A stretch of 64,000 nt of DNA from an uncultured Gammaproteobacteria bacterium (GTDB lineage: Bacteria; Pseudomonadota; Gammaproteobacteria; JACCXJ01). The stretch covers positions 277,598 through 341,597 of the forward strand of contig CAVXTM010000016.1 of assembly GCA_963764725.1 (NCBI GenBank), written 5' to 3'. The number at the start of each line of letters is the position of its first letter. Within the stretch, counting starts at the first letter, position 1. The notes beneath the pieces were generated by a model. It was not told the DNA's origin. It saw only the letters and a list, made by a program, of their open reading frames with translations, and did no database searches. A program made the translations under genes and the position numbers. Below are positions 1 to 64,000 of this stretch, in pieces.

Positions 1-739
1 GCGGCGCCGACCGCGACAAGCTCGACCCGATCCTCGACGCCTGCGTCGCCGTCTACAAGGAGCAGCTCGACGAGGACGGCCAGGTCGACTTCAAGGGCAA
101 GGCCAAGGCGTTCATCGCGCACCTACGGCTTCCTCGCCTCGATCCTGCCCTACACCAACGCCGAGTGGGAGAAGCTCTCGATCTTCCTGAACTTCCTCGA
201 TCCCGAAGCTGCCGGCGCCCGATCGAGGAGGACCTGTCGAAGGGCATCCTCGAAGCGATCGACATGGACAGCTACCGGGTCGAGAAGCAGGCGGCGGTGA
301 AGATCCAGCTCCCGGACGCGGACGCCGAGATCGAGCCGGTGCCGACGACCGGCGGCGGCCACAAGCCCGAGCCCGAGCTCGACCGGCTCTCGAACATCCT
401 CAAGACCTTCAACGACCAGTTCGGCAACATCCCGTGGACCGACGCCGACCGCGTGCACAAGCTGATCACCGAGGACATCCCGGACCGCGTCGCCGCCGAC
501 ACGGCCTACCAGAACGCCAAGCAGAACTCCGACAAGCAGAACGCCCGCATCGAGCACGACAAGGCGCTGGCGCGCGTGATGACGGCCGTGCTGAAGGACG
601 ACACGGAGCTGTTCAAGCAGTTCAGGACAACGAGTCGTTCCGGCGCTGGCTGACGGACACGGTGTTCGGGCTGACCTACGAATCATCGGGGGAAGATCCG
701 CGAGCGAGCATGCGACGCAGCGATCGGTATCTCCGGTAG
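1..739 (+). pseudogene. hsdR: Type I restriction enzyme R subunit (HsdR) C-terminal fragment, frameshifted; the 5' part lies outside the window
   Basis: Translation across three frames gives the HsdR C-terminal signature ...FKGKAKAFIAH|YGFLASILPYTNAEWEKLSIFLNFL|IPKLPAP|IEEDLSKGILEAIDMDSYRVEKQAA...ELDRLSNILKTFNDQFGNIPWTDADRVHKLI...KDDTELFKQF|VQDNESFRRWLTDTVFGLTY. At least four frame changes fall between about 118 and 625 (two single-G insertions near 200 and 221). Confidence 0.6.
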
Positions 740-946
740 ATTCACGCACAATTTCCTGAGCAGCTCTCAAGAACGACTCGAGCTTGTTGACGTGGCGAGT
801 TTACTCGCTAGAATGATGCCTTTGTGCACTGCGGCAATTATTGACTCGAATGCGCCCTACCCTACGCCCGACGCGACCGTTCTTCTCGTCGGGGCCTTGC
901 GCCAAACATCGCCACCGGTGAGCTTGGTCGTTTAGGCGCCTCAGCG

Positions 947-1750
947 TCACACCGCCGGAACGGTGCCGCCGTCGATAACGTATTCGCTACCGTTAATCGA
1001 GGCTGCCCGGTCGGAGACGAGGAAGGCCACCAGTTCTGCGACCTCGTCTGGCTGGCCGGGTCGGCCAATCGGAATGCCGCCGAGCGAATTCATCAAACCC
1101 TGGCGGGCTGCGTCTTCGCCGGTCCCGGCTTTTTCGGCGAGACGGACGATCAGGCGATGTGCGGCCGCGGTTTCGATAAATCCAGGCGCAACCGTGTTGA
1201 CCCGGATACCCTTGGGCCCGAGTTCCTTTGACAGCCCCTTGCTGTACGTCGTGAGGGCGGCTTTGGCGGCCGCGTAAGCGAGCGTTGCCTCGAATAGCGG
1301 CAGCCGTCGCTGGATGGAAGAGATGTGCACAATGACGCCGTACCGCTGCTTGAGCATTCCGGGTATGAATGCACGATCCAGCCGAACCGCGGGGAATAGG
1401 TTGAGATTGATCTCCTTCTGCCAGTCCTCATCCGTGAGTGCGAGTGCGCCGCCACTCGGTGCACTGGAACCGCCAACTACGTTGACGAGAATGTCGACGC
1501 CTCCGAAGCGCTGAAGCACTTGCTCGGCCACTTTGTCCGCACCTTGGCGCGTGCTGATGTCGGCCTGAACAAACAGTCCCACCGTTTGCCCCTCCGGCAG
1601 GGGTGAACGCGCAGTCGTAGCCACCATCGCACCGCTGCCGACCAGGCGTTGCACGATGGCCTGCCCCATGCCCTCCGTGCCCCCAGTGACCAGGACACGC
1701 TTGCCCGCGAATTCTGTCGGGTCGAACGAAAACCTTGAAGCGGAGGCCAT
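947..1750 (-). CDS. SDR family NAD(P)-dependent oxidoreductase
   Basis: The protein begins MASASRF..KRVLVTGGTEGMGQAIVQRL (TGxxxGxG Rossmann motif), contains YAAAKAAL (the YxxxK catalytic motif) and PGFIET. ATG at 1748-1750. Confidence 0.85.
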   Translation of the reverse strand: MASASRFSFDPTEFAGKRVLVTGGTEGMGQAIVQRLVGSGAMVATTARSPLPEGQTVGLFVQADISTRQGADKVAEQVLQRFGGVDILVNVVGGSSAPSGGALALTDEDWQKEINLNLFPAVRLDRAFIPGMLKQRYGVIVHISSIQRRLPLFEATLAYAAAKAALTTYSKGLSKELGPKGIRVNTVAPGFIETAAAHRLIVRLAEKAGTGEDAARQGLMNSLGGIPIGRPGQPDEVAELVAFLVSDRAASINGSEYVIDGGTVPAV

Positions 1751-2079
1751 CACGAGATCTCCAGGCGCTCGATCTTTCCCCCGGTCAGGGTGAAGACGTA
1801 GCGCAGATCGATCGGGCTGCCCGGGAAGTCGCCCGATACCCGACCCGTGAGAATCGTTTTGCCGCCCGCCTGCGCAACGTCGAGTATTTCGACAGTCGGG
1901 CGGTACTTCTTTCCGACCTCCGTCGCCCACTGTCGGATGGCGGCAATGCCTTGGCGGTCCCGTCCCTCATCCCGGACGACGGCAGCTTCACTGAAACTTG
2001 CTGCCACCGCGTCGACGTCTTGGGCGTTCGCAGCTGCAATGTAGTTTGCAACCGGCTCGGTAAGTGTCGTGATCTTCAT
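1750..2079 (-). CDS. NTF2-like / SnoaL-like small protein (ketosteroid-isomerase fold)
   Basis: 109 aa, MKITTLTEPVANYIAAANAQDVDAVAASFSE...; overlaps the SDR gene start by 1 nt, suggesting an operon. Confidence 0.55.
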   Translation of the reverse strand: MKITTLTEPVANYIAAANAQDVDAVAASFSEAAVVRDEGRDRQGIAAIRQWATEVGKKYRPTVEILDVAQAGGKTILTGRVSGDFPGSPIDLRYVFTLTGGKIERLEIS

Positions 2080-2135
2080 GTCGATTCCTTTTCCGCGTGT
2101 TGCATTCGATTTATTATTGGCTCTACGCTAACCAA

Positions 2136-2525
2136 ATGACAAGAACGCACGAAAAAGTAAGTCACTCACCTGAAAGTGAGCGCCTTGAATACACAGCAGC
2201 TTCCGCTGCGCAGGGTATCGAGCGGGCTCTCAGTTTTCTCGAAGGCCGCTGGAAACTGCTGATCCTTTTTCATCTCTTCGGCGGCAAAGTTCTGCGGTTC
2301 TCAGACTTGGAACGCGCGATTCCGGCGATCTCTCAAAAGATGCTCGCACAGCAGCTTCGCCAGTTGGAAGCCGACGGAATCGTCCAGCGGATAGTCCACA
2401 ACCAAGTGCCGCCAAAGGTGGAATATCACCTCACGACTTGGGGACAATCCCTCTGCCCAGCGCTCGATGCCTTGCTGAAATGGTCAGAGAATCGCGGCCG
2501 CCCTTCTGCGGATGTGGGCGCCTAG
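2136..2525 (+). CDS. HxlR-family winged-helix transcriptional regulator
   Basis: ALSFLEGRWKLLILFHLFGGKVLRFSDLERAIPAISQKMLAQQLRQLEADGIVQR..VPPKVEYHLT is the HxlR signature. Divergently placed to the NTF2-like/SDR pair. Confidence 0.8.
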   Translation: MTRTHEKVSHSPESERLEYTAASAAQGIERALSFLEGRWKLLILFHLFGGKVLRFSDLERAIPAISQKMLAQQLRQLEADGIVQRIVHNQVPPKVEYHLTTWGQSLCPALDALLKWSENRGRPSADVGA

Positions 2526-2622
2526 CTCAAGGTGGAACGGACGGGCAAGAGCAGCCCGCCGTTCACCACAACGTTAGGCAGCAACCGGGAGCTAGCATCT
2601 AGAATGGGACGAGGAAAACTAC

Positions 2623-3858
2623 TTGTTTGCCGAAGGTGACCTGGACGCGACGCTGCGAGCCCACCAAGGCACCATTGGTGCAAAGATTGATGCGATTCCT
2701 CGCGATCAGTTCATGAATGCACAACCTGAAGAGATCACCGACCATATCCTGTCTGCGATGACGGTTGATCCGTTGGTGATCTACGAGGATCGCGCGGAGA
2801 TGGATCAGCGTGAAACGAAGATTGACGTTAGCGGATGGCGCGACAGAAATCCGTTCGGCGACCGTGGGCCGATCCACGTCGCTGGCGTCGCAGTATCTGT
2901 GTCGATCCCTTTCACTGGTGACTCGTCCTTGTGGAAGCTAAGGCCGAATCAGCGGCAGTCAGTTTTTCCGCGCGCCACAATTGTTAGTTCGCGTGGAGAG
3001 AATGCTGGACATGTCCGCATTGACATGGCGCAACCAACTGACGAGGCGCCAGACCGATTCAAAGCACGCTTAGATGAAGAGGTGAAGACCATCCGTTTCT
3101 ACGTTCAGGCGCAAAAACAGCAAATTGAAGGGTTCAACGCCGGGCTTCGCGCACAAGTTCTTGCCGCAGTTGGAGCAAGGCGAGACCGGATAAAGAAACA
3201 CGAAGGTTTACAGGACATCATGGGCATCCCCTTGAAGCGCAAGGAGGGGGTGCCAGCGCTCGCGCCCGTGAAGATTGCCAGGAAGCTTGTCCGTCCGTTG
3301 CCACCGCCCCCCAAGTCCGGATACAAACCGGAGCCTGGGATTACGGAAGAAGACTATTCGCATATCTTGTCGGTGATTCGGCACGAAGGCAGGACTTTCG
3401 AGACAACTCCGAAGACCTATGCCGTTCACGACGAGGAACAGCTTAGAGACATTCTCCTCGCGCATCTGAATGGCCACTATCAAGGTGACGCTACCGGCGA
3501 GGCGTTTCGACGAAGCGGCAAGACGGATATTCGCATCGAGGATGACGCTCGAGCCGCATTCGTAGCTGAGTGCAAGGTATGGAAGGGACCGAAGGAATTG
3601 TCCCAGGCCATCGACCAGCTTCTTGGCTATCTGACTTGGCGCGACTGCAAGGCCGCCATCGTAGTATTCAACAAGCACAACGCGAAGTTCAGCGGGATCA
3701 TCGACGCCGTCCCTGGGGTCTTCGAGGCTCATCCCCGGTTCCAGCGTGTGCGTGCGGCTGAAGGGGCGGGCGAGTGGCAGTTCGACATGACATCTCGTGA
3801 GGATGAAGGCCGACAGGTGCGTGTTCATGTGTTCGTCTTCAATCTCTTCGTGGCGTAG
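2623..3858 (+). CDS. Hypothetical 411-aa protein with a C-terminal PD-(D/E)xK / Mrr-like nuclease signature; possible stand-alone defence gene
   Basis: Long ORF with a TTG start. The C-terminus reads GDATGEAFRRSGKTDIRIEDDARAAFVAECKVWKG (D..x13..E-x-K), and an R-x5-H element (LRDILLAH) lies nearby. The N-terminal roughly 250 aa resemble no family I recognise. GC is lower than the flanks, and a decayed hsdR is immediately upstream. Confidence 0.5.
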   Translation: MFAEGDLDATLRAHQGTIGAKIDAIPRDQFMNAQPEEITDHILSAMTVDPLVIYEDRAEMDQRETKIDVSGWRDRNPFGDRGPIHVAGVAVSVSIPFTGDSSLWKLRPNQRQSVFPRATIVSSRGENAGHVRIDMAQPTDEAPDRFKARLDEEVKTIRFYVQAQKQQIEGFNAGLRAQVLAAVGARRDRIKKHEGLQDIMGIPLKRKEGVPALAPVKIARKLVRPLPPPPKSGYKPEPGITEEDYSHILSVIRHEGRTFETTPKTYAVHDEEQLRDILLAHLNGHYQGDATGEAFRRSGKTDIRIEDDARAAFVAECKVWKGPKELSQAIDQLLGYLTWRDCKAAIVVFNKHNAKFSGIIDAVPGVFEAHPRFQRVRAAEGAGEWQFDMTSREDEGRQVRVHVFVFNLFVA

Positions 3859-4839
3859 CCGCCCAACCCTCCGCTCAACGCGGACGCGCCGCAAGCGGCG
3901 CGCCGGTTAACGGCACGTTAGGCGGCACGGGGGCTTGAAGGCTGCTATCGGCCACCAGACGACCTGAGCCAGCCGCTCGAAGCAGACCTTCAATGGCGCG
4001 TCCCGATGGAATCGGTCACTTCTTGGTGTAGCCGACGTTCACAACAGTTCAAGTCAGACCTGCGGTCTCGGCAGCTCACCACGCTTCACGGCGCCAACGC
4101 CTACGTTTCAAACCGAGGCTGGAGTAGCATTCTTGATTGCGTTATCGACACGTCGAAGATACGATGCCGCCGGTAGATCGACAGCAGACTGGAGGGAGCC
4201 ATGCCGTATATTCACTTGCTCGCCGCCGGGCATGAACTACACGCTAAACCGGCCCTTGCTCGACGGCACGTCGCCGGCGCGCCTGAAGGAAATCGGCGCG
4301 GTAGCCCCTGAGATCAAGGACTACAAGAGCTGGCACACGGTCTGGCTCGGTTTGGCAAAACGCGCAGAACGCGAACAACGGTCGTTGGATGCCGACGAAC
4401 CCCCCGCCTTCACGCCATTTTTTGCGGTTAACCGCAGAAATTTATGCAACTGGAAGGTTTATTAAGGGAATTGTTTCGGTGAAGGGTGGGTGATGTGGTG
4501 GCTATGGGCATCGGGAGAGAGAGAAAGCCAGAGTAGAGGGCGATCGGATCGGGGGGTTGGGTATCGTAATCGGGTTTAGGGAACTGTTAATAATGCCTTT
4601 CAGGGTGGGATTAGGGGTAGCAGGCAAAGGGAGGCCGTGACCCGAAGAAGACACCGGGCGGCAGCGCGGGCGTTTGCAAGTTGAAGGGCTACACAGGGGC
4701 TGGGGATCGTGTCGAGCCGGGTGGTCCGACGTTTGTGGGCATCCATGGGCGGTGGATGCGCCGTGAGCTATGGAAGCGGAGTCGTCTCCACAGGCCTGGC
4801 AGGCCGGCTGCGGCCAAGGGGATAGCTTGAGGAGAGGCA

Positions 4840-5310
4840 ATGGTTACACACTTCGACCACATCACGATTGTTGTCCGCGACCTCGACGCGGCCAAACGGT
4901 TCTTCGGCCTGCTCGGGTTTGAACACGACCGCTCGGTCGTCATCTCGGGCGATGTCTTTTCCGAATACATGGGGATACCCGGCATCGAGGCCGAACACGT
5001 GACACTGGTGCTGACGGGTGCGGTGCTGCGCGCCGAGGTTCAATTGCTGGCGTACCGGGCGCCGGACCCAGAGCCCAGCCCGCACATCGAGCACTTGAAC
5101 ACGGTCGGGTTCAACCACGTGTGCTTCGCGGTCGAGGACCTAGACGGCGAATTGGGTCGGTTGCGAGCGGCGGGGATCGAGACGCGAAACGACGTGCTCA
5201 ACTTTCACGGCCGCAAACTGGTGTTTCTGCGCGGTCCGGAAGGGATCACAGTGGAGCTTTCGGAACGCTATGACGCAGCGTCTGTTGACTCCGGGACGCC
5301 GCCGAAGTAA
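4840..5310 (+). CDS. VOC / glyoxalase-bleomycin-resistance family protein
   Basis: MVTHFDHITIVVRDLDAAKRFFGLLGFEH...FNHVCFAVEDLDGE..; RBS GGAGAGG precedes the ATG. Confidence 0.8.
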   Translation: MVTHFDHITIVVRDLDAAKRFFGLLGFEHDRSVVISGDVFSEYMGIPGIEAEHVTLVLTGAVLRAEVQLLAYRAPDPEPSPHIEHLNTVGFNHVCFAVEDLDGELGRLRAAGIETRNDVLNFHGRKLVFLRGPEGITVELSERYDAASVDSGTPPK

Positions 5311-5413
5311 CGCATGCACCGGAGCCCGCGCAGCTCTGTTCTTGCGTCCCCCGGTTGGTGCCGTGCGCGGGGATGCTGTGTTCCGAAGAAGCCAACAGAC
5401 ACAGGCAATTTAT

Positions 5414-5971
5414 ATGACAGAATCTCCTCCTGGTGGAACGACCAACAGGACCAATCAACGACTGGCATTCATTTTCTCCAGATGGCTATAAGGCTCGCTG
5501 CCAACAACGACAACGCCCTCGACGTTGGTTGTGGAAGTGGCGGCAGGATAGTCGCTACGCTGCTCGATGCAAGTTACAGGAATCGATGTCTCTGAAGCAA
5601 TGCTTAAGTATGCAAGAACGCGCCATCCAGATTCGGATTTTATACATGCTGACATCTGCGAATGGAAACCTCAGGAGCAGTACGATGCGATAATAGCTCG
5701 GGATAGTATCTTTCACGTACCTTACTCTGAACAACGCAGAGTTATCGGGAAACTGTGTGATGCTCTCGCAAACGGTGGGATAATTCTGTTTACTGCAGGT
5801 GGAGTAGATGGTGAGATAACTGGACAGATGTGCGGGCAGCATTTCTACTACAGCTCATTGGCATAAGAAAAATACTTGAGGATAATGAAAGAGAATGGGT
5901 GTAAGTGCATTCTCATGGAGCGGGATCAACATCCAGAAGAGCATGTGGTCTTTATCGGCGCAAAGGGCTAA
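5414..5971 (+). pseudogene. Class I SAM-dependent methyltransferase, low GC, disrupted by two frameshifts and an in-frame TAA
   Basis: Motif I LDVGCGSGG appears in frame 1 (5400-5575). The continuation VTGIDVSEAMLKYAR...GGIILFTAGG is in frame 2, then TAA at 5864-5866, then an in-frame tail EKYLRIMKENGCKCILMERDQHPEEHVVFIGAKG*. Local GC is about 48% against about 64% in the flanks. Confidence 0.6.
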
Positions 5972-6025
5972 CAATCACATTCACCGGAGGGGCGTTAGAC
6001 GGAGCGAAGAACGAGGACTTGATCC

Positions 6026-6772
6026 ATGAGTACCGTGAACGAACTCTGGCCGAAGGCTGTCGAGGACGGGTTGATCCCGACCGACAACGCGATGGGCATC
6101 ATGACCGAGGAACCCTCACCCGCGGCCCAGGCGTTCATCGAACTGGCGGCCAGCGCCGGCCGGCCGCTGCTGGAGATCGGTGCGGCCTACGGCAACGCCA
6201 CACTGCCCGCGCTGCGCGCCGGTGGCACGGTGATCGCGAACGACCTTTCGGCCTCGGAACTCGGCGTGTTGGCATCGACCGCGCCAAATGAGGATCGCAA
6301 GCGGCTCGTGCTGATGCCGGCGCGGTTTCCCGATCAAATTCGCCTCGGCGACGGCAGCTTGAGTGGAATGCTTGCCGCGCAAGTACTGCATTTCTTCGAT
6401 GGACCGACGGTCGACCTGGCCTTCCACAGCGCCCTTCGCTGGCTCGAGCCGGGCGGGGCCTTGTACGTGGTCGTGATGACACCCAGCCTGAGCTTCTACA
6501 GCCAGTTCCGGCCGGAGTATGAGAAGCGAGCCCGCCGTGGCGAACGCTGGCCGGGAATTTTCGATCCTCGCACCGTCGCCACGCCGGATTGGAAGGAGAG
6601 ACTCCCGCCGATGGTGCATCTCTTTGAGAAAGAGGTGCTGCGGCGTTGCGCGGAGGAGGCCGGCTTCACCGTGGAGACCTTGAAATACTTCTGCTTCCGC
6701 CATTTTCCAGCGAAGCACCGCACCGACGGTCACGAGTTCCTTACGCTCACCGCTCGGAAACCTGTTGCTTAG
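6026..6772 (+). CDS. Class I SAM-dependent methyltransferase
   Basis: 248 aa; LEIGAAYGNATLPAL (motif I-like) ...LEPGGALYVVV (motif post-II); GC typical of the host. Confidence 0.75.
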   Translation: MSTVNELWPKAVEDGLIPTDNAMGIMTEEPSPAAQAFIELAASAGRPLLEIGAAYGNATLPALRAGGTVIANDLSASELGVLASTAPNEDRKRLVLMPARFPDQIRLGDGSLSGMLAAQVLHFFDGPTVDLAFHSALRWLEPGGALYVVVMTPSLSFYSQFRPEYEKRARRGERWPGIFDPRTVATPDWKERLPPMVHLFEKEVLRRCAEEAGFTVETLKYFCFRHFPAKHRTDGHEFLTLTARKPVA

Positions 6773-8320
6773 CTTCTACAAACTCTTGTGCAAAAAAGCA
6801 AAGAGTGTATGCGGGGCCACGACCTGAGAAGGCATACAACGTACTCCGGATAGCGAGTGCGGTGATGAGCACACGACGACCGAAGGTAGTGAGGTAGTAC
6901 TTGTAGCGATGTCCAATCTTTTTGATGAGGCCATGGGTGCGCAAGCGTTTCAACCAGTAGGAGGCACGGCCGGTGGAGAGATCCCGGAGATGGGCTCGGA
7001 GATCGGAAGCGCGAAAGCCGCTGATGTTCCACTCCCCGCGGGCGAGGGTGATAAAAAGGCTATGATCTTCACGGAGGAAGAGATTGAAGCCCCGATAGGA
7101 GCGGTCGTTCTCTCGTATGGGTTTAGCCATTTTGTCGATGGCGTGCAGAGCTGCATTGGGGTTATCGATGCTGGCCATGAAGCTGAGATAGCGTTCAGTG
7201 GCAGCATGCACCAGCTCTCGCAGATCGGGGAGGCATAGATGTTTTTTCGCAGGGGTGCGAGTTCGAATTGCTTGCGCCCATTGCGTTGTTCCACGAAGCG
7301 GTGGTGTTTGAAGAAGGAGACATCGTTGGCGGTGCATTCCACCCGAGCCATGAGACTGAATTTATCGTAGAGCTTGAGGCTCGCTGGCCCCATATGGTGG
7401 CGGATGCGTGTACCCTGAATGCGGGTGTGAAAATCGTTACCGGCCTCCCCGCTGAAGGCCGAGGTGAGTTTGCGTCCCAAGAAGGTGGCGACGTGTTCTG
7501 CCTTGAGGGCATGCACGGCGGTACGCACGATGGCTTGATAGAGGGGTTGGAAATCGGCTTGGCGGTGGAAGATGACATCGGTCGAGAACTCCACCTGCAT
7601 GAAGCTCCAGTGGTAAGCACTGTGAAAGTGACCCACGATGGGGCAGAAGTGCTTGGCCCATTTATCCAGACGACGATGCAAGCCTTTGGGATCGAGGCTA
7701 TCGGCAAGCGACTGAGCACGGCGGGGATCGCCGATGGACAAGAAGGCATTATCGGCGCGCTCAAAGGCGATCCCTGCCTTTGCCAGTCGGTGGGCCAACC
7801 AGTGATGGCCGTTCAAGTAGACTTGCAGGCGAAACGGCGCCCAGGTGGGTACTCGGACATAACAGAGCCCGAAGATCTCATCGATGAAATAGAAGTAATA
7901 ATGCAAACACTTGCCCGGGGTAGACTTCAAACGGGTCGTATGCTGAAGCTTGTCATGCCAGGGGCGATACGAAGGACAGGCCTCCATCGCCGAGAAGATA
8001 TGCACCAGCCCCGGGTGCTCACCGCGCAAAGCCAAAATCGCTTTGATCCGTTCTTCTTTGCGAAACGCCTTGTAATGGCGGATGAACTCGATTTCCAAAC
8101 AAGCCTCAGCGGCCAGCCCCTCGGCATGGGTCCGAAGCGCCTCGCGCAGCGGTTCCGCCCAGCGGGGGTAGTCAAACAGACGCATACCCCGGACACCCAA
8201 ATACCGGGCCATGGCCTCGGCATGGGCGATCTCCGGAAGCGTGCCAGTGATCACGATGCGGTCAAAGCAACAAAGCACCGCGGCGATCTTCTCTTGATGG
8301 CGTTCGACAAAGGGATTCAT
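6747..8320 (-). mobile_element. Transposase-like gene of a family I do not recognise, split by a frameshift near 7240 into 456-aa and 196-aa ORFs
   Basis: The N-terminal ORF begins MNPFVERHQEKIAAV.... The C-terminal ORF carries a winged-helix-like YWLKRLRTHGLIKKIGHRYKYYLTTFGRR. The pair is bracketed by imperfect 19-bp direct repeats (6770-6788 and 8398-8416). Confidence 0.35.
6770..6788. repeat. Left 19-bp direct repeat TAGCTTCTACAAACTCTTG flanking the transposase-like element; overlaps the methyltransferase stop codon
   Basis: 17/19 identity with 8398-8416 (TAGGTTCTACAAACGCTTG), same orientation. Confidence 0.5.
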
Positions 8321-8397
8321 GGTGACAACTCATCTCAATCTTTATTGCCCATCCGCCAGAATAGTACATTTAACACTTTGGTTCCGGCTCTGCCGGG

Positions 8398-8416
8398 TTA
8401 GGTTCTACAAACGCTT
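8398..8416. repeat. Right 19-bp direct repeat TAGGTTCTACAAACGCTTG
   Basis: Direct-repeat partner of 6770-6788. Confidence 0.5.
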
Positions 8417-8562
8417 GCCGCGCAGGCCACGCCTAAGCCAGCTCCGAGGCGCTACCGGGTCGCCGTCCTGCGCTTTGACCCCTAGGTCCTGTTTGCAACC
8501 GACGCGCGTGGGAGTAGAGTGACGGTATCTGCTCAAGAACAACAACGGAGCCCGCCGCTGCC

Positions 8563-9263
8563 ATGCGAGTCCTCGCCGTTCATCCGAGCCCCCTCATGTA
8601 TACCCGGATCTACCTGCGCCTCGAGCCGCTCGGGCTCGAGCTGGTCGCGCAGGCCGTGCGGCGCGCGGGCCATGAGGTGCGGATCATCGACCTACAGGTC
8701 GAGACCCACCGCGATCTCTTCCGACTAATCGAGGGTTGGGCACCGGAGGTCATAGCCTTCTCGTGCAATTACCTCGCGAATATCCCGGAGATAGTGGACC
8801 TCGCCAAGGTCATCAAGGCGGCCCGGCCCCGCTGCTTCGTCTGCGTCGGCGGGCACAGCGCCTCGTTCGTCGCCGAGGAGCTTATCGAGCATGGTGCCGG
8901 AGCCATCGACTGCGTGCTCCGCGGTGAGGGGGAGGCCGGGATCGGCCGGCTTCTCTTGGCCGTCGAGAACGACCGCCGGGCATTAGCCAAGGTGCCGGGC
9001 ACGGTGAGCCCGGAGGGACGCGGCCCGCCGCCGATCTTCGTGCAGAGATGCTATGGAAGTTCAACAGCGTCTATGACCCGCGCTTGCAGATCGCCGATCA
9101 CGAGCGGCCGGCCAGCTACGAAATACGGCTGCCGCCGCCACCCCAGGAGCGCGTCGAGCGGGCGCAGCTCTACGTCCACGCGACCCGCGGCCGGCAGGGA
9201 CGCGCTACCGACGAGGCCACCGAGCGCTTCGTCGAGGAGACCCGCATGGGGACCGGCGGCTAA
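8563..9263 (+). pseudogene. B12-binding radical SAM protein remnant: N-terminal cobalamin-binding domain joined to a C-terminal tail, with the radical-SAM core missing
   Basis: MRVLAVHPSPLMYTRIYLRLEPLGLELVAQAVRRAGHEVRIIDLQ...VIAFSCNYLANIPEIVDL...VCVGGHSASF is a B12-binding domain. Translation degenerates after about residue 150. A separate frame at 9048-9263 (MLWKFNSVYDPRLQIADHERPASYEIRL...) looks like the C-terminal tail of the same family. Confidence 0.5.
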
Positions 9264-9434
9264 GGAGAAAAAGGGGACGATACGGAACAATTCACGGTGT
9301 TCTGCGAGAGACCAGCTAGGAATTTTGCTTGAACCGTGGGTATTTCGCTATTGGGATAGCCTCGTAGGCAGCCTGGCCTGTAATTTTAGCTATACGTGAA
9401 AGCTTCGGGTCAATAGCAAGCCTCGGGCTCAAGG

Positions 9435-10259
9435 TTAAACCATCGTTCCGAGAATGACGCTGGATGCTTTGAAGATCGCAACCGCCCGTTTACCGGCTTC
9501 AAGCCCAAGCGACTGAACGCTTGGATTGGTCACGATCGCGGCGATGCGCCCGCCGCCATCAATATCTAAGACCACCTCCGCGTTTACCGCTCCAGGAATC
9601 ACAGAAGCAACGGTTCCATGGAGTTGGTTGCGGGCGGAAAGCTTGGCTCCATCAAAATCGCTAGCGATGATGATGGAAGATGCCTTAATAAGTGCGAACG
9701 CTTGACTGCCGACCCTCAGTCCGAGTGCCTCTGTGCTTTCTCGGGTCACAACGGCCACGATCCGAGTGTTCTTCCCCACTATAAGTTCGATTTCGTCGTT
9801 GACCGCACCGCTCTTCACGGCAGTGACGACTCCGGAAAACTGGTTTCGGGCACTGCTTTTCATATTCAGGGTTCGCAGCAGATTAAGGTCGGACGTGAGG
9901 TCGATGGCTTCATTGCTCAGCATTTGCACGAACCGTCGATGGGCCGCTTCGATCTGGCCGAAACGCTCGACGAGTTGAAGGCCTCGCGGTGTCAATTGCG
10001 TCCAGCCTCCGCCTCGGCCGCCGCTGCTTCGTTCAACCAGCGGTTCACCCGCCAGATTGTTCATGGTGTCGACCGCATCCCAGGCGGCCTTGTAGCTCAT
10101 GCCAATCGCCTTGGCCGCCTGGGTGATCGAGCCTTTCTCCGCGATGGCGCGCAACAACCCCACGCGGCTACGGCCACCTAGGTTTTCGTCACCGACTTTC
10201 ATCCAGACCGCGCCGTCCAGTTGAATGGGATCGTTAGCTTGATTGGCTGTTTTGGCCAT
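9435..10259 (-). CDS. modE: Molybdate-responsive transcriptional regulator ModE (HTH plus two TOBE/Mop domains)
   Basis: RVGLLRAIAEKGSITQAAKAIGMSYKAAWDAVDTMNN followed by two Mop repeats (NQFSGVVTAV..., NQLHGTVASV...). Confidence 0.85.
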   Translation of the reverse strand: MAKTANQANDPIQLDGAVWMKVGDENLGGRSRVGLLRAIAEKGSITQAAKAIGMSYKAAWDAVDTMNNLAGEPLVERSSGGRGGGWTQLTPRGLQLVERFGQIEAAHRRFVQMLSNEAIDLTSDLNLLRTLNMKSSARNQFSGVVTAVKSGAVNDEIELIVGKNTRIVAVVTRESTEALGLRVGSQAFALIKASSIIIASDFDGAKLSARNQLHGTVASVIPGAVNAEVVLDIDGGGRIAAIVTNPSVQSLGLEAGKRAVAIFKASSVILGTMV

Positions 10260-10457
10260 GAGAATTCCGGATAACCGTTACGGCATCTGTTGCTTGCGGG
10301 CGAAAGCAGACTGGGAACTCGTCACAGTTCGCGCATCGACAAGACCTTGCACATGGCATGGTATTCATCAACATTCAAGCCCAGCGTGCGAACCGAGGCC
10401 GGTAGCCTGCCGTCTCGTGCGTGCTGCCGCACTGCATCGATGGCGCGGCGCTCAAGG

Positions 10458-11156
10458 CTATCCTGCTACCAGCGCATCATGATCCACTGTGTCCAGAATC
10501 GCTCGGCCGTCTTGAATGTAAATCACGGCATCTGCAAAGCAGTCAACATCCTCTTCGTCGTGAGAAATCAGAATCAGTGGAATGTTGAGCTTGGCTTGAA
10601 GCTCCGCCAGTTCCTGACGCAAATGCGCTCGTAGCCCGCGATCAAGCGCGGCAAGCGGTTCATCCAGCAGCAGTGCGCGGGGTTCGGCCACAAGACCACG
10701 GGCCAAGGCGGCCCGCTGACGTTGTCCTCCCGACAGCTGCTCGGGGTATTGATGCGCCACGGGCGCAAGGTGGAATGTTTCAAGCCAGCGGGTTACGGAG
10801 TCGTGCCGCACATTGCGTTTCGGATTCAATAGGCCGGGATGCAGCGCGAACGCAATGTTCTGAACCACCGTGAGGTGAGGGAACAGCGCGTAGTCCTGAA
10901 ATACGTAGGCAAGCTCACGCCGCTGTGGCGGCAAGTCGATGCGTGCGCGATGATCAAACAGGGAAAGCCCTTCTAGTCGAACATGTCCATCGTCGGGTGC
11001 GCTTAGACCAGCGATCATCTTCAGCGTCTGACTTTTGCCTGCACCTGACGGCCCAAACAGAACCAGCCGCCGTGCATTGCTGCGAAAGCGCACGTCGAGC
11101 TTGCAGCTGCGTTTGGTGTTCTCAAAGTGCTTGCGCACATCAACATCCCAAATCAT
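10458..11156 (-). CDS. modC: Molybdate ABC transporter ATP-binding protein
   Basis: Walker A GPSGAGKSQT, signature LSGGQRQRAALARGL, Walker B LLLDEPLAALD. The most plausible start is ATG at 11154-11156 (MIWDVDV...) preceded by GAGGA. Confidence 0.85.
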   Translation of the reverse strand: MIWDVDVRKHFENTKRSCKLDVRFRSNARRLVLFGPSGAGKSQTLKMIAGLSAPDDGHVRLEGLSLFDHRARIDLPPQRRELAYVFQDYALFPHLTVVQNIAFALHPGLLNPKRNVRHDSVTRWLETFHLAPVAHQYPEQLSGGQRQRAALARGLVAEPRALLLDEPLAALDRGLRAHLRQELAELQAKLNIPLILISHDEEDVDCFADAVIYIQDGRAILDTVDHDALVAG

Positions 11157-11166
11157 GGAGTCATCC

Positions 11167-11841
11167 TCATGGCTGACCTGCAATTCGTCCCGGCGCCAGG
11201 CGACCGGCGGCAAGCAGCACCGTGATGCAGGTCACCGATGTCACCAGCACGAGAAAATTCGCAACGTTGTCCTGCCCTGCTTGAACCGCCTCGTAAACCG
11301 CAATGGACAAGGTTTGCGTTTTCCCGGGAATGCTTCCTGCTACCATCAACGTTGCACCAAACTCCCCGGTCGCCCGGGCGAAGGCGAGCAATACCCCCGC
11401 CAAAATGCCGCGCCATGCCAAGGGCAATGTCACCCGGAAAAATACCGCTGCCTCGCTGATACGGAGAACGCGCGCAGCCTGTTCAAACTGGGGATCAACG
11501 GCTTCAAACGCCGCCCGTGCCGACTTGAAAACCAGCGGGAAGGCGACGATGGTGGCCGCAATCACGGCTCCCTGCCAGGTAAAAATGAGGTTGATGCCGA
11601 AGGTCTCCTGAAGCCAGCCGCCAATCGGTCCGTGACGTCCGAGTAACACGAGCAGATAGTAGCCGAGCACGGTGGGAGGCATGACCAGGGGCAAGGTCAG
11701 AAGTGCGTCCAATAGGTCGCGACCTGGAAACCGCTTGCGCGCCAGCAAAAAACCGATGGCGACCCCAAATGCCAAGTTGAGAACCGTAGCCCAACCCGCG
11801 ACTTTGAGTGTCAGGCTCAACGCGATCCAAGCGTTTTCCAT
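11167..11841 (-). CDS. modB: Molybdate ABC transporter permease
   Basis: Permease with the EAA-like motif EAARVLRISEAAVFFRVTLPLA; five or six TM segments. Confidence 0.9.
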   Translation of the reverse strand: MENAWIALSLTLKVAGWATVLNLAFGVAIGFLLARKRFPGRDLLDALLTLPLVMPPTVLGYYLLVLLGRHGPIGGWLQETFGINLIFTWQGAVIAATIVAFPLVFKSARAAFEAVDPQFEQAARVLRISEAAVFFRVTLPLAWRGILAGVLLAFARATGEFGATLMVAGSIPGKTQTLSIAVYEAVQAGQDNVANFLVLVTSVTCITVLLAAGRLAPGRIAGQP

Positions 11842-11850
11842 CGACAGAGA

Positions 11851-12594
11851 TCAAGGCTTGCCGAAACCGTACTTCGCGAGCACGGCTTGCGCTTGACGGG
11901 AATTGACGAAGGCGACGAACTTCTGCGCGACTGCGTGGTTGGCGCTGGCGGCGACCGGTGCAATGGGGTAAAGAATCGGGAGATCAGTCGGCACGGTGAT
12001 AGCTACTCTGACCTTGTCCGGCATGATGGCGGCGTCGGTCGCGTACACAAAACCGGCGTCCACCTCTGAGCGCGCCACATAGTCAAGTGCCTGTCGCACA
12101 GTCTGCGCGCCGATCATTTTGGGCTCGATGGCCGACCAAAGCCCCGATTTCTCCAGGGCGCTTTTCGCATAACGGCCTACCGGAACACTGGCCGGCAGTC
12201 CGATAGCGATCCGCTTATAATGCGCCTGCAAGAGGTCGTTCAACGCCTTCAGTGTGTTACCACCATCCGAAGGCACAACAACGACCAGCGTGTTGGAAAC
12301 GAAGTTGTGCCTTTCGTCTGCTTTCACAAAACCCTGTGCTTGCGCTTGATTCATCGTTTCTTGATCGGCGCTGGCAAATACATCAGCAGGGGCGCCCTTG
12401 GCGATCTGTTGTAACAGAGCCCCCGAAGCGCCGAAGTTGAACTGCAGTTTTACCCCTGGATTTTGAGGCTCGAAGAGTGAGGCCAACTCACGAAAGGCGT
12501 TGGTCAGGCTGGCTGCCGCCGACACGATTAGTTCTGCGGCAAGTGCCTGCCAACTGAGAAGTAAACCAAAGAGAGCTACAAGAAGGCGGGACAC
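11851..12594 (-). CDS. modA: Molybdate ABC transporter substrate-binding protein
   Basis: Signal peptide MSRLLVALFGLLLSWQALA, then ELIVSAAASL..FNFGASG..., typical of ModA. Confidence 0.9.
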   Translation of the reverse strand: MSRLLVALFGLLLSWQALAAELIVSAAASLTNAFRELASLFEPQNPGVKLQFNFGASGALLQQIAKGAPADVFASADQETMNQAQAQGFVKADERHNFVSNTLVVVVPSDGGNTLKALNDLLQAHYKRIAIGLPASVPVGRYAKSALEKSGLWSAIEPKMIGAQTVRQALDYVARSEVDAGFVYATDAAIMPDKVRVAITVPTDLPILYPIAPVAASANHAVAQKFVAFVNSRQAQAVLAKYGFGKP

Positions 12595-12622
12595 GAGGAG
12601 CTTTCATTTAGTCGAAAATCGT

Positions 12623-12638
12623 AATATACGCGTGTATA
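12623..12638. promoter_or_regulatory. Candidate ModE operator upstream of modA (ATATAC-GCGT-GTATAT palindrome)
   Basis: Perfect 6-bp inverted arms with a 4-bp spacer about 30 nt upstream of the modA start; this resembles the TATAT-type ModE box. Confidence 0.45.
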
Positions 12639-12842
12639 TGACGGATGTCACGGCGACGAGCGCACTACTGGACTCTAAGAAGCCACGGGACAAAGCCGCC
12701 CGAACGTGCCCGCCCGAGCAGGGCGATCTTCACGCCCAAGATCAGCGTTGGAGTTGCGCTTTGCCAGGCCCTCTCCTCCCGTCTGCAGTGAACGGCGCCA
12801 ACTCTACTATCAACTGTTCCACAACCGCACCCTTCACGCCTT

Positions 12843-13976
12843 TCACTCTTTCGCTCCTTCGCCTCTTGCCGTCCCTTCCGGTTCTTGAGGGGGCGAAATG
12901 ACGAGACTCTCTTTCGGTTCGCCGTATAGTGCGCTGTCGGTGTATTTCTGGTGCAAATACTTAAACCCAACCACGAGCGCTGCACTCGCGGGCAGCGCCA
13001 GCAGCACACCGAAAAACCCGAACAACTGGCCAAAAGCGAGCAGCGCAAAAATCACCCATACCGGATGCAGCCCGATGCGGTCTCCCACCAACCAAGGTGT
13101 GACGACCATTCCTTCCAGTAGTTGCCCGAGGAAGAAAACGATCCACACCGGGACCAACCCTCCGAGACTTTGGAATTGAATCAATCCGGCGAGCGTCGCG
13201 AGCACGAACCCGACGATGGCGCCGAGATAAGGAACAAAAGTGAGCATCCCCGCCAGGATGCCGATCGGCAGGGCAAAGTTCAGACCCACGAGCCAAAGGC
13301 CCGTGACATAAAAAACGCTTTGCAACAGCATGACCGACAATTGGCCGCGTAAAAATTGTCCCAGGACTTTGTCGACATCGCGAGCCATAGAAATGGTTTC
13401 GTCTCGAGCGCGTCTTGGAATCGTCTCACCGATCTGCGCAAGCATGAGGTCCCAGTCGCGCAAGACGTAAAACAACACCACCGGCACGAGCACCAGATTG
13501 ATCACGAGTTCGGCTAATGCGAGGCCGCCGGTTGTCAAACTAGGTATCAGCTTGGCCGCGAAACTTTTGGCGGCGGGAAGATTCTCCATCAGCGCCTGTT
13601 TGATTCCCTGGATATCCAGTTCGAAATCGATTCCGAAACGATGCAACCAGGGCGTTATGTAAGAGCTTAACGCTTCCAGATATCGCGGATAGTTTTGCAT
13701 CAAGGTTGCCGCCTGCTGTTCGAACAAAGGCACCAGAATGACCAGTATCAGGATCATAAGCCCGATCAACAAGAACATGACTATCAATACACTGAGTGTG
13801 CGAGGAATTTTTTTGGCTTCCAGCCGATCCACCAGCGGGTCGCCCATGTAGGCCAGAATCGCAGCTAATAAAAACGGCGTCAGAATCGGGCTCAGGAGGT
13901 AAATAAGAACGCCAAAGAGCACGGCAAGCGCGAGCCAGAAAAAAGAACGCGCGCTTATAACTTGTTCAGAAGACAT
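12843..13976 (-). CDS. AI-2E family (PerM/YhhT-like) transporter
   Basis: 377 aa; eight predicted TM segments; LLAAILAYMGDPLVDRLE... Confidence 0.8.
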   Translation of the reverse strand: MSSEQVISARSFFWLALAVLFGVLIYLLSPILTPFLLAAILAYMGDPLVDRLEAKKIPRTLSVLIVMFLLIGLMILILVILVPLFEQQAATLMQNYPRYLEALSSYITPWLHRFGIDFELDIQGIKQALMENLPAAKSFAAKLIPSLTTGGLALAELVINLVLVPVVLFYVLRDWDLMLAQIGETIPRRARDETISMARDVDKVLGQFLRGQLSVMLLQSVFYVTGLWLVGLNFALPIGILAGMLTFVPYLGAIVGFVLATLAGLIQFQSLGGLVPVWIVFFLGQLLEGMVVTPWLVGDRIGLHPVWVIFALLAFGQLFGFFGVLLALPASAALVVGFKYLHQKYTDSALYGEPKESLVISPPQEPEGTARGEGAKE

Positions 13977-14073
13977 TAGTTAAAATCGGCGGCGTGCGGT
14001 TGATCTTCGAGCGGTAACTTTAGCGGCTGACGATTCAGAACTCAAATGAAATGGGCATGACCGCGGACGTTTT

Positions 14074-15015
<942 letters not shown>

Positions 15016-15059
15016 TTATCTTGAGATATGCTATAAAGTCTTTTTATCGGGGAACCCCC

Positions 15060-15653
15060 ATGAGCCCACGCGCAGCACAGGTACAACGCGATACGCAGGA
15101 AACCCAGATCGGCGTGACCTTGGATCTCGATGGCGCCGGTCGGTCGGATCTCGATACCGGGATCCCCTTTCTCGACCATATGCTCGATCAGGTGGCGCGG
15201 CACGGGTTGATCGACCTCAAGATCGAAGCGCGCGGCGATCTCCACATCGACGCGCACCACAGCGTCGAAGACATCGGCATCGCGATCGGTCAGGCGCTCG
15301 CGCAAGCGCTCGGCGACAAGCGCGGGATTAGGCGCTACGGCCATGCATACGTCCCGCTCGATGAGGCGCTGTCGCGGGTGGTCATCGACTGTTCGGGACG
15401 GCCCGGTCTCGAGTTTCACGTGGATTTTCCGCGTGCGCGCGTCGGGGATTTCGATGTCGATCTTTTCTACGAATTCTTCCACGGGTTCGCCAACCACGCG
15501 CGCGTAACGCTTCACATCGACACGTTTCGCGGCCGCAACGCCCATCATATTATCGAGACCGTCTTCAAAGCCTTCGGTCGCGCCTTGCGCATGGCCGTCG
15601 AGTCCGACCCGCGGCTTGAGGGCGCCGTGCCCTCGACCAAGGGCAGCCTCTGA
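15060..15653 (+). CDS. hisB: Imidazoleglycerol-phosphate dehydratase
   Basis: [18 protein letters not shown]...[21 protein letters not shown]...[10 protein letters not shown]...[14 protein letters not shown]. Confidence 0.9.
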
Positions 15654-15680
15654 GAGCTTGTGAATAAATCTACTGCGCAG
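15651..15680 (+). repeat. Boundary repeat copy TGAGAGCTTGTGAATAAATCTACTGCGCAG (contains the hisB stop)
   Basis: One of five copies of a roughly 28-nt motif (see findings). Confidence 0.6.
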
Positions 15681-15707
15681 CCCACGCCGCGCGCCGTTCA
15701 TCGCACG

Positions 15708-16358
15708 ATGCAAACCGTCGTTGTTCTCGATTACGGCATGAGCAACCTGCGCTCGGTTGCCAAGGCCATCGAGTACGTGTCGGAAGGCCGGCACCGCGTC
15801 CTCGTGAGCGGCCGCCCGGATGATCTCGTGCGCGCCGATCGCATCGTCTTCCCGGGACAAGGTGCGAGCGGCGACTGCATGGAGCATATCACGGCCATGG
15901 GGCTCGATCGCGTGCTGCGCGAGGTCCTTTCCGCGAAGCCGTTTCTCGGGATCTGCCTGGGGCTGCAATCCCTGATGGAGTGGAGTGAGGAGGGGGGCGG
16001 CACGCCGGGCCTCGGGGTATACCCGGGACAGGTCGTGCGTTTTCCGCGAGAGCTGCATGCCCCGGACAGTGAGGATATTTTAAAGGTCCCGCACATGGGG
16101 TGGAATCAGGTGTGGCCGACGGATTCTCATCATTTGTGGGCGGGTATTGCTCCGGGCGAGCGCTTTTACTTCGTCCACAGCTATTTCGTGTTGCCCAAGG
16201 AAGAGGACCTTACGGCTGCTTATACGGAGTATGGCGTGCGGTTTACCGCAGCTCTCGCGCGCGGCAATGTATTCGCGGTGCAGTTCCATCCCGAGAAAAG
16301 CCAGCAGCCGGGACTGCGCCTACTCAGAAACTTTCTGCACTGGGACGGCAGCGCTTAA
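15708..16358 (+). CDS. hisH: Imidazole glycerol phosphate synthase, glutamine amidotransferase subunit
   Basis: MQTVVVLDYGMSNLRSV...GICLGLQ...VQFHPEKS (Cys-His-Glu triad context). Confidence 0.9.
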   Translation: MQTVVVLDYGMSNLRSVAKAIEYVSEGRHRVLVSGRPDDLVRADRIVFPGQGASGDCMEHITAMGLDRVLREVLSAKPFLGICLGLQSLMEWSEEGGGTPGLGVYPGQVVRFPRELHAPDSEDILKVPHMGWNQVWPTDSHHLWAGIAPGERFYFVHSYFVLPKEEDLTAAYTEYGVRFTAALARGNVFAVQFHPEKSQQPGLRLLRNFLHWDGSA

Positions 16359-17653
16359 GCCTCCGCTTCCCTCGTCTCCCGCGCCACCGCCCGGAAGCCG
16401 ATGTCCGGACGGTAATACATCCCCTGCCATTGGATTTTTTTGATCCGGGCATAGGCGAGCGACTGGGCCTCGCTGACTGTCGCGCCTAGTGCGCACACAC
16501 ACGCCACGCGGCCGCCGGCCGTGACGATCCGTCCCTCCCTTATCGCAGTGCCGGAATGAAAGACCGTGGTGTCCGCGGGATGTTCGGCATCGAGGCCCGC
16601 GATCACATCGCCTATGCGAGGGGCGCCGGGATAGCCCGCCGCCGCGAGCACGACACCGAGGGCGGCGCGTTGATCCCAGTGCGGCTGGATTATCTTCAGA
16701 CGGCCCGCGAGCCCTGCCTCGATGATCTCGACGAGATCCGAGCGTAATCGCAATAAAATGACCTCGGCCTCCGGATCGCCTAAGCGGCAATTGTACTCAA
16801 GCACCCGCGGCGTGCCGTCGGGAGCCACCATGACACCGACATACAGGAAACCCCGATAGGGCCGGCCTTCCCGCGCCATCCCGTGTATCGTCGGCAGCAG
16901 GATTTCGCTCATTACCCGATCGCTCACCTCTTGGGTGAGCACGGGGGCAGGCGAATAAGCTCCCATGCCCCCAGTATTGGGTCCGCGGTCCCCGGCATCG
17001 CGCGCCTTGTGATCCTGTGCGCTCGCGAGAGGCACGACATCGATGCCGTCGCTTACCACGATAAAGCTCGCCTCCTCGCCTTCCAAGAACCCCTCGACGA
17101 CGATTTCCTGCCCGGCGCTGCCGAAGGCGTGGCCCGCGAGCATATCGCTGGCCGCCCGGACGGCCTCATCAGTGGATTGAGCGATAACCACGCCCTTACC
17201 CGCCGCGAGGCCGTTGGCCTTGATGACCAGCGGGAGCGCCTGGGCTCGAATATACGCGCTGGCGGCGTGGAGATCCGAAAAAGATGCGTAAGGCGCCGTG
17301 GCTACGCCGTGGCGGTCCATAAAGGACTTCGCATAGACTTTGGAGCCCTCGAGCACGGCCGCCGACCGGCTCGGACCAAAGCACCGGAGCCCCGCCTCGT
17401 CGAAGCGGTCCACGATCCCGGCCACCAGTGGCACCTCCGATCCGACCAGAGTGAGGTCAACCCGAGCGCTCCGGGCGAAGGCGAGGAGGGCCGCGAGATC
17501 GCCGGCCGGGATGGCGACGTTTTCAACCTTGTGTTCGCGCGCCGTGCCGACGTTCCCCGGCGCCACGTAGACGCGATCGACGTGTGCGGAGCTCGCCACC
17601 TTCCACGCAAGGGCGTGCTCGCGCCCTCCCCCGCCAACGATTAGAACCTTCAC
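16355..17653 (-). CDS. purD: Phosphoribosylamine--glycine ligase
   Basis: [18 protein letters not shown]... ATP-grasp. GTG start at 17651-17653, directly downstream of the purH TGA. Confidence 0.9.
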
Positions 17654-17654
17654 T

Positions 17655-19208
17655 TCATGAATGGCGGAAGTGCCGGATCCCCGTGAAGACCATGGCCATG
17701 CCGTGCTCGTCGGCGGCACCGATCACTTCAGTGTCGCGGATGGAACCGCCGGGCTGGATCACTGCGGTGACGCCGACCGCCGCGGCGGCGTCGATGCTAT
17801 CGCGAAACGGGAAGAAGGCGTCCGAGGCCATGACCGAAGCCCGGAGATCGAGGCCCGCGTCGGCGGCTTTCATGACGCCGAGGCGGGCGCTGTAGACCCG
17901 GCTCATCTGGCCGGCGCCGATACCCGCGGTCTGGCCGGCTTTGGCGTAAACGATGGCATTCGATTTGACGAACTTCACCACTCGCCAGGCAAACAGCAGA
18001 TCGGCGATTTCGGCTTCGGTCGGGCCACGCTGGGTCACGACTTTCACGTCGGCAAATTCTACCGCGGCCTCATCCCGCTCCTGCACTAAGAGGCCACCCT
18101 GCACGCGCTTGTAATCGAATGCCTTCCGAGCGTGTGCCTCCGGCTGACCGACGGTGAGCACGCGCACGTCTTGTTTGCGTTGCACTACCGGGAGGGCCTC
18201 CGGCGCGACGCCCAGCGCGGCGATCACCTCTACGAATTGGCGTGCGAGGATGGCCTCGGCGGTGTCCGCGTCAAGGATGCGGTTGAAGGCGATGATCCCG
18301 CCGAAGGCGGAGGTAGGATCGGTCGCGTAAGCGCGTTCGTAGGCCACTCGCGGCGATTCGGCGAGCGCTACCCCACACGGATTGGCGTGCTTGACGATGG
18401 CACAGGCGGGCGCGGAAAAGGAAAACACGCACTCCAAGGCCACATCGGTGTCGGCGATATTGTTGAAGGAGAGATCTTTGCCTTGCAGTTGTTTGGATGC
18501 GGCGACGCTGCCCGGCGGCGGATCGGTTTCCGCATAGAAGGCGGCGCGTTGGTGAGGGTTTTCGCCGTAACGGAGCTCTTGGCGCTTGGCATAGCACGGG
18601 CAATACAGGCGCGGGAAACCTTGGTCCGCCGCGTCCATATAAGCGGCAATCAAAGAATCGTAGCGCGCAGTATAAGCGAATGCCTTGGCCGCCAAGCGGT
18701 AGCGCGTTCCGGTGCTGATGCTGGCGTTCGCGGTCCGCATCTCTTCGATGAGCGGGGCATAATCGCCCGGGTCGACCACGACCGTGACTGCGCCATGATT
18801 CTTGGCTGCGGCGCGCACCAAGGCCGGGCCACCGACGTCGATATTCTCAGTGGCCTCGGCGAGGGTGCAATCGGCCCTCGCGACGGTGCTTTCGAACGGA
18901 TACAGGTTGACGACGACCAGATCGATGGGACCGATCCCGTGGGCCTGCATCAGCGGCTCATCGATACCTCGACGGCCGAGGATGCCGCCGTAGACCTTCG
19001 GGTGCAGGGTCTTGACGCGCCCGCCCATGATTTCGGGAAAGCCGGTATAGTCCGACACCTCGATGGCTTGCAGGGCGTGCTCCGCCAGCAACCGCGCCGT
19101 ACCTCCCGTCAACAATAGTTGCACGCCCTGCCCGGTTAAAAACCGCGCGAGATCCACGAGGCCGGTCTTATCGGAGACACTCAAAAGCGCACGTCGTATA
19201 GACCGCAT
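17655..19208 (-). CDS. purH: Bifunctional AICAR transformylase / IMP cyclohydrolase
   Basis: [24 protein letters not shown]... Confidence 0.95.
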
Positions 19209-19233
19209 CGGCTGGGGCCGTTCCTGACCGTGG

Positions 19234-19548
19234 CTAGATCAAGCTGTATTTCTTGAGGCGGGTACGCAGTGTGTTGCGATTCAGGCCCAAGATTTGGGCC
19301 GCCTTCGAAAGGTTGCCCCCGGTCTGCGCCAGCACGGCCTCGAATAACGGCCGCTCGACTTCGCTAAGCACTAGCGCGTAGAGCCCGGCCGGGCTATGGC
19401 CGTTGAGATTGGCAAAGTAGATCTGCAAGGACTGCGTGATGCACTGACGAATCGGTTGATTTCTGCGCTCGACGAATACCGCTGGCCTAGAAAGCTCGTG
19501 GTCTAATATGCGAGTCATGCCGGCGACTTCTCCTACTATCATGTTCAC
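19234..19548 (-). CDS. fis: Fis family DNA-binding protein
   Basis: C-terminal [27 protein letters not shown]; about 100 aa; immediately upstream of purH, as in many gamma- and betaproteobacteria. Confidence 0.85.
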
Positions 19549-19734
19549 CCTCCCCTCTGCTACCGGCGGTTATCGTAGTGTTTCGTTCTTAAGAGATTGC
19601 GCCGGCCCCGCCGGTACCCAACGCGTGTTCTCTCGATGATTTCTACGGCGATGTGGTAGGTACCCATGATAACGGGAAACGAGTCGTGATTGAAGCCATT
19701 GACAACGGCTTTAAGCGATGTCGGGCGAAGCGCG

Positions 19735-20460
19735 TTACAGGAACTTAAACTCGAAACTCACCGGGTTTTTCCGCGGGCCTTGCACTTCCAGGACGATATG
19801 AACCGGGATCCCAGGCGGCATCGCCAGCGCCGGGTCAACATGTTTTTCGAGGTACTCCTTGGGCACAAACCGGCGAGCGGCGAGGACTTGGCCGTCCGTA
19901 TCGTACAAACCGAGCTGCAGCACCGGGTAGGGCTGGGGGAATTCCGCATAATTGGTGAAGAGGGCGTTGATCAACAGTGCGTCTGCGGCACGCGGATGGA
20001 CGCGCACATCGCGCGAGACCAGCCGGATGAGGCTCGGATCGCGGTAGTGGGGCAACTGGCAATGCCCGCAAGCCCACTCCAGCGGCGGGCGCGCTACGGG
20101 GAACAGCGCGAGCAGGCGGGACCCTTGAAACCATGCGATCTGACCCAGCAACAGCATCAAGAGTATGACGGCCGCCGCGCCCCACGCGCTCGGGCGGTGT
20201 TTCGGGACCAGCCCCTCGATGGCGGTCAGATCGAGCGCCTGGGCTAGGGCGCTGTCGGCAGCCTGAGCCACATCGGTGCGGCCCGTCGTGGCGTCCCCGG
20301 CCGCAGCGCGCGTTGGGGGTTCGCTTTGCGCGTCAACCAAAGCCTCCAAGGCATCGAAGACGCTGTGGCAAATCCCGCAGCGCACCTTGCCGTGTGCCGC
20401 CTTGAGCTCGCTCGCGGAAAGGCGAAATAGCGTACGGCATTCCGGACAGCGCGCCAGCAT
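19735..20460 (-). CDS. Zinc-ribbon plus DUF3426-type membrane protein
   Basis: N-terminal MLARCPECRTLFRLS...VRCGICHSVF (MJ0042-type zinc finger), a TM segment, then a C-terminal beta-rich domain; typical of the neighbourhood of accC/fis. Confidence 0.65.
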   Translation of the reverse strand: MLARCPECRTLFRLSASELKAAHGKVRCGICHSVFDALEALVDAQSEPPTRAAAGDATTGRTDVAQAADSALAQALDLTAIEGLVPKHRPSAWGAAAVILLMLLLGQIAWFQGSRLLALFPVARPPLEWACGHCQLPHYRDPSLIRLVSRDVRVHPRAADALLINALFTNYAEFPQPYPVLQLGLYDTDGQVLAARRFVPKEYLEKHVDPALAMPPGIPVHIVLEVQGPRKNPVSFEFKFL

Positions 20461-20535
20461 CGTTTCAGCGCCCTGGCGCGCCCGCCCCGGTCAGCCGCCT
20501 GGCAGGCACGAGGACCCACTCCTCGATCCGTTCTA

Positions 20536-20563
20536 CCGCAGTAGATTTACTCACAAGCTCTCA
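20536..20563 (-). repeat. Boundary repeat copy (minus-sense TGAGAGCTTGTGAGTAAATCTACTGCGG, contains the accC stop)
   Basis: 27/30 identical to the hisB copy. Confidence 0.6.
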
Positions 20564-21904
20564 GGTCAGTCCCAGCTTCTTTTCGAGATAATGGATATCC
20601 ATAGCGCCCGCGCGAAATCCTTCGTCATTCATCATATTGCGATGCAAGGGCAGGTTGGTCTTGATCCCGTCGATCACAATCTCAGTGAGGGCGTTAATCA
20701 TGCGCGCGAGCGCGATGCTTCGGCTCTCGCCGTGAGCGATGAGCTTGCCGATCAAGGAATCGTAGTAAGGCGGAACCGCATAGCCTTGGTAAATATGCGT
20801 ATCCAAGCGGATCCCGGGACCGCCGGGCGGATGAAATAAAGTGATCGTGCCGGGCGAGGGCATGAAGGTTTCGTGATCTTCGGCGTTGATCCGGCACTCG
20901 ATTGCATGACCACGGAGGATGATCTGGTCCTGGCGATAACTCAGAGGTTCGCCGCTCGCGATGAGGATCTGTTCTTTGACGAGATCCACCCCAGTGACCA
21001 TTTCGGTGACTGGATGCTCCACCTGAATGCGCGTGTTCATTTCGATGAAGTAAAACTGAGCATCTTGATAGAGAAACTCAAACGTGCCGGCGCCGCGGTA
21101 GCCGATTTCCTGGCAGGCTTGCACACATCGCATGCCGATAGCGTCTCTAATTTCCGCGCCGAGACCCGAGGCGGGCGCTTCTTCGATGACCTTTTGGTGG
21201 CGCCGCTGCGTCGAGCAATCGCGTTCCCCGAGGTGTATGGCGTTGCCGAGGGTGTCGGCGAGGACCTGGATCTCGATGTGGCGCGGTGTCTCAAGGTATT
21301 TTTCAAGATAGACGGAACCGTTTCCGAAAGCCGCGCGGGCCTCCCCGCTGGTAAGGGCGATGGCATTGAGCAGCGCGGCTTCGCCATGCACCACTCGCAT
21401 GCCGCGCCCTCCCCCGCCTCCCGCGGCCTTGATCATGATCGGATAACCGATCGCGCGTGCGATCCGGAGGTTCTCGTCGACATCGACGCCGAGGGGTCCG
21501 TCGGAACCAGGCACGCAGGAGACTCCTGCTTGTTTCATCACGCGGATGGCGGATACCTTGTCGCCCATCAGCCGGATCGTTTCCGGCCTCGGGCCGATGA
21601 AGATGAAACCGCTTTGCTCGACGCGCTCGGCGAAGTCGGCGTTTTCCGCGAGGAACCCATAACCCGGGTGGATGGCCACGGCGTCGGTGACCTCGGCGGC
21701 GCTGATCAAGGCTGGGCCGTTCAAATAACTTTCCGCCGAGGGCGCCGGACCGATGCACACCGACTCGTCGGCGAGACGCACCGGTTTTAGATCGCGATCC
21801 GCGGTCGAATGAACCGCAACGGTCTTGATCCCCAACTCGCGGCAGGCGCGTAAAACTCTGAGCGCGATCTCACCCCGGTTGGCTATCACGATTTTGTCAA
21901 GCAT
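20561..21904 (-). CDS. accC: Acetyl-CoA carboxylase biotin carboxylase subunit
   Basis: [33 protein letters not shown]... ATP-grasp. Confidence 0.95.
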
Positions 21905-21906
21905 GG

Positions 21907-21936
21907 CTCAGAGATTGTGAATTAATCTACTGCGCA
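21907..21936 (+). repeat. Boundary repeat copy TCAGAGATTGTGAATTAATCTACTGCGCAT abutting the accC start codon
   Basis: Same motif family. Confidence 0.55.
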
Positions 21937-22032
21937 TCCCGATCGCTGCGGCGCGTGCTCGCTCGCTCCTCGCCTATCTACCGGATATGTCTCGTCGCTT
22001 GCTCCGCGGCTCCTTGCGCTCGGGCTTGCTCG

Positions 22033-22060
22033 ATAAGATTTATTCACAACCTCTTAGTTA
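22033..22060 (-). repeat. Boundary repeat copy (minus-sense AACTAAGAGGTTGTGAATAAATCTTATC) in the accB-accC spacer
   Basis: Core GAGGTTGTGAATAAATCT; inverted relative to the 21907 copy. Confidence 0.5.
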
Positions 22061-22104
22061 ACAAATGCCGGACGAAACCGGGAGGCCTCCCTGCGCGCAG
22101 GGAT

Positions 22105-22560
22105 TCAAGTTCGTTTCAGTACGAACAGGGGCTGGTCGTATTCCACCGGTTGGCCGTTGTCGACCAGAATCGCGGCGATCGTGCCGTCGCTATCGGCTTC
22201 GATCTGATTCATTACCTTCATGGCCTCGATGATACACATAATCTCGCCCCGTTTTACCCGCTGACCCACCTCAACGAACGGTTTGCTGGTCGGAGAGGCG
22301 CCGAGATAAAAGGTGCCGACCATCGGAGCGGTGATGGAATGACCTTCAAAGTCTGGTTTCGGTTTAACATCGGTGGGAGCGACGGCATGCCCGGACGGGG
22401 CGGGGAGCTGCGGATCCGCTAGCTGTAAGAAGGTTTGACCCGCCGGCGGCGCCCGATAGCGGCTGATCCGGACCGATTCCTCTCCCTCGTGGATTTCGAG
22501 CTCGGCAATGCCGGACTCTTCCAGGAGCTCGATTAGCTTTTTTACTTTACGGATGTCCAT
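22105..22560 (-). CDS. accB: Acetyl-CoA carboxylase biotin carboxyl carrier protein
   Basis: [23 protein letters not shown]... and the C-terminal biotinyl motif [10 protein letters not shown]. Confidence 0.9.
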
Positions 22561-23029
22561 CTTTTTCCTGGTCGGGCGAACGTGTGGCATGGGCTCGCAA
22601 ACGAGCGATCGCTGCTTGCAAGGCAAGCTCATATCCCTGTGGCCCGAGACCGCTAACTATCCCGACCGCGACTCCGGAAAGGTAGGACGTGTGGCGAAAA
22701 GGCTCGCGCGCGAAGATATTGGATAGATGAACTTCGATAAACGGTATCTTGACTGCTACGAACGCATCGCGTAGCGCGATGCTCGTGTGCGTGAAAGCGC
22801 CTGGGTTGATAATGATGAAGGCGACGTTTTCCGACTGCGCCCGATGAATACGCTCCACCAGCTCGTGTTCGGCATTGCTCTGAAACGAGGACAGCATGTG
22901 TCCCGCCGACAGCGCCAGAGCTTCGAGGCAGGACTCGATCTCGGCGAGCGTCGTGGTACCGTAAATCTCCGGCTCACGTGTTCCTAATAGATTAAGGTTG
23001 GGTCCGTTAATGAGCGCCAGTTGCGACAT
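22547..23029 (-). CDS. aroQ: Type II 3-dehydroquinate dehydratase
   Basis: [24 protein letters not shown]...[19 protein letters not shown]... Confidence 0.9.
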
Positions 23030-23175
23030 ACCCGGTTCTTGAATCGCGGTTAGTTGCCGCTTGTTTCCGACACATTAGCATAAGTTAACGGCGGAAACGA
23101 GCAAACTACCCGCTATTTAGCGGCGTGGCGGAAAGCGCACGGAACCGGCGGCGAGGAATTCAATTTGATTTCGCC

Positions 23176-23275
23176 ACCACGGGGTATGAACCCCGTGGGG
23201 CGACCAAAGGGGAGAGCTGCGCCTCTCCCCTTTGGAAACCCCATGGCTAAGGATCCCGCGGCAGGACCGCGGGGA
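23176..23275. repeat. Three consecutive GC-rich stem-loops in the tlpA-aroQ intergenic region
   Basis: CCACGGGGtatgaaCCCCGTGG (23176-23198), CCAAAGGGGAGAGctgcgcCTCTCCCCTTTGG (23204-23235) and TCCCGCGGcaggacCGCGGGGA (23254-23275). Confidence 0.5.
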
Positions 23276-23282
23276 ATAAATT

Positions 23283-23831
23283 TTAGGCGGGAGCGCGGAG
23301 TAGCCGCCGGATGAGATTCTCAATTTCGTCCTTGCGGACTTGGCCGGGCTGGGTGAAGGTGATTCTCTTGTTACGATCAATGATCACCGTGTAGGGTAGC
23401 GCGCCGCTCGTATTACCGTAACTCAGAGCGACTTGGATGGCCTCCCACTCGCCGGTCAGCGTCGGGTAATTGATCCCGGCCTTGTTCGCGAATTCTTGCG
23501 TCGTGCTAAGCTCATCGATCGCGATACCCACGATCTGCAAGCCTTTGACCTTATAGTCTTCTTGAAGCGCGATGAGATCCGGGATTTCTTTTTGGCACGG
23601 AGGACACCAGGTGGCCCAAAAGTTGAGCAGCAAAACTTTTCCGTTCCACTCGCTGATGGGGCGGCTTTCGCCTCTGAAGTCCTTGAGTGAAAAATCGGGC
23701 CGCGCCTGCCCCACCAGGGTCGAAGATGAGGAGTCCGTCCGTGCGCCCAGGTGTTCGCGGAGAAGATAGCCCCCGCCTCCGGCGACGATCAGAAACAAAC
23801 AATAGAATCCAAAACGGTAAGCCGCGCTCAA
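23283..23831 (-). CDS. TlpA/DsbE-family periplasmic thiol:disulfide oxidoreductase
   Basis: WATWCPPCQKEIPDL thioredoxin motif; N-terminal membrane anchor; start overlaps the dsbD stop. Confidence 0.8.
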   Translation of the reverse strand: MSAAYRFGFYCLFLIVAGGGGYLLREHLGARTDSSSSTLVGQARPDFSLKDFRGESRPISEWNGKVLLLNFWATWCPPCQKEIPDLIALQEDYKVKGLQIVGIAIDELSTTQEFANKAGINYPTLTGEWEAIQVALSYGNTSGALPYTVIIDRNKRITFTQPGQVRKDEIENLIRRLLRAPA

Positions 23832-25678
23832 CGGCGCAACACCCGATCGAGGTGCGAGCGAAACGTCTCCGGCTCGACGAACCCGACAAGACGTTTGTTG
23901 CGAAGCTCGGTACCGTCCGGTGTGTAAAAAAGCAAGGCCGGCGGCCCGAAGACTCCGAGGCTCGCAAGCAGCTCGCGGTCCTCCTTATCATTGGCAGTCA
24001 CGTCCACTTTGATAAGCGTTAATTTGCTAAGTTGTTGACCGACAATTTGGTCGGCAAAGGTATGTTTTTCAAGCTCTTTGCACTCCACACACCAGTCCGC
24101 GTAAAGGTCTACCATCACCGGCTCGGCACTATCGCGGGCCGCGCGTAACGCCTTTTCCAAATCCGCCGCGCCTTTGACCCGTGCGAAGCTCAGCGTGAGT
24201 GGCGTCGCGGTGGATCCCTGCGCCAAGAGTGTGGCGCCCGCGAATGGACGCAACATATCGGTGGCCCCCGCGGCCGCGCCGACGATTAAGAGACCGCCGT
24301 AAGTCAAAACCAAAAACCCGGCGCCGCGCGTCAGACGGTGACCCCATGACGCGGTTTTATGGAAGAGATCGAGGGCCCCGAAGAAAATCGCCCCGGTCGT
24401 CAATAACAGCCCCCATAACAATACGGTGAACGCCGGCGGCAGCAAGCGTTCCAGCATTAAGACTGCGACTGCGAGCATCCCAAACCCGAAGAACGCCTTG
24501 ACCTGTTGCATCCAGGGCCCGGCTTTGGGCAGTAGCTGCCCGGTCGAGGTACCCACCGCTATCAGCGGCAATCCCATGCCTATGCCCAAGCAAAAGAGCG
24601 CCATCCCGCCGAGCACCGCGTCACCAGTCTTACCGATATAAATCAAGGCCCCGGCCAGAGGCGGCGCCACGCAAGGTCCGACGATCAGCGCGGAGAACAA
24701 TCCCATCGCCGCGGTTCCCTGCAAGGTTCCGCCTGCTTGCGCGTTGCTCGCCCGGGCGAGGCGCGTCTGCCAACTTGGCGGGAGTTGTAGCTCGAACCAA
24801 CCGAACATCGACAAGGCGAGGCCGACAAAGACCGCAGCAAAGAACACCAGCACCCACGGATTTTGAAACGTCGCTTGCAAGTTGTGGCCGAAGCGTCCGG
24901 CGATCACCCCCATGAGCGCGTAGGTCGCGGCCATCACCACGACGAATACGCTCGATAAAATAAATGCCTTGCGCGTAGTTACGTGCTCGCCTTGACCGGC
25001 GATGATTCCGGAGAGAATCGGGACCATGGGAAACACGCACGGTGTAAACGCGAGGAGGATCCCGAACCCCGCGAACATGGCCAGCGTCGCGAGCACGGCG
25101 CCGCTTTCGAGTTGCCGCGCCAACGCATCGTGCTCGGCAACGGGTTCGCTTGCTTCCCCGGAAGCGGCGCCGGCCGCCACGTGCGCTGGCAATCGCAGGC
25201 TGAGCGTTTTCTGCATCGGAGGGTAGCAGATCCCGTCGTCGGCGCAGCCCTGATACCTAAGGGTTAAACCGACCTCGGCCTCGCCGGGGCCTGGGCGTCT
25301 GAGCGACAGCGGGACCGTGATGGACCCGGTATACACCTCGACGGATCCGAACTCCGGATCTTCCTTGAAGTGCCCCGAGGGAAGATTAACGCGCCCGAGC
25401 CGGACGTCGCCGTCGGTCAGGTCAAATCCGAATTTATCCTTATATAGGTAATAACCGTCGGCGATGTCCCAGCGCGCGGCAAGGGTCACCGGATCTTTGA
25501 TGTCGACCGTGATCCGAAATGCTTCGTCGGGAGGTAAAAACTCCCGGCGGGCCGGTTCGCCCGCGAAACCGCGCTTAAAATCCTCGAATATATTTGCCGC
25601 CCCGCGTTGTTCGTCGGCAAACACAGGTAGCAACGTTCCAAACAACCAAACGAAGCAGACAGCGCTGACGGTCTTCAC
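23828..25678 (-). CDS. dsbD: Thiol:disulfide interchange protein DsbD
   Basis: 616 aa; signal peptide, periplasmic domain, multi-TM core with a Cys pair, and a C-terminal thioredoxin domain (WCVECK). Confidence 0.9.
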   Translation of the reverse strand: MKTVSAVCFVWLFGTLLPVFADEQRGAANIFEDFKRGFAGEPARREFLPPDEAFRITVDIKDPVTLAARWDIADGYYLYKDKFGFDLTDGDVRLGRVNLPSGHFKEDPEFGSVEVYTGSITVPLSLRRPGPGEAEVGLTLRYQGCADDGICYPPMQKTLSLRLPAHVAAGAASGEASEPVAEHDALARQLESGAVLATLAMFAGFGILLAFTPCVFPMVPILSGIIAGQGEHVTTRKAFILSSVFVVVMAATYALMGVIAGRFGHNLQATFQNPWVLVFFAAVFVGLALSMFGWFELQLPPSWQTRLARASNAQAGGTLQGTAAMGLFSALIVGPCVAPPLAGALIYIGKTGDAVLGGMALFCLGIGMGLPLIAVGTSTGQLLPKAGPWMQQVKAFFGFGMLAVAVLMLERLLPPAFTVLLWGLLLTTGAIFFGALDLFHKTASWGHRLTRGAGFLVLTYGGLLIVGAAAGATDMLRPFAGATLLAQGSTATPLTLSFARVKGAADLEKALRAARDSAEPVMVDLYADWCVECKELEKHTFADQIVGQQLSKLTLIKVDVTANDKEDRELLASLGVFGPPALLFYTPDGTELRNKRLVGFVEPETFRSHLDRVLRR

Positions 25679-26010
25679 GGGGTTGCGTTCACCATTTCGT
25701 TAATCCAGCTTAAATACGGGCTCGAGCCTCGCACTATAGGGACCGCGATGATTTCGGGGAGTTCATACGGATGTTCCGATTTTAGCAAGGATTCCACCGC
25801 CTCGTAACGCCATCGGCGGGTTTTGATCAAGAGCAGGACTTCGGCACTCGATTCGAGCTTATCGGCCCAGCGGTAAATCGAGTGCACCGCGGGAAGGATA
25901 TTGACGCAAGCGGCGGCGCGTTGTTCGACCAACCGGGTAGCTATTCGGCCCGCGACCGCGTTGTCGGGGCACGTCGATAGCACGAGGAGGTAGTCTTCGG
26001 CATCCGTCAT
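25675..26010 (-). CDS. cutA: Divalent-cation tolerance protein CutA
   Basis: [31 protein letters not shown]...; overlaps the dsbD start (cutA-dsbD operon). Confidence 0.85.
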
Positions 26011-26043
26011 CGCCGGTCCTCGTTTCGGATCAGCGGAAGTCGG

Positions 26044-26071
26044 TTGACAGTAACGGCGCGCCGCCTATAAT
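26044..26071 (+). promoter_or_regulatory. Sigma-70-type groESL promoter (TTGACA, 16-nt spacer, TATAAT)
   Basis: TTGACA at 26044-26049; TATAAT at 26066-26071. Confidence 0.6.
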
Positions 26072-26097
26072 TAGCACTCACAAGAAGCGAGTGCTAA
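26071..26097 (+). promoter_or_regulatory. CIRCE operator (HrcA binding site) TTAGCACTC-N9-GAGTGCTAA
   Basis: Perfect match to the CIRCE consensus immediately downstream of the -10 and upstream of groES. Confidence 0.85.
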
Positions 26098-26141
26098 TAC
26101 CGCTTTGTTTTTCTATCGCACATCGGAGGAGGTTAATCATC

Positions 26142-26432
26142 ATGAATATTCGTCCCTTACACGATCGCGTCATCATCCGCCGCCTAGAGGAAGATCGCAA
26201 GAGCGCCGGGGGTATCGTCATCCCGGACACGGCCGCGGAAAAACCTATGAAAGGAGAAGTCGTTGCCGCGGGTCCAGGTAAGCTCTCGGAAGACGGCAAA
26301 GTCAGACCGCTCGACGTCAAACCCGGTGATAAGGTGCTTTTCGGCAAGTATTCTGGTACCGAAGTCAAAATGAACGGCCAGGACATAGTGGTCATGCGGG
26401 AAGACGACATCATGGGCGTCATCGAAGGTTGA
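26142..26432 (+). CDS. groES: Co-chaperonin GroES
   Basis: [17 protein letters not shown]...; RBS GGAGGAGG. Confidence 0.95.
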
Positions 26433-26459
26433 ATTTAGAATCTTTAATATAAGAGGTGA

Positions 26460-28103
<1,644 letters not shown>

Positions 28104-28132
28104 TCCCGAAGGGAATCCACGCACATCACTAA

Positions 28133-28163
28133 AAACCCCGCGCAACCCGCGGGGTTTTTTTAT
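28133..28163. terminator. Bidirectional rho-independent terminator after groEL and after the convergent TPR gene
   Basis: AAAAA-CCCCGCG-caacc-CGCGGGG-TTTTTTT. Confidence 0.75.
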
Positions 28164-29878
28164 AGGCGGGAGAGATCGAGCCCTGCGCGATCGCTGGCCC
28201 AGGCCTCTGCCAGTCGTCTCTCGGCGACACGTGCTTGGTCTTTATCACCCCGCCGCTTGTAGACTTGCGTTAAGCCATAGAGCGCCCAACCGTTGTGAGG
28301 CGCCTCGCGCAGGCTCGCCCGGAATGCGTCCTCGGCGCCGGCGAGATCGCCCGAGAGCAGGAGCACGGCGCCGAGCGACTGGCGCACCGGATAGTACCAG
28401 TACGGCGGCTCCGTGTAGGAAAGCTTATCCTGAATGGCTACCGCCCGCGCGAGCTCGGTACGCGCGGACTTTAGGGCGCCTCCGGCTTGAGCGATGCGAG
28501 CGCGTAGCACGTGGCGGGCGAGTGCCAGCACGTCGCCCGCGGGGATCCCGCCGGCCGTGAGCGCGGAAAAGTCCGCGCGGGCGGCGATCGCCGCGATCGC
28601 CGCCGCCGCGCGCTCGGCGGCCTGGATATCCTTACGGGACGCATGGGCCACGCCGCGAGCGTACTGCCACATCGCCTGCACATAGGGCAGACTGGATCCG
28701 GGATCCCGCAAGGCCAACACAATCTCGGGCGCGCTGAACTGGGCGTGGGCAAAATAGGGCGCCGCTTTAATGGGCTGCACCCAGGGAATGGCCCGGGCCG
28801 CATCAGCGGTCACCACGCGCGAGAGCTTCTCAGCCGCGGCGATCGCGGTCTTGCCGTCGCCCGCCATCTGGGCCGCGGCCATGAGCGAGTGCACGTTGTG
28901 CGGATAATAGGCCTGCGGATAGATGCCCTCGGGCGCCGCCTCGGCGATATAGGCCTCATCGGCCGCTACCCCCGCCTTATTCACGGCAAGCGCGTCCAGA
29001 TAGCGGCCCATGCGGAAATAGATGTGAAAGGGCATGTGCACGAGATGGCCGGCGCCGGGCATGAGATCCGCGAGACGCGTGGCATACGGTTCCGCCCGCT
29101 CCGGCCGGTCCGAGGCCTCGACCATGTGGATATAGTAGTGGATCGCCCCCGGATGGTCAGGATGTTTGTCCAGCACCCGTTCCAGGACGGCGAGGATCTC
29201 CGCCGTTCTGCCTTTCGGCCGGCGGCCGTTCGATGCCCAGTAGTCCCAAGGCGTGAGATCCATCAGGGACTCGGCGTAGAGAATCTGGATGTCCGCGTCC
29301 TCGGGATAGCGGGCCGCCACTCGATTCATGGCCGTAGCGTAGGCGGCATCCAAGGTCGCCCGCTCGGCGTTTTCGGAATAGCGCCTGCCGAGCGCCTCGA
29401 TCAGCGCTCGTTCACGGCGCGAAGCGTAGCGGGCTTTCTTTTGCGCCTCGCGCAGGGCCGCGAGCGCAGGTTTTACTGCGGCGGAGTCCATCGGCGCGTT
29501 GATGTTGGGGCCGAGCACGAGTGCCTCACCCCAAGCGCAGAGGGCGCATTTCGGATCGAGCTTCTGCGCCATTCGAAAGGCGCGCCGCGCTTCGGTATGG
29601 TTGAACGCGTAGGTGAGCCGCAGGCCTTGATCGAAGTACTTCTGAGCGCGTGGACTCGTTGTCGTGACCTTGTAGCTCAGCGTGCCGAGGTTGTCCCAAA
29701 GCGGCGGCGCGCTCTCGACGAAGGATTCAGACGGGCGGCGGACTTGATCCGCGAAGCCCCCGACCTCGCCCCGGACCGCGTGGTCGTGCCCAGGGGCTGC
29801 TTGAGCACTGGCCGGCAGTACCGCCGCGATTCCAACGAATATCATCGAGCAAACCGCAACCATATGCATGCAAAACAT
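28160..29878 (-). CDS. Periplasmic tetratricopeptide-repeat protein
   Basis: Signal peptide MFCMHMVAVCSMIFVGIAAVLPASAQA followed by multiple TPR-like helical repeats. The start is taken at the ATG 6 nt after GGAGGA. Confidence 0.7.
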   Translation of the reverse strand: MFCMHMVAVCSMIFVGIAAVLPASAQAAPGHDHAVRGEVGGFADQVRRPSESFVESAPPLWDNLGTLSYKVTTTSPRAQKYFDQGLRLTYAFNHTEARRAFRMAQKLDPKCALCAWGEALVLGPNINAPMDSAAVKPALAALREAQKKARYASRRERALIEALGRRYSENAERATLDAAYATAMNRVAARYPEDADIQILYAESLMDLTPWDYWASNGRRPKGRTAEILAVLERVLDKHPDHPGAIHYYIHMVEASDRPERAEPYATRLADLMPGAGHLVHMPFHIYFRMGRYLDALAVNKAGVAADEAYIAEAAPEGIYPQAYYPHNVHSLMAAAQMAGDGKTAIAAAEKLSRVVTADAARAIPWVQPIKAAPYFAHAQFSAPEIVLALRDPGSSLPYVQAMWQYARGVAHASRKDIQAAERAAAAIAAIAARADFSALTAGGIPAGDVLALARHVLRARIAQAGGALKSARTELARAVAIQDKLSYTEPPYWYYPVRQSLGAVLLLSGDLAGAEDAFRASLREAPHNGWALYGLTQVYKRRGDKDQARVAERRLAEAWASDRAGLDLSRL

Positions 29879-30028
29879 GGTCATTCCTCCGCAACAGCTA
29901 CAGGTTCCGCGATAACAGACCGAGCGTCGCAAACCAGGGGCTGCTCTATGGACCCTACCATCCGAAAAATGGCGCCTTACCGCCATTGATATCGGGCTTT
30001 CGGAGGCGCGCACCGTGCTGGTGGTGGA

Positions 30029-31360
30029 TCAGCCACGCTCCTCCACGGGCAGGAAGGGCCTGGCCGCGGACCCTGTATAGCGCTGGCGCGGACGGCTGAT
30101 TCTCTGATCGGTATCCGCGATCATCTCCTTCCACTGCGCGACCCAGCCGACCGTGCGGGCCACGGCAAAGAGCACCGTGAACATGCTGGTCGGAAAGCCC
30201 ATAGCCTTAAGGATGATCCCGGAGTAGAAATCTACGTTAGGATACAGCTTGCGCTCCACGAAATAGTCATCCTCAAGCGCGATGCGTTCCAGTTCCATGG
30301 CGATCTCCAGCAGCGGCTCCCGGATGACGCCAAGTTCCGCGAGCACCTCGTGACAGGATTCACGCAGCACCGCTGCCCGCGGATCATAGTGCTTGTAGAC
30401 CCGATGGCCAAAGCCCATGAGCCGCAGCGCGCTGTTCTTTTCCTTGACCCGCCCGATAAACTCGGGGACGCGATCCTTGGAGCCGATTTCCTGCAACATT
30501 GTGAGCACGGCTTCATTCGCCCCGCCGTGGGCCGGGCCCCAGAGCGAGGCAATACCCGCGGCGACACAGGCAAAGGGGTTGGCACCGCTCGAGCCGGCCG
30601 TGCGCACGGTTGAGGTAGAGGCATTCTGTTCGTGATCGGCATGCAGGATAAAAATCCGGTTCATCGCGCGCGCCATGACCGGGCTGAGCTTGTACGTCTC
30701 GCACGGCACGGAGAACATCATTTGCAGGAAATTGTCGGCATACCTCAAGTCGTTGCGCGGATAAACGAACGGCTGGCCGATGGAGTATTTGTAGGCCATG
30801 GCGGCGATGGTCGGCATTTTGGCGATGAGCCGCTGCGCGGCGATCTTGCGCTGCTCAGGGTCGGTGATGTCGGTGCTGTCATGATAGAACGCGCTCAGCG
30901 CCCCCACCACGCCCACCATCACGGCCATGGGGTGAGCGTCGCGCCGAAAACCACGGTAAAAGGAAAGCACCTGTTCATTGAGCATGGTGTGATAGGTGAT
31001 GATATCCTCGAAACCGGTCTTTTGACTGGCGTTTGGCAGTTCGCCGTAAAGAAGCAGGTAGCAGACCTCGAGGAAATCACAATGCTCGGCGAGATCCTTG
31101 ATCGGGTAGCCGCGATGCAGAAGCACCCCCTGCTCGCCGTCGATGAAGGTGATCCGTGATTCGCAGCTCGCGGTCGAGGTAAACCCGGGGTCATAGGTGA
31201 AATAGCCAAGCTCGCTGTAGAGCTTACGGATATCGATGACGCTCGGGCCTAGGGTGCCGCCGAGCAAGGGCAGTTCCACCCGTCTTCCCGAAGCCTCATC
31301 GATGAGCGCGATGGTCGCGGGCCCGGAGGCCGGATCCGGTATCTCGGGTGTTTGACTCAT
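30029..31360 (-). CDS. gltA: Citrate synthase (type II)
   Basis: [10 protein letters not shown]...GFGHRVYK...DPRA...; RBS GGAGGA 8 nt upstream. Confidence 0.9.
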
Positions 31361-31393
31361 AGATAATCCTCCATTCACAACCTCTTAGTCGAC
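31361..31393 (-). repeat. Boundary repeat copy (minus-sense GTCGACTAAGAGGTTGTGAATGGAGGATTATCT) that includes the gltA RBS
   Basis: Core GAGGTTGTGAAT, with GGAGGA replacing the AAAT segment. Confidence 0.5.
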
Positions 31394-31565
31394 CTGGCTA
31401 GGGAATAGCGCGGCTTCGGTCAGCTTGTCCCAGTCTTTCCGCGCCTCCAGGTTGATGCTCAGGCCAGTGTTGTTTTGCCGACCTGACGGGGACCGATCAA
31501 GGCGACGACGGCTTGGCTAGCCAAGGCCTCTCGAACAAGTTTGGCGTTACGACGCAATAACATCC

Positions 31566-31598
31566 GTGTAAATTATCCATCCTATGGATGATTTACAA
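31566..31598. promoter_or_regulatory. AT-rich 14-bp inverted repeat TGTAAATTATCCAT-cct-ATGGATGATTTACA between the STAS gene and gltA
   Basis: Near-perfect palindrome (13/14) about 200 nt upstream of gltA; candidate operator. Confidence 0.3.
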
Positions 31599-31705
31599 GG
31601 ATCACAAGTCCGAAGCGTGTCGCTCGCGTCCTCGTCCTAGAAGAGCTGGAAATCCACGAAGAAAGTCGCTCTGCCGAAGCGGTCGGTCGATGAGTCCGGA
31701 GTCTC

Positions 31706-32077
31706 CTACCCCGCCGTAGACACACGGGCGAGGGCGTCGCGGATATCCACGACGGCTGCGAGCGGATCGACCAGGCAGGCAGGTTCGTGAGCGATCCCGG
31801 CCGCCGATAATCGGTAGGCGATCGCCGGGCATGCATGGACCACGCGCACACGCGCGCCGCTCCGCCGCGCCCACTGACAAAACATAATGAGCCAATTGAG
31901 ACCCGAGTCGCGCGTGTCCGTCACATCGGCCAGATCGATGATGTAGTTCTCATGGCGGTTTCGCTCCGGCTCGCAATACTGCCAGAGCGCGAAACCGTGC
32001 GACAAATCAAAATGACCCATGGCGCTCAGCGTGACCGTCTTGCGATCCGCCGATAACGTAATGGTAAAGGCTGCCAT
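31706..32077 (-). CDS. STAS-domain protein (anti-sigma-factor-antagonist-like)
   Basis: 123 aa, MAAFTITLSADRKTVTLSAMGHFDLSHGFALWQY...; length and profile fit STAS/SpoIIAA. Confidence 0.5.
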   Translation of the reverse strand: MAAFTITLSADRKTVTLSAMGHFDLSHGFALWQYCEPERNRHENYIIDLADVTDTRDSGLNWLIMFCQWARRSGARVRVVHACPAIAYRLSAAGIAHEPACLVDPLAAVVDIRDALARVSTAG

Positions 32078-32187
32078 CGTCGTCTCCTAGCGTTTCGAGA
32101 TTAATAGCACCTGCATTTAACCCTAGGCCCGTACGCCGCGCAATATGACAAATTGCCGCGCGTCAATTCGTCGCAGCTTGAACGCCA

Positions 32188-32214
32188 TGGGGTGCGACAA
32201 TTTGTCGCATTTTA
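32188..32214. repeat. Copy 1 of the palindromic repeat GGGGTGCGACAATTTGTCGCATTT (minus orientation); two degenerate half-site copies lie at 32144-32176
   Basis: Core 17-bp palindrome TGCGACAA-T-TTGTCGCA; the same 24-mer recurs at 41024-41047 and 41158-41180. Confidence 0.6.
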
Positions 32215-32430
32215 AAAGGCGATCGCCATTGCTATGATTGCCGGGGCTGAAGGACAGAAGATGCGAATATCGCAAAACGGAGAAGGAAAGAAAGGCCGCG
32301 CCAGAGGCGCGGCCATAAAGCGCGGTGGTGAGAGACGAGTGTCGAGGCCGCTAAACCTGAAAGACGCTCGAATCTTCCACTACGTGCCGGAGCCCTACGG
32401 CCTTGCTAGGTCGCTGGCCCTATGCACAGC

Positions 32431-32913
32431 TTAGGCTACCTTCTTGACTTCCCGCACCAAGGCGGCGCAGGCCTCGGCACAGTCCGCACAGCTCTGGTGC
32501 TTGGAGGCGTGTTTGCGGCATTCCTTTTCGCAGTCTGCACAGACCGCGGCACACGCGTTGGCGAACGCCTTCGTGTGTGCCGAATTACTTGCGCTCAACT
32601 GTGCCAGGGCATTGCACGCCGCGATGGTCTCTTGTACCGCGACCGCGCAGCTCGCGAGCGACGTGTCGCCGCCCTTGAAGGTGTTGATGCAGTGATTGAG
32701 GCAAGCGTGCCCCTTGGCCATGCAGGTTTCGGCGGCCATCATGAGGCCGCTGTACTGCCAGCTATGGTGATTGGCCGCCGCGAAGGCTCGCCCGGTGCCG
32801 GTCATGAGCGCGGCCGCGCCCACCGCCGTGGCGCCGGCGAGGAATTTCCTGCGCGCGGACTGACAGGGGGCGTCACCGGTCTCCGGATGGGTATTTGAAT
32901 GTAACTCGGACAT
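32431..32913 (-). CDS. Tat-exported four-helix-bundle Cys-rich (Csp1-like copper storage) protein
   Basis: Twin-arginine signal SARRKFLAGATAVGAAAL; the mature part is Cys-rich with helical C-x3-C/C-x2-C spacing (ACLNHCI, CAVAVQETIAAC, CAAVCADCEKEC, CADCAEAC). RBS AAGGAG precedes the ATG at 32911-32913. Confidence 0.6.
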   Translation of the reverse strand: MSELHSNTHPETGDAPCQSARRKFLAGATAVGAAALMTGTGRAFAAANHHSWQYSGLMMAAETCMAKGHACLNHCINTFKGGDTSLASCAVAVQETIAACNALAQLSASNSAHTKAFANACAAVCADCEKECRKHASKHQSCADCAEACAALVREVKKVA

Positions 32914-33175
32914 ATCAGCTCTCCTTTCAATATGGATGGATAAAGGGTTGCGCAGGCGTGTAACCCCAGTGTCGCTAGGGTGTTGCGGCGCTTTCGGTTG
33001 ATGGGATGGCGGAGGAGAGCTGATTTTCCTGCCCATCCCGGACGAAAGCGTCGCACCTTCTCGGTACGCGGATCGCACGGAGGCGCAAACCCGCCAGGGA
33101 TTATATCAGACCGCTAGATCTCTGGATACTATTTATCTTCTATCTTCGCCGGGCGGCGTTCTGATGGCGCTGCGC

Positions 33176-34729
33176 TCAACGAACCAACAGATCGGTACCG
33201 TACCAGCCGACGATGACGTCCCGGTAATGTTCGGCCTTCCGGGTTTGGAGTCGTTCGAGGGGATTGAAATTGTCCGTCAGAGTCACGCCTTGGGTCTCGT
33301 TCACCGCGACGATCCGGTTCTTCAGCCACGCTGCTTGCTCTGCTCGGAGTCCCGGGGAGTTGAGGTCGATGGGTCGGCCAGCCGCGAGGAAGATGAAGTC
33401 GTTGAAATCCTTGCCGGGTTCGGAAATAAAGACCGAGTGATGGGGAAACACCTGCGCGATGGTGCGCCCGACGGACGCCAGGGCGGCATTCTGGCCGCCC
33501 TCCGAAAAGGCCACGAAATTAAGAGCGAGAATGCCCTGGTCTGACAGGAGCCCGCGCAGTTGAGACAAAGTCTCGACGGTCAAGAGGTGCACCGGTTCCG
33601 ATCCTCCGGTGAAGCAATCATGGATGATCAAGTCGTAAGGGCCGGTCAAGCGGCCGATTTCATAACGTGCGTCACCCACCATGGCTTGGCCCGTGGGTTC
33701 AAACCCAAAGTATTCGGACGCGGCGCTCGCCACTGCCGGATCGATCTCCAAAGTGTCGGTCACGATCCCGTAGCGGTCACGCAGCGTCGTTGCCATATGG
33801 CCGGCGCCCTGGCCGATGAGCAAGGCCCGTGTCATGTTGGGCGCCAAGGCCGGAATCAAATGAACGATCTCCTGGTAGGTGAGCCGGTTGTCGCCACTCG
33901 ATATGCTGGCGGCGCCGATCGTCGAAGCATCCGACATGAGAAGACGAAGATCGCCTTCTCTTTGATCAATCACCCGCACCCAACCGTACAGGCTTTCCCG
34001 CTCGGAACGGATTTGAAAGGGTTCCCCGCCGGTGTAAGCACGCCCCGCGCCGATGGCTTGGGGCAGCAATCCGATCCCGATCGCGGCCAAGAGAACACTG
34101 GGCAGCACGGCGGCGGTTCGCCCCAAGCGCTTTTGCTCATAGATCGCCACGGCCACGGCCAGCGCGAGCAGAGCTATACCCAGACCGATCAGGATCTGGC
34201 GTGAGCCCACCAAGGGAAACAGAAAGAAGCCCAATACCAAGGTGCCGACAACGCTCCCGAGCGTACTGACGGCATAGATCGAGCCGGCGCTGGAACCAAC
34301 GCCTTCCAAGCGTGAGGTCGCGAGCTTGATGGCATAGGGCCCAACCATGCCTAGCATAGTCAGACTGGGCGAGAACAACACCAGCGCGCTCACGAAGGCG
34401 CCCGCTCGCAGGCCCAAAGGGTCGGTCGCCATCAAGACCGGCCGGGTTACCCACGGGATTAAGAGTGTAAACAGGGCCGCGAGTGAAATGACGAGTGAAA
34501 GTCCGGTGCGCTTCGCCCGGTCAGCCCACCGGCCGCCGGCAAAATAACCAATGGCAAGCGCGATCAACGCCACGGAAATCAGCGATGACCAGACGTAGAG
34601 GCTCACGCCGTAGAACGGGGCGATGATGCGCGTACCCAGAAGCTCGATTACCATCACCGCCGCTCCGGTCAGGAACACGGTCAGATAAAGCCCGGCACGT
34701 TCGTAGACGTGCAGTGGTTTGTAAGACAT
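33176..34729 (-). CDS. Spermidine-synthase-family protein fused to an N-terminal polytopic membrane domain
   Basis: About 200 aa with roughly seven TM helices, then the spermidine-synthase fold (LLIGQGAGHMATTL...DLIIHDCF). Confidence 0.7.
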   Translation of the reverse strand: MSYKPLHVYERAGLYLTVFLTGAAVMVIELLGTRIIAPFYGVSLYVWSSLISVALIALAIGYFAGGRWADRAKRTGLSLVISLAALFTLLIPWVTRPVLMATDPLGLRAGAFVSALVLFSPSLTMLGMVGPYAIKLATSRLEGVGSSAGSIYAVSTLGSVVGTLVLGFFLFPLVGSRQILIGLGIALLALAVAVAIYEQKRLGRTAAVLPSVLLAAIGIGLLPQAIGAGRAYTGGEPFQIRSERESLYGWVRVIDQREGDLRLLMSDASTIGAASISSGDNRLTYQEIVHLIPALAPNMTRALLIGQGAGHMATTLRDRYGIVTDTLEIDPAVASAASEYFGFEPTGQAMVGDARYEIGRLTGPYDLIIHDCFTGGSEPVHLLTVETLSQLRGLLSDQGILALNFVAFSEGGQNAALASVGRTIAQVFPHHSVFISEPGKDFNDFIFLAAGRPIDLNSPGLRAEQAAWLKNRIVAVNETQGVTLTDNFNPLERLQTRKAEHYRDVIVGWYGTDLLVR

Positions 34730-34756
34730 GTGGATTGAACAGGCCTTTACCGCCCC

Positions 34757-35731
34757 TCAGGGTTCATCGAGCACGGCAAAGGCCGGCGCATCCCGCGCGC
34801 GGCTCGGTGGTGCCACGCATCCTTCGCTACTGGCTGGCGCCGCGAGCGAGCCACCGGCTTCACCGTGCACGTCTACCCAGAAATGCGGCAAACCCATGCC
34901 CGCCAGCCATGCCGGGCCGGCAGCCTCCTTGAGCATGGCAATCGTCGAGGCACTGCCCGCGATGAGACACAGATCGCCAACTACGCTGACCGACGCCAAG
35001 TGGCGCACCGGCCAACCGGTTTTCGGGTTGAGGATATGACCGTAACGCACACCATCGAGCACGATGCAACGCTCGTAGTCACCGCTACTGGCAAGCCCGC
35101 CGTGGTGCAACGAGACCGTTTGTATGAGGGCCCCCGGACGACGGGGATGGCGTATGCCTATCCGCCACGGGTTGCCATCCGGTCGCGGCCCGATGACCTT
35201 GATGTCGCCGCCTAAATTGACGTGGCCGGATCGGGCGCCGGCCTCGTAGCATAGCGTTGCTGCCCGATCGACGGCGTATTCCTTGACGACACCGCCGAAA
35301 TCAATCTCCATGCCCGGCAGTGGAAATTCGAGAACGGGAGGTGTCCAGCGGAGCCGGTGCCACCCGACCTTGCCGAGTAGGCTTTGGATCTGCGCCCCAT
35401 CGGGCAGCGCGCCTCGATCGAAGCGCCACGCGCGACGCAATATACCAGAGCTGATGTCGAAGAGCCCATCGCTCTCACGGTAACAGGTCGCGGCGTAATT
35501 GAGCAGCCCAACAGTCTCTTGGTCTACGGAGATGCTTCCCCCACGGGATGCCACGCGATTGATCTCCGATAGAAAGCTGTCGCTGCGAAAGCGCGAATAA
35601 CGCGCTTCCAGCCGGTCGACTTCAGCGATGGCGATGCCCGCAATGCGCTCGGCTTCTGCATGGCTTGTGGCAAAGAGCTGGATCTCACAGGGAGAGCCCA
35701 TCGCCTTGAAAGCCAAGCGGTAAGACCTCAT
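34757..35731 (-). CDS. apbE: FAD:protein FMN transferase (ApbE family)
   Basis: AMGSPCEIQLFA...EINRVAS...GGVVKEYAVDRAA...SGDYERC... are ApbE motifs. The start is taken at MRSYRLAF. Confidence 0.75.
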   Translation of the reverse strand: MRSYRLAFKAMGSPCEIQLFATSHAEAERIAGIAIAEVDRLEARYSRFRSDSFLSEINRVASRGGSISVDQETVGLLNYAATCYRESDGLFDISSGILRRAWRFDRGALPDGAQIQSLLGKVGWHRLRWTPPVLEFPLPGMEIDFGGVVKEYAVDRAATLCYEAGARSGHVNLGGDIKVIGPRPDGNPWRIGIRHPRRPGALIQTVSLHHGGLASSGDYERCIVLDGVRYGHILNPKTGWPVRHLASVSVVGDLCLIAGSASTIAMLKEAAGPAWLAGMGLPHFWVDVHGEAGGSLAAPASSEGCVAPPSRARDAPAFAVLDEP

Positions 35732-35896
35732 GCCGTTCATGTTCAAAACCACGTTCGCGGTCGATGTAGCCCGGGTCGAACGCAGCCCCGCCCCGCCGCG
35801 GTGAGTGCCCGCGACTAGTCCCGGTCGCTCAAGCGGTGGCGGAACGTAGCTACGCCACATATTCTCAGGCACATGACGCACGCTAAACAAGGCCCA

Positions 35897-36901
35897 TCAA
35901 AACGTCAGGCTGAAGCTCACGAACAGTGAGCCGTCACGTTCGAGCTGGAACCCGTTGAAGTCGTCCTCCACGGGTTGCAGCCACTCGACGCTCAAACGGT
36001 TGTCCTTAAGCCCGGCGATCGGAATCTCGGCGCTGAGCCCGAAGCCCACGTCCCAGAACTGCCCGCCGTAGTTCTGCGGGAAGTCCACCGGGCTCAGTTC
36101 CGAGTGCACGTCGTTGAACTCGCCCGTGATCTCCCCTTGCGTCGTGTAAACGCCGCGCACCGAGGCGGAGAGCCAGTCGAACAGGCCGATGCTTCCCCAG
36201 GCGGTGGCCTGGAACTGATTGCCCAACGCATAGCCCGACTCGTTCGCGTTCTCGAGGCGATCGATGCCGCTCACTTGCCCCCCCCACGACCAGCGCCCCC
36301 ACGCGCCCGTGTAGGTGAGGTTCGGCAGCAGATCCCAGGTGCCGCTGCCGAGCTGCATGCCATAGTGATAAAAGCCTTGATCCGTTTGATGGCTGCGTCT
36401 GAGCTGCTCGTCGACGGAGCCGGTCGGTGCGCTCACGCCCAGAGCCAGGTGCAGGTGATGTCCGGGCACATCCAACAGTTTGAAGAGCGCGTACATGGAG
36501 GTGTCACCGACGCCGCCCGTGGCTTCGGAGTGGAGCACATGGTGCTGTTCACTGCTGTCGAGCTGAGCGCCTTCGAGGGCCTGCATCGACATCTCCATGT
36601 CCACGAACTGCGGCATGAGCATCAGGTTCAGCCAGTCGGTCGGGGCGTACATGATGTCGATCATGTGCATGTTCATGGTGTGGTCGACCGGCTTCACTTT
36701 GCACGGCACCGAGCCACAGCCATTGCTGGTGATGACGGCATCGCCGACGGCGTCCGAACCGCGCAGGATGTTGCCGTCCTGACTGTGGTACATGTAGCGG
36801 TAGTCGACCATGAAGTCGCCGGCCTCGGGCAGCATGTGGTCGAGCATGACACCCGCCGGCGCGTGGCCGTGGGCGTGCGACGTGGCTATCGTGGGCGTCA
36901 T
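35897..36901 (-). CDS. Outer-membrane beta-barrel protein with a His/Met-rich N-terminal region (possibly CopB/PcoB-like or MetA-pathway porin-like)
   Basis: Ends ...SLFVSFSLTF (C-terminal aromatic). N-terminal SHAHGHAPAGVMLDHM... and Met clusters MNMHMIDIMY, MLMPQFVDMEMSMQ. Its start ATGA overlaps the stop of the upstream ORF. Confidence 0.5.
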   Translation of the reverse strand: MTPTIATSHAHGHAPAGVMLDHMLPEAGDFMVDYRYMYHSQDGNILRGSDAVGDAVITSNGCGSVPCKVKPVDHTMNMHMIDIMYAPTDWLNLMLMPQFVDMEMSMQALEGAQLDSSEQHHVLHSEATGGVGDTSMYALFKLLDVPGHHLHLALGVSAPTGSVDEQLRRSHQTDQGFYHYGMQLGSGTWDLLPNLTYTGAWGRWSWGGQVSGIDRLENANESGYALGNQFQATAWGSIGLFDWLSASVRGVYTTQGEITGEFNDVHSELSPVDFPQNYGGQFWDVGFGLSAEIPIAGLKDNRLSVEWLQPVEDDFNGFQLERDGSLFVSFSLTF

Positions 36902-37195
36902 GGTGCGCCGCCGGCAGCGGACAAGGCTGCGTCGAGGCTGACATTCAACGCCGCATTGACCTGATAGTAGTTGAAATCGGCATAGTCGCCCTCACCACCT
37001 CCGCCGAGCTTGAGCCCGCCCTCATGGGTGTAATACTCGAAACCGGCCTCGAGACTGATCCCCCTAGCGAATTCCTTGCTCACGATCAATCCGCCGCTCA
37101 AGGCCCCATAGCCCGACAGGCGGTGGTCGCTGGAGAAGTTGGCCGGAAGTTTTTTCGGATCGAACGGGATGATTGTGACGTCTCCCGTCAGGTCA

Positions 37196-38460
37196 TCAAA
37201 AATGAACTGTTTGGTATGCTTGCCTGGAGATGAGAAACGGCTGATAGAAATCGGCGGCGTCTTGCGAGTAATAGCGAATCCAGGGCATCACGGTCCAACC
37301 CCGGCCTAGCGGTTGACCCCAGCTCGACTCGAGGGTGTGGGCATCGATCCCCCAATCATCGGAGTAGAAGCGGTATCCGAGATGCAGGGCCGCATTCAAT
37401 GGTTCGACATACTGCACATAGCGCGCGTCCCAAGTCCATTGGTTACGCGTATCGGGCCGCTGTTCCAGGAGGGCCTGAACTTGCCCAAAAAACCCGCCGG
37501 GAGGTGCCAAGAACTGTTGCTCGGGATCGATGAACGCGACCTCCATCACCTTGTAGGGGTTCGCCAGATATCCTGTGCTGCGGGTATAACCGAGGGTGGT
37601 CTCGATGAGCGAGTCATTGGTCAGGACCTGCGTCAGACCAAAACGCGTAGCCCAATCCTGTCGATTGCCCTCCAGGGTGTCGATGCTTAAATCCGTCGTG
37701 TTTGGCACCGGCGTCTTTTCAATCTGGTCCGTGTATGCGGAGGTATCGATGTAGGGAAGAGCGTCGTGATCGAGTATGGCCTCGGTGTCGCTGGCGGTGT
37801 AACTCAAGCCCAGGTTCAAGGTGGTGCGCTTCTGATTGAGGTCCCAGCGCCCGCCCAGGCTGCCCCATCGCGATTCATAGTCGTTCTCCAGGGAGATGCC
37901 ACCGCCCACATCCAGCGCCGCCTCGTTCCACTCGTAGCTCAGCCCGAAGTCCCCCTGCTTGCGCGCCTCGGGTGAGGCGAAGGAGATCGTATCCACCAAT
38001 TGCCCGTTTTTTTGAAAGAGCTGGTTACCATCCTCGTCGAAGAGTACTTCGAGCGGGTTGAATTGAGAATCGAAAAACAGATCACCATTGATGAAAGGCG
38101 TCGCCCCGGAGACCCCATCCGGGGCTGTGGGACAATTCCCCCCCGAACAATTAAAGCCACCGGAAACAAGTCCCTGCGGTGCGGTGGCGATCGGCGTGGC
38201 CCCGGACCAGGTGTCCTGGACGTAGTTGGCAAAGAACTTCAGCCGATCGAAGAGCGTGAGGCTAGCGCTGCCATGGAGGCTGTCCACCAGGATAGGATCG
38301 AACGCGCTCTTCACGCCGAAGAGGTTACGTTCACTCTCTTGGTAGCGGCCATACTGAAAGTTGAAATCGTCACCCTCGGCGGCATGAGCAGGTGAGGGAG
38401 TCAGGCCGGGCAAGGCCAGAGCGGCGGCCGTCAGCGCCCGCGAGGATGCGCTTGCCTGCG
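37196..38460 (-). CDS. DUF3570-type outer-membrane protein
   Basis: TTG start, signal peptide TQASASSRALTAAALALPGLTPSPAHA; ends YQTVHF followed by tandem stops TGATGA. Conserved partner of DUF4266, tlpA and apbE. Confidence 0.6.
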
Positions 38461-38546
38461 TCAATGATTGCGGTCCGGTGGCCGACCGCCGCCCGAAGCG
38501 ACGCGGTAAAAGTAGCCCTGCGAGGTGCCGAAATGCGCCGCGCAGG

Positions 38547-38771
38547 CTAGTAACAGCCACACCCGCCGCCGGCGGTGGACCCACCGGCCAATGCGGCCTC
38601 GCGGCTCATGTAGGTGTGCACGCGTAAGGCGCGCAACGCGGGGTTGGGTTCCAAGGCCATGTGCGGCTTGGCGAGATTGCCGCGTTCCCACGGGGCTACC
38701 GGCGCGCAGCCCGGTAGCCCGATAGCCAGCCCAAGTAGAAGCGCCGTCAGCACCCAGTTAGATTTTTTCAT
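38547..38771 (-). CDS. DUF4266-type small lipoprotein
   Basis: MKKSNWVLTALLLGLAIGLPGCAPVAPWERGNLAKPHMALEPNP...GGGCGCY; lipobox plus the characteristic C-terminal GGGCGC. Confidence 0.7.
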   Translation of the reverse strand: MKKSNWVLTALLLGLAIGLPGCAPVAPWERGNLAKPHMALEPNPALRALRVHTYMSREAALAGGSTAGGGCGCY

Positions 38772-38801
38772 ATAGGGCTTTTCGTCGAACCGACCGAGCG
38801 C

Positions 38802-39296
38802 CTATCCGCCCTCGGGACGCTCCGCCAACAACTGTTCCACCAGCCCACGGAGCTGCTCAGCCTCTCCGCGCCGAAAGCCTAGGTGCACGTGGCGAATGAT
38901 ACCCTGGCGGTCCACCAGATAGGACGACGGCATCGCTTGGACGCCGAAGTCTCGGGGACACTGCCCGTCCGCATCGACAGCGACGGTGAAGCTGGCCGGG
39001 TGTTTTTCAAGAAAGGCCTTCGCATCGTCGGGTTTCTCATCCAAGTTGATCCCCAGAACGTGCAAACCCTGTCCCCGCAACTCGCTGTCCAGATCGTTCA
39101 AGAACGGAAAGGACTGTGCGCAGGGGGAACACCAGGAGGCCCAAAAATCGACATAAACAACCTTGCCGCGCAGTTGCCGCATGTCATAGCGTTGTCCATC
39201 GCCGACCGGGGTCAATGAACAGTTAGGCGCCGCCTGACCAGCTTCGAAACTATAGACGTTCGAATAAACCGCGAGCGCCAGTGCGGTGAGAAGCAC
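38802..39296 (-). CDS. TlpA-family thioredoxin / thiol-disulfide oxidoreductase
   Basis: VDFWASWCSPCAQSFPFL. The GTG start is preceded in-frame by TAG and an 18-codon ATG-initiated extension (MMAKDYDFLPLRISATRS). Confidence 0.75.
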   Translation of the reverse strand: MLLTALALAVYSNVYSFEAGQAAPNCSLTPVGDGQRYDMRQLRGKVVYVDFWASWCSPCAQSFPFLNDLDSELRGQGLHVLGINLDEKPDDAKAFLEKHPASFTVAVDADGQCPRDFGVQAMPSSYLVDRQGIIRHVHLGFRRGEAEQLRGLVEQLLAERPEGG

Positions 39297-39989
39297 CTAT
39301 GAGCGGGTTGCACTAATTCGCAACGGCAGGAAGTCATAGTCCTTAGCCATCATCTTCGGATCCAAGTAGCAGCCCGCGACCAAGCGCCGCCAAGCGCCGA
39401 GCTCAGCGAATCACCGGCTTACTGATTCTGCGTCTGGTAATTGACGTCCCGGTGTGAACCCCCGTAGCGGTTTCGCAATGGTAATTCGAGCGTGTAATTA
39501 TTTACGCCGCCGCGGATTTATCGACGTTATACGATGTACGCCCCGACGCCACTGTTATTGTAGCACCTTTGAGGACTATACGCTGCGTTTCCACCGATGG
39601 GATCCGTGCTGGTCGTGGAATGCCGCCCTTGTCGCGTCAACCTGCACCAGTGACGAGCCCGCAGTGTCGTCCTTCACGCGTGATCGTGAAGACGGACAGA
39701 GTTCGTGGAGCACGTGACGGGTAGATCATCGGTCGCGCCCGCCGCGGAAAGGAGCGATCCGATCTTTGAATCGCCAGACGCGATACGGCGTGTGCCTACC
39801 GCGACCAGCAACGATGCGTGCGAATGCGCTCTTAAAGAAAGTATTTTTCATACATATTCATAATAGTCTCCTTCAGTCGTTAATCGGGAAAAACGGTGAC
39901 CTGGGTATACTAGAGAAGCACTGACGGTCGGGTACGGCGGGAAATCGCCGGCTCGAGGAGAGCGGAGCCTGCCCGTTACGTCCCACTCG

Positions 39990-40560
39990 CTACTCACGTC
40001 GCGGTGCTCGCACGGCGCGATGTCCTATCTCCTCCAGTTTCATGGCGGCCAATACACGCACCGTCTCGTCGGTGTCAGCCAGCGCGTCTTGAAGTAGTGC
40101 GGCGCTCTCCGCATCTGTGCCGGCAGCTGTCCACCGCCATCAGCCTCACCGAAGCGTCGCTATCGCCCAGGGCACTGCGCAGCACATTCATGGCCTCGGT
40201 CTCCGCCATCTTTCGCCAAGGCGTAAACGCCCTGCGCCCGCACGCTCCCGTCCTCGTCCGTCAGCGCGGTCCGAAACACCGCTTGTACCGCAGGATCGTT
40301 GCGTTTGCTGCTCGCAGCCAGGCTGCCCAGCGCCTGCATCCGCGCTTCGGATCATCGGCCGTGCTCAGGTCCATGAGCATATTGAATCGTCATGCTCTGC
40401 CGCCGCGGGATCTTTACTCGTCGCTTGCTGCGGGGCCGCCCGCGAACATTCCGCACCGGTGTCTCCACAACGACCCCATTGCTACTACTGCTACCGTCGG
40501 GAGGTCCGGGCGGCTCCTAAAAGCCACACGTCCGAAGGCAGGGATCGGTCGCAGACTCCG
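39990..40560 (-). pseudogene. HEAT-repeat (PBS-lyase-like) protein gene decayed by frameshifts and stops
   Basis: Minus-strand translation across shifting frames gives DPAVQAVFRTALTDEDGSVRAQGVYALAKDGGD..., EAMNVLRSALGDSDASVRLMAVDS|AGTDAESAALLQDALADTDETVRVLAAMKLEEIGHRAV. Confidence 0.4.
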
Positions 40561-41023
40561 CTCTCTCGGGGGCATAGCGCACTATGCTGCGCGGCGTCAC
40601 GCCCAAAAAGACACTCGAGTGCACGCGTGAGGCGTCATGCGCTGGCAGGAGAGCCGTGACCACGCCTTCGGGCGTCACTACGTCATGGAAGCGGGTACCC
40701 GTTTTCTGCCGAATTCGCCGAGCACCTCTGTCCACGGGGCCCGCGTGACATTCAAGCTCATCAGTGCCGCGATGGAGCTCGATTTCCACCGATGCGGAAG
40801 GCCCTGCTTTCAAAAGCGCTCGAGACGGCGTGTCAGGCCCTGCGATAACATGGCTGTTCCACAGCATCATTCCCGGCACCAACGAAAGCAGCCCGACCTC
40901 CGCCAGCCCGTCTCTTACGCCGCGTTCGAGTACTGCTCATCGAATAAACACCCTGCGTGGCCATGTCTGCTGTCGTTCTAATTCTCCGACCGTTCGGAGT
41001 CTATGATTCGTAGCCGCGCTTGT

Positions 41024-41047
41024 AAATGCGACAAATTGTCGCACCCC
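41024..41047. repeat. Copy 2 of the palindromic repeat AAATGCGACAAATTGTCGCACCCC (plus orientation)
   Basis: Same 24-mer as at 32188-32214; forms an inverted pair with 41158-41180. Confidence 0.6.
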
Positions 41048-41157
41048 CACACTCAACATCGAGACCGGGGAGCGGCAAGTCACCGGTACGCTATCCTGCT
41101 TTTGCCTTTCGTTAATCCCGTAGTTTATATAATAGAACTCTGGTCATGGAATCAGTT

Positions 41158-41180
41158 CCGGGGTGCGACAATTTGTCACA
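41158..41180. repeat. Copy 3 of the palindromic repeat (minus orientation), CCGGGGTGCGACAATTTGTCACA
   Basis: Inverted relative to copy 2, about 110 bp away, giving a MITE-like unit 41024-41180. Confidence 0.55.
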
Positions 41181-41336
41181 TTCACACGCGATGCTCAGTG
41201 AGATAGTCTTCTTAGCAGGGAACAGCTAGTGATGCAGGGTACGACCAGTTGTCTCTGGCGTGCTTTTTAGTTGGTAGAAACCAGTTATATCTGTTCTGTG
41301 AATCCATAAGTCAATACAGGAACCATTTATGCCAAG

Positions 41337-42120
41337 CTTAAACATAAGAAGACTGACGATGTGCTCGCTGACGACCTTGCTGTGCACCGCAGGGCCGAAT
41401 GTCTTTGCCCACACCGGCGTTCAGAATGCGGCTGACCGCAGGGACGACGACCTATAACGGTTTCACGATAACGCACGGCTGTGGCGGCCATGATGAGACG
41501 AAGCCTCCGTTGAAGGTGTTGGGACAGTCGGCGGTGTTTCCGTTCGGAGTCGCCGTGTGGACGAACCTCAACCCACCGGTGAAATCATACCGACGGGTGG
41601 CCAGGGTATCGTCAGCGAGGACAGATGATTTTATCACTCTCAATGTCGGCGGTATTCAGGATAACGATCCCTTCGCAAAAACAGAGGAAGAGACGGATGA
41701 TCTTGAAAACGTGCGTGCGCTCAATTGGAAGAATGGCAAACTAGCGACCAACCTGGTCGGTATACCCGAGTGGCGGGCATCGGCGCCGACCATTCTGGAT
41801 AATTGCGTGTCGGCATTGCACGTGCGTATCGCGGTTGCCAACTGGTGCAAAAAGAACGCAAACGAAAAGAACGACCATGCTAACAACCGGGCCGACTGGT
41901 GGTTCACGGGACCGGACCAGACCGGGAGCACGCAGTTCGTCGATCCCGATCTGGTTCAGGAGGACTTCTGGACGACATTGACCGTTAACAACCCGGGCAA
42001 CCCGGACGCCCCTGCATGCACCGGGGAGACTCGCGAGGTTGCGGTCCAGCCGACGGGTGCGGACATCGATACCTACCTGCCATACAAGCCGTTCACCAAG
42101 AATCCGGGACCGTATTGATC
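41337..42120 (+). CDS. Exported protein with a mature N-terminal His and a frameshift just after the signal peptide; low GC
   Basis: ATG at 41337 gives MPSLNIRRLTMCSLTTLLCTAGPNVFA|HTGVQNAADR and then stops. The body continues in the +1 frame as ...TTTYNGFTITHGCGGHDETKPPLKVLGQSAVFPFGVAVW... to 42120. GC is about 52-55%. Confidence 0.45.
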
Positions 42121-42212
42121 CCGAGATCGTAGGAGAGTAGGAAAGCGACCGGCAGCCGAAGCCGCCTTCTAACTCGGTGGCCGGTCGTGGTGTAGCCCTT
42201 GTCCCAGGACCC

Positions 42213-42246
42213 TCGCTCGCGAGGGTCCTGGGACTTCCGTCAGTCA
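42213..42246. terminator. Perfect 15-bp-stem hairpin GTCCCAGGACCCTCGC-tcgc-GAGGGTCCTGGGAC between the exported-protein gene and glnE
   Basis: Exact inverted repeat; weak U-tract, so it is a structural or terminator candidate only. Confidence 0.4.
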
Positions 42247-42540
42247 GGTGACGGCGCCCGCGGTCCGCAGTAGAGAGTCCAGGCACCCTGCCATCTCGGT
42301 GGCCGTGCGGGCGAAGGTCTTGACCCTGACAATAATGGTAGCCATCGCCCCGCAGCTCGCCGATTCGGATAAACACGCGGGAATCGCGCACGGCGCGTGC
42401 GCTACCGAAACGGGCCGACGACTGCCGGTTGCGAGCCGATCTTCTGTCCTGGTTGCAGATCCTGCGAATAGAGTACGTTGCAACCGCTGGGCGACGCGGG
42501 GTTAATGGTAGCCGCAAAGCGCAAACGGTAAACTTGGCCG

Positions 42541-45429
42541 ATGACCGCGCCTTCTCACGCCGCACCCGCGTTGACTCCGGAATTGGCTTCGGAGGCGAAG
42601 CGGTATTGGGACCAATTCGCTGAGGCAATCCCAAGGTCACCGCTAGGCACCGTCGTTGAGGAGGCACACCGGCAGAACATCATCCGAGTGTGCGTGTGCA
42701 GTCCGTTCGCCGCGCACTATTTCGCGAAGGATCCAAGCCGCCTCACGCAGCTTCTCGAGAGCGGCGATCTCGACCGCGGTTTCGGCGAACAAGAATATCC
42801 CGAACGGATCAAGCGTGCTGTCGCCGGCGCGCCGGACCAGGCGGCGCTCATGCGCGCTCTTCGCCAGGCACGTTACCGCGAATTCGTGCGCATCACCTGG
42901 CGCGATATCACCGCAGCCGCCGATCTCGATGAAACGATGGGAGATCTCTCGCGCTTTGCCGATGCCGCACTCGATGGTGCGCTCGGCTGGCTTTACCGAA
43001 AACAAGTGGAAACCTTTGGCGCCCCGCGGGATATTGATGAGACGGCCCAGTCGCTGGTCGTGATCGCGATGGGCAAGCTCGGCGCCCATGAGCTCAATTT
43101 TTCCTCGGACGTCGATTTCATCCTTGCTTATCCGCGCGCCGGGGAGTCGCATGGCGGAGCACGCTCGATATCCAACCAGGAATTCTTCAACCGCCTGGGC
43201 CAAGCCTTGATCAAAGTGTTGTCGGAAGTTACCGAGGATGGATTCGTGTTTCGTGCGGACATGCGCCTGCGGCCGTTTGGCGACAGCGGGCCGCTGGTGT
43301 TGAATTTTGACGCCATGGAGGCGTACTACGTGACTCATGCGCGCGATTGGGAGCGCTACGCCATGATCAAAGCCCGCATCGCCGCGGGGGATAAGCCGGC
43401 CGGGGAGAATCTGCTGGAGCGGCTGAAACCGTTTGTCTATCGCCGCTATCTCGATTTCGGCGCGATCGAGGCCTTACGCGACATGAAACGATTAATCGAT
43501 AGCGAGGTGACGCGCAAGGGGCTTGCGGAGAATATTAAGCTTGGGCGAGGAGGGATCCGCGAGATCGAGTTCATCGGGCAGACCTTTCAACTAATCCGCG
43601 GCGGACACCGGCCGGCGCTGCGCGACCGCCGCATTCTGGCCGTTCTCGAGTCCCTCGGGAACCTAAACTATCTGCCCGCGCCCGCCGTTGCCGAGTTGAC
43701 CGAAGCTTACCGCTTTTTGCGCCAGACGGAACATCGCTTGCAGCAAGTCGAGGACCAGCAGACTCATGTCTTGCCGAGAGGGGAGATAACCCGGCAGCGC
43801 GTGGCCTTGGGAATGGGGTTTAACGATTGGCCGAGCTTTCATGCGGCGCTCACACGGCACCGGGAGCGCGTTCAAACCCATTTCGATGCGCTCTTGGTCG
43901 GGCCGCACGATCCCGCCGCCAACGGTCCGCCGCTCATGCTGGCGCCGCAGCCGTGGCAGGGGATGGCCGACACCGCATCTCTATTACGCTGGTTGGAAGG
44001 CGCGGGGTTCAGCGATCCGCCCTCGATACTCGCAAGCATCGAGAAGTTGAGTAAAAGCGGGGGCGTGAGGCGGCTCAGCAATACCGATCAAATGCGGCTG
44101 GACCGGGTCCTGCCGAAGCTGCTTGAGGCCATAACGCGGGTAGCCGAACAGCCAACGGTGGCTGAACGCCTATTGACCATCGTCGAGGCGATAGCGCAAC
44201 GCAGCGTCTATCTGGTTTTGCTCGATGAGCATCCCGGCGCGCTCGAGCAACTGGTGCGCCTGTGCGCGGCCAGCCCCTGGATCGCGAATCGTATCGCCCG
44301 CCAACCGCTGCTGCTCGATGAGCTCATCGATCCGCGCACACTCTATGCGCCGCCGCGGGTGAGCGAGTTGAAGCGGGATCTCGCCGAGCAGTTAGCGCAT
44401 TTGGCGCGCGGGGATCTCGAGCAAGCCATGGAGATTCTGCGGCATTTCAAGCATGCGCAGGTCCTGCGCGTCGCGGCGGCCGACGTGGCCGGAGTGCTGC
44501 CCGTGCGCAAGGTCAGTGATCACCTAACCGGGATCGCCGAAACCGTGTTGCAGGCGGCCTTGGAAATCGCGCGGGACACCATGGCGCAACGCTATGGTGA
44601 ACCGATGTGTGGAGACGGCGCGGCGCGGCGCATCGCCGGTTTTGCGATCATCGCCTACGGTAAGCTCGGCGGCATTGAGCTCGGTTACGGATCCGACCTG
44701 GATCTCGTCTTCTTACACGATAGCTGCGGCGATGAGCAGCAGCCTGGCGGGCCGGTGCATCACCAAGAATTCTTCACCCGCCTGGGGCAGAGGATCATTC
44801 ACATGATAACCACGGCCACGGCTGCCGGAAAAGCATATGAGATCGATACCCGGTTGCGGCCGAGCGGGTCGGCGGGGTTATTGGTTAGCAGCCTCGATGC
44901 GTATCGCGAGTACGAACAAGCGCATGCGTGGACCTGGGAGCATCAAGCGCTCGTACGGGCGCGCGCAATCGCGGGAGATCCGAATACCGTACGCGAATTC
45001 GTACACCTACGGCGTGCCATCCTCGGCCGGCCTCGCGATGAGGACCGGCTCCGGCACGATGTGCGGGAGATGCGCGAGCGGATGCGCCGGGAGCTGTCCC
45101 GCGATGCGCCCGGGGACTTCGATATCAAGCACGGGCAGGGTGGTGTCACCGAGATCGAATTTGTGGTGCAATATGCGGTTTTACGCTGGTCTGCTCAGCA
45201 CGCAGAGCTTGTGGATTTCACCGACAATCGCCGTTTGCTGGAACTCTTATCGCGCCTGCGGCTGTTATCGGACGAGGACTGCCAGGCTTTGCAAGAGGCT
45301 TATTTCGCTTACCGTGCCAAGCTTCACGCCTTGGCGTTGCAGGAGCGGCCGGCCTTGGCCGACAATGCGGAATTCGGCGCCCAGCGTGCAAGGGTCGGTG
45401 AGGCGTGGCGCCGGGTGATCGGGGCATGA
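42541..45429 (+). CDS. glnE: Bifunctional glutamine synthetase adenylyltransferase / adenylyl-removing enzyme
   Basis: 962 aa; two nucleotidyltransferase domains (GKLGAHELNFSSDVDFIL and GKLGGIELGYGSDLDLVFLH). Confidence 0.95.
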   Translation: MTAPSHAAPALTPELASEAKRYWDQFAEAIPRSPLGTVVEEAHRQNIIRVCVCSPFAAHYFAKDPSRLTQLLESGDLDRGFGEQEYPERIKRAVAGAPDQAALMRALRQARYREFVRITWRDITAAADLDETMGDLSRFADAALDGALGWLYRKQVETFGAPRDIDETAQSLVVIAMGKLGAHELNFSSDVDFILAYPRAGESHGGARSISNQEFFNRLGQALIKVLSEVTEDGFVFRADMRLRPFGDSGPLVLNFDAMEAYYVTHARDWERYAMIKARIAAGDKPAGENLLERLKPFVYRRYLDFGAIEALRDMKRLIDSEVTRKGLAENIKLGRGGIREIEFIGQTFQLIRGGHRPALRDRRILAVLESLGNLNYLPAPAVAELTEAYRFLRQTEHRLQQVEDQQTHVLPRGEITRQRVALGMGFNDWPSFHAALTRHRERVQTHFDALLVGPHDPAANGPPLMLAPQPWQGMADTASLLRWLEGAGFSDPPSILASIEKLSKSGGVRRLSNTDQMRLDRVLPKLLEAITRVAEQPTVAERLLTIVEAIAQRSVYLVLLDEHPGALEQLVRLCAASPWIANRIARQPLLLDELIDPRTLYAPPRVSELKRDLAEQLAHLARGDLEQAMEILRHFKHAQVLRVAAADVAGVLPVRKVSDHLTGIAETVLQAALEIARDTMAQRYGEPMCGDGAARRIAGFAIIAYGKLGGIELGYGSDLDLVFLHDSCGDEQQPGGPVHHQEFFTRLGQRIIHMITTATAAGKAYEIDTRLRPSGSAGLLVSSLDAYREYEQAHAWTWEHQALVRARAIAGDPNTVREFVHLRRAILGRPRDEDRLRHDVREMRERMRRELSRDAPGDFDIKHGQGGVTEIEFVVQYAVLRWSAQHAELVDFTDNRRLLELLSRLRLLSDEDCQALQEAYFAYRAKLHALALQERPALADNAEFGAQRARVGEAWRRVIGA

Positions 45430-45450
45430 CGATGCGGGGAGAAGACAATA

Positions 45451-46377
45451 ATGACAATGGCTGATCGCGACGGCCTCATCTGGATGGACGGGGAGATGCT
45501 GCCTTGGCGCGAGGCCAAGGTGCACGTCCTCACCCACACGTTGCATTACGGCATGGGGGTGTTTGAAGGCATACGCGCCTATAAGGCCGAGCGGGGAACA
45601 GCCATCTACCGCCTGCGCGAGCACATCCAACGCTTGTTTCGTTCGGCGCACATCCTCGGGATGCCGATGCCTTACGAGCGATCGGCCTTGACCCAAGTGT
45701 GCCGGGAAGTCGTGCGCGCCAACCATCTGGAGAGCGCCTACCTCCGGCCCTTGTGTTTTTACGGCTCGGAGGGGATGGGCTTGCGTGCGGATAATCTAAA
45801 AACTCATATTATGGTGGCGGCCTGGCATTGGGGCCCTTATCTCGGCGCCGCGGGTCAGGAGCAAGGGATCCGCATCAAGACCTCGTCCTTTACCCGCCAT
45901 CACGTCAATATCACGATGTGTAAGGCCAAGGCCAACGGCAACTACATGAATTCCATGCTGGCGCTGCAAGAGGCCCTGCAGGCCGGATACGACGAAGCCT
46001 TGTTGTTGGATGTCGAGGGCTACGTGACGGAAGGCAGCGGAGAGAATATCTTCATCGTGCGTGACGGCATCCTGTACACACCCGATTTGACTTCCGCATT
46101 GGAGGGAATCACGCGCGCCAGCATCATCACGCTCGCCGGAGAGATTGGGATCCCGGTGCAGGAGAAGCGCATCACGCGCGATGAGGTCTATATCGCGGAC
46201 GAAGCGTTCTTTACCGGCACCGCCGCCGAGGTAACGCCGATCCGGGAGCTTGACGGGCGGCGCATCGGCGCCGGACAACGCGGCCCCATTACGGCTAACC
46301 TGCAGACCCTGTTTTTCGATCAGGTGCATGGCCGCCGGGCGGAACACTCCGAGTGGCTCACGCCCGTCGCTGATTAA
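45451..46377 (+). CDS. ilvE: Branched-chain amino acid aminotransferase
   Basis: IWMDGEMLPWREAKVHVLTHTLHYGMGVFEGIRAY... Confidence 0.95.
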   Translation: MTMADRDGLIWMDGEMLPWREAKVHVLTHTLHYGMGVFEGIRAYKAERGTAIYRLREHIQRLFRSAHILGMPMPYERSALTQVCREVVRANHLESAYLRPLCFYGSEGMGLRADNLKTHIMVAAWHWGPYLGAAGQEQGIRIKTSSFTRHHVNITMCKAKANGNYMNSMLALQEALQAGYDEALLLDVEGYVTEGSGENIFIVRDGILYTPDLTSALEGITRASIITLAGEIGIPVQEKRITRDEVYIADEAFFTGTAAEVTPIRELDGRRIGAGQRGPITANLQTLFFDQVHGRRAEHSEWLTPVAD

Positions 46378-46383
46378 GACGTC

Positions 46384-46593
46384 ATGATGAACGACGTTCG
46401 AATCGAGCCCGAGCGGAATACGCCGAACGACCGGCGCTTGGTTGAGATCACCCCAGTCGATCTGCCCTTGCACTGCCCCCTGCCGAGCATGAGTCTGTGG
46501 AATTCCCATCCCCGGGTGTATCTGCCGATCGAGGCCACCGGCAAGGCCAAATGCCCCTATTGCAGCACCGACTTCGTGCTCGTCGAACGCTAA
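46384..46593 (+). CDS. Small zinc-finger-domain protein
   Basis: 69 aa with paired C-x-x-C-like ligands (LHCPLP... KCPYCST). Confidence 0.5.
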   Translation: MMNDVRIEPERNTPNDRRLVEITPVDLPLHCPLPSMSLWNSHPRVYLPIEATGKAKCPYCSTDFVLVER

Positions 46594-46786
46594 CCGTCCG
46601 CAGCCCCTCGCAGGATGGCAAGCGCCGGTGAGGTTGAAGGTGGTATCGGATCCACCGGTGCGGGGTGCTTAGTCGGGTTGCAGGATGTGGTTGGTCGGGT
46701 TGACAGCGCTATACTTAGCTTGTAAACCCGATCCCGCGGCTAACACCGACAAACGTAACTGCGAATGGCAATTTTGGAGGTGGCCA

Positions 46787-47023
46787 ATGCAAGAATATAA
46801 ATCGGACAAGCTTGTCGTGCGTTACGATCCTGAGATATGTATTCACGCGGGGAACAGTGTCCGTGAGCTTCCGGCAGTCTTCGACGTCGCGAAGGACCCC
46901 TGGATCACTATACACGGCGCGCCCGTTGACGAGATCGGGAACCAGGTTAAGCACTCTCCCTCGGGGGCGTTAAGCTACGAGATCCTGGATAAGACAAGTA
47001 AGTCGCCGGACGTACACCCGTGA
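46787..47023 (+). CDS. Divergent 4Fe-4S mono-cluster (Fer4_19-like) protein
   Basis: MQEYKSDKLVVRYDPEICIHAGNSVRELPAVFDVAKDPWI...; RBS GGAGG. Confidence 0.55.
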   Translation: MQEYKSDKLVVRYDPEICIHAGNSVRELPAVFDVAKDPWITIHGAPVDEIGNQVKHSPSGALSYEILDKTSKSPDVHP

Positions 47024-48957
47024 CACAAAAGCTGTGCAGACCCTACGGTTCCTGGACCTCGCCGATCACAAGTGATCTCATCGTTGCCAAGTCCATCGGC
47101 CTCGGCGGCATTCAGTCCGACGGCCGGAATCTTTATTGGCACGAGATGCGGCCCGAGGAGGGCGGCCGCGGCGTCATCGTTTGTTACGACGGGCAAGAGG
47201 CGGTATCAGCGCTGGTACCGCCGCCGTTCAATGCTCGTAGCCGTGTTCACGAGTATGGCGGCGGATCTTTCCTCGCGGCGGATGGGATCGTCTATTTCTC
47301 GAACTTCGAGGACCAACGCATCTACCGCGTCATGCCCGGTGTTCCACCGGAAGCCCTGACGCCCGAAGGCGCGTTTCGCTACGCCGATACTGCCCTCGAT
47401 CGAATAAGGGAACGCCTGATCTGCGTGCGCGAAGATCATTCCGATCCCGGCCGGGAACCCATCAATACCGTAGTTGCCATATCGCTTGCGAAAACCACGG
47501 ACGCAGAGGTGCTGGTTTCGGGCTCGGATTTCTATTCCAACCCGCGCCTGAGCCCCGATGGCCGGCACATCTGTTGGCTCTGTTGGTATCACCCGAACAT
47601 GCCTTGGGACGGGACCGAGCTCTGGGTTGCAAGCGTCCGGGATGATGGTTCCTTGGGCGATGCGCGCCGCATCGCGGGCAGTCCCACGGAATCGATCTTC
47701 CAGCCCGAGTGGTCTCAGGACGGCCGCAGCCTTTTTTTCGTCTCCGATCGGAGCGGGTGGTGGAACCTTTATTGTTGGACCGATCTCGAGGTCAAGGGGC
47801 TGGCGCCGATGGAAGCGGAGTTCGGCCTTCCTCAGTGGGTGTTCGGAGAAAGCACGTATGCTTTTCTATCACCACGTGAGATCGCGTGCACGTATATACA
47901 AGGCGGATCCAGCCACTTCGCTTACCTCAATGTGGACTCGGGCAAGTTGCGCGCGGTTGAGTTACCCTATACCGCCATCGGTTCGCTGCGCGCACACGGG
48001 CGCGAGATAGCGTTTATCGGCGCCTCGCCCACGGAGTTTCCTTCCGTCGTTTCGATTAACCCGGCTTCGGGTAGCACGCGCGTTCTGAAGCGCTCCAGTG
48101 ATCTCGATCTCGACCCCGGCTATGTTTCGGCCGGCGAGCCGATCGAGTTTCCGGTCGACGGCGGCCGTTGCGCACACGGGTTTTTCTATGCGCCCGTGAA
48201 TATGGACTTTACGGCCCCGGCGGACGAGCGCCCGCCGCTCCTCGTGACCAGCCACGGGGGGCCCACAGCCGCAACCAACAACGGCTTGAAGCTCATGACA
48301 CAATTCTTCACCAGCCGAGGATTCGCGGTCTTGGATGTCAACTACGGGGGCAGCACCGGGTTCGGCCGCGTCTATCGCGAACGGCTCTACGGCCAGTGGG
48401 GGATCGTCGATGTCCAGGATTGCATCCAGGGCGCGCTGCATCTGGTCGGCCAAGGCAAGGTCGATCCCAAGCGGCTGGCCATTCGCGGCGGCAGTGCCGG
48501 GGGTTTCACGACGCTTGCCGCGCTCACGTTTCACGATGTGTTTACCGCCGGGGCGAGCCACTATGGCGTGAGTGATCTCGAAGCCTTGGTCCGCGATACG
48601 CACAAGTTCGAATCGCGTTATCTCGACCAGCTCATCGGCGCTTACCCGGCGCGCGCTGATCTCTACCGCGCACGTTCACCGATCCACGCGCTGGAACGTC
48701 TGTCTTGTCCCGTGATCTTTTTCCAGGGCTTGGAGGACAAGGTGGTGCCGCCGAACCAAAGCGAGCGGATGGTCGCCGCCTTGCGGAGTAAAGGGTTGCC
48801 CGTGGCCTATGTCTGTTACGAGGGCGAACAGCATGGCTTTCGCCAGGCTAAGAATATCAAACGCACCTTGGATGCCGAGCTTTATTTCTACTCGCGCGTC
48901 TACGGTTTCGATCTCGCGCAACCCGTCGAGCCAGTGACAATAGAGAACCTCCATTGA
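47020..48957 (+). CDS. S9-family serine peptidase (prolyl-oligopeptidase / acylaminoacyl-peptidase-like) with an N-terminal beta-propeller
   Basis: C-terminal alpha/beta-hydrolase domain with the nucleophile GGSAGGF plus D/H; N-terminal WD40/TolB-like propeller. Confidence 0.85.
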   Translation: MTQKLCRPYGSWTSPITSDLIVAKSIGLGGIQSDGRNLYWHEMRPEEGGRGVIVCYDGQEAVSALVPPPFNARSRVHEYGGGSFLAADGIVYFSNFEDQRIYRVMPGVPPEALTPEGAFRYADTALDRIRERLICVREDHSDPGREPINTVVAISLAKTTDAEVLVSGSDFYSNPRLSPDGRHICWLCWYHPNMPWDGTELWVASVRDDGSLGDARRIAGSPTESIFQPEWSQDGRSLFFVSDRSGWWNLYCWTDLEVKGLAPMEAEFGLPQWVFGESTYAFLSPREIACTYIQGGSSHFAYLNVDSGKLRAVELPYTAIGSLRAHGREIAFIGASPTEFPSVVSINPASGSTRVLKRSSDLDLDPGYVSAGEPIEFPVDGGRCAHGFFYAPVNMDFTAPADERPPLLVTSHGGPTAATNNGLKLMTQFFTSRGFAVLDVNYGGSTGFGRVYRERLYGQWGIVDVQDCIQGALHLVGQGKVDPKRLAIRGGSAGGFTTLAALTFHDVFTAGASHYGVSDLEALVRDTHKFESRYLDQLIGAYPARADLYRARSPIHALERLSCPVIFFQGLEDKVVPPNQSERMVAALRSKGLPVAYVCYEGEQHGFRQAKNIKRTLDAELYFYSRVYGFDLAQPVEPVTIENLH

Positions 48958-48960
48958 TAC

Positions 48961-50067
48961 TCAGAGCTTTGATCCTGCTCGGGGCACCCCGGCGGCCTGC
49001 CGGGCAAGGGCCCAGGCGACGTGCTCGCGGACCAATTCCGAGGGATGCGCGCGCCTTTGCTCCAGGGCCGCGACAACCTCGGGTGAGGCGGGCGCGTTTC
49101 CCAAGGCCACGGCGATATTGCGTAGCCACCCTTCGTAACCGATGCGCCGAATCGCGGAACCTTCAGTGTTTTTCAGAAACACCTCCTCGGTCCAATTAAA
49201 CAGAGCAATGAGATCGGACGCATCCAATCCATGGCGAGGTTTGAAATCGGTCTCCCGGCTCAAGTGCGCGAAGCGGTTCCAAGGGCAGACCAGTTGGCAG
49301 TCGTCGCAACCGAAGATGCGGTTGCCGATCAAGGGCCGCAGCGGTTCCGGGATCGAACCGCGAAGCTCGATCGTGAGATACGAAATACAACGCCGAGCAT
49401 CGAGCCGATAAGGCCCGAGGATCGCTCGGGTAGGACAGATTTCGATACACGCGCTGCAGCGGCCGCAATGGTTCGCAGCGTGAGGCGGATCGGTCGGCAG
49501 CGGCAGATCGGTATAGATCTCACCCAAAAAAAACCAGGAACCCGCCTGGCGATGAATCAGGTTCGTGTGCTTGCCGATCCAGCCAAGACCGCCGTTGCGC
49601 GCCAAGGCCTTCTCCAGAACCGGGGCGCTGTCGGAGAACACGCGATAGCCGTGGCGCCCGGCGCGCGCGCCGATGCGATCGGCCATGCGCCGCAGCCGTT
49701 GCCGGAGCACTCGATGGTAATCACGGCCGAGGGCATAGCGGGCGATATAGCCTAAGCGGGGGTTGTCGAGTACGGCTTGCGCTGAAGCGGCGCCGGACGG
49801 GAGATAGTCCAGGCGTGCCGAGATCACTCGCAGTGTCCCCGGCACCAACTCATCCGGGCGGCTTCTTTTCGTGCCGTGCCGTGCCATGTAGCGCATCTCG
49901 CCGTGATAACCCGCGGCGAGCCAGTCGCGAAGGCGGTGCTCGTCGTCGCCGAGATCGATCCCGGCAATGCCGATCTGCTGAAAACCGAGATCTCGGCCCC
50001 ACGCTTTGATTTCCGTTGCTAAGCGAGCGTAGTTCAAGGCATTAGCCGTTGCCGAATAGGCGCTCAA
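48961..50067 (-). CDS. queG: Epoxyqueuosine reductase
   Basis: ...CGRCSACIEICPTRA...GCDDCQLVCPWN... (two 4Fe-4S motifs) and a C-terminal HEAT-like region. The start is assigned to TTG (MSAYSATANALNYARL...). Confidence 0.85.
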   Translation of the reverse strand: MSAYSATANALNYARLATEIKAWGRDLGFQQIGIAGIDLGDDEHRLRDWLAAGYHGEMRYMARHGTKRSRPDELVPGTLRVISARLDYLPSGAASAQAVLDNPRLGYIARYALGRDYHRVLRQRLRRMADRIGARAGRHGYRVFSDSAPVLEKALARNGGLGWIGKHTNLIHRQAGSWFFLGEIYTDLPLPTDPPHAANHCGRCSACIEICPTRAILGPYRLDARRCISYLTIELRGSIPEPLRPLIGNRIFGCDDCQLVCPWNRFAHLSRETDFKPRHGLDASDLIALFNWTEEVFLKNTEGSAIRRIGYEGWLRNIAVALGNAPASPEVVAALEQRRAHPSELVREHVAWALARQAAGVPRAGSKL

Positions 50068-50232
50068 ACCGCTCCCGCGTCTCCCTGCTCGCGAAGCGCT
50101 CCGTGAATTTCTTACCGCTCTTGCGCAGTTCGTGCAGGGTTGCGCCGGGCGCGCCCTCCCCCGCATGGCGTCCCCCTGCCAGCGCCTTACGATAGCGTTT
50201 GCGGATGACGCGGCTCGCGAGCGTCATCATGG

Positions 50233-51063
50233 CTAAAATCCGCGCGCTTCGCGGATGCACTCATAGGCGGCGCGGATCTCGCGGGTTTTTTGCGTCGCGA
50301 GCTTGATCATCTCCTCCGGCAGCCCCTTCGCCACAAGCTTATCCGGGTGGTGTTGGCTCATGAGCCGGCGATAGGCTTTCTTGACTTCAGCGTTGGTCGC
50401 GGTCGCCGTCAGGTTCAGGATCGCGAAGGCATCCTCCACGCCATACTCTTCCCGCGCTTCCCGCGGGGCCTCGGCGCGCGAACGCCACCTGTGGCCGGCT
50501 TCCGCGCGCGCCATCGCTTCGAGACGCTGGTACTCCAGGCGCGAGAACCCGAGCCGGTCGGACACATACAATAGGAGCCGGTGCTCGGCGGGATCGAGCT
50601 GAGCGTCGGCCCATGCCGCCGCGAGCTGGATCTCGAGGAACATACGCATGAGGCTGTGCCGGTTGCGGATTTCGTGGCGAAGCTGCGCCAAAACCGCATC
50701 CAGGGGGAAGTCCTGGGACTTGCCTTCACTGAATAAGTGCATCGCAGTCCGCATCTGATCCGGGGCCAGATCCATCCGCCCCATCACGCTGCGCGCCAGG
50801 TTGATCTCGCGATCCGTGACCCGTCCGTCGGCCTTGCAGATATGTCCCATCACGGCGAAGGTCGCAGTATAGAAGGCCGTCTGGACGCTCTCGCGGGCGT
50901 CGGGACCGTCGGGACGCCTGCCCTCGAAGGGCCGCGCGAGGCCTTCATCCACGTTGTGCCCGAGCGCCGCCCCGAGCATGGCCCCAAGGGGCCCCCCCAG
51001 CATGTAGCCGAAGGCGCCGCCGATTATCTTGCCCCACCATGCCATAGCGCCCCATTGTACCAA
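50233..51063 (-). CDS. djlA: Co-chaperone DjlA (TerB-like domain plus C-terminal J domain)
   Basis: N-terminal TM segment; C-terminal DAFAILNLTATATNAEVKKAYRRLMSQHHPDK. Confidence 0.85.
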   Translation of the reverse strand: MVQWGAMAWWGKIIGGAFGYMLGGPLGAMLGAALGHNVDEGLARPFEGRRPDGPDARESVQTAFYTATFAVMGHICKADGRVTDREINLARSVMGRMDLAPDQMRTAMHLFSEGKSQDFPLDAVLAQLRHEIRNRHSLMRMFLEIQLAAAWADAQLDPAEHRLLLYVSDRLGFSRLEYQRLEAMARAEAGHRWRSRAEAPREAREEYGVEDAFAILNLTATATNAEVKKAYRRLMSQHHPDKLVAKGLPEEMIKLATQKTREIRAAYECIREARGF

Positions 51064-51174
51064 TTCCGTCCGCCGCGGTTTGGGCGGCTTCGGATTACGC
51101 GGGCGGAATGAATCCGGTTAAACTAGGGACGGTTCACGCCGAAGCCGAACTCCGTACATCCAGTAGAAGGCACC

Positions 51175-52269
51175 ATGATCAACTTCATTCAAGACTGGTA
51201 TCGCAGGAATTTCGCCGATCCCCAGGCGATGCTGCTGGCAGTGTTCATGGCCGTGACTTTCAGCGTCATTCTCGTCATGGGCGACATGTTGGCGCCGTTC
51301 TTGGCCGCGATCATTATCGCCTACCTCTTGGAAGGGCCGGTGCAGTATCTGCAAAAGGCGTCGGGCTCGCGCAGCATCGCTGTCGTGGTGGTGTTTCTCC
51401 TGTTCATGGCCGTCCTGCTGTTCCTGGTCTTGGGGCTCATTCCTCTCCTCTACCGCCAGGTCGCGGAATTTTTTCAGGAGCTTCCAAATCTCATCAACGA
51501 CGGGCGCACGACCTTGCTGACCTTGCCCGAGTCCTATCCGGCTTTCGTATCCGTCGAGCACGTGGAAGAGCTGATGACGATGATGCGGCGGAGCATCGCA
51601 GCGTTCGGTGAAAACGTTTTGTCCGTCTCCCTGGCGTCCATCCCCACCCTCATCACCGCCCTGGTGTATTTGATCGTGGGTCCTCTGCTCCTGTTCTTCT
51701 TCCTCAAGGACAAAGCTCTCATTCTCGGCTGGGCGCGGGATTTCTTGCCGCACGATCGCAGGCTCTTGCTCAAGGTCTGGCGGGAGATGGATGATCAGAT
51801 CGGCAATTACGTGCGCGGCAAGATCAACGAGATCCTGATCGTCGGTGTCGTCACCTACGTCATCTTCGCGCTCATGGGCTTGTCGTACGCCGCGCTTCTC
51901 GCGGTGCTTGTCGGGGTATCGGTGATCATCCCGTACATCGGCGCCGTGGCGGTGACCTTTCCGGTGGCCTTCGCCGGCTACGGCCAGTGGGGCTGGGGAC
52001 CGGATTTCGCCTGGTTCATGGTCGCCTATGCCGTCATCCAGGGCTTGGACGGCAACCTGCTCGTCCCACTGTTATTCTCGGAAGCCGTGAATCTCCATCC
52101 GGTGGCGATCATCCTTGCCGTGCTGGTGTTCGGCGGGTTCTGGGGGTTTTGGGGGGTGTTCTTCGCGATCCCGCTCGCGACCTTGGTCAAGGCATTGCTC
52201 AATGCCTGGCCGAAAACTCCGGGCGAGGCGCCCGTTCAACTCCCGGAAATGCGCCAGCAAGCGCGATAG
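51175..52269 (+). CDS. AI-2E family transporter (second copy)
   Basis: 364 aa, polytopic; MINFIQDWYRRNFADPQAMLLAVFMAV... Confidence 0.8.
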   Translation: MINFIQDWYRRNFADPQAMLLAVFMAVTFSVILVMGDMLAPFLAAIIIAYLLEGPVQYLQKASGSRSIAVVVVFLLFMAVLLFLVLGLIPLLYRQVAEFFQELPNLINDGRTTLLTLPESYPAFVSVEHVEELMTMMRRSIAAFGENVLSVSLASIPTLITALVYLIVGPLLLFFFLKDKALILGWARDFLPHDRRLLLKVWREMDDQIGNYVRGKINEILIVGVVTYVIFALMGLSYAALLAVLVGVSVIIPYIGAVAVTFPVAFAGYGQWGWGPDFAWFMVAYAVIQGLDGNLLVPLLFSEAVNLHPVAIILAVLVFGGFWGFWGVFFAIPLATLVKALLNAWPKTPGEAPVQLPEMRQQAR

Positions 52270-52389
52270 CTGTTCCTGAGGCTGCAACCCGAAATCTTGC
52301 ATAATGCGTTCGATTTGTCCGCCTGCGGCCCAATTGCAGCCGGCACGTCGCCCGCACACGCTGCGGACGACGTCCTCAATCTTCAAGAC

Positions 52390-52545
52390 TTAAAGCTGCG
52401 GCTTCTCCGCACCGCTTCCCTTCATAATGATCTTCTTCGCCGTCTCGAACCAAGAATCTATCGTGGTTACCATCGGCATGAGCTTGGCGTAAAATTTAGC
52501 GCCTAGGTAGAGACCTAGGACGATACCTAGAATCAACCAGACCAT
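52390..52545 (-). CDS. Candidate 51-aa single-TM peptide in a low-GC insert (below the ORF-track length cut-off)
   Basis: GGAGG 6 nt upstream of the ATG at 52543-52545; MVWLILGIVLGLYLGAKFYAKLMPMVTTIDSWFETAKKIIMKGSGAEKPQL*. Confidence 0.3.
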   Translation of the reverse strand: MVWLILGIVLGLYLGAKFYAKLMPMVTTIDSWFETAKKIIMKGSGAEKPQL

Positions 52546-52568
52546 AGAACACCTCCTCTAAATTATCT

Positions 52569-52814
52569 TTATAAACAAGCGATCGTGCGTCTATAAATAT
52601 ACCAGCCGGTCATCCCGCTGCACACCTCCTCGTACGCCGGTTTCGGCGTGGAACCGCCGGCGTAACCCACCGCCGTCGAGTAGACGCCGCTAGTTTGCCA
52701 GTATTTTCGTTCCGCGCCCCAAAAGCATCCGAGTCCGAACAAAGCCCGCTCCAACCCCGCCGGAAAAGGTGGTTCTAACCGGCGTCCATTCACGAAATGA
52801 GTGGCCACCACCAC
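52569..52814 (-). pseudogene. msrA: Peptide methionine sulfoxide reductase MsrA, N-terminal about 70 aa only, truncated at about 52615 by low-GC DNA
   Basis: [47 protein letters not shown], then nonsense and AT-rich sequence. Confidence 0.6.
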
Positions 52815-52954
52815 CCGCGCCGCACGCCCTACAACACCTCGTGGGGGATGCTCGTGTGCCTGCCGAACATGCCCTACCCCTTGAGTAAATTCGCCTTTAA
52901 TGCGTGTCTCATTATAATTGGCCGCTTTTAATCAGTCTCGGGAATTGCTGCGCC

Positions 52955-54628
52955 ATGCCTCAATACGTTTATACCATGAATCGCGTCGGCAAGGTGGTTC
53001 CGCACAAGCGGGTGATTCTACGCGATATCTCGTTATGTTTCTTCCCGGGGGCCAAAATCGGTGTGCTGGGACTCAACGGGGCCGGAAAATCGTCCTTATT
53101 GCGCATCATGGCCGGTATGGATAAGGACTATGACGGGGAAGCGATCCCGCAACCGGGGATCGCCATCGGTTTCCTTTCCCAGGAACCGCGGCTCGATCCC
53201 GGCAAGGACGTGCGCGGCAATGTGGAAGAGGCCATTGCGGGGAGCAAAGCGCTCCTCGACCGTTTCAATGCAATCTCGATGCGTTTCGCCGACCCGATGA
53301 GCGATGAGGAGATGAACCGGCTGCTCGAGGAGCAGGCCACACTGCAAGAGGCGATCGACACGGCCGGCGCATGGGAGCTCGAACGCACACTTGAGATCGC
53401 CGCCGATGCGCTCAGGCTGCCGTCTTGGGACGCCGATGTGAGTCAGCTCTCCGGCGGGGAACGGCGCCGCGTCGCGCTTTGCCGGCTGCTGCTCTCACAG
53501 CCCGACATGCTGCTCCTGGATGAGCCCACCAACCATCTGGACGCAGAGTCCGTGGCCTGGCTCGAACGCTACCTTGCCGGCTATCCGGGAACGGTGATCG
53601 CGGTGACCCATGACCGTTACTTTCTGGACAATGTCGCCGGTTGGATCTTGGAGCTCGACCGGGGTTATGGGATCCCCTGGCAAGGGAACTATTCCTCGTG
53701 GCTGGAACAGAAACAGCAGCGGCTCGAACGCGAAGAGAAACAAGCGGAGGGCCGCCGCAAGGCCATGCTGCTCGAGCTAGAATGGGTGCGGACTAACCCA
53801 AAAGGACGGCACGCGAAAAGCAAGGCGCGGCTGCAACGCTTTCAGGAGCTTGCCTCACAGGAGTATCAGCACCGCAACGAGACCAACGAGATCTATATCC
53901 CGCCGGGTCCACGGCTCGGGGATTTAGTGATCGAGGTCTCGCATTTGCGCAAGGCCTACGGGGATCGGCTGCTCATCGATGATCTGAGCTTTAAATTGCC
54001 CCCCGGAGGTATCGTCGGCGTTATCGGCCCGAATGGGGCCGGCAAGACGACCTTATTTCGGATGCTGACCGGGCAGGAAGCGCTCGATGCGGGCGAGATC
54101 CGCACAGGTGAGTCCGTGGTGCTCGCCTGTGTCGACCAGAGCCGCGATGCGTTGGCTGCCGAAAAAACCGTGTGGGAGGAGATCTCCGATGGACAGGACC
54201 TCCTACACGTGGGTAGCTACGAATGTCAGTCGCGATCGTACGTGGCCAGGTTCAATTTCAAGGGGGCGGATCAGCAAAAGCGGGTAGGAACGCTCTCCGG
54301 GGGCGAACGCAATCGCGTCCATCTCGCCAAAGTCCTGCGCCAGGGCGCGAATGTGTTACTCCTCGATGAACCGACCAACGACCTCGATGTCGAGACGCTC
54401 CGGGCCTTAGAGCAGGCGTTGCTGAATTTTCCGGGCTGCGCGGTGGTGATCTCGCACGATCGTTGGTTCTTGGACCGCGTGGCCACGCATATCCTGGCTT
54501 TCGAGGGCGACAGCCAGGTAATGTGGTTTGAAGGCAACTATGCCGGTTATGAAGCGGACCGGCATCGCCGGCTCGGCGGCGATGCGGATCAGCCCCATCG
54601 CGTCCATTATAAACCTCTCAAAGCGTAG
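52955..54628 (+). CDS. ettA: Energy-dependent translational throttle protein EttA (ABC-F)
   Basis: [16 protein letters not shown]...; two ABC cassettes. Confidence 0.95.
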
Positions 54629-54639
54629 ACCTCGGCGGG

Positions 54640-55683
54640 TCAGATCCCCAGCGCCCGGATCTGTGCGACGATCTGCTTGTGAAACCGCGGCGCGGCGCAA
54701 ACGATGCCGCGGTTGGCCGTAAGGCCCATCCCTTGTGAGAAGTCGAGGGGTTTGTTGTCGATGTCGGTGACGATTACGCCAGCCTCAACGGCGATTAACA
54801 TCCCCGCGGCGTGATCCCAGATGTTTTCAACGTAATCGCCGCGCGTCGGCAAACGCAGATAGGCATCGGCTTGTCCGCGGGCGACGACGCCATATTTGCA
54901 CTGGCTATCCAGCCGCGCGGCCGCGCCCCCGCCGCCGAGCGCGGCGATCACTCGCGCCGCGTCTCCCTGATTGGAATGCCCTGATTCGACCGATTCGCAC
55001 ACCCGCATTGGTCCTTGGTAGGCATTGGCCTCGAGGCGTTGGGGGGGTGCGTGAGCGGCGCTCGCCGGACGCACGAAGCAACCGCCGCCCGCGATGGCCG
55101 AGAAGATAAGGCCGCTCGGATCAGGTTGATCGAAGGGTCGGTCGAAATCGGCCGAGAGATTCGGGCATCCCATCACGCCCACCACCACTTTGCCGGCTTC
55201 GATGTAGGCGAGGGAGACGGCGTATTGCCCGCGGCGTAGGAAGCCCTTGGTGCCGTCGATGGGGTCCACGGTCCAGTACGCCGAGGCAGTGGCATCGTGG
55301 TTGCCGAGATCGATGGCCGCGAGCACATCACTCTCGTGCGCCTCCGGCCACACCTCATGTACCGCGTGAATCACGGCGGCGCGCATCTCCGCGTCCGATC
55401 GCAATAGCCCGCTGCTCTCTTCACCCACCAGGAGCGTATCCGGCAACGACTCCACCAGCCGCTGCGCCACGATCGACTGCACCGCGAAATCGGCTACCGT
55501 GACAGGGCTCTTATCGCTCTTTAGGATCCTGCGCGTGGTTTCCAGCCGCGCTTGTATACTCCGGGCTACCCGGCACGCATCCCCGACGGCGGTGAGGCTG
55601 ACTGAGAGGAGACGATTCAGGTCGCTCAAGGGGAGGGTGGTCGATGATCTCGTAGGAAGCACGGAGCGAAGCATAGTCCTCAA
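54640..55683 (-). CDS. Inositol-monophosphatase-family 3'(2'),5'-bisphosphate nucleotidase (CysQ-like)
   Basis: ...WTVDPIDGTKGF... and ...GGG...D... motifs of the IMPase superfamily. Confidence 0.7.
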   Translation of the reverse strand: MRTMLRSVLPTRSSTTLPLSDLNRLLSVSLTAVGDACRVARSIQARLETTRRILKSDKSPVTVADFAVQSIVAQRLVESLPDTLLVGEESSGLLRSDAEMRAAVIHAVHEVWPEAHESDVLAAIDLGNHDATASAYWTVDPIDGTKGFLRRGQYAVSLAYIEAGKVVVGVMGCPNLSADFDRPFDQPDPSGLIFSAIAGGGCFVRPASAAHAPPQRLEANAYQGPMRVCESVESGHSNQGDAARVIAALGGGGAAARLDSQCKYGVVARGQADAYLRLPTRGDYVENIWDHAAGMLIAVEAGVIVTDIDNKPLDFSQGMGLTANRGIVCAAPRFHKQIVAQIRALGI

Positions 55684-55873
55684 TTCCTTAATAAAAAAAT
55701 AATCCGGCGGATGCGTGACGCTGAGCTTCCCCCGATGAGGAGTGCTCCACGGCGCGTCTCACATGAGCTTGAAAGATGTTACTGATCAAATCACGGATGC
55801 AAGAATCGCGTCAATCCTGAACACCCGGCTTTCTCGGCGCCAAGTCGTGGCCGCGGGCCTTCCCAAGAACCCC

Positions 55874-56812
55874 TTACGGCGCCTTTTCCAACCCCAGAAA
55901 CGTATTCAAGGTGTCGGTATTCTCCACGTTGTAGACCGTGGCATGCGTGGCGATCTCCCGCATCAGACCTTTCAACACCTTTCGAGGCCCCACCTCTACG
56001 AAGTTTGTGAGTCCGTCGTCGATAAGCCTTCTCATCGATGCGCTCCAGAGGACCGGCGCGGACACCTGCCGCTCGAGCGCCTCCCGGATCTCCTCAGGGG
56101 CCGAGACCCGCCCGGCGGTCGCGTTTGCCACCACCGGTAGTTCCGCCTTTTTGATTTCAGCGTCCGCGAGAGCTGCTCTCATCCTTCCACCGGCTGCGGC
56201 CATGAACTTGCTGTGCCATGCACCGCTCACCTTGAGGGGGATAACCATTCGCGCCCCGGCTTTCTTCAAAAGCTCCACCGCCCTTTCGATCCCGCTAGCC
56301 TCGCCGGTGAGTATGGTCTGGAGAGGGGAGTTGAAATTCGCCGGGGCGACGTAGCCTGCCGTGAGTGCCTCCTCGCAGATCATGGTCACCTTCTCGGCCC
56401 CCAACCCGATGACTGCCACCATGCCCCCAGGGTTTTTCTCGGCCGCTTCCTGCATGAAAAGCGCTCTTTTTCTTACCAGATCCATCATGGTCCCGAAGGT
56501 CATCGCTCCCGCCGCGTATAAAGCCGTGTATTCACCCAGACTATGGCCTGCCAGCGCATGCGGCTCTATGCCTTGCTGCTTCAGAACGCATAGGCATGCG
56601 GCGTTCACCAAAGCAACCGCGGGCTGGGCCATCTCGGTACGCTTCAGCACCTCGTCAGGGCCGTTGAAGCAGAGATCTGTCATGTGCATCGCCGTGGTTT
56701 CCGACGCCTCCTCGAACAAGGCTCGCACTTCCGGATGGTGCTCATAAAGATCCCTGCCCATGCCAGTGTATTGGGATCCCTGTCCGGGGAACAGAAAAGC
56801 TATCTTGTTCAT
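55874..56812 (-). CDS. fabD: Malonyl-CoA:ACP transacylase
   Basis: MNKIAFLFPGQGSQYTGMG...GHSLGEYTAL... Confidence 0.9.
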   Translation of the reverse strand: MNKIAFLFPGQGSQYTGMGRDLYEHHPEVRALFEEASETTAMHMTDLCFNGPDEVLKRTEMAQPAVALVNAACLCVLKQQGIEPHALAGHSLGEYTALYAAGAMTFGTMMDLVRKRALFMQEAAEKNPGGMVAVIGLGAEKVTMICEEALTAGYVAPANFNSPLQTILTGEASGIERAVELLKKAGARMVIPLKVSGAWHSKFMAAAGGRMRAALADAEIKKAELPVVANATAGRVSAPEEIREALERQVSAPVLWSASMRRLIDDGLTNFVEVGPRKVLKGLMREIATHATVYNVENTDTLNTFLGLEKAP

Positions 56813-56865
56813 CACGTGTTGGTCGTAAACGAGATCCTGTGGCCCATGGCCGCCGGCCCAAGCTC

Positions 56866-58155
56866 TCACAGCAGGATCTCCCGGATATCGCAGAGCACCT
56901 CGCTCAAATACCGGCAAAACTCCGCGGCGGCGACACCGTCGATCACGCGATGATCGTATGAGAGCGACAGCGGCAAGGTAAGCCGCGGTATGAAGCTCCC
57001 ATCGCGGTACACCGGTTTCATCGTTGCGCGCGATACTCCCAAAATCGCAACTTCGGGGAAGCTCACGAGCGGGGTAAAGCCGGTACCGCCCATGGCGCCT
57101 AAGCTCGAGATGGTAAAGCAACCGCCTTGTAGCTCGCGCAAGTCGAGTTTTCCCTCACGCGCCCGCGCGCCGAGACCCTGAAGCTCTCCCGCCAATTGCA
57201 ACAGACCCTTCTGATCGGCATCGCGTACGACGGGCACAAGTAAGCCCTGCTCGGTGTTGACCGCCATGCCGATGTGAAAGTATTTCTTAAGGACCAGCGC
57301 TTCGCCATCGGTCGTGAGCGAGGCATTGAATTCGGGGAAGCGCTTGAGCGCGGCTACCGCGGCTTTCACCAGGAAGGCAAGATAGGTCAACTTGATATTT
57401 TGCTTGGCGGCTTCCTGCAGCTTCGAGCGGCGAAACTCCTCAAGATCCGTGATATCCGCCTCATCGAATTGCGTGACCTGCGGGACGGTGATCCAACTGC
57501 GTTGCAGGGTTTGTCCCGTGCTGCGCTTGACCTTCGACAGCGGCCGCAATTCCGTCTTGCCGTATCTAGAAAAATCCACAGCCGTGACCGCCGGCATCAC
57601 ACCGGCCGCTCCGTCCAAGTGAGCGCCGGAGAGCGCCTTGCGGGTAAAGGCTTTAACATCTTCTTTCAGGATCCGGCCCTTGGGACCGCTGCCTTGGACG
57701 AGCCCAAGATCGACGCCCAGCTCGCGCGCGGCCCGCCGCACCGAGGGACTGGCATGGGAGCGGGCCGAACGGCTCCCGCGGACCATCTCCGCACCTTGCG
57801 GAAGCCCGGCCGGCGGTACCCGCGTTGCGGCGGCAGGGCGTGGATCTTCCTTGGGCGTCGGGCGTGAGGCCACTGGCGCCGGGGCATCCACGATGTCCGC
57901 GACCGGAGCATCGTCCGCCGGACTCAATACCAGGATTGCCGATCCCTCCGATACCTTTTCACCGACTTTGACGCGGATGTCTTTAACGATCCCGGCATAG
58001 GGAGAGGGGACCTCCATGGCCGCCTTATCGCTCTCTACGGTGATGAGCGGCGTCTCCACCTGGATTGTATCGCCCGGTTTGACCAGAATTTCGATGACAT
58101 CGATATCTTTGAAGTCACCGATGTCGGGCACGAGGACTTCGCGTTCAGCCGTCAT
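56866..58155 (-). CDS. aceF: Dihydrolipoamide acetyltransferase (E2) with a single lipoyl domain
   Basis: Lipoyl domain ...[18 protein letters not shown]..., a peripheral-subunit-binding domain, and the catalytic domain ...[11 protein letters not shown]. Confidence 0.85.
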
Positions 58156-58387
58156 GGATCCCAATGTACCCGATCGGCGCGCGGCTGTTAATGCGGCCGA
58201 GTTGAAATGATTGGCTTCTTGGCAAAATCTATGGGTATTCCGTTATCGCCCTTTCCCACCGGGAGAGCAACCGTGTTTGACAGCTAAATAGGTTCAGTCG
58301 TATCTTCCCTTTAGAAATAAGGGGTTTTGAAAATTCGTAGCGCGGCCTCTGGCCGCAACCAAATGGCAGGCGAAACTTCTTTGCCAA

Positions 58388-60325
58388 ATGCAGGCTGAAA
58401 AATCTCCGCTAGCCCTTCTTTTTCAAAGCGGGGGACCTACGCCACGTCCCCTCTTACCAAGGGGGGACCGCAGGGGGGCTACCGTCGTCGCACTACTGCT
58501 CGTCTGCACCATCCTCTCCGCCTGCGCCGCCCCCGTCGGCGTGACGCGGATGGGTGCCCAAGACGTCAACCGCTCTCTGACCAGTAGTGTCGTGTCGAGC
58601 GGCGATCTCAGCGGCCCGACGCAGATCGCTCTGCGGCGCCACGATCTCACCGAGAGATTCGACGACGACCCGGAGGCAGCAATGCGCGCGCTGCACGCCG
58701 AGGTAGCAACCGGCGAGCTCGATCCGGGCGAGGCCTACGCCCTGGCAGAACTGTCCTACTACCATGCCGAAGCGACCGAGCAACGTCCTTACTATTTCGC
58801 CGCTGCCGCCTACGCCTACGCGTTCCTTTTCCCCGAACGCGAAGAGGATCAGGTCGACCGCATCGATCCGCGCGTACGCGTCGCCTGCGACATCTACAAC
58901 ATGGCCATCGCCCGTGCCTTCGCATCGGAGGACGGCGATCACGTCGAACTGCGCGGCGGGCACTTCCCGCTGCCGTTCGGCACGTTGACCGTAGCCTTCG
59001 ATCCCGCCGACCTGATCTGGGGCAAGCGCAAACTGGTCGATCTCATACCTTCGGCCGAACTCGCCGTACGCGGACTGCAGAACCGCTACCGCCGCGGCGG
59101 CGTCGGCGCGCCGCTGGCGGCGCGCACCGAACCGATCGATCCGAGTCAACCGCTCGCCGACTTCATCGCGCCCGGCGTGCGCGTGCCGGGAACCGCCGTC
59201 CTGCGCTTCGAACCCCCACTGCTGCGGGGTTCCGAGCTAAACGCAACGCTCGATCTGTACACCGAAATCGAGACCGACACCGTGACCCTGGGCGGACAGG
59301 TGGTGCCGCTCGAATCGGAACCCAGCGCGGCGTTGGCAATGGCGCTGGCCGAATCGCAATTCTGGAAGCTGGAGCTGCAAGGCCTGCTCGGCAAGATGCT
59401 AAACGTCTCGCGCGACAGCCGGCTGTTCGCGCGGTCACCGCATCGGCCCGGACGGATCCCGGTCGTCTTCGTCCACGGCACCGGCTCGAGCCCGGCGCGC
59501 TGGGCTGACATGGTCAACGACCTCAGCTCCGACACGGAGATCAGCAAGCGCTTCGAGTTCTGGTTCTTCACCTATGACTCCGGCAACCCCATCCCCTATT
59601 CGGCGATGATCCTGCGCCGATCGCTGCAGGACGCGGTGAAGAATCTCGACCCGAGCGGAACCGACAAGTGTCTGCGCGACATGGTCGTCATCGGGCACAG
59701 CCAGGGAGGGTTGTTGACGAAGATGACCGCCATCGATTCCGGCGACAAGTTCTGGGAGAACATCAACTCCAAGCCGTTCGATGAGGTGAATCTCTCCGAC
59801 GCGACGCGCAGTATCGTGCGCGACGCGCTGTTCATCGAGCCCCTCCCCTTCGTCAAACGCGTCATCTTCGTCGCCACGCCGCACCGCGGCAGCTACCTCG
59901 CCGGGCCGCAGATCATTCTCCGCCTTGCGGAACGGCTCATCAGCCTGCCGGGGGACGTCCTCGAGCTCGGCGCCGAGCTGATTCGGGTGAACGACGCGAG
60001 CGACTCGTACCTCACGCTCGAACGCATCCCGACCAGCATCGACAACATGTCGCCGAACAACCGGTTTATCAAAACGATCTCGACCATCCCGATCGATCCC
60101 GGCATCAAGGCGCACTCGATCATCCCGGTGGAAACCGACGGTTCGATCGAGGACGGCAACGACGGCGTCGTCGAGTACACGAGCGCAAATATCGAGGGCG
60201 TCGAGTCTGAGCTGGTGGTCCACTCGAATCACTCATGTCAGGCCAATCCGCATACCGTGGGAGAGGTCTGGCGGATTCTGCGCCTGCATGCCGAGGAGGC
60301 GTCATGCAGTGCCGGTGCCCCGTGA
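58388..60325 (+). CDS. Lipoprotein alpha/beta-hydrolase (esterase/lipase-like)
   Basis: Lipobox LSAC; nucleophile elbow GHSQGG inside a C-terminal alpha/beta-hydrolase core; the N-terminal roughly 300 aa are unrecognised. Confidence 0.65.
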   Translation: MQAEKSPLALLFQSGGPTPRPLLPRGDRRGATVVALLLVCTILSACAAPVGVTRMGAQDVNRSLTSSVVSSGDLSGPTQIALRRHDLTERFDDDPEAAMRALHAEVATGELDPGEAYALAELSYYHAEATEQRPYYFAAAAYAYAFLFPEREEDQVDRIDPRVRVACDIYNMAIARAFASEDGDHVELRGGHFPLPFGTLTVAFDPADLIWGKRKLVDLIPSAELAVRGLQNRYRRGGVGAPLAARTEPIDPSQPLADFIAPGVRVPGTAVLRFEPPLLRGSELNATLDLYTEIETDTVTLGGQVVPLESEPSAALAMALAESQFWKLELQGLLGKMLNVSRDSRLFARSPHRPGRIPVVFVHGTGSSPARWADMVNDLSSDTEISKRFEFWFFTYDSGNPIPYSAMILRRSLQDAVKNLDPSGTDKCLRDMVVIGHSQGGLLTKMTAIDSGDKFWENINSKPFDEVNLSDATRSIVRDALFIEPLPFVKRVIFVATPHRGSYLAGPQIILRLAERLISLPGDVLELGAELIRVNDASDSYLTLERIPTSIDNMSPNNRFIKTISTIPIDPGIKAHSIIPVETDGSIEDGNDGVVEYTSANIEGVESELVVHSNHSCQANPHTVGEVWRILRLHAEEASCSAGAP

Positions 60326-60331
60326 CTCCAC

Positions 60332-61135
60332 ATGAGAAGGTTGCTTTTTGCAATGGCTTTGGCGTCGCTGGCCGTTGTGTCGGGATGCACAGTGCCGAGC
60401 GAAGAAATGGCGAGCGAGAACGAACCTGCTGCAACGTCGCTACCGAAGGTCTACCAGGTGGATTCGGTCGCGATCAATCGGCCCGGGAAGCCTGGCCCTC
60501 TCACGATATGTGTGGAGGCAACGGCCCAGACTCCGGGATACACGAATGTGAGGTTGGAGCCCGCCACCACTGCCACACCTCCTGACGGGATCTATGATCT
60601 GAACCTGGTTGGGGACGCGCCCACCGAGTCTGTGCTCCAGGTACTTACGCCCATCACGGTGCGCCATTCCTGGCTAGATTTTCCGGCAGACTTGAAGGCC
60701 GTTCGCATCGTGGCTGCATCCAATGCGAGCATCGCCCGACTCGGCGAAGAGGCAAAAGGCTGTTCGCCCGATGCCGCCCGGCAGCCCGCAGGATCGAGCC
60801 AGACCTTGATCGGCGGCACATGGCTCGCCGAGGACATCCGCGGAGGCGGCGTCATCGACAACGCCCAGTCCACCATCAGCTTCGCTCCAGAGGGAAGCGC
60901 TGCCGGCTCGGGCGGCTGCAACAGGTTCCGTGGACCGGCGAAGCTTGAAGGCACCACGGTTACGATTGGCCCACTCGCCGCCACCCGCATGGCCTGCGCC
61001 CCCGCCCTCATGGATCAGGAGCAGAAGTTCCTTGCCGCGCTCGAGGCCGCGAGGTCGTTTCGACTTGAGGGAACTCTCCTGAAGCTTCTCGACGAGGCCG
61101 GGAGTGAAATCATGAGCCTCACACGCCTGCCATAA
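60332..61135 (+). CDS. META/HslJ-domain lipoprotein
   Basis: Lipobox VVSGC; C-terminal LIGGTWLAEDI...GGCNRFRGPAKLEGTTVTIGPLAATRMACAP...QEQKFLAAL (META domain). Confidence 0.65.
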   Translation: MRRLLFAMALASLAVVSGCTVPSEEMASENEPAATSLPKVYQVDSVAINRPGKPGPLTICVEATAQTPGYTNVRLEPATTATPPDGIYDLNLVGDAPTESVLQVLTPITVRHSWLDFPADLKAVRIVAASNASIARLGEEAKGCSPDAARQPAGSSQTLIGGTWLAEDIRGGGVIDNAQSTISFAPEGSAAGSGGCNRFRGPAKLEGTTVTIGPLAATRMACAPALMDQEQKFLAALEAARSFRLEGTLLKLLDEAGSEIMSLTRLP

Positions 61136-61337
61136 TTGCTACAGCCGATTGAGGAGTGAATGCAGCGATGATGTACGGCGAATCGCCCCGATGAATATCC
61201 AATGCGATCCTGTGTGGCCTGCACGGTTACCATGGCGCTTCGTGCGCGCCACTGCCTCACCTGGTCATGGAAATCCGAAGAGTCTACGTTACCGGCGCGA
61301 AAAAGCATGGCATTTTCCTTAAGGAGAGCTGCGTCGG

Positions 61338-62042
61338 ATGATTAGATTACATCAATTCAAACGCCAATGGGGGATTGCCAATCCCAGCCCCTTCTGCATG
61401 AAGGTCGAGACCTATTTGCGTATGACGGGGCTTGCGTACGAGGTCATCGAGGAAGGTTCTCCTTTAAACGCCCCCAAGAAGAAACTGCCTTACATAAACG
61501 ACGGGGAGAAGGTGATCCCGGACTCGGGTTTCATCATCGACTACCTCAAGGTGAGCTACGGAAACCCCCTCGACGGCGGCCTGTCGCGCGCGCAGCAAGC
61601 CGAAGCACACCTGTTGCGGCGGTTATGCGAAGAAAGCCTGCTTTGGCCTGTCGTGTATTCGCGTTGGATCGACTCTAGCGGGTGGAGCGTCATCAAACCG
61701 GCCTTCTTTGGCGCCTTGCCTCCCGTGCTGCGGGAGGCCGTGCCCTGGCTCGCGCAACGGCGCGTCAAACGCATGCTGTGGCTGCAAGGCATGGGCCGTC
61801 ACCGGCCCGAGGAGATCTATCGCCTGGGCATCGAGGATCTCGCGGCGATCGCCGCCTGCTTAGGAGACAAGTCCTTTTTCTTCGGCACGGCACCGACCTC
61901 GATCGATGCCGCGGTCTATGCGACCCTCGCCAATATCATCGCTCCGCCGATCGCATCGCCTCTCAAAGACCATGCCTTATCTCAGGAGAATGTCATCGCC
62001 TATTGCGAACGGATGCGTGAGCGCTACTACGGCGCAGTTTAG
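61338..62042 (+). CDS. GST-N/thioredoxin-like family protein (FAXC/Tom37-like)
   Basis: MIRLHQFKRQWGIANPSPFCMKVETYLRMTGLAYEV...LPYINDGEKVIPDSGFIIDYL. Confidence 0.65.
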   Translation: MIRLHQFKRQWGIANPSPFCMKVETYLRMTGLAYEVIEEGSPLNAPKKKLPYINDGEKVIPDSGFIIDYLKVSYGNPLDGGLSRAQQAEAHLLRRLCEESLLWPVVYSRWIDSSGWSVIKPAFFGALPPVLREAVPWLAQRRVKRMLWLQGMGRHRPEEIYRLGIEDLAAIAACLGDKSFFFGTAPTSIDAAVYATLANIIAPPIASPLKDHALSQENVIAYCERMRERYYGAV

Positions 62043-64000
62043 GCTTTAACGGGACTCGGTTTCTCAGGGTCAAGGCCGTATTTCCGCAGGGCCTCGATGA
62101 CGATGCTATGCGGCACGCCGCCTTCATCGGCCAGTGCGCTCAGCGCCGCGACGGTGATGTAGTAACGGCTCACCTCGAAAAACTCCCGCAGCTTGGCGCG
62201 GGTATCGCTCCGGCCGTAACCGTCAGTGCCGAGCACGACGTACCGCCGAGGCACGAAGCAGCGGATCTGGTCGGCGTAGGCTTTCATGTAGTCGCTCGCG
62301 GCGATCACCGGACCGGATCGTTCCTTCAGGCAGGCGCTGACATAGCTCACCTTGGGCGTGGCCTGCGGATGGTGTCGATTCCAGCGCTCGCACTCGAGCC
62401 CCTCGCGCCGCAACTCGGTAAAGCTGGTCACACTCCACACATCGGAGCCGATATTGAAATCCTGTTCGAGCAGCCGGGCGGCGGCGAGGACTTCATGGAG
62501 GATGGCGCCCGAGCCCAGGAGTTGGACCTTGCCCTCAGTGCCGGCATCCTTAAACCGGTACATGCCGCGCAGCACGCCTTCCTCACTGCCCTCGGGTTTC
62601 CCGGGGTGAGCATAGTTCTCGTTGGTCACAGTGAGGTAGTAGAAGATGTCTTCCTGCAACTCAACCATGCGCCGCAACCCTTCTTGCACGATGAGTGCAA
62701 TCTCGAACGCGAAGGTCGGATCGTAGCCGATGCAGCTTGGGAGACTGGCCGCGAGCAGATGGCTATGTCCATCCTGGTGCTGAAGGCCTTCCCCGGCCAA
62801 GGTGGTGCGTCCTGAAGTCCCGCCGATGAGAAACCCACGCGCGCGGCTATCGCCCGCGGCCCACAATAGATCACCGATGCGTTGAAACCCGAACATGGAG
62901 TAAAAGATAAAGAAGGGAACCATCTGCACGCCGTGGTTGCTGTATGAGGTCCCCGCGGCGATCCAAGACGAGATCGATCCCGCCTCGGTGATACCTTCTT
63001 CGAGGATTTGCCCGCCGCGGTCTTCACGGTAATACAGCAATTGACCGTAGTCCACGGGTTCGTAGAGCTGGCCCACGGAGGAGTAAATACCGAACTGCCG
63101 GAACATGCCTTCCATGCCGAAGGTGCGCGCTTCATCGGCCACGATGGGAACGACGTGCCGGCCAATGGCTGGATCTTTGATCAAACCGGTCAACAGGCGC
63201 ACGAAGGCCATGGTCGTGGAGATCTCTCGTCCCTCGGTCCCCTTGAGCAGAGGCTCGAAGGTACGCGCTTCCGGAAACTGAAGTGGCGGGGCCGCGCGCC
63301 GGCGCTGGGGGAGATCCCCGCCGAGGGCCTGGCGGCGCTCGGCGAGATAGCGCCGCTCGGGGCTGTCTTCGGGTGGTCGATAGAAGGGCGCCGCGGCTAT
63401 GGCTTCATCCGAAATTGGGATATTGAAGCGGTCCCGGAAGCCTTTGAGCGCCTCCTCGCCCATCTTCTTCTGCTGGTGGGTGAAATTCTGTCCCTCGCCC
63501 GACTCGCCCATGCCGTAGCCCTTGATCGTCTTGGCGAGGATCACGGTCGGCTGGCCGCTGTGCTTAACCGCCTGCGCATAAGCGGCGTAGACCTTATGGG
63601 GATCGTGACCGCCGCGGTTGAGGCGCCACAGATCCGCATCGCTCATATTCGCGACCAGGGCCTTGAGCTCCGGATACTTGCCGAAGAAATGCGCGCGCAC
63701 ATAATCGCCGCCCTTGGCGGCGTAGGCCTGGTAGTCGCCGTCCACGCACTCCTCCATCCGCTTGAGCAGAAGACCGCCGGTGTCGCGCGCGATGAGCGGA
63801 TCCCAGTAAGAGCCCCAGATCACCTTGATGACGTTCCAACCGGCCCCGCGAAAAACCGCTTCGAGCTCTTGAATGATCTTGCCGTTTCCGCGCACCGGAC
63901 CGTCGAGCCGCTGTAGATTACAGTTGATGACGAAGATGAGATTGTCGAGCCGTTCGCGCGCGCCGAGGCTGATCGCGCCCAAGGATTCCGGCTCATCCAT
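62039..64000 (-). CDS. aceE: Pyruvate dehydrogenase E1 component (homodimeric AceE type), C-terminal about 650 aa; the 5' end lies beyond the window
   Basis: ...ISTTMAFVRLL...VPIVADEARTFGMEGMFRQFGIYS...LGTDGYGRSDTR... Confidence 0.95.
   Translation of the reverse strand: MDEPESLGAISLGARERLDNLIFVINCNLQRLDGPVRGNGKIIQELEAVFRGAGWNVIKVIWGSYWDPLIARDTGGLLLKRMEECVDGDYQAYAAKGGDYVRAHFFGKYPELKALVANMSDADLWRLNRGGHDPHKVYAAYAQAVKHSGQPTVILAKTIKGYGMGESGEGQNFTHQQKKMGEEALKGFRDRFNIPISDEAIAAAPFYRPPEDSPERRYLAERRQALGGDLPQRRRAAPPLQFPEARTFEPLLKGTEGREISTTMAFVRLLTGLIKDPAIGRHVVPIVADEARTFGMEGMFRQFGIYSSVGQLYEPVDYGQLLYYREDRGGQILEEGITEAGSISSWIAAGTSYSNHGVQMVPFFIFYSMFGFQRIGDLLWAAGDSRARGFLIGGTSGRTTLAGEGLQHQDGHSHLLAASLPSCIGYDPTFAFEIALIVQEGLRRMVELQEDIFYYLTVTNENYAHPGKPEGSEEGVLRGMYRFKDAGTEGKVQLLGSGAILHEVLAAARLLEQDFNIGSDVWSVTSFTELRREGLECERWNRHHPQATPKVSYVSACLKERSGPVIAASDYMKAYADQIRCFVPRRYVVLGTDGYGRSDTRAKLREFFEVSRYYITVAALSALADEGGVPHSIVIEALRKYGLDPEKPSPVKA

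Follow-up and report, generated by a model that had tools for sequence, protein, structure and literature searches.

The gene at the centre of this analysis belongs to PDC-S54, a single-gene family of wide distribution that PADLOC catalogues as a phage-defence candidate, and in the 64-kb stretch of DNA analysed here (the window, 64,000 nucleotides in all) it is an integron gene cassette lying between two attC sites, whose mobilisation by IntI is predicted (Table 1). We think it rather probable that it represents a sensor-plus-nuclease anti-phage cassette, stranded and possibly crippled in the window genome. Judging from its architecture, the N-terminal domain would be the sensing or regulatory part and would keep the nuclease inactive until a signal of infection is met. 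Once released, the nuclease, which probably acts as a dimer or a larger oligomer, would cut DNA in a metal-dependent manner, leading to destruction of phage DNA or to abortive infection. If PDC-S54 works as a defence, a compact sensor-nuclease found across many phyla would join the immune repertoire, and it would be a further instance of integrons carrying defence genes well beyond Vibrio and clinical class 1 integrons. The outcome for the window itself is sobering: a catalogued family member, of which the local copy is frameshifted and stranded.

Table 1. Features of the cassette and its surroundings, in window positions
Feature	Position	Strand	Remarks
hsdR 3' remnant, type I	3-740 (approx.)	+	three frame switches; truncated by the window edge
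SDR	947-1930	-	neighbour
SnoaL-like gene	1750-2079	-	neighbour
HxlR-family regulator	2097-2525	+	neighbour
Upstream attC-like site, 60 bp	2520-2579	+	R'' GCCTAGC overlaps the HxlR stop; R' GTTAGGC 2573-2579
Integron-type gene cassette, 1,344 bp	2574-3917	+	from TTAGGC after the crossover G to the G of the downstream GTTAGGC
Shine-Dalgarno-like GGGAG	2586-2590	+	before the ancestral ATG
Ancestral ATG start, now out of frame	2604-2606	+	displaced by the +1 G
+1 G insertion	2613-2614	+	codon 4; GG against a single G in relatives
ORF, PDC-S54 member	2623-3858	+	411 aa, TTG start
N-terminal domain, aa 1-200	2623-3222	+	helices, four-stranded sheet, 52-residue helix
Linker, aa 201-240	3223-3342	+	basic, Pro-rich (RKLVRPLPPPPKSGYKPEPGI), predicted disordered
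C-terminal PD-(D/E)xK nuclease domain, aa 241-411	3343-3855	+	predicted BamHI-like variant of the fold
Putative catalytic residues	3433-3576	+	E271 3433-3435, E293 3499-3501, D302 3526-3528, E316 3568-3570, K318 3574-3576
Downstream attC site, 63 bp	3861-3923	+	R'' GCCCAAC 3861-3867; R' GTTAGGC 3917-3923

Family membership and protein architecture

The PADLOC HMM for PDC-S54 (PDLC05036) aligns with residues 1-408 of the window protein at profile positions 7-406 of 410 (E 1.6e-127, 424 bits). A word-indexed search for homologues gave 1,582 matches, and the family comprises 5,145 representatives at 50% clustering; P0001 is 96% identical to the window protein, and an exact database look-up of the protein returned no record. 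The original prediction had located the ORF correctly (it starts with TTG on the + strand), but had taken the product for an orphan and had suggested PADLOC as a check. That check produced the full-length match, which together with the many homologues removes the orphan status; nor is the candidate novel, the family being PDC-S54 already. Its description as a candidate single-gene defence system is reasonable, given that the family has no conserved partner and occurs in R-M, TA, integrase and defence contexts. A fragment named "Bordetella sp. SCN" falls within the 96%-identity cluster of the window protein.

PDCs were derived by guilt-by-embedding, the definition being embedding in BREX, DISARM or type I R-M operons (Payne, Hughes, Fineran and Jackson 2024, bioRxiv 10.1101/2024.01.29.577857). 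The available main text of that paper mentions neither carriage on integron cassettes nor a portable N-terminal domain, and PDC-S54 had no match by name in the searched paper texts or the PDC supplement. We found no experimental report on any PDC-S54 member in the searched literature; in one study of PADLOC candidates, four of the eight assayed gave protection.

The D...ExK pattern on which the nuclease assignment was originally built is borne out: GEAFRRSGKTDIRIEDDARAAFVAECKVWKG is present with D302 and E316-x-K318 at a D302 to E316 spacing of 13 residues, and LRDILLAH precedes it. Among 133 diverged representatives (29-54% identity), E271, E293 and K318 are kept in 133/133, D302 in 132/133 and E316 in 131/133, and Q332 is likewise kept in all 133. 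In the predicted models the putative catalytic residues are placed on helix 1, strand 1, strand 2 and strand 3, and the C-terminal domain contains the core fold of helix, three strands, helix and strand. In structure this domain comes closest to the type II enzymes BamHI, OkrAI, BstYI and BglII, which is the resemblance to a PD-(D/E)xK fold that the original prediction had proposed to look for. By these models we class the C-terminal domain as a PD-(D/E)xK nuclease of the BamHI-like type, its active site complete and invariant, and activity is predicted. Searches of the PDB by sequence and by profile returned only chance-level matches to SUMO tags and designed helices.

The more specific suggestion of a Shedu or Mrr-like architecture does not hold, as no Mrr_cat, DUF4263 or SduA model matches at the family level; the window protein has no match to Mrr_cat (PF04471) at E up to 10. 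One member carries the UniRef name [quoted passage not shown], which is an automatic label. The models further show that the protein consists of two folded domains, between which runs a basic and proline-rich linker that is probably flexible. Linker residues 203-237 have pLDDT below 50 in the predicted model, and the pI of the linker is about 10.5; its prolines are invariant among close relatives (alignment A2), and it is less conserved in distant family members. The model of the full protein (pTM 0.43) contains no confident inter-domain contact. For the N-terminal part we found no recognisable family or solved fold, in agreement with the original prediction, and no winged-helix match.

The integron cassette and its displaced start

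The upstream attC site closes the preceding cassette and provides the G of the G/TT crossover, and the downstream site begins 3 nt past the stop codon of the gene. Each has 7/7 box pairs in a custom scan, and they score 42.9 bits (upstream) and 52.6 bits (downstream) with a small self-built covariance model to whose training set both belonged; the attC calls combine this model with the scan. As single-stranded DNA the upstream site folds with z = -3.8 on the bottom strand and -4.3 on the top strand, with 0/200 shuffles as good. The bottom strand of the downstream site forms a single imperfect hairpin with bulged bases (-21.5 kcal/mol, z -2.6), and the site is the sole match to the strict pattern RYYYAAC-N-GTTRRRY in 64 kb; the relaxed pattern, at about 6 matches per 64 kb, is by itself at chance level and is not standalone evidence. 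In L004, L008 and L009 the covariance model also places attC sites that lay outside its training set, +3 to +6 nt past the stop.

The DNA of relatives in unrelated contexts supports the same unit. Similarity is limited to the cassette, at 94% over 2577-3927 for L080 and 88-89% over 2572-3869 for L004, L092 and L093, and the alignments to relatives in other contexts break at the core sites (G/TT crossover). In a related genome (L007) the family gene is the first cassette beside an intI gene (8523-9521, - strand; 57-61% identical to genes annotated "integron integrase"), with at least 6 attC sites that share one strand. An integron cassette, not the generic defence island that had been envisaged, is the unit of mobility; no tRNA gene that could form an island border was found in the window. 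That integron cassettes harbour compact defence systems is well established (10.1101/2024.07.02.601719; 10.1101/2024.07.02.601686).

We found no match to intI in the 64-kb window, whose edge lies 2.5 kb upstream, and no third attC above 15 bits with the covariance model. With just two attC sites and no intI match, the window locus is CALIN-like, and since a third site above 15 bits is lacking, the "run of gene fragments" cannot be shown to form a cassette array. The HxlR gene is probably part of the preceding cassette, as its stop codon falls within the upstream attC. The ORF is indeed lower in GC than its surroundings, as first described (0.55-0.58 against 0.62-0.67 at 1-2000 and 0.63 at 3601-4000), but the dip is only modest because the window mean is ~0.60.

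The frameshifted hsdR gene upstream was correctly recognised: its stitched peptide shares 85% identity (E 2e-128) with genes annotated "type I restriction endonuclease subunit R". It is confirmed only by tblastn against annotated plasmids, and the stitched remnant has no Pfam, NCBIfam or PADLOC match. The connection drawn between this remnant and the nuclease is weak, as the position of the family in R-M operons is between hsdS and hsdR; in the window, the hsdR tail is 1.9 kb upstream of the ORF with three unrelated genes between. A tblastn search of the window with HsdR, HsdS, HsdM and YgjP from the loci embedded in R-M operons gave no match, which places the remnant in another type I subfamily. 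Gene decay is local, positions 1-9.5 kb (which include an HpnR fragment and methyltransferase fragments) being fragmentary and 10-64 kb densely coding. GlnE of the window matches model PRK11072.

The ORF is not as clean as originally described. Its homologues have 417 residues and start MxRxNxLF, whereas the window ORF encodes 411 because the +1 G, absent from both closest relatives (L080 and L004), puts the ancestral ATG out of frame. Removing one G at 2613/2614 restores MGRENYLFAEGD, which agrees with the family consensus. With the insertion in place only a protein six residues shorter, from the TTG, could be made.

This raises the question of whether the window gene is a dying remnant, inactivated by the frameshift and without present function whatever the family does elsewhere, which we consider possible but doubtful. 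The insertion in codon 4 parts the ORF from its ATG and Shine-Dalgarno sequence, the stretch is locally decayed (hsdR with three frameshifts, the HpnR and methyltransferase fragments), the window has no detected intI, and no promoter-like site was found upstream of the cassette gene on the + strand. However, the other 411 codons are intact and deviate only conservatively at conserved columns; the window lineage has acquired 10 synonymous and 4 non-synonymous changes, which indicate no relaxed selection and are no worse than those of relatives. The insertion also creates GAGGA (2611-2615) 7 nt before the in-frame TTG, the six missing residues are the variable MxRxNx stretch, the co-oriented HxlR gene could give read-through transcription, and the extra G might reflect an error in sequencing. 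The cassette does look stranded in the window genome, since it lacks both an intI and its own promoter and is accompanied by just two attC sites. Given this and the insertion, we suggest that the local copy of what we take to be an anti-phage cassette may be weakly expressed or a very young pseudogene.

Genomic contexts and the N-terminal domain

Some members, which identity ranges suggest to be a separate clade of the family, lie between hsdS and hsdR within type I R-M operons. The order hsdM-hsdS-gene-hsdR is found in about 9 family loci, and the embedded genes are spaced by gaps of 21-62 bp. Apart from these type I R-M parts no conserved partner gene was found; genes of ~195 aa at equal offset downstream in L001 and L003 were rejected as a conserved partner, their proteins being unrelated. 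Other contexts are GmrSD/HNH/IS110, HNH/MazG/SLFN helicase, MmeI R-M/PIN, RelE-HigA/IS5/REase and NACHT/PIN/integrase, and some family members, such as that of Nitrospira (L002), stand alone amid housekeeping genes. The original suggestion that homologues might cluster with R-M or defence genes thus holds at several loci, but not for copies of the latter kind.

Copies amid housekeeping genes, and the occurrence of repair nucleases such as NucS and Bax1 among PD-(D/E)xK enzymes, would suit a housekeeping nuclease of DNA repair or recombination. We regard this as highly improbable: the distribution is patchy across phyla, near-identical DNA is confined to the gene, there is no synteny with repair genes and integron cassettes serve as a vehicle for the gene. 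A selfish or stabilising element, in which a toxic nuclease retains its cassette array or mobile element in the manner of integron addiction modules, is somewhat easier to entertain but still quite unlikely. The family is cassette-borne and often found beside TA genes, integrases and IS elements, and its nuclease core is extremely conserved across phyla, which implies frequent horizontal transfer. It has, however, no conserved antitoxin partner and is rare in phages (2 weak matches), and both the hsdS/hsdR embedding and the reuse of the N-terminal domain described below fit immunity better.

The N-terminal domain is a separate, faster-evolving module without known relative. It also occurs free-standing, as a 201-aa protein (hhalign 99.5%), and such solo proteins make up at least 120 clusters. 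In 4/5 loci the solo gene is followed within 5-11 bp by a gene encoding a Peptidase_C14-DEAD-Helicase_C protein, and the pair (one example is L084:5953-9665) is found inside TIR/caspase/PLD islands; this putative two-gene system is not in the PADLOC 2.0 list. A protein from Pantoea joins the family nuclease domain to a different N-terminus, which is weakly similar to the HsdS specificity subunit.

Such a fusion would suit a restriction endonuclease that acts alone, either type II-like or a modification-dependent type IV enzyme, in which the N-terminal domain reads DNA directly and the BamHI-like domain cuts it with no sensing involved. The type II enzymes found as best structural matches, the recurrent linkage of the family to R-M genes and the type IV Mrr name of one UniRef member point the same way. 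We nevertheless judge this explanation unlikely, as a methyltransferase is not a conserved partner, none of 64 members matches Mrr_cat or another REase Pfam model at E up to 1, and the N-terminal domain is mildly acidic (median pI 5.4), unlike any DNA-binding fold, and stands beside a caspase-helicase, where reading DNA makes little sense. Returning to the sensor-plus-nuclease cassette, we tentatively suggest that the N-terminal domain may be an undescribed portable module for infection sensing or as an adaptor, acting on a nuclease in cis and on a caspase-DEAD-helicase effector in trans, which would make PDC-S54 a mechanistically new, integron-disseminated abortive-infection nuclease. If the domain does sense infection, its sharing offers a route to the phage trigger of PDC-S54, and should PDC-S54 work, the outputs of two effectors under the same putative sensor could be compared.

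Comparison with known systems

The window gene matches PDC-S54 end to end and is single-gene; it is set apart from the family by its frameshifted start alone, and some PDC-S54 members are embedded in type I R-M operons. The PADLOC entry carries no domain description or mechanism. BamHI, BglII, BstYI and OkrAI show a sequence identity of only 9-13% and have no counterpart of the 240-residue N-terminal extension, and unlike such enzymes the family protein matches no Pfam REase model and has no cognate methyltransferase.

Among sensor-nuclease systems, Shedu is distinguished by the lack of any DUF4263 or SduA model match in the window protein. More generally, Shedu, HamA of Hachiman, Cap4, NucC and Can2 give no PADLOC or Pfam model match and their N-terminal parts are unrelated to that of the family, the fused form of which is encoded without a signalling partner or helicase. 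The window protein has neither a HamA (DUF1837) match nor a helicase neighbour; a HamB-like helicase adjoins only the solo N-domain relatives.

One clade of the family occupies the position of PrrC in the EcoprrI type I R-M locus, between hsdS and hsdR. PrrC is an ABC-ATPase/HEPN-type tRNA nuclease, so that its fold and probable substrate differ from those of the family, and most family members, the window's included, are not embedded. It is the classic embedded system according to Payne et al. (10.1101/2024.01.29.577857).

The bacteriophage-resistance integron cassettes, or BRiCs (Kieffer et al. 10.1101/2024.07.02.601719; Darracq et al. 10.1101/2024.07.02.601686), whose available texts do not name the PDC-S54 family, provide the remaining comparison. 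For a cassette, that of the window is large, at 1.34 kb, and the window contains just two attC sites and lacks an integrase. The organisation is nonetheless alike, that of a compact promoterless single-gene cassette with attC right past the stop, and BRiCs, like the family (inside an integron at L007), occur both inside and outside integrons.

The PDC-S54 family and its nuclease domain

The protein encoded by the window gene is almost certainly a member of the PADLOC family PDC-S54 with a nuclease fold. It had been described as an orphan, which it is not: it is matched along its whole length by the PADLOC model PDC-S54 (E 1.6e-127), a word-indexed search gave 1,582 matches, and clustering at 50% gave 5,145 representatives, 1,896 of them at E ≤1e-30 and nearly all of these 400-430 aa long. 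Members are found in Nitrospirota, Verrucomicrobiota, Planctomycetota, Pseudomonadota, Desulfobacterota, Chloroflexota, Cyanobacteriota, Bacteroidota and some archaea; the family is rare in phages. The proposals that the protein is novel, or Mrr- or Shedu-like, do not hold at family level. PDC-S54 is the sole model reported by PADLOC. Among 64 members searched against Pfam, none scored over threshold, and the only recurrent weak matches were DUF6663 and pPIWI_RE_REase.

The assignment to PD-(D/E)xK nucleases was correct. The quoted sequence GEAFRRSGKTDIRIEDDARAAFVAECKVWKG is present in the ORF with LRDILLAH ahead of it, and we accept the call because the computed active site is complete and essentially invariant across 133 representatives that are just 29-54% identical to the window protein (E271, E293, K318 and Q332 in 133/133, D302 in 132/133, E316 in 131/133). 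An AlphaFold2 model built from a 64-sequence alignment (pLDDT 78) has two folded domains with a disordered segment, 203-237, between them. The C-terminal domain (aa 241-411) alone gives a confident model (pLDDT 86.6, pTM 0.87), which appears to resemble the defence effectors Can2, NucC, HamA, Shedu SduA and Cap4. Basic (pI ~10.5) and Pro-rich, the linker (RKLVRPLPPPPKSGYKPEPGI) is predicted to be disordered, although close relatives conserve it well and keep its prolines invariant; it is missing from both the solo N-domain proteins and the Pantoea nuclease variant, described below. A docking peptide, a nucleic-acid arm and a domain swap are candidate roles.

The original prediction of a clean ORF has to be revised. 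Homologues have 417 residues and start with MxRxNxLF; removing one G at 2613/2614 from the window sequence restores MGRENYLFAEGD, and this G is absent from both closest relatives, from which we conclude that codon 4 of the window gene has a +1 insertion. This creates a GAGGA 7 nt ahead of the in-frame TTG. At columns conserved in ≥90% of relatives the window protein shows conservative deviations only, and the changes specific to its lineage are 10 synonymous versus 4 non-synonymous, similar to its relatives. Since the remainder of the gene is intact, the frameshift is either recent, tolerated or a sequencing error. That the window copy is a young pseudogene is possible, if somewhat doubtful, and would be compatible with function at the level of the family.

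The cassette and its surroundings

The closest DNA relatives are in a Nitrospira MAG (94%) and in a Verrucomicrobiota MAG and two metagenome contigs (88-89%). Similarity is limited to the gene and ~30-70 bp on each side, the flanks being unrelated, and it breaks at G|TTAGGC (2573-2579) and CACG|TTAGGC (3917-3923). Both breakpoints lie in attC sites (see the table). The downstream site is the single location in 64 kb that fits the strict attC pattern, and its bottom strand folds into one bulged hairpin with 7/7 box positions paired. Sites of such quality are expected at random ~1.2 times per 64 kb per strand; two within ~45 bp of the gene ends are unlikely to arise by chance (a rough estimate, of the order of 1e-5). 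A self-built covariance model, with both flanking sites in its training set, found no significant attC in the window beyond these two, and no intI was found in the window. The window gene is an integron-type cassette, and its two sites form a minimal attC cluster without integrase, an arrangement termed CALIN in the literature. HxlR is probably cassette-borne because its stop codon lies inside the upstream attC, and the divergent SnoaL and SDR genes are possibly in the same cassette; no attC further upstream that would close it was found in the window.

Coordinates of features in the window and in loci (L-numbers) carrying PDC-S54 homologues or relatives that share one of the two domains
Feature	Position	Strand	Remarks
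hsdR 3' remnant	3-740	+	three frame switches within ~720 bp
Short-chain dehydrogenase (SDR)	947-1930	-	
SnoaL-like gene	1750-2079	-	
HxlR regulator	2097-2525	+	
Upstream attC	2520-2579	+	GCCTAGC...GTTAGGC, overlaps HxlR stop codon
Out-of-frame ATG	2604	+	GGGAG ahead; frame differs from ORF 2623-3858
PDC-S54 ORF	2623-3858	+	411 aa, TTG start
Linker	3223-3342		aa 201-240
Downstream attC	3861-3923	+	63 bp; GCCCAAC 3 nt past stop ... GTTAGGC; imperfect palindrome, RYYYAAC...GTTRRRY
SAM-methyltransferase ORFs and fragments	5314-6772 (5567-5866; 6026-6772)	+	
456-aa ORF	6950-8320	-	largest of decayed stretch
Hopanoid C-3 methylase HpnR (B12-binding radical SAM), truncated	8563-9399	+	first 162 of ~490 residues match, then frame lost
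Complete integron	L007:8523-14803		Gammaproteobacteria MAG CAVZWN010000001.1
intI	L007:8523-9521	-	divergent ORF directly upstream of PDC-S54 homologue
attC sites	L007: 11236, 12057, 12715, 13205, 14110, 14702		one strand
R-M-embedded loci	L033, L034, L036, L041, L045, L055, L056, L070, L076		e.g. L055:6137-15190
Two-gene module	L084:5953-9665; L088, L089, L090 at 7001-10777		L084: Rhodopseudomonas plasmid NZ_CP133114.1
Pantoea agglomerans nuclease variant	L085:4488-5522		plasmid NZ_CP134740.1; 344 aa

The surroundings are largely as predicted. The SDR and HxlR neighbours are present, as is the frameshifted hsdR remnant, a 3' tail at the window start that is readable only with frame switches. 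Once stitched, the tail finds no match in Pfam, NCBIfam or PADLOC, but aligns end to end at 85% identity (E 2e-128) with genes that bear the annotation 'type I restriction endonuclease subunit R'; a Meiothermus taiwanensis plasmid has an hsdR whose protein is 85% identical to it. Its type I subfamily differs from that of the hsdR genes flanking PDC-S54 in other genomes. The claim of a novel orphan defence system beside its R-M partner fails; its nuclease part holds. The lower GC of the ORF (0.55-0.58 against 0.62-0.67 at 1-2000 and 0.63 at 3601-4000) is real but a modest dip, the window mean being ~0.60. Decay is confined to 1-9.5 kb, which is fragmentary; 10-64 kb is full of long intact ORFs. 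The 456-aa ORF has no match in Pfam, NCBIfam or PADLOC. Its plasmid homologues, one annotated as an ArsR-family regulator, span aa 3-362 only, its C-terminal ~95 residues may be frameshift read-through, and the other strand bears an overlapping ORF of 377 aa. The 248-aa SAM-methyltransferase ORF matches the PADLOC model 'mad2' weakly (E 3.5e-9), probably through generic methyltransferase similarity only.

Carriage of the family in other genomes

Relatives are carried both on integron cassettes and within R-M operons. AttC-like sites begin 3-13 nt past the stop codon in L007, L027, L062, L092 and L093; in L005, L007 and L008 such sites end 44-46 nt ahead of the first codon that aligns, an offset identical to that in the window. 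The same covariance model, trained on nine attC-like sites of PDC-S54 loci, located, outside its training set, four more in L007, sites 3 to 6 nt past the stop in L004, L008 and L009, and weaker ones in L011, L050 and L044. L007 is a complete integron, with the PDC-S54 homologue as first cassette and at least six same-strand attC sites in the array. At least five further same-strand cassettes follow the homologue, with cargo ORFs of 254, 195, 125, 276 and 168 aa. The L007 intI ORF is 54.7% identical (E 1.5e-104) to an IntI1 probe; independently, genes that carry the annotation 'integron integrase' or 'class 3 integrase' match it at 57-61% identity. On sequence grounds, this predicted integrase decisively supports cassette carriage of the family.

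We surveyed two genes per side at 81 PDC-S54 loci. The expectation that homologues lie near R-M or defence genes is borne out in part: type I R-M parts are the sole recurrent neighbours (Methylase_S 9, ResIII 9, N6_Mtase 6, HSDR_N 6, YgjP-like 6), the remaining neighbours belonging to >120 different families. No conserved partner gene was found among the loci compared, and occasional copies are solitary amid housekeeping genes. A housekeeping repair nuclease is, in our judgement, very improbable. Island contexts include GmrSD/HNH/IS110, HNH/MazG/SLFN helicase, MmeI R-M with PIN, RelE-HigA/IS5/REase and NACHT/PIN/integrase. At nine loci the PDC-S54 gene stands between hsdS and hsdR in an operon that begins with hsdM, the gaps measuring 21-62 bp; in at least six of them hsdR is directly followed by a YgjP-like (DUF45) metallopeptidase gene. 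Such an embedded position is the criterion that defines PDC candidates, with PrrC as the classic case (Payne et al., 10.1101/2024.01.29.577857), and the members between hsdS and hsdR hold it as PrrC does. Identity to the window protein is mostly ≥58% for attC-flanked members and 43-53% for R-M-embedded members, ranges that suggest two clades differing in how they are carried.

A portable N-domain and comparison with known systems

Plasmid records that match just one half of the protein, obtained by tblastn, show that the N-domain (aa 1-200) is reused with another effector. On the Rhodopseudomonas plasmid it stands alone as a protein of 201 aa (probability 99.5% and E 4e-23 by hhalign) that covers positions 12-199 of the PADLOC PDC-S54 profile. 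Only 5 bp separate its gene from the one downstream, which encodes a protein of 1,033 aa combining DEAD and Helicase_C domains with a caspase (Peptidase_C14); the helicase part is HamB-like. TIR, caspase-family, PLD-like and AAA proteins are encoded in the island around the pair. The solo family has at least 120 clusters. In 4/5 loci inspected the caspase-helicase follows 5-11 bp after the solo gene; in the fifth a Tn7-like element takes its place. The module is conserved as the 201-aa homologue followed by a caspase-DEAD-Helicase_C protein of ~1,033-1,054 aa, with TIR, caspase, PLD, a reverse transcriptase, Fic and integrases among its neighbours. PADLOC 2.0 reports fragments only for it (the PDC-S54 N-half; partial HamB and PDC-M23B). 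The pair looks like an uncatalogued defence system. Conversely, the Pantoea protein has the PDC-S54 nuclease domain at aa 177-342 behind a different N-terminus, weakly similar to the type I specificity subunit HsdS (PADLOC E 2.6e-4), and may be a DNA-reading variant. From the solo N-domain and this exchange of N-terminus we conclude that the N-domain is a reusable, putatively regulatory or sensing module and not catalytic machinery. That the window protein itself is a solitary restriction enzyme reading DNA directly, as its Pantoea relative may, we consider unlikely.

We suggest that PDC-S54 is probably an anti-phage nuclease controlled by its N-domain and cutting DNA on activation. The N-domain would sense an infection cue or keep the nuclease inactive; once activated, the nuclease, probably oligomeric like its BamHI-type relatives, would cut DNA, so that phage DNA is destroyed directly or infection is aborted. 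The computations indicate that the single gene is autonomous. An addiction-type selfish nuclease is a rival reading that we regard as quite improbable.

Three points may be new: integron carriage of the family, an N-domain common to a caspase-helicase module that is no PADLOC 2.0 system, and the clade split by context. They are leads for PDC-S54 as a family, not peculiar to the window. Given its carriage on cassettes and its portable N-domain, PDC-S54 is a reasonable target for experimental work, for which an intact homologue is preferable to the frameshifted window copy. PDC-S54 is one of 145 predicted candidates (Payne et al., 10.1101/2024.01.29.577857) and is absent by name from searchable papers. 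In one study 4/8 randomly chosen PADLOC candidates, a set outside which PDC-S54 falls, protected E. coli. Integron cassettes are established stores of compact defence systems (10.1101/2024.07.02.601719; 10.1101/2024.07.02.601686). The window gene therefore belongs to a kind already catalogued, if not characterised, and another single-gene PD-(D/E)xK candidate already in PADLOC will be no surprise to the specialist.

Follow-up and report, generated by a model that had tools for sequence, protein, structure and literature searches.

A stretch of gammaproteobacterial DNA of 64,000 nucleotides (the window) carries, directly behind a methyltransferase gene, a single minus-strand gene flanked by two imperfect direct repeats, and this arrangement raises the question of what kind of element was inserted there and by which type of enzyme. 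The first-pass annotation had seen in it a single-gene mobile element and had offered three sources for the repeats: an att-type duplication, an IS91- or IS110-style element, or a target duplication that has since diverged. The analysis reported here indicates that the segment 6789-8397 is probably a dead member of a large, unrecognised family of insertion sequences (IS) that has a Rep_trans-like tyrosine nuclease and moves in an IS91/IS608-like manner.

A decayed element at a methyltransferase stop codon

The repeats, TAGCTTCTACAAACTCTTG at 6770-6788 and TAGGTTCTACAAACGCTTG at 8399-8417, are present as first described and are identical at 17 of 19 positions; when the preceding T is added (6769 and 8398), they extend over 6769-6788 and 8398-8417 and are identical at 18 of 20. 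Their spacing is 1,629 bp and not 1,628 bp. At up to 3 mismatches the 19-mer has only these 2 matches in the window, compared to 0.02 expected. The TAG in the left repeat (6770-6772) is indeed the stop of the methyltransferase gene (6026-6772, plus strand), which is intact and encodes a class I SAM-dependent enzyme of 248 aa (Pfam Methyltransf_11/23/25). Two homologues that are 98-99% identical, P0271 and P0272, have the same length of 248 aa and the C-terminus ...RKPVA, and the native stop is part of the duplicated target.

Empty sites of the expected form, the methyltransferase stop with the 20-mer, were found in two contigs of close relatives (L083 and L084), which lack the insert and carry the 20-mer once, right at the TAG. 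Because of this, the repeat in the window is a genuine host target duplication, and the insertion of a single-gene mobile element at the stop codon is supported. The right copy (8398-8417, TTAGGTTCTACAAACGCTTG) agrees with the L084 empty site at every position, and the left copy (6769-6788, TTAGCTTCTACAAACTCTTG) has 2 changes relative to the host sequence; the slight difference between the copies fits a target duplication that has since diverged. The repeats are not the termini of the element, as had been assumed. The right copy consists wholly of flanking host DNA and touches the element with no more than its last 5 nt: TTAGG at 8398-8402 is the target pentamer CCTAA read on the gene strand and adjoins the 5' end. 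The left copy stands at the position of the missing 3' end, and its CTCTTG doubles as the 3' arm of a subterminal stem of the element.

Blastn and alignments of the ends delimit an element body of 1,609 bp (6789-8397, minus strand) that runs from a 5' hairpin to the 3' subterminal stem. It is 92.6% identical to an intact copy, L001 (blastn, window 8403 to 6781 against L001 4918-6545), and is without the last ~20-25 nt of the normal 3' end. The one minus-strand gene between the repeats was recovered as two open reading frames, ORF1 (8320 to 6950, 456 aa) and ORF2 (7337 to 6747, 196 aa), which together form a pseudogene (6810-8320) of a family protein that has 505 aa in intact relatives, compared to the ~524 codons first estimated. 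The N-terminal domain, with a TBP fold and Rep_trans-like nuclease features in the model described below (aa 1 to ~360), remains in frame, and ORF1 retains D20, E113, Y142, Y144, E244, D248, K316, Y318, K320, R326 and E328; beyond aa 363, the C-terminal winged helix is no longer in frame.

The frameshift previously placed near 7240 results from the deletion of 1 bp at 7235 (7235-7236, minus strand) relative to the intact 92.6%-identical copy; intact copies read ...AACATCTATAGCCTC and the window reads AACATCTAT-GCCTC. A programmed -1 frameshift at the A AAA AAC (A6C) run at 7240-7246 was considered and rejected: the break is the deletion 5 nt further on, and all homologues read RKNIYSLPDL through this run in a single frame. 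Comparison with the intact copy located a second group of indels at 6809-6847 (minus strand; -1 at 6847, -1 at 6836, +3 at 6823-6825, -4 at 6815 and -1 at 6809) that scrambles the last ~12 codons, and the stop codon was lost because of the indel at 6809. The gene in the window was thus killed by several small indels, and the element is a decayed, dead copy of its family, an inert relic that left the reading frame of the methyltransferase intact. No second copy was found within the window, and neither terminal nor subterminal inverted repeats, for which the ends had been flagged, exceed chance in this element. The sole feature resembling an inverted repeat is a 7-nt near-complement, CCTAACC / GGTAAGG.

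Ends, target site and mobility of the family

At 50% identity the family falls into more than 7,700 clusters, nearly all of ~505 aa, and most homologues lie on contigs of 1.6-2.5 kb. In species-representative genomes 255 relatives were found in many phyla, and all loci are on bacterial chromosomal contigs; a plasmid collection yielded distant relatives only, annotated as ArsR or hypothetical. Pfam and NCBIfam hold no model for the protein, and it fits no known IS family, as the earlier failure to place it in one had suggested, and public databases name it 'MarR family transcriptional regulator'. Single genomes hold several units of 1.64-1.67 kb that are 99-100% identical and have unrelated flanks. 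These multiple identical copies per genome show that the family is mobile.

Typical copies lack inverted repeats and target duplications and lie directly 3' of a host CCTAA. On the left, CCTAA is followed immediately by CCCGGCATAGCCGGAACC..., and on the right the element closes in ...GGTAAGGGACTAA (typically ...CAAGATTTCAxTGGTAAGGGACTAA). Ahead of the element, 63 loci have the pentamer CCTAA, 4 have CCCAA and 2 have ACTAA; this pentamer originates from the target, because the near-identical copies L011 and L012 differ in it. Among 70 loci there are 65 distinct flanks, and CCTAA is all that the insertion sites share. A paralogous empty site is provided by L080, where a 31-nt 'duplication' was rejected as such, being in fact part of a host tandem-repeat gene. 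An uninterrupted paralogous unit of this gene reads AAACCCTAA followed without a gap by TGGCACGC, and because of this the insertion lies exactly 3' of CCTAA, between these two segments, with zero duplication.

Long duplications of 18-20 nt occur only in the window and in L018 among ~65 distinct insertions, and the 20-nt duplication is therefore atypical for the family. An IS that moves by cut and paste, with a transposase diverged too far for recognition, would explain these two as normal target-site duplications left by staggered cuts. We consider this highly improbable given the ~63 other distinct insertions that lack a duplication, the zero duplication in L080 and the dependence of insertion on CCTAA, in addition to the absence of terminal inverted repeats, of any DDE match in Pfam or NCBIfam and of an RNase H-like fold, the modelled fold being TBP-like. 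A DDE element was rejected on the same grounds: terminal inverted repeats, a duplication of fixed length and an RNase H fold are all missing.

The att-type duplication proposed at first would make the 20-mer an attachment core common to element and host, used by an integrase-like activity or by host Xer. Three features of the window are in keeping with it: the left repeat overlaps the 3' stem of the element, one of its two differences is the family consensus CAAGA, and the host target loosely resembles the 3' end of the element (CAAG..TT..GTA..CTAA). However, the upstream 20 nt of the remaining loci match the 3' end of the element at chance level only (2-11 of 20), compared to 14 of 20 in the window, and mimicry of the 3' end by the flank was discarded as a rule for the family. 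Since the 5'-side copy is identical to the empty site at 20 of 20 positions, it is host DNA and there is no element-borne core. An att-type site was excluded because dozens of unrelated insertion sites share CCTAA alone; neither a tyrosine nor a serine recombinase domain is present, and with 65 distinct flanks among 70 loci an integrative element of either type was rejected. We give site-specific integration of this kind hardly any credence. The IS110-style alternative was also excluded, because the protein has no DEDD domain and the non-coding parts of the element, ~80 nt and ~50 nt, are too short to accommodate a guide RNA; the same observations, and an Rfam search of the window and of the element that gave no match, removed IS110/IS1111 as a class.

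The left end carries a hairpin (CCCGGCAGAGCCGG on the gene strand; 8384-8397, minus strand) that is conserved in ~70 loci. Its typical form is CCGGC-NNN-GCCGG: the stem begins 1 nt past the insertion junction, the loop is variable, one compensatory change (CTGGC/GCCAG) occurs among these loci, and it folds as single-stranded DNA in every copy tested. At the other end, an imperfect subterminal stem-loop is predicted on the gene strand (CTCTTTGC-TTTTTT-GCACAAGAG; 6783-6805, minus strand). Across the family this stem, as drawn by hand, shows 72% pairing compared to 24-46% in slid controls; support for it is weak because covariation is absent, and RNAalifold predicted no structure on 30 right ends.

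Junctions of right end to left end that share a single CTAA were observed between tandem copies in L044 and L059, and non-coding derivatives that keep just the two ends also exist: L094 contains two tandem mini-elements of 187 bp, and L093 contains a derivative of 1,156 bp that is directly followed by another left end. These junctions are compatible with circles but could all be chromosomal tandems, and no circular or single-stranded intermediate was observed. Together with the many metagenome contigs of 1.6-2 kb and with a putative enzyme class and an architecture that are the same as those of plasmid and viral initiators, they might suggest a very small integrated replicon of the rolling-circle type, either plasmid or satellite, with a Rep that mediates its integration as well, in place of an IS. 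This reading is very unlikely: every copy on a long contig lies in a chromosome between host flanks, contigs are broken precisely where the element ends, which is the behaviour of dispersed repeats, circularly permuted contigs of full length were not seen, and a unit of 1.64 kb is too small to hold a second-strand origin or any maintenance function.

Fold and conserved residues of the family protein

An AF2 model of the family protein (pLDDT 91.3, pTM 0.78) consists of an N-terminal domain of ~360 aa with a TBP fold, not an RNase H-like one, followed by a C-terminal MarR-like winged helix. The winged-helix-like C-terminus noticed earlier corresponds to residues ~420-495 only. Sequence searches with the N-terminal domain returned nothing from Pfam, NCBIfam, PADLOC, PHROGs or PDB. 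Across 54 sequences, with identities as low as 27%, the residues D20, R21, E113, Y142, Y144, E244, K316, Y318, K320, R326 and E328 are invariant, and they fall on the model strands 12-27, 237-251, 313-320 and 324-331.

Two properties of the predicted domain recall the Rep_trans nucleases. Firstly, it forms a two-module, TBP-like curved antiparallel sheet. Secondly, at the motif level, basic residues lie two positions on either side of a tyrosine, K316-x-Y318-x-K320 being invariant in the 54 diverse members. The candidate metal ligands D20, E244(/D248) and E328 are invariant and occur, on equivalent predicted strands, in the same order around the tyrosine as the three carboxylate ligands D46, D142 and E214 of Rep_trans. 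RepC/RepD show their motifs in this order (SFD46A, RLD142LAFD, R189-I-Y191-N-K193, R212-V-E214), and roles have been assigned to their active-site residues (PMC4797284). In the best local hhalign alignment Y318 pairs with Y191 and the motif around E244 with the one around D142, at E-values that are not significant (0.065-0.21, with RepC alone and with 8 Rep_trans sequences), and none of the 54 members matches PF02486 at E<=1. Support for the link to Rep_trans comes from a fold similarity of moderate Z and from short motifs. The putative active site would comprise one catalytic tyrosine in [K/R]xYxK and, as metal ligands, three acidic residues that lie on separate strands, although Y142 or Y144, which are also invariant, could be the nucleophile instead of Y318.

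The protein could also be a TBP-like and winged-helix DNA binder without nuclease activity, a regulator or recruiter in a unit that is moved by an enzyme of the host or of another element, or that has a domesticated, non-mobile role. Its public name and the lack of significance of the sequence-level Rep_trans links agree with this. We consider it unlikely, since the unit multiplies within genomes and across phyla without any other gene and non-coding derivatives exist with just the two ends. In addition, invariant acidic residues, tyrosine and lysines in the order and spacing of Rep_trans are unexpected for a pure binder, and Rep_trans enzymes themselves carry the TBP fold (PMC4797284, PMC13107129). 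A MarR-family regulator in the strict sense was rejected: such proteins have ~140-150 aa, with a dimerisation helix bundle and a winged helix, whereas this one has 505 aa with a TBP-fold domain of 360 aa and belongs to a multi-copy mobile unit. The enzyme of the proposed IS family resembles the rolling-circle replication nucleases of plasmids and no known transposase.

Proposed movement and its meaning

The Rep_trans initiators and relaxases (pT181 RepC/RepD, RepSTK1 with PDB 4CIJ, Tn916 Orf20, ICEBs1 NicK; PF02486) have the motifs D on strand 1, [D/E]xAxD, [K/R]xYxK and RxE in the same order and spacing. Enzymes of this superfamily nick DNA at specific sites in a metal-dependent reaction that passes through a covalent 5'-phosphotyrosyl intermediate. 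Like the family, pT181 has a GC-rich hairpin, IR-II (CCGGCTACTCT/AATAGCCGG, confirmed in the sequence record), located at its nick region. In contrast to the Rep_trans enzymes, the catalytic domain of the family is ~120 aa larger and carries a MarR-like winged helix in the place of a 4-helix DNA-binding domain, the unit is a multi-copy chromosomal one of 1.64 kb and not part of a plasmid, phage or ICE, and the enzyme seems to work on two unlike ends and on a 5-nt target. The two-part architecture of TBP fold and MarR-like winged helix recurs in Rep-Arvir proteins of archaeal viruses and plasmids (RepSNJ2, DUF7845/PF25227), where the winged helix has been proposed to read a hairpin origin (PMC13107129). 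The family differs from these virus and plasmid replicons in being bacterial and IS-like, in having no member that matches PF25227 and in the context of the tyrosine (KxYxK compared to KHYYM).

In organisation, the family resembles elements that move by HUH enzymes. With IS91, ISCR and Helitrons (HUH Y2) it shares a single gene, asymmetric ends with subterminal hairpins and no inverted repeats, and insertion beside a short specific sequence without target duplication. The earlier IS91-style suggestion came close to the mechanism proposed here. The enzyme is not an HUH Y2 transposase: it matches nothing in the Pfam and NCBIfam libraries, including the HUH transposase models that these contain, and its fold is TBP-like; the target, CCTAA, also differs. 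With IS200/IS605 elements (IS608, ISDra2; HUH Y1 TnpA) it shares an insertion point precisely 3' of a target of 4-5 nt, which is kept at the left end, a right end that closes in a related short sequence, circle-type junctions, the absence of duplication and hairpins near the ends, of which the right-end one is weakly supported in the family. Its protein is ~3.5 times larger than the Y1 TnpA of about 130-150 aa and has an unrelated fold, and its left hairpin starts 1 nt from the presumed cleavage site.

In the proposed mechanism, the winged helix and the nuclease would recognise the 5' hairpin CCGGC-NNN-GCCGG, and the nuclease would nick the gene strand right after CTAA, between host CCTAA and CCCGG on the left (the left substrate being CCTAA followed by CCCGGCATAGCCGG) and after ...GGGACTAA on the right. 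The joining of both ends would give a circle or a tandem junction with one common CTAA, and the element would be re-inserted directly 3' of another CCTAA without duplicating it. The overall logic would be IS91/IS608-like, performed by a non-HUH enzyme. Catalytic residues, strand specificity and the manner of movement, replicative or other, we only infer. A simple nick-and-join model does not predict the 20-nt duplications of the window and L018. In the window, insertion took place behind a CCTAA overlapping the methyltransferase stop, and the 20-nt stretch upstream of this point was, unusually and as in L018, duplicated; one 25-bp deletion between CAAG microhomologies would convert an L018-like structure into the present one.

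No report of a Rep_trans-type or TBP-fold transposase was found in the literature. On balance, we lean towards the view that this is the first transposable element with a transposase of the Rep_trans/TBP-fold nuclease superfamily, a new chemical class among prokaryotic transposases beside DDE, DEDD, HUH, serine, tyrosine-recombinase and Cas1. If so, a major, very abundant and phylogenetically widespread IS family with its own non-autonomous mini-elements would have been overlooked, because annotation pipelines label its transposase as a transcription regulator, and corrections would be needed to IS censuses, to the interpretation of assembly breaks and to the calling of pseudogenes in many environmental genomes. 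A compact one-protein system that inserts precisely after a 5-nt sequence without target duplication may also interest tool builders. A second, non-HUH lineage of rolling-circle nucleases would then have yielded transposons, in parallel to the route from plasmids to IS91 and Helitrons, which would bear on the interconversion of replicons and transposons.

The gene, its flanking repeats and the empty sites

The element (window 6789-8397) carries on the minus strand an ORF of 456 aa (8320..6950) and, overlapping it, one of 196 aa (7337..6747). A search with their fused translation recovered more than 7,700 homologues, almost every one about 505 aa long and uninterrupted, and an exhaustive search gave 7,740 clusters at 50% identity. 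No Pfam domain was found among these homologues, and the few named ones go by 'MarR family transcriptional regulator'. The majority of the homologues lie on contigs of 1.6-2.5 kb, the signature of an assembly-breaking repeat. The closest intact copy is L001, with 92.6% nucleotide identity over window 8403..6781. Compared with L001, single base pairs are missing from the window at 7235, 6847 and 6836, and indels of +3, -4 and -1 occur at 6825-6809, the last of which deletes the stop codon. The frameshift that the first-pass annotation had placed near 7240 is the 1-bp deletion at 7235. The A6C run at the frame break was considered as a programmed slip site and rejected because homologues cross the region in one frame (...LAPLRKNIYSLPDLREL...). 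In Pfam, NCBIfam, PADLOC, PHROGs and PDB sequence searches, the first ~360 residues matched nothing and the C-terminus gave weak winged-helix matches only. NCBIfam comprises the models by which NCBI names proteins, transposases included, and the lack of a Pfam or NCBIfam match for the first ~360 residues bears out the earlier statement that the protein could be placed in no known IS family.

The direct repeats proposed to bracket this single-gene element lie at 6770-6788 (TAGCTTCTACAAACTCTTG) and 8399-8417 (TAGGTTCTACAAACGCTTG). With the preceding T they form 20-mers at 6769 and 8398, identical at 18/20 positions and spaced by 1,629 bp. These are the only two matches with three or fewer mismatches in the 64 kb (0.02 expected). 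Inverted repeats joining the two ends, which had been suggested for inspection, were not found above chance in the window, nor was a further copy of the element. The left repeat includes the TAG stop (6770-6772) of a class I SAM methyltransferase gene (6026-6772), as the annotation had it. Empty sites, which it had advised looking for, were reached via 98-99% identical methyltransferase homologues on two contigs of close host relatives, L083 and L084. Both carry a single 20-mer, right at the methyltransferase TAG; L084 reads ...CCTGTTGC TTAGGTTCTACAAACGCTTG CCGCGCAGG... and L083 is alike, but with TTAGTT. L083 3967-4763 aligns with window 5992-6788, and L083 4744-4799 with window 8398-8453. 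As the methyltransferase is 248 aa in the window, L083 and L084 alike, the stop codon is native and unaltered by the insertion. The window repeat is a genuine target duplication, atypical for the family; its two copies have since diverged slightly, as had been conjectured.

Mobile DNA has landed repeatedly in the short intergenic stretch that follows the methyltransferase. At L084 ~4141-6253 (corresponding to window ~8444-8453), an ISL3-family transposase and a HicAB pair are inserted ~30-40 bp from the position of the window's element. Downstream of the element, an HpnR-like ORF (8563-~9050) matches just the first ~162 of 490 positions of the hopanoid C-3 methylase HpnR and then stops. The ~965-bp stretch that contains it (window 8454-9418) is wholly absent from L083, where a modE-like gene follows 100 bp after the methyltransferase; here the DNA was rearranged without involvement of the element. 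Just upstream, a further methyltransferase gene (window ~5270-5866), a single ORF of 197 aa in L084, is broken into two ORFs in the window (5314-5595 and 5567-5866) and is probably a second pseudogene. Over 4826-6788 the window is ~26 nt shorter than L084.

Mobility, ends and target of the family

The family is mobile and widespread. A scan with one genome per species found 255 relatives in Gammaproteobacteria, Chloroflexota, Nitrospirota, Planctomycetota, Acidobacteriota, Desulfobacterota, Verrucomicrobiota-like bins and others. Within a genome, units of 1.64-1.67 kb are 99-100% identical and have unrelated flanks; a Chromatiaceae bin, for example, has three copies, MFD05684 and a deltaproteobacterial bin have four each, and a Nitrospirota bin has five.

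When copies were lined up on the gene strand (the minus strand of the window), the 5' end read CCTAA|CCCGGCATAGCCGGAACCAAA... and the 3' end ...CAAGATTTCAxTGGTAAGGGACTA(A)|; several contigs begin precisely at the 5' end. Terminal inverted repeats are absent from the lined-up copies, and the target is not duplicated in typical ones. A hairpin, CCGGC-NNN-GCCGG, starts 1 nt past the 5' junction; its loop is variable, and one lineage carries the compensatory pair CTGGC/GCCAG. In the 3' subterminal stem as drawn, 72% of cells are paired versus 24-46% in slid controls, with no covariation support. The pentamer preceding CCCGG is CCTAA at 63 loci, CCCAA at 4 and ACTAA at 2, and near-identical copies from the same genome differ in it (CCCAA at L011, CCTAA at L012); the pentamer is target DNA. 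At L080, the element lies inside a host gene of tandem repeats, in which the adjacent uninterrupted unit reads AAACCCTAA|TGGCACGC and the occupied unit AAACCCTAA|CCCGG...TTACTAA|TGGCACGC. Insertion therefore occurred exactly 3' of a host CCTAA, with zero duplication and zero loss.

Several further features of the ends were recorded. The conserved right-end subterminal GGTAAGG is complementary at 6/7 positions to CCTAACC, which combines the target with the two opening bases of the left end; this may be guide-like pairing of the IS608 kind, or a coincidence. At L060 (~4550-4625), the right end leads into ~9 tandem 8-mers, (GTACCTAA)n, each with a CCTAA target, which are either a host microsatellite attracting the element or the footprint of repeated end-processing. 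In L062-L064 (Sedimentisphaerales), degenerate CCTAA(T/A)A repeats occupy the left flank (~2880-2915); the repeated unit extends ~110-150 nt more upstream and ~40 nt more downstream (~4560-4600) and terminates in a palindrome, CTCAAACTGGCC...GGTCAGTTTGAG. There, another repeat seems to enclose the element or to be fused to it.

Junctions, derivatives and the window copy

At L044 and L059, CCCGGCATAGCCGG comes straight after the right end ...GGGACTAA with one CTAA shared, which is a tandem or circle junction. A metagenome scan for right-end/left-end junctions identified two further loci. L094 (1148-1522) has two 187-bp non-coding mini-elements in tandem after a host CCTAA, each with both ends, and L093 (reverse complement, 8-1164) a non-coding derivative of 1,156 bp with a further left end behind it; these derivatives retain just the two ends and resemble MITE-type passengers of the family. 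A distant paralogue stands, in four genomes, immediately after the ...ACTA of the first element's right end (L011, L012, L025 and L036 (~2921-6045); also L004 and L017). The second element of L012, within a shared unit of 3.1 kb, encodes a protein 23% identical to the intact family protein P0001 (HMM E 1e-48). The paralogue has its own left hairpin, GCTTTTTCC...GGAAAAAG, and the 3.1-kb pair is itself multi-copy within one genome. Combined, these structures show that the element's own terminal xCTAA is usable as a target and that its ends suffice in cis.

Read along the gene strand, the order in the window is L - T(CAAGCGTTTGTAGAACCTAA) - CCCGG...TTTTTTGCA - T'(CAAGAGTTTGTAGAAGCTAA) - R, T being the right 20-mer (8398-8417) and T' the left one (6769-6788). 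T is 20/20 identical to L084 and has the CCTAA target at its end, and T' lies where a normal right end would have its final 20-25 nt (L001: ...GAAGATTTCATGGATAAGAGACTAA). Among ~65 distinct insertions, the only other long target duplication is at L018 (2901-2925 and 4565-4582), where the 20 nt ahead of a complete element (AGCGGTATA[TA]TAAACCTAA) recur behind it as an 18-nt copy (AGCGGTATATAAACCTAA), a duplication about as long as in the window. A 25-bp deletion from the CAAG that starts the right end to the CAAG that starts T' would convert an L018-like structure into that of the window, and would account for T' reading CAAGA like the family consensus. A one-step template switch at the same CAAG microhomology is equally possible. 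The window copy is an inert relic of the family. At L003 (~4007-4020), a 92%-identical Chromatiales copy, similarity ends 6 nt past the stop codon and the right end is absent; this is another 3'-truncated copy, at which no flank duplication was detected.

The protein and its relation to known systems

An AlphaFold model (pLDDT 91.3, pTM 0.78) was built from 54 aligned family members, the most distant at 27% identity. In the model, the protein consists of two modules of long antiparallel strands with helices behind (residues 1-~360), a helical linker (~360-400) and a winged helix (~415-500). Rep_trans initiators have a TBP-like sheet of this kind, whose inner face carries the metal ligands D46, D142 and E214, Tyr191 and the religation residues R189 and K193 (PMC4797284), and archaeal Rep-Arvir initiators join the same fold to a MarR-like winged helix (PMC13107129). 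For comparison, RepC was rebuilt from pT181 and eight Rep_trans proteins were aligned. The RepC motif S-F-D46-A..I.G.L corresponds to C-F-D20-R..I.G.L of the family (predicted strand 12-27), R-L-D142-L-A-F-D146 to Q-x-E244-x-A-x-D248 (237-251), R189-I-Y191-N-K193 to K316-x-Y318-x-K320 (313-320) and R212-V-E214 to R326-V-E328 (324-331). The motif residues are invariant in all 54 members, and the motif order is that of Rep_trans. In hhalign, the best local alignment placed Y318 on Y191 (E 0.15) and a 191-column alignment placed the E244 motif on the D142 motif (E 0.065); these E-values are not significant, and the link to Rep_trans that they draw from sequence is suggestive. The Rep_trans fold and motifs are present, with D20, E244 and E328 as candidate metal ligands, yet none of the 54 members matches PF02486 or PF25227.

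With IS91/ISCR and IS200/IS605 the element shares a single gene with asymmetric ends, a hairpin located where the strand would be cut, insertion directly 3' of a short target kept on the left end, a right end closing with related sequence, one-CTAA junctions and the absence of duplication. It behaves like IS91 and IS200/IS605, yet does not have their defining enzyme, nor that of IS110, the DDE families or the integrases. The suggestion of an IS91/IS110-style element stands for IS91-like behaviour and falls for the enzyme of either. The enzyme seems to fall in the second, non-HUH branch of the rolling-circle nucleases. In the mechanism that we propose, the winged helix and nuclease would bind the left hairpin, and Y318, the predicted catalytic residue, would nick after CTAA and become linked to the 5' phosphate. 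The strand would be freed or copied as far as the right-end CTAA and circularised, and insertion after another CCTAA would use the same chemistry. The data show that the element is mobile and define its ends, its target and the fold of its protein; the catalytic residues, the strand specificity and the replicative or non-replicative character of the process are putative. Searches of the openly readable full-text literature turned up no description of a transposon whose enzyme is of the Rep_trans or TBP-fold type. Judged against that literature and the Pfam and NCBIfam libraries, the family is on balance categorically new as a transposase class, and it is quite probably a rolling-circle-type element that follows an IS91/IS608-like logic with a non-HUH nuclease.

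What the first reader, a model, noticed from the sequence alone, without database searches (positions are those of the whole stretch)
15651..31393. Five copies of a roughly 28-nt motif sit exactly on stop or start codons of hisB/hisH, accB/accC and gltA
The motif TGAGAGCTTGTGA(A/G)TAAATCTACTGCG follows the hisB TGA (15651) and the accC TGA (20563, minus sense) almost identically, 27/30. A variant abuts the accC ATG in the opposite orientation (21907-21936). Two further variants with the core GAGGTTGTGAAT lie in the accB-accC spacer (22033-22060) and across the gltA RBS (31361-31393). Because the copies are embedded in stop codons, RBSs and start contexts of core metabolic genes, they look like a host regulatory or RNA-level signal, such as a binding site for an RNA-binding protein or sRNA, or a REP-like element exapted into translation signals. 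This is unlikely to be chance similarity. I know of no described element with this sequence.
Basis: seen in the sequence. Interest (0 to 1): 0.7.

Follow-up and report, generated by a model that had tools for sequence, protein, structure and literature searches.

The report
Decayed mobile repeats at gene ends
The repeated motif is the terminal inverted repeat of a small non-autonomous transposon (a MITE) that inserts into CTGAG/CTCAG and duplicates TGA/TCA, so its copies and decayed stumps often sit exactly on stop codons; this is ordinary selfish DNA, not a host regulatory signal.

Summary
The motif occurs at all five stated sites, far above chance, and there is a sixth copy at 700-756.

It is the tip of a ~141-144-bp fold-back MITE. 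The terminal repeats are GAGNTTGTGAATAAATCT / GAGNTTGTGAAGAAATCG. The target is C-T-S-A-G and the central TSA is duplicated. The family is widespread in beta- and gammaproteobacterial MAGs.

The window holds one intact, lineage-specific insertion (21911-22053, 3 nt upstream of the accC ATG) and four decayed relics: hisB stop, accC stop, gltA upstream and 700-756.

Genomes 93-98% identical show empty, full or truncated states at the same sites. That proves mobility and argues against a conserved host signal.

In 56 of 94 non-redundant copies the duplicated TGA is the stop codon of the abutting ORF. This follows from the target sequence plus selection against insertions inside genes.

Metagenomic elements of 1.5-1.8 kb share the same 17-18-nt tips and the same duplications. 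They encode IS1182-family transposases and are the likely mobilisers.

The B-half of some subfamilies resembles the Rfam sRNA family sX9, below its threshold.

Verdict: an apparently undescribed member of a known kind, of modest interest.

The parts
700..756 (-). Truncated MITE relic: degenerate A-end tip plus about 45 nt of W-type interior
   Evidence: 56 nt, 80% match to 21911-21966 (I1); sequence
757..759 (.). TGA flanking the 700-756 relic, within CTGAG (remnant of the target duplication)
15021..15025 (.). Empty target site (TTGAG). The orthologous site in USCg_Taylor (L114) holds a ~144-bp element
15651..15653 (+). TGA: the hisB stop codon and also the target-site duplication copy next to the element
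15654..15683 (+). 30-nt stump (A-end) of a MITE. L114 has the full 207-bp element at this site and L123 has an empty site
20536..20560 (-). ~25-nt stump (A-end) of a MITE abutting the accC stop; shared, with substitutions, by relatives at 94-98% AccC identity
20561..20563 (-). TGA (TCA on the + strand): the accC stop codon and also a target-site duplication copy. The 85% relatives have an empty TTC TGA GAG here
21908..21910 (.). TCA target-site duplication copy, 3 nt upstream of the accC ATG (21904-21902)
21911..22053 (+). Intact 143-bp MITE of the W subfamily, with the A-end at 21911 and the B-end at 22053. A lineage-specific insertion in the accB-accC spacer
22054..22056 (.). Second duplication copy, now TTA (TAA in mRNA sense; presumably mutated from TGA)
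31373..31384 (-). 12-nt terminal tip (GAGGTTGTGAAT) directly upstream of the gltA Shine-Dalgarno sequence; an old relic shared with L123
31385..31387 (.). TTA (TAA in gltA sense) flanking the tip, within C-TAA-G
54617..54621 (.). Empty target site (CTCAA). The orthologous site in L084 holds a 56-bp mini-element with an exact TCA/TCA duplication

Best explanation
The motif is the terminal inverted repeat of a non-autonomous DNA transposon, a fold-back MITE with a modal length of 141-144 bp. A DDE transposase supplied in trans cuts the element at its GAG...CTC termini and joins it into a palindromic C-T-S-A-G target with a 3-bp stagger. Repair then duplicates TSA (mostly TGA/TCA) on both sides. 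The likely mobiliser is an IS1182-family transposase, because 1.5-1.8-kb elements with identical 17-18-nt tips and the same duplications encode one. In GC-rich genomes TGA is the usual stop codon, and an insertion exactly at C-TGA-G regenerates the stop codon. Such insertions do not change the protein, so they survive, whereas insertions inside genes are purged. In two of three reading frames the terminal repeat itself supplies TGA or TAA within 15 nt, so insertions in the last few codons are also mild. The window carries one recent intact insertion (accB-accC) and four older copies eroded by internal deletion down to 12-56-nt stumps. Shown: repeat anatomy, duplications, target consensus, filled/empty/truncated polymorphism, stop-codon coincidence, fold-back covariation, and the existence of IS1182-type elements with the same tips. 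Inferred: trans-mobilisation by that transposase, and selection rather than targeting as the cause of the stop-codon excess.
For: Anatomy: 98 of 120 motif hits in other genomes have an inverted partner end, at a modal 141-144 bp. Of 94 non-redundant copies, 73 have identical 3-bp flanks: TGA 51, TCA 19, TTA 3. Target: C at -4 in 77/93 and G at +4 in 66/93. Mobility, between genomes about 93% identical: window 54617 is empty while L084 has a 56-bp element with TCA/TCA; window 15021 is empty while L114 has a 144-bp element; the hisB site is empty (L123), full at 207 bp (L114) or a 30-nt stump (window); the accB-accC site is empty in the 98% and 94% relatives; the accC-stop site is empty in the 85% relatives. 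Decay: the accC-stop relic differs at 3 of ~28 positions between window and L114, against ~3% in the flanks. Stop codons: 56/94 versus 21% background. Autonomous relatives: at least 11 elements of 1.47-1.77 kb with the same tips and matching TSA duplications; their ORF scores 364 and 348 bits on NCBIfam NF033551 IS1182 (cutoff 270) and carries DUF772 and DDE_Tnp_1. Literature: the IS1182 family is heterogeneous and some members target palindromes (PMC5678879); ISPse1 is 1653 bp with a 4-bp repeat (PMC3281130).
Against: MITE-IS similarity is limited to the 17-18-nt tips, with no interior homology. No such transposase lies in the window or in about 1 Mb of MITE-bearing genome loci. The only named close homolog is from Thermoanaerobaculia, not Proteobacteria, so the actual mobiliser in this lineage is unidentified. 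Orientation relative to the central base of the duplication is subfamily-specific: S 21/21 TGA-type, Acc 8/8 and W 5/5 TCA-type. A simple symmetric transposase model does not predict this. Among non-genic CTSAG sites the occupied ones are still enriched at stop codons (OR 3.8-6.3), so some targeting or extra selection may be involved. The two duplication copies of the window's intact element differ (TCA versus TTA).
Confidence: 0.9

Rival explanations
1. Host regulatory or RNA-level signal: the 28-nt motif is a conserved binding site for an RNA-binding protein or sRNA, or a processing/termination signal, kept at gene boundaries by selection.
For: Boundary enrichment is real. The element folds into a stable hairpin that would be part of the mRNA. 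A related repeat half is transcribed as the sRNA sX9 in Xanthomonas (PMC3300014).
Against: Orthologous junctions in genomes 93-98% identical are empty, full or truncated. Relics decay faster than their flanks. The motif is always the tip of a TIR/TSD-bounded element. There are no promoter- or terminator-like sites at the accB-accC copy. Stability shows no strand asymmetry that would point to an RNA function.
Confidence: 0.04
2. It is a MITE, but individual copies (for example the hairpin after the hisB or accC stop, or the one in the accB-accC spacer) have been co-opted as mRNA 3' stabilisers, attenuators or translational-coupling modulators, as proposed for ERIC, REP and Correia elements.
For: Elements are predominantly co-oriented with the abutting gene: A-end at the stop in 42 copies versus B-end in 14. 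The fold-back is maintained by compensating changes. The stop-site excess persists among non-genic sites. 24 of 188 element ends lie within 25 nt of an ATG that opens an ORF of at least 100 codons.
Against: The window copies at hisB, accC-stop and gltA are stumps that have lost the hairpin. The accB-accC fold is not more stable than shuffles of the whole spacer (z = -1.1). Orientation bias also holds at non-stop sites, which points to insertion rather than host selection. No expression data are available.
Confidence: 0.12
3. It is a MITE derived from, and mobilised by, the IS1031 subgroup of the IS5 family, which is known for a TNA target and an exclusive 3-bp duplication.
For: The TNA 3-bp duplication and GA-initial ends match published IS1031-group behaviour (PMC12016507; PMC1676026). 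The ISLrh IR GAACCTGTCTAGTATCT loosely resembles the tip.
Against: The full-length elements that carry the identical tips are 1.47-1.77 kb and encode IS1182-family transposases. IS5 models score only 20-34 bits against cutoffs of 110-275. No element of ~0.9 kb with these tips was found.
Confidence: 0.04
4. It is a REP/BIME-type element spread by a RAYT (Y1) transposase.
For: It is intergenic, multicopy and hairpin-forming.
Against: It has 17-18-nt terminal inverted repeats, 3-bp target duplications and a 141-144-bp unit, and it is associated with a DDE transposase. These are not REP features (REP features as I know them).
Confidence: 0.01

Closest known systems
IS1182-family insertion sequences (e.g. 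ISPse1 of Paracoccus, IS1272 of Staphylococcus)
   Same: Full-length elements with the same 17-18-nt tips and TSA duplications encode NF033551 IS1182 transposases. The size class of ~1.5-1.8 kb and the short direct repeats match ISPse1, which is 1653 bp with a 4-bp repeat (PMC3281130). A palindromic target fits reports that some family members target palindromes (PMC5678879).
   Different: The window elements have no transposase gene, are 143 bp or less, and share only the tips with the IS. IS1272 replaces stem-loops without making duplications, whereas these elements make clean 3-bp duplications.
Bacterial fold-back MITEs such as ERIC/IRU, Correia/NEMIS and RUP (comparison from my own knowledge of the literature, e.g. 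the Delihas review PMC2229807 listed)
   Same: Size of ~100-170 bp, terminal inverted repeats, short target duplications, intergenic and often co-transcribed, long imperfect hairpin, and present or absent between close relatives.
   Different: Unrelated sequence. The target is CTSAG with a TSA duplication, not TA. The hosts are environmental beta/gammaproteobacteria. The duplication very often doubles as a stop codon.
Rfam RF02228 sX9 (Xanthomonas sRNA)
   Same: The whole 76-nt model aligns from the element's apical hairpin through the B-arm (...UGCUCGCUACG...) in U and S subfamily copies: 39.5 and 36 bits, E = 6e-6 in a local search. sX9 is reported as one of the most prevalent 'sRNAs' when every instance is counted (PMC9029176), as expected for a repeat.
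   Different: The scores are below the gathering score of 44. No copy in 18 loci reaches it and the window's own intact copy gives no hit. The terminal tip differs from the sX9 3' end.
IS1031 subgroup of the IS5 family
   Same: TNA target with an exclusive 3-bp duplication, and ends starting GA(G/A) (PMC12016507, PMC1676026).
   Different: Those IS are ~0.85-1.05 kb. The elements that share these tips are 1.5-1.8 kb and score as IS1182, not IS5.

Membership tests
MITE (non-autonomous DNA transposon) | Terminal inverted repeats | tested here: met
   GAGNTTGTGAATAAATCT / GAGNTTGTGAAGAAATCG; 98 of 120 ends have a partner. In the window: 21911-21928 versus 22036-22053.
MITE (non-autonomous DNA transposon) | Target-site duplication flanking the element | tested here: met
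   Identical 3-bp flanks in 73 of 94 non-redundant copies. The single copy of the triplet is seen at empty sites.
MITE (non-autonomous DNA transposon) | Small, with no transposase ORF, and multicopy | tested here: met
   Modal length 141-144 bp. Six copies or relics in this 64-kb window.
MITE (non-autonomous DNA transposon) | Insertion polymorphism between close relatives | tested here: met
   Five sites differ between the window and genomes 93-98% identical.
MITE (non-autonomous DNA transposon) | Mobilised in trans by a transposase that recognises the same ends | not testable with these tools
   Elements with identical tips that encode a transposase exist. Actual mobilisation needs an experiment.
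IS1182-family-derived element | Autonomous elements with the same termini encode an IS1182-family transposase | tested here: met
   NF033551 at 364 and 348 bits, cutoff 270. Tips are 17-18/18 identical.
IS1182-family-derived element | Same target duplication as the autonomous elements | tested here: met
   11 of 14 full-length elements have identical TCA/TCA or TGA/TGA flanks.
IS1182-family-derived element | Sub-terminal or interior homology to the parent IS (origin by internal deletion) | tested here: not met
   blastn-short finds only the tips.
IS1182-family-derived element | Cognate IS resident in the same genome or lineage | tested here: inconclusive
   No tblastn hit in the window plus 125 genome loci, about 1 Mb. 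The close homologs are unnamed metagenomic contigs, and the one named hit is from Thermoanaerobaculia.
IS5 family, IS1031 subgroup derivative | TNA target and 3-bp duplication | tested here: met
   the family feature is taken from PMC12016507 and PMC1676026.
IS5 family, IS1031 subgroup derivative | Cognate IS of ~0.85-1.05 kb with an IS5-type transposase | tested here: not met
   Cognate elements are 1.47-1.77 kb. IS5 models score 20-34 bits against cutoffs of 110-275. The two ~0.9-kb candidates were MITE pairs around host genes.
Rfam RF02228 sX9 | Covariance-model score at or above the gathering score (44 bits) | tested here: not met
   Best scores are 39.5 and 36 bits. No copy reaches the score in 18 loci. 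The window copy gives no hit.
REP/BIME | Short (~20-40 nt) palindromic units without target duplications, linked to a RAYT transposase | tested here: not met
   141-144-bp unit with TIRs and 3-bp duplications and DDE-transposase relatives. The definition of REP is from my own knowledge.

The most novel reading that the evidence does not exclude
The element is not merely tolerated at gene ends. It homes to them: its transposase reads C-TGA-G, including the asymmetric central base, which would explain the strict subfamily-specific orientation. The maintained fold-back then acts in the transcript as a 3' hairpin or as an sRNA precursor (sX9-like). If so, a widespread MITE superfamily systematically remodels operon junctions and 3' UTRs in environmental Proteobacteria, and one of Rfam's most prevalent 'sRNA' families is really half of such a transposon.
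Probability: 0.15. Interest if true: 0.55.

Novelty: new member of a known kind. Interest (0 to 1): 0.3.

Why it matters
It explains a striking pattern with a simple mechanism. An identical 28-mer sits on the stop and start codons of core metabolic genes because of target-site choice plus purifying selection, and no unknown regulatory code is needed. On the practical side, it defines a MITE family that I could not find described, spread across uncultured methanotroph-related Gammaproteobacteria, Sulfuritalea, Accumulibacter and others. Such a family will break assemblies, inflate intergenic spacers (accB-accC goes from 48 to 200 nt) and create spurious 'conserved motifs' and 'sRNA' annotations. 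The sub-threshold link to Rfam sX9 suggests that this sRNA family should be re-examined as a transposon fragment. Two features are small open questions in transposition biology: the subfamily-specific insertion orientation on a palindromic target, and the fold-back maintained by compensating changes.

Tried and rejected
(1) My first lead, recalled from memory, was an IS1031-group (IS5) MITE. The literature confirms the TNA/3-bp behaviour, but the lead was rejected once the full-length elements with the same tips proved to be IS1182-family.

(2) BLAST of the element against PLSDB plasmids found no terminal matches and no annotated IS.

(3) A full-text search for the terminal sequence found 0 papers.

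(4) 'Orphan' ends in the genome loci, examined as possible IS ends, were all truncated MITEs or chance hits in AT-rich genomes.

(5) Two TIR pairs at 905 and 962 bp (L028, L077) turned out to be two MITEs bracketing a small host gene, not an IS.

(6) A strand-asymmetry test for an RNA-level fold found no MFE bias (45 vs 49, p = 0.22) and no link to gene orientation.

(7) A promoter/terminator scan of 20400-22200 found nothing at the elements.

(8) An Rfam gathering scan of the window found no hits.

(9) An exact-protein lookup of the window's AccC and its cluster representative found neither on record, so the source assembly itself could not be fetched.

(10) A homolog search with the transposase did not reveal copies in the MITE-bearing lineages.

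(11) The coding-mask test of 'selection only' versus 'stop-codon targeting' was sensitive to the gene-calling threshold and is left undecided.


Full report
OBSERVATION. The motif is present at all five stated positions. A 24-nt pattern allowing up to 3 mismatches finds 15654-15677(+), 20537-20560(-) and 21911-21934(+), and none of 100 shuffles gave a hit. The 13-nt core AGAGNTTGTGAAT adds 22042-22054(-) and 31373-31385(-), against 0.12 hits expected by chance. A repeat search added a sixth copy of 56 nt at 700-756, which matches the interior of the accB-accC copy and not only the motif (I1). A seventh 13-mer hit at 45204 lies inside a gene, has one mismatch and shows no further similarity, so I treat it as chance.

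ANATOMY. The two motif copies in the accB-accC spacer face each other. GAGATTGTGAATTAATCT starts at 21911, and the reverse complement of GAGGTTGTGAATAAATCT ends at 22053. They enclose 143 bp and are flanked by TCA and TTA. Every copy in the window abuts a C-T-N-A-G pentamer.

THE FAMILY. Almost all are beta- and gammaproteobacterial MAGs: Sulfuritalea, Accumulibacter, Rhodocyclales, 'Chromatiales' including USCg_Taylor, Nevskiales-like genera, Pseudogulbenkiania and Magnetococcales. A few are chance hits in AT-rich genomes. Of 120 ends, 98 have an inverted partner (consensus CGATTTCTTCACAAGCTC) at a modal distance of 141-144 bp, range 45-321 bp. Among 94 non-redundant elements the two 3-bp flanks are identical in 73: TGA 51, TCA 19, TTA 3. 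The flanking consensus is C(-4) in 77/93 and G(+4) in 66/93. The target is therefore the palindromic pentamer CTSAG, with TSA duplicated. Because the termini are G...C and the outer flanks are C...G, a 4-5-bp duplication cannot be excluded for most copies. Copies that lack the outer C or G, and the empty sites, support 3 bp.

MOBILITY. The window is 92-95% identical to USCg_Taylor scaffold_131 (L114) and to L084. It is about 93% identical to L123, whose AccC is 98% identical. Five sites differ between these genomes.
(i) Window 54617-54621 is an empty CTCAA. L084 has a 56-bp mini-element there with TCA on both sides.
(ii) Window 15021-15025 is an empty TTGAG. L114 has a ~144-bp element there.
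(iii) At the hisB stop, L123 is empty (CTC TGA GAAACAGCG), L114 has a complete 207-bp element (TGA...TAA), and the window keeps only its first 30 nt joined to the downstream flank.
(iv) At accB-accC, the relatives with 98% and 94% identical AccC have ...AAC(C)TGAGCCATG. The window has AAC TAA [143 bp] TGA GCC ATG, so this is a lineage-specific insertion 3 nt upstream of the accC start that leaves the last 6 nt before the ATG unchanged.
(v) At the accC stop, a truncated relic is shared by the 94-100% clade, and the 85% relatives have an empty TTC TGA GAG. That relic differs at 3 of ~28 positions between window and L114, against about 3% in the flanks. This looks like drift, although the numbers are small.
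The 12-nt tip upstream of gltA is shared with L123, with one substitution at the variable fourth base. It is followed directly by the gltA Shine-Dalgarno sequence.

WHY STOP CODONS. In 56 of 94 elements the duplicated triplet is the stop codon of an abutting ORF of at least 80 codons (42 at the A-end, 14 at the B-end). For arbitrary CTGAG sites in the same loci the figure is 21%. An insertion into C-TGA-G recreates the stop codon, so the protein is untouched. The A-end repeat also reads ..TTG TGA.. and ..GAA TAA.. in its other two frames. In L084, for example, the insertion merely changes an ABC-F protein tail from ...HYKPLKA* to ...HYKPLRGCE*. With a GC3-based coding mask, occupied non-genic sites are still more often stop codons than unoccupied ones (OR 3.8-6.3). 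The effect shrinks as gene calling gets more permissive, and stronger selection against promoter-side insertions could also produce it. I therefore attribute the pattern to target sequence plus purifying selection, and I leave active stop-codon targeting open.

THE LIKELY MOBILISER. I first suspected the IS1031 subgroup of IS5, which prefers TNA and makes an exclusive 3-bp repeat (PMC12016507; PMC1676026). To test this I ran a metagenome scan for target plus tip with position 22 set to A/T, which excludes both MITE interiors. It returned at least 11 inverted-repeat pairs at 1.47-1.77 kb with matching TCA/TCA or TGA/TGA flanks. Each carries one ORF of 430-480 aa. That ORF scores 364 and 348 bits on NCBIfam NF033551, 'IS1182 family transposase' (cutoff 270), and has Pfam DUF772, DDE_Tnp_1 and DDE_Tnp_1_6. 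IS5 models score far below their cutoffs. The similarity to the MITE is 17-18/18 at the tips and nothing beyond them. Published IS1182 members include ISPse1, 1653 bp with a 4-bp repeat (PMC3281130). The family is described as heterogeneous, with some members targeting palindromes (PMC5678879). No such transposase lies in the window or in the ~1 Mb of genome loci I hold. The thousands of close homologs are mostly unnamed ~1.6-kb metagenomic contigs, and the one named hit is from Thermoanaerobaculia. The family assignment of the mobiliser is therefore supported, but the actual partner in this lineage is not identified.

FOLD-BACK. The interiors fall into several subfamilies that share only the ends. 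Across all 64 aligned copies the variable fourth base co-varies between the two ends: C-G 48, G-C 7, U-A 2. Within the best-sampled subfamily (19 copies) the element is a single imperfect hairpin of 51 pairs, with 99.5% of cells paired. Five pairs show compensated double changes and are never broken. 0 of 500 shuffles reach the observed covariation, and the slid controls collapse. Stability shows no strand bias (45 vs 49, p = 0.22) and no relation to gene orientation, so I cannot tell whether the fold matters as DNA or as RNA.

KNOWN RNA FAMILIES. Nothing in the window reaches an Rfam gathering score. Intact copies of two subfamilies give full-length but sub-threshold matches of their B-half to RF02228 sX9: 39.5 and 36 bits against 44, with E = 6e-6 in a local search. 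No copy in 18 further loci reaches the threshold, and the window's intact copy gives no hit. sX9 was defined from one 75-nt Xanthomonas transcript (PMC3300014). It ranks among the most prevalent 'sRNAs' when all instances per genome are counted (PMC9029176), which fits a multicopy repeat. I regard sX9 as a probable relative, not as the family of these elements.

CONSEQUENCES IN THE WINDOW. The accB-accC spacer has grown from ~48 to 200 nt and folds with the element as a long hairpin. The MFE is -74.8 kcal/mol, which is not exceptional against shuffles of the whole spacer (z = -1.1). No promoter- or terminator-like sites coincide with the copies. The hisB, accC-stop and gltA copies have lost their partner arms and cannot form the hairpin.

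UNEXPLAINED. With the A-end on the left, subfamilies S (21/21) and M (~20/21) are flanked by TGA, whereas Acc (8/8) and W (5/5, the window's type) are flanked by TCA. This also holds at sites that are not stop codons, so it looks like an insertion-level bias on a palindromic target. I have no mechanism for it.

VERDICT. The interpretation as a host signal is not supported. The thing is an IS1182-type MITE family, apparently undescribed, together with its decayed relics.

Noticed in passing
L018:3987-4063, L021:2732-2808 (and Rfam RF02228): The Rfam 'Xanthomonas sRNA sX9' model aligns end to end with the apical hairpin plus B-arm of this MITE family, at 36-39.5 bits (gathering score 44). sX9 may be a fragment of a related fold-back transposon rather than a dedicated sRNA gene.
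   Followed up: partly
family-wide (L001-L117); window 21911-22053 and 700-756 are W type: Insertion orientation relative to the central base of the TSA duplication is subfamily-specific: S 21/21 and M ~20/21 are TGA at the A-end, while Acc 8/8 and W 5/5 are TCA. This is unexpected for a palindromic CTSAG target.
   Followed up: partly
window 23158-23283: A ~125-nt window-specific insertion relative to L123, made of three GC-rich hairpins (e.g. AAAGGGGAGAGCTGCGCCTCTCCCCTTT). It is a different repeat family from the one studied.
   Followed up: no
window 28161-30026: A 1.87-kb segment absent from L123, lying between the groEL terminator and the gltA stop. It encodes a 617-aa ORF (28160-30013, minus strand) whose only family hits are C-terminal TPR repeats.
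   Followed up: partly
window 32189-32221, 41015-41047, 41160-41195: Three copies of a ~33-nt repeat containing the near-perfect palindrome TGCGACAA(A/T)TTGTCGCA. It could be an operator or another repeat.
   Followed up: no
window 31388-31400 vs L123: Synteny with the 98% relative ends about 12 nt beyond the gltA tip relic. Upstream of gltA the two genomes carry unrelated sequence, so there is a rearrangement breakpoint next to the relic.
   Followed up: no
L028:6934-7838, L077:1119-2080: Pairs of MITEs in the same orientation bracket a single small host gene (an AlgH/YqgE-like ORF in L028), with TGA outside both. These are potential composite, mobilisable units.
   Followed up: partly
L107:580-870: Two elements lie in direct tandem and share a single TCA between them (...CACAAGCTC TCA GAGCTTGTG...).
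   Followed up: no
L105 (Ca. Obscuribacter phosphatis MAG); L064/L096/L116 (Acidobacteriota MAG): Copies occur in MAGs assigned outside Proteobacteria. The Obscuribacter copy is of the Accumulibacter subfamily, which suggests bin contamination or recent horizontal transfer. The Acidobacteriota copies form their own subfamily of 160-185 bp.
   Followed up: no
P0004 (AccC homolog): One close AccC homolog is 591 aa instead of 447. It may be a read-through or fusion at the stop-codon insertion site.
   Followed up: no

Follow-up and report, generated by a model that had tools for sequence, protein, structure and literature searches.

The transcripts of Correia elements (CREE/NEMIS) form long hairpins that can alter the expression of neighbouring genes (PMC2649163, PMC2229807). 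The element described here, which lies directly upstream of accC in an uncultured gammaproteobacterium, belongs to a family that resembles them: Correia elements are likewise non-coding, about 100–155 bp long, bounded by terminal inverted repeats of about 25 nt, present in many copies and often located between co-transcribed genes. The two differ in that Correia elements duplicate TA, whereas the family of the accC element duplicates TNA within CT(G/C)AG, is spread over many genera in two classes of Proteobacteria, and has a preference for stop codons and for one orientation. Its termini, GAGCTTGTGAATAAATC, also differ from the Correia repeat. ERIC elements (IRU) are imperfect palindromes of about 127 bp in transcribed operon spacers, with presence/absence polymorphism between close relatives (in part from PMC10969869). 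They resemble the accC element as small palindromic MITEs in transcribed spacers, with RNA hairpins able to influence genes nearby, and differ from its family in both sequence and target. ERIC elements are not known outside Enterobacteria and Vibrionaceae. The accC element belongs to neither the Correia nor the ERIC group.

QMITE2 of Coxiella burnetii is a bacterial MITE reported for the most part from 3' untranslated regions (PMC10969869). Its organism is unrelated, and the accC family differs in abutting the stop codon itself, where the duplicated TGA regenerates the stop. Insertion sites of three nucleotides are a feature of the IS1031 group (PMC2516522). A 3-bp target duplication is common to IS5/IS1031-type insertion sequences, PIF/Harbinger–Tourist MITEs and the accC family; the difference is that no transposase-bearing partner with matching termini was found for the last of these. 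IS1031-type elements, as catalogued in ISfinder, have a TNA consensus and termini beginning with GAG. For the genes themselves the closest comparison is E. coli, in which, according to work by James and Cronan, AccB autoregulation reportedly acts on transcription from the accBC promoter and not through a spacer RNA. The genes and the problem of balancing AccB against AccC are the same as here, and the E. coli accB–accC spacer is very short.

The window, by which we mean the whole stretch of 64,000 nt that was analysed, carries aroQ, accB and accC on its minus strand at this locus, with a spacer of 200 nt between accB and accC. The genes flanking the spacer are as follows, where accC was identified from its homologues and Pfam domains and the start of accB was set by analogy with the calls of 151–152 aa in relatives.

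20561–21904, minus strand: accC (biotin carboxylase, 447 aa), start codon ATG at 21904–21902
22105–22557, minus strand: accB (biotin carboxyl carrier protein), stop codon TGA at 22107–22105

The original prediction was that two copies of a "boundary motif" within this spacer, complementary at 13 of 14 positions and about 100 nt apart, pair on the mRNA and occlude the region 5' of the accC AUG, and that this structure might serve to balance AccB and AccC. The positions and the complementarity were confirmed: TTGTGAATAAATCT at 22036–22049 (minus strand) and TTGTGAATTAATCT at 21915–21928 (plus strand) are reverse complements at 13 of 14 positions. The inverted repeat grows to arms of 22 nt, 21907–21928 and 22036–22057, which are complementary at 19 of 22 positions with 107 nt between them. 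When the 200-nt spacer was shuffled 300 times, the best 22-nt inverted repeat never exceeded 17 of 22, and 19 was found in none. The 14-mer (with up to two mismatches) occurs four times in the window against an expectation of 0.11, a number reached in 0 of 100 shuffles.

We consider it very probable that the inverted pair represents the terminal inverted repeats of a non-coding, palindromic MITE of 143 bp, inserted upstream of accC. The parts of this element are listed below.

21911–22053, plus strand: MITE body, 143 bp, palindromic, matched by the family HMM (nhmmer) over profile positions 1–143 with E = 5e-27
21911–21928, plus strand: left (accC-proximal) terminal inverted repeat, GAGATTGTGAATTAATCT, the 3' stem arm on the mRNA
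22036–22053, minus strand: right (accB-proximal) terminal inverted repeat, GAGGTTGTGAATAAATCT in the minus-strand reading, the 5' stem arm on the mRNA
21908–21910, minus strand: copy of the target-site duplication, TGA, with the gccATG of accC directly after it (empty site aacTGAgccATG)
22054–22056, minus strand: second copy of the target-site duplication, TAA, one substitution from TGA

The forward orientation of the element is the plus strand of the window, antisense to accBC transcription, with its "ACTGCG" (left) end toward accC. Its sole ORF is one of 41 aa starting with GTG. It has features expected of a bacterial MITE: it is short and non-coding, with terminal inverted repeats, a target duplication, dispersed copies and a precise empty site, and the duplication is the 3-bp TNA of the IS1031 type.

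The other copies of the motif within the window are older or damaged members of the same family.

20537–20560, minus strand: 24 nt remaining from the left end of an older copy of the family, directly next to the accC stop codon (TGA, 20563–20561)
15654–15704, plus strand: left-end remnant of 51 nt, abutting the hisB stop codon TGA at 15651–15653 in the hisB–hisH spacer
700–762, minus strand: degenerate truncated copy, 48 of 62 positions identical to the left half of the accB–accC element

All copies of the motif in the window have the longer sequence CTGAGAGCTTGTGAATAAATCTACTGCG in common. The family HMM finds one full copy (21911–22053) and two left-end remnants; the copy at 700–762 is absent from its matches at E ≤ 10. 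The total in the 64 kb is thus four, one full copy plus three remnants. The remnant at the accC stop is found at the same position in all the USCg-clade relatives examined, decayed to varying degree. The "boundary motif" seen elsewhere in the window is the terminus of this family, and its position at gene ends would arise because the family targets CT(G/C)AG, a site which TGA stop codons supply and at which the genes are left undisrupted.

We note that the copy at 700–762 belongs to the same subfamily as the accB–accC element. An ORF running in across the left edge of the window ends at position 653, and the copy lies some 50–110 nt downstream of it. The copy is preceded by an apparent second, nested left-end start (TGAGAGCTG).

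Orthologous accB–accC junctions were gathered by way of AccC homologues, the members of their clusters and the contigs encoding them. The close lineages have 91–98% accC nucleotide identity to the window, and the junctions are arranged as follows.

L119/L120/L121, L122, L131 and L139: empty site, ...gttaacTGAgccATG; spacers of 48–54 nt; accC nucleotide identity 91–96%
The window: ...gttaac-TAA-(143 bp)-TGA-gccATG
L135/L136: orthologous full element with a perfect TGA/TGA duplication, both arms kept
USCg_Taylor (six assemblies): element lacking 33 nt, including the accB-proximal arm
Frasassi (two assemblies, also L091): element without its entire accB-proximal (5') half
L138 (nearest by accC, 97.8%): element of another subfamily, carrying an insertion in its interior, at the same TGA
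L137: oppositely oriented copy at the same TGA
L132–L134 (about 85% AccC identity): unrelated spacers of 48–95 nt without the motif

The empty site reads aacTGAgccATG in four lineages (L119–L121, L122, L131 and L139), and filled and empty sites differ by the element plus exactly 3 bp. The MITE entered the CTGAG located 3 nt upstream of the accC start, duplicating its central 3 bp (TNA), in an ancestor of only some of the USC-gamma-like Gammaproteobacteria lineages. Across sister lineages, at least three different family insertions sit on the same TGA, 3 nt before the accC ATG. One is of the window type, one is longer and belongs to another subfamily, and one is an opposite-orientation copy with nested repeats (compared over L137:879–1200, L138:892–1200 and L135:1003–1200 against window positions 21905–22104). 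Read from these alignments, the pattern is that of a mobile element at a permissive hotspot, unlike that of a conserved leader. Some points count against the MITE account, among them the failure to find an autonomous partner and the covariation of the arms, both described below. In addition, the duplication in the window is imperfect (TAA against TGA), and full copies persist before accC in at least three lineages (the window, L135/L136 and L138), at a site that has been hit repeatedly; because of this persistence and repetition, an acquired local function is conceivable.

The element has presumably been moved in trans, most likely by a DDE transposase of the IS5/IS1031 type, as the 3-bp TNA duplication suggests. 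An autonomous partner with matching termini was found neither in the approximately 1 Mb of collected loci nor among PLSDB plasmids. Within the collected loci, the only terminal-repeat pairs 300–3000 bp apart were those of two adjacent MITEs (L026). A search for TNA-GAG...CTC-TNA structures of 600–2000 bp gave one candidate, of 905 bp in L033; on inspection it consisted of two MITEs that flank a gene and sit at consecutive gene stops. On PLSDB plasmids, blastn gave one MITE-like match, on a Comamonas plasmid, and no transposase.

We then consider the family as a whole. Its exact 20-mer terminus TTGTGARTWAATCTACTGCG was found at a minimum of 118 loci in Beta- and Gammaproteobacteria, next to unrelated genes and usually against a TGA stop codon; the scan took one genome per species, and its counts of loci are lower bounds. 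The matches listed include Rhodocyclales (Sulfuritalea, Accumulibacter, Dechloromonas, Azospira, Thauera and Denitromonas), Burkholderiales (Curvibacter and Hylemonella), Nitrosomonas, Nevskiales, Methylococcaceae, and "Chromatiales/Gammaproteobacteria" genomes of USC-gamma type. A match in an Acidobacteria genome (L107) was rejected as a chance or unrelated match. Among the matches listed, 82 of the 103 paired copies are 140–160 bp long. The family termini read GAGCTTGTGAATAAATCTACTGCGC ... GCTCGCTACGATTTCTTCACAAGCTC, and both are more than 90% conserved across about 25 nt in 74 family members.

The flanks carry the signature of target duplication. They are identical over 3 bp at 63 of 94 distinct sites (TGA/TGA at 49 and TCA/TCA at 12), and over all 102 elements there are 64 identical pairs, compared with a mean of 41 and a maximum of 53 on shuffling. 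The target logo is C-T-(G/C)-A-G. We prefer a 3-bp TNA duplication to a 5-bp CTNAG duplication, since the TNA flanks match and only some 62% of copies have a G after the right flank.

Rfam 15 gave no match at the gathering score over the whole window and 15 family-bearing loci; at E ≤ 10 over 21700–22300 there was a single match, a chance snoRNA match lying in accB. A search of the literature by exact sequence string and keywords found no description of the family, and a 2024 review of prokaryotic MITEs is silent on stop-codon targeting. The family is apparently undescribed; it is widespread and stop-codon-preferring. The object at accC is itself of an ordinary kind, a MITE insertion. For annotation, a single MITE family explains the "boundary motif" at gene ends, as its terminus, both in this window and across many Beta- and Gammaproteobacteria.

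The stop-codon preference and the orientation bias are the most interesting features of the family. The "ACTGCG" left end abuts the in-frame TGA or TAA stop of an ORF of at least 80 codons at 55 of the 94 distinct sites, compared with 25.7% of control CTGAG sites that end such ORFs. The reverse case, in which a convergent ORF has its stop at the other end, occurs at only nine sites (55:9, binomial p = 3.5e-9). The upstream flanks show codon periodicity, and the duplicated TGA restores the stop codon. In one locus, each of two consecutive genes has a copy at its stop (L033:6934–7074 and L033:7698–7838). We considered whether the orientation bias could come from an intrinsic asymmetry of the target; however, the 32 copies away from ORF stops have TGA-type and TCA-type left flanks in a roughly even ratio of about 16:10 (small numbers). 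As these off-stop copies show no clear flank bias, the orientation bias probably comes from gene context rather than from target asymmetry. It is the position and orientation at stop codons, together with the structural features of the family, that led the earlier reader to see a "boundary motif".

The two arms covary across the family. RNAalifold identified compensatory changes at 13 of 28 consensus pairs, including terminal-repeat positions 3 and 4 and the central stem. In the 74-member alignment the covarying columns are 3/144, 4/143, 55–57/88–90 and 65–69/76–80, with the variants GAGC/GCTC, GAAC/GTTC and GAGG/CCTC at the arm tips and ATGTAC/GTACAT, ACATAT/ATATGT and ACGCAC/GTGCGC in the centre. 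Because the arms covary, the family hairpin is under some constraint, at the level of either DNA or RNA. G–U cells number 61 on the forward strand and 22 on the reverse; this asymmetry is only a weak hint, as it was the forward strand that served to derive the consensus structure. Taken together, the stop-codon and orientation preference and the compensatory changes may reflect either a choice of target or RNA-level selection.

This allows a bolder reading, which we regard as speculative and rather unlikely: that the family is a stop-codon-seeking MITE whose forward hairpin is selected as RNA, acting as a 3'-UTR stabiliser, terminator or processing element, and that the CTGAG before accC is a repeatedly selected landing pad. 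If this were true, independent insertions at accC would serve to tune the translation of AccC or to separate the mRNAs of accB and accC, and the original prediction would be right in effect but wrong on origin.

For the accC copy in particular, the relevant question is what the element does to the mRNA. Because the element is a palindrome, read-through accB–accC mRNA would fold into a long hairpin, with its 3' arm ending just before the AUG and the accC initiation region sequestered. The 151 nt bounded by the arms are predicted to form one long imperfect hairpin on the mRNA strand, at −56.1 kcal/mol (z = −3.96; equal stability in 0 of 200 shuffles). The opposite strand is nearly as stable (−51.9 kcal/mol, z = −3.43), and the whole spacer in its context of 221 nt folds less exceptionally (z = −1.8). 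The palindromy covers the entire segment between the arms, ends included. The 3' arm of the stem stops 6 nt short of the accC AUG, and in the minimum-free-energy fold UUUGUUAA pairs with accC codons 2–4, so that the AUG is enclosed too. A scan of 20300–23200 found no promoter-like sites and four terminator-like sites, 0 of them within the element.

The predicted cost of opening accC from −15 to +5 is 23.7 kcal/mol in the window, compared with 5.1–13.5 kcal/mol in nine relatives. By class, it is 5.1–13.2 kcal/mol for empty sites (13.2 in L139), 8.1–9.7 for relatives with a deleted arm, and 12.6–13.5 for the other full copies (L135 and L138). The window is thus extreme, yet the filled, empty and arm-deleted classes overlap in these thermodynamic predictions. 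In this genome the hairpin is predicted to bury the translation-initiation region of accC. On these in silico results the structural half of the original prediction stands, with the arms pairing and positions −15 to +5 predicted to be buried. Its functional half does not: the stem is not conserved, a result that the earlier reader had named in advance as refuting it. The predicted burial of the accC start is a by-product of transposon insertion and not a conserved regulatory device.

It could still be that the element transposed in and was afterwards exapted, with the hairpin lowering or timing AccC synthesis relative to AccB, or providing a site of mRNA processing or stability. The repeated occupation of the accC site would then reflect selection. 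We judge such an exaptation unlikely. In its favour are the opening energy of the window, the highest predicted; the three or more separate family insertions at the identical TGA in sister lineages; the retention of full copies in L135/L136 and L138; and the precedent of the Neisseria Correia elements for MITE hairpins that act on mRNA (PMC2649163). However, four lineages lack the element and two have lost the 5' arm, and the values for the filled sites of L135 and L138 overlap that of the empty site in L139. Moreover, the site offers a perfect CTGAG target where insertions are tolerated, so a simple hotspot suffices to explain its recurrent occupation. Repeated use of the accC TGA is a sign either of a hotspot for insertion or of selection that has recurred. 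That the 5' arm was lost twice independently would fit a stem that is dispensable or mildly harmful, and is also what ordinary MITE decay produces. Overall, we see a slim possibility of co-option of the hairpin at accC or of an RNA-level role for the family.

A dedicated, conserved accC leader that balances AccB and AccC and is tied to AccB autoregulation is very improbable. The stem does exist and is predicted to occlude the region 5' of the AUG, but the orthologous spacers do not conserve it: it is absent from four close and three more distant lineages, and the 5' arm is deleted in separate assemblies of USCg_Taylor (six) and Frasassi (two). Nor is it specific to accBC, as its arms are the termini of a repeat family whose copies flank unrelated genes at 94 distinct sites in many taxa. 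Nothing here ties the hairpin to AccB.

As an alternative to a DDE-type MITE, a REP/REPIN-type repeat mobilised by a RAYT transposase (IS200/IS605-like, acting on single strands) is suggested by the full palindrome outside genes, the CTAC/GTAG tetranucleotides near its ends and the 55:9 strand or orientation bias relative to the upstream gene, but is highly doubtful: single-strand Y1 transposition makes no target duplication, whereas here the 3-bp direct repeats covary across the two sides (TGA/TGA, TCA/TCA, TTA/TTA) as in a true target duplication, and filled sites equal empty sites plus the element and exactly 3 bp. Since the flanks covary in this way (TCA/TCA, TTA/TTA), IS200/IS605-style insertion without duplication was rejected.

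The MITE reading that we prefer removes a tempting but unsupported regulatory story, the stem being transposon anatomy. The series of sites (empty, full, arm-deleted and of another subfamily) forms a natural set that bears on the effect of a MITE hairpin 6 nt from the start of an essential gene.

Several smaller observations concern the interior of the elements. One USCg_Taylor assembly, MUGK01, has a 7-nt deletion inside GAGCGAGC direct repeats relative to the five other assemblies of the lineage (L128:1345–1500 against L123:1338–1500), which is consistent with slippage in the repetitive interior of the element. In the Frasassi genome, two family copies are broken after about 40 nt by unrelated sequence (L070:2407–2520 and L080:1310–1420), possibly another insertion element. 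Nested short repeats are present in several family copies, for example the ccctctccc...gggagaggg motifs in L137.

Outside the element, a small GC-rich hairpin, UCCCUG-CGCG-CAGGGA, starts 1 nt past the accB stop (22088–22103, minus strand). A GGAGG comes after it, some 35 nt before accC. The stem of this hairpin can still form at the empty sites of L119, L122 and L131, with G–U and compensatory changes, and it may be the genuinely conserved structure of the spacer.
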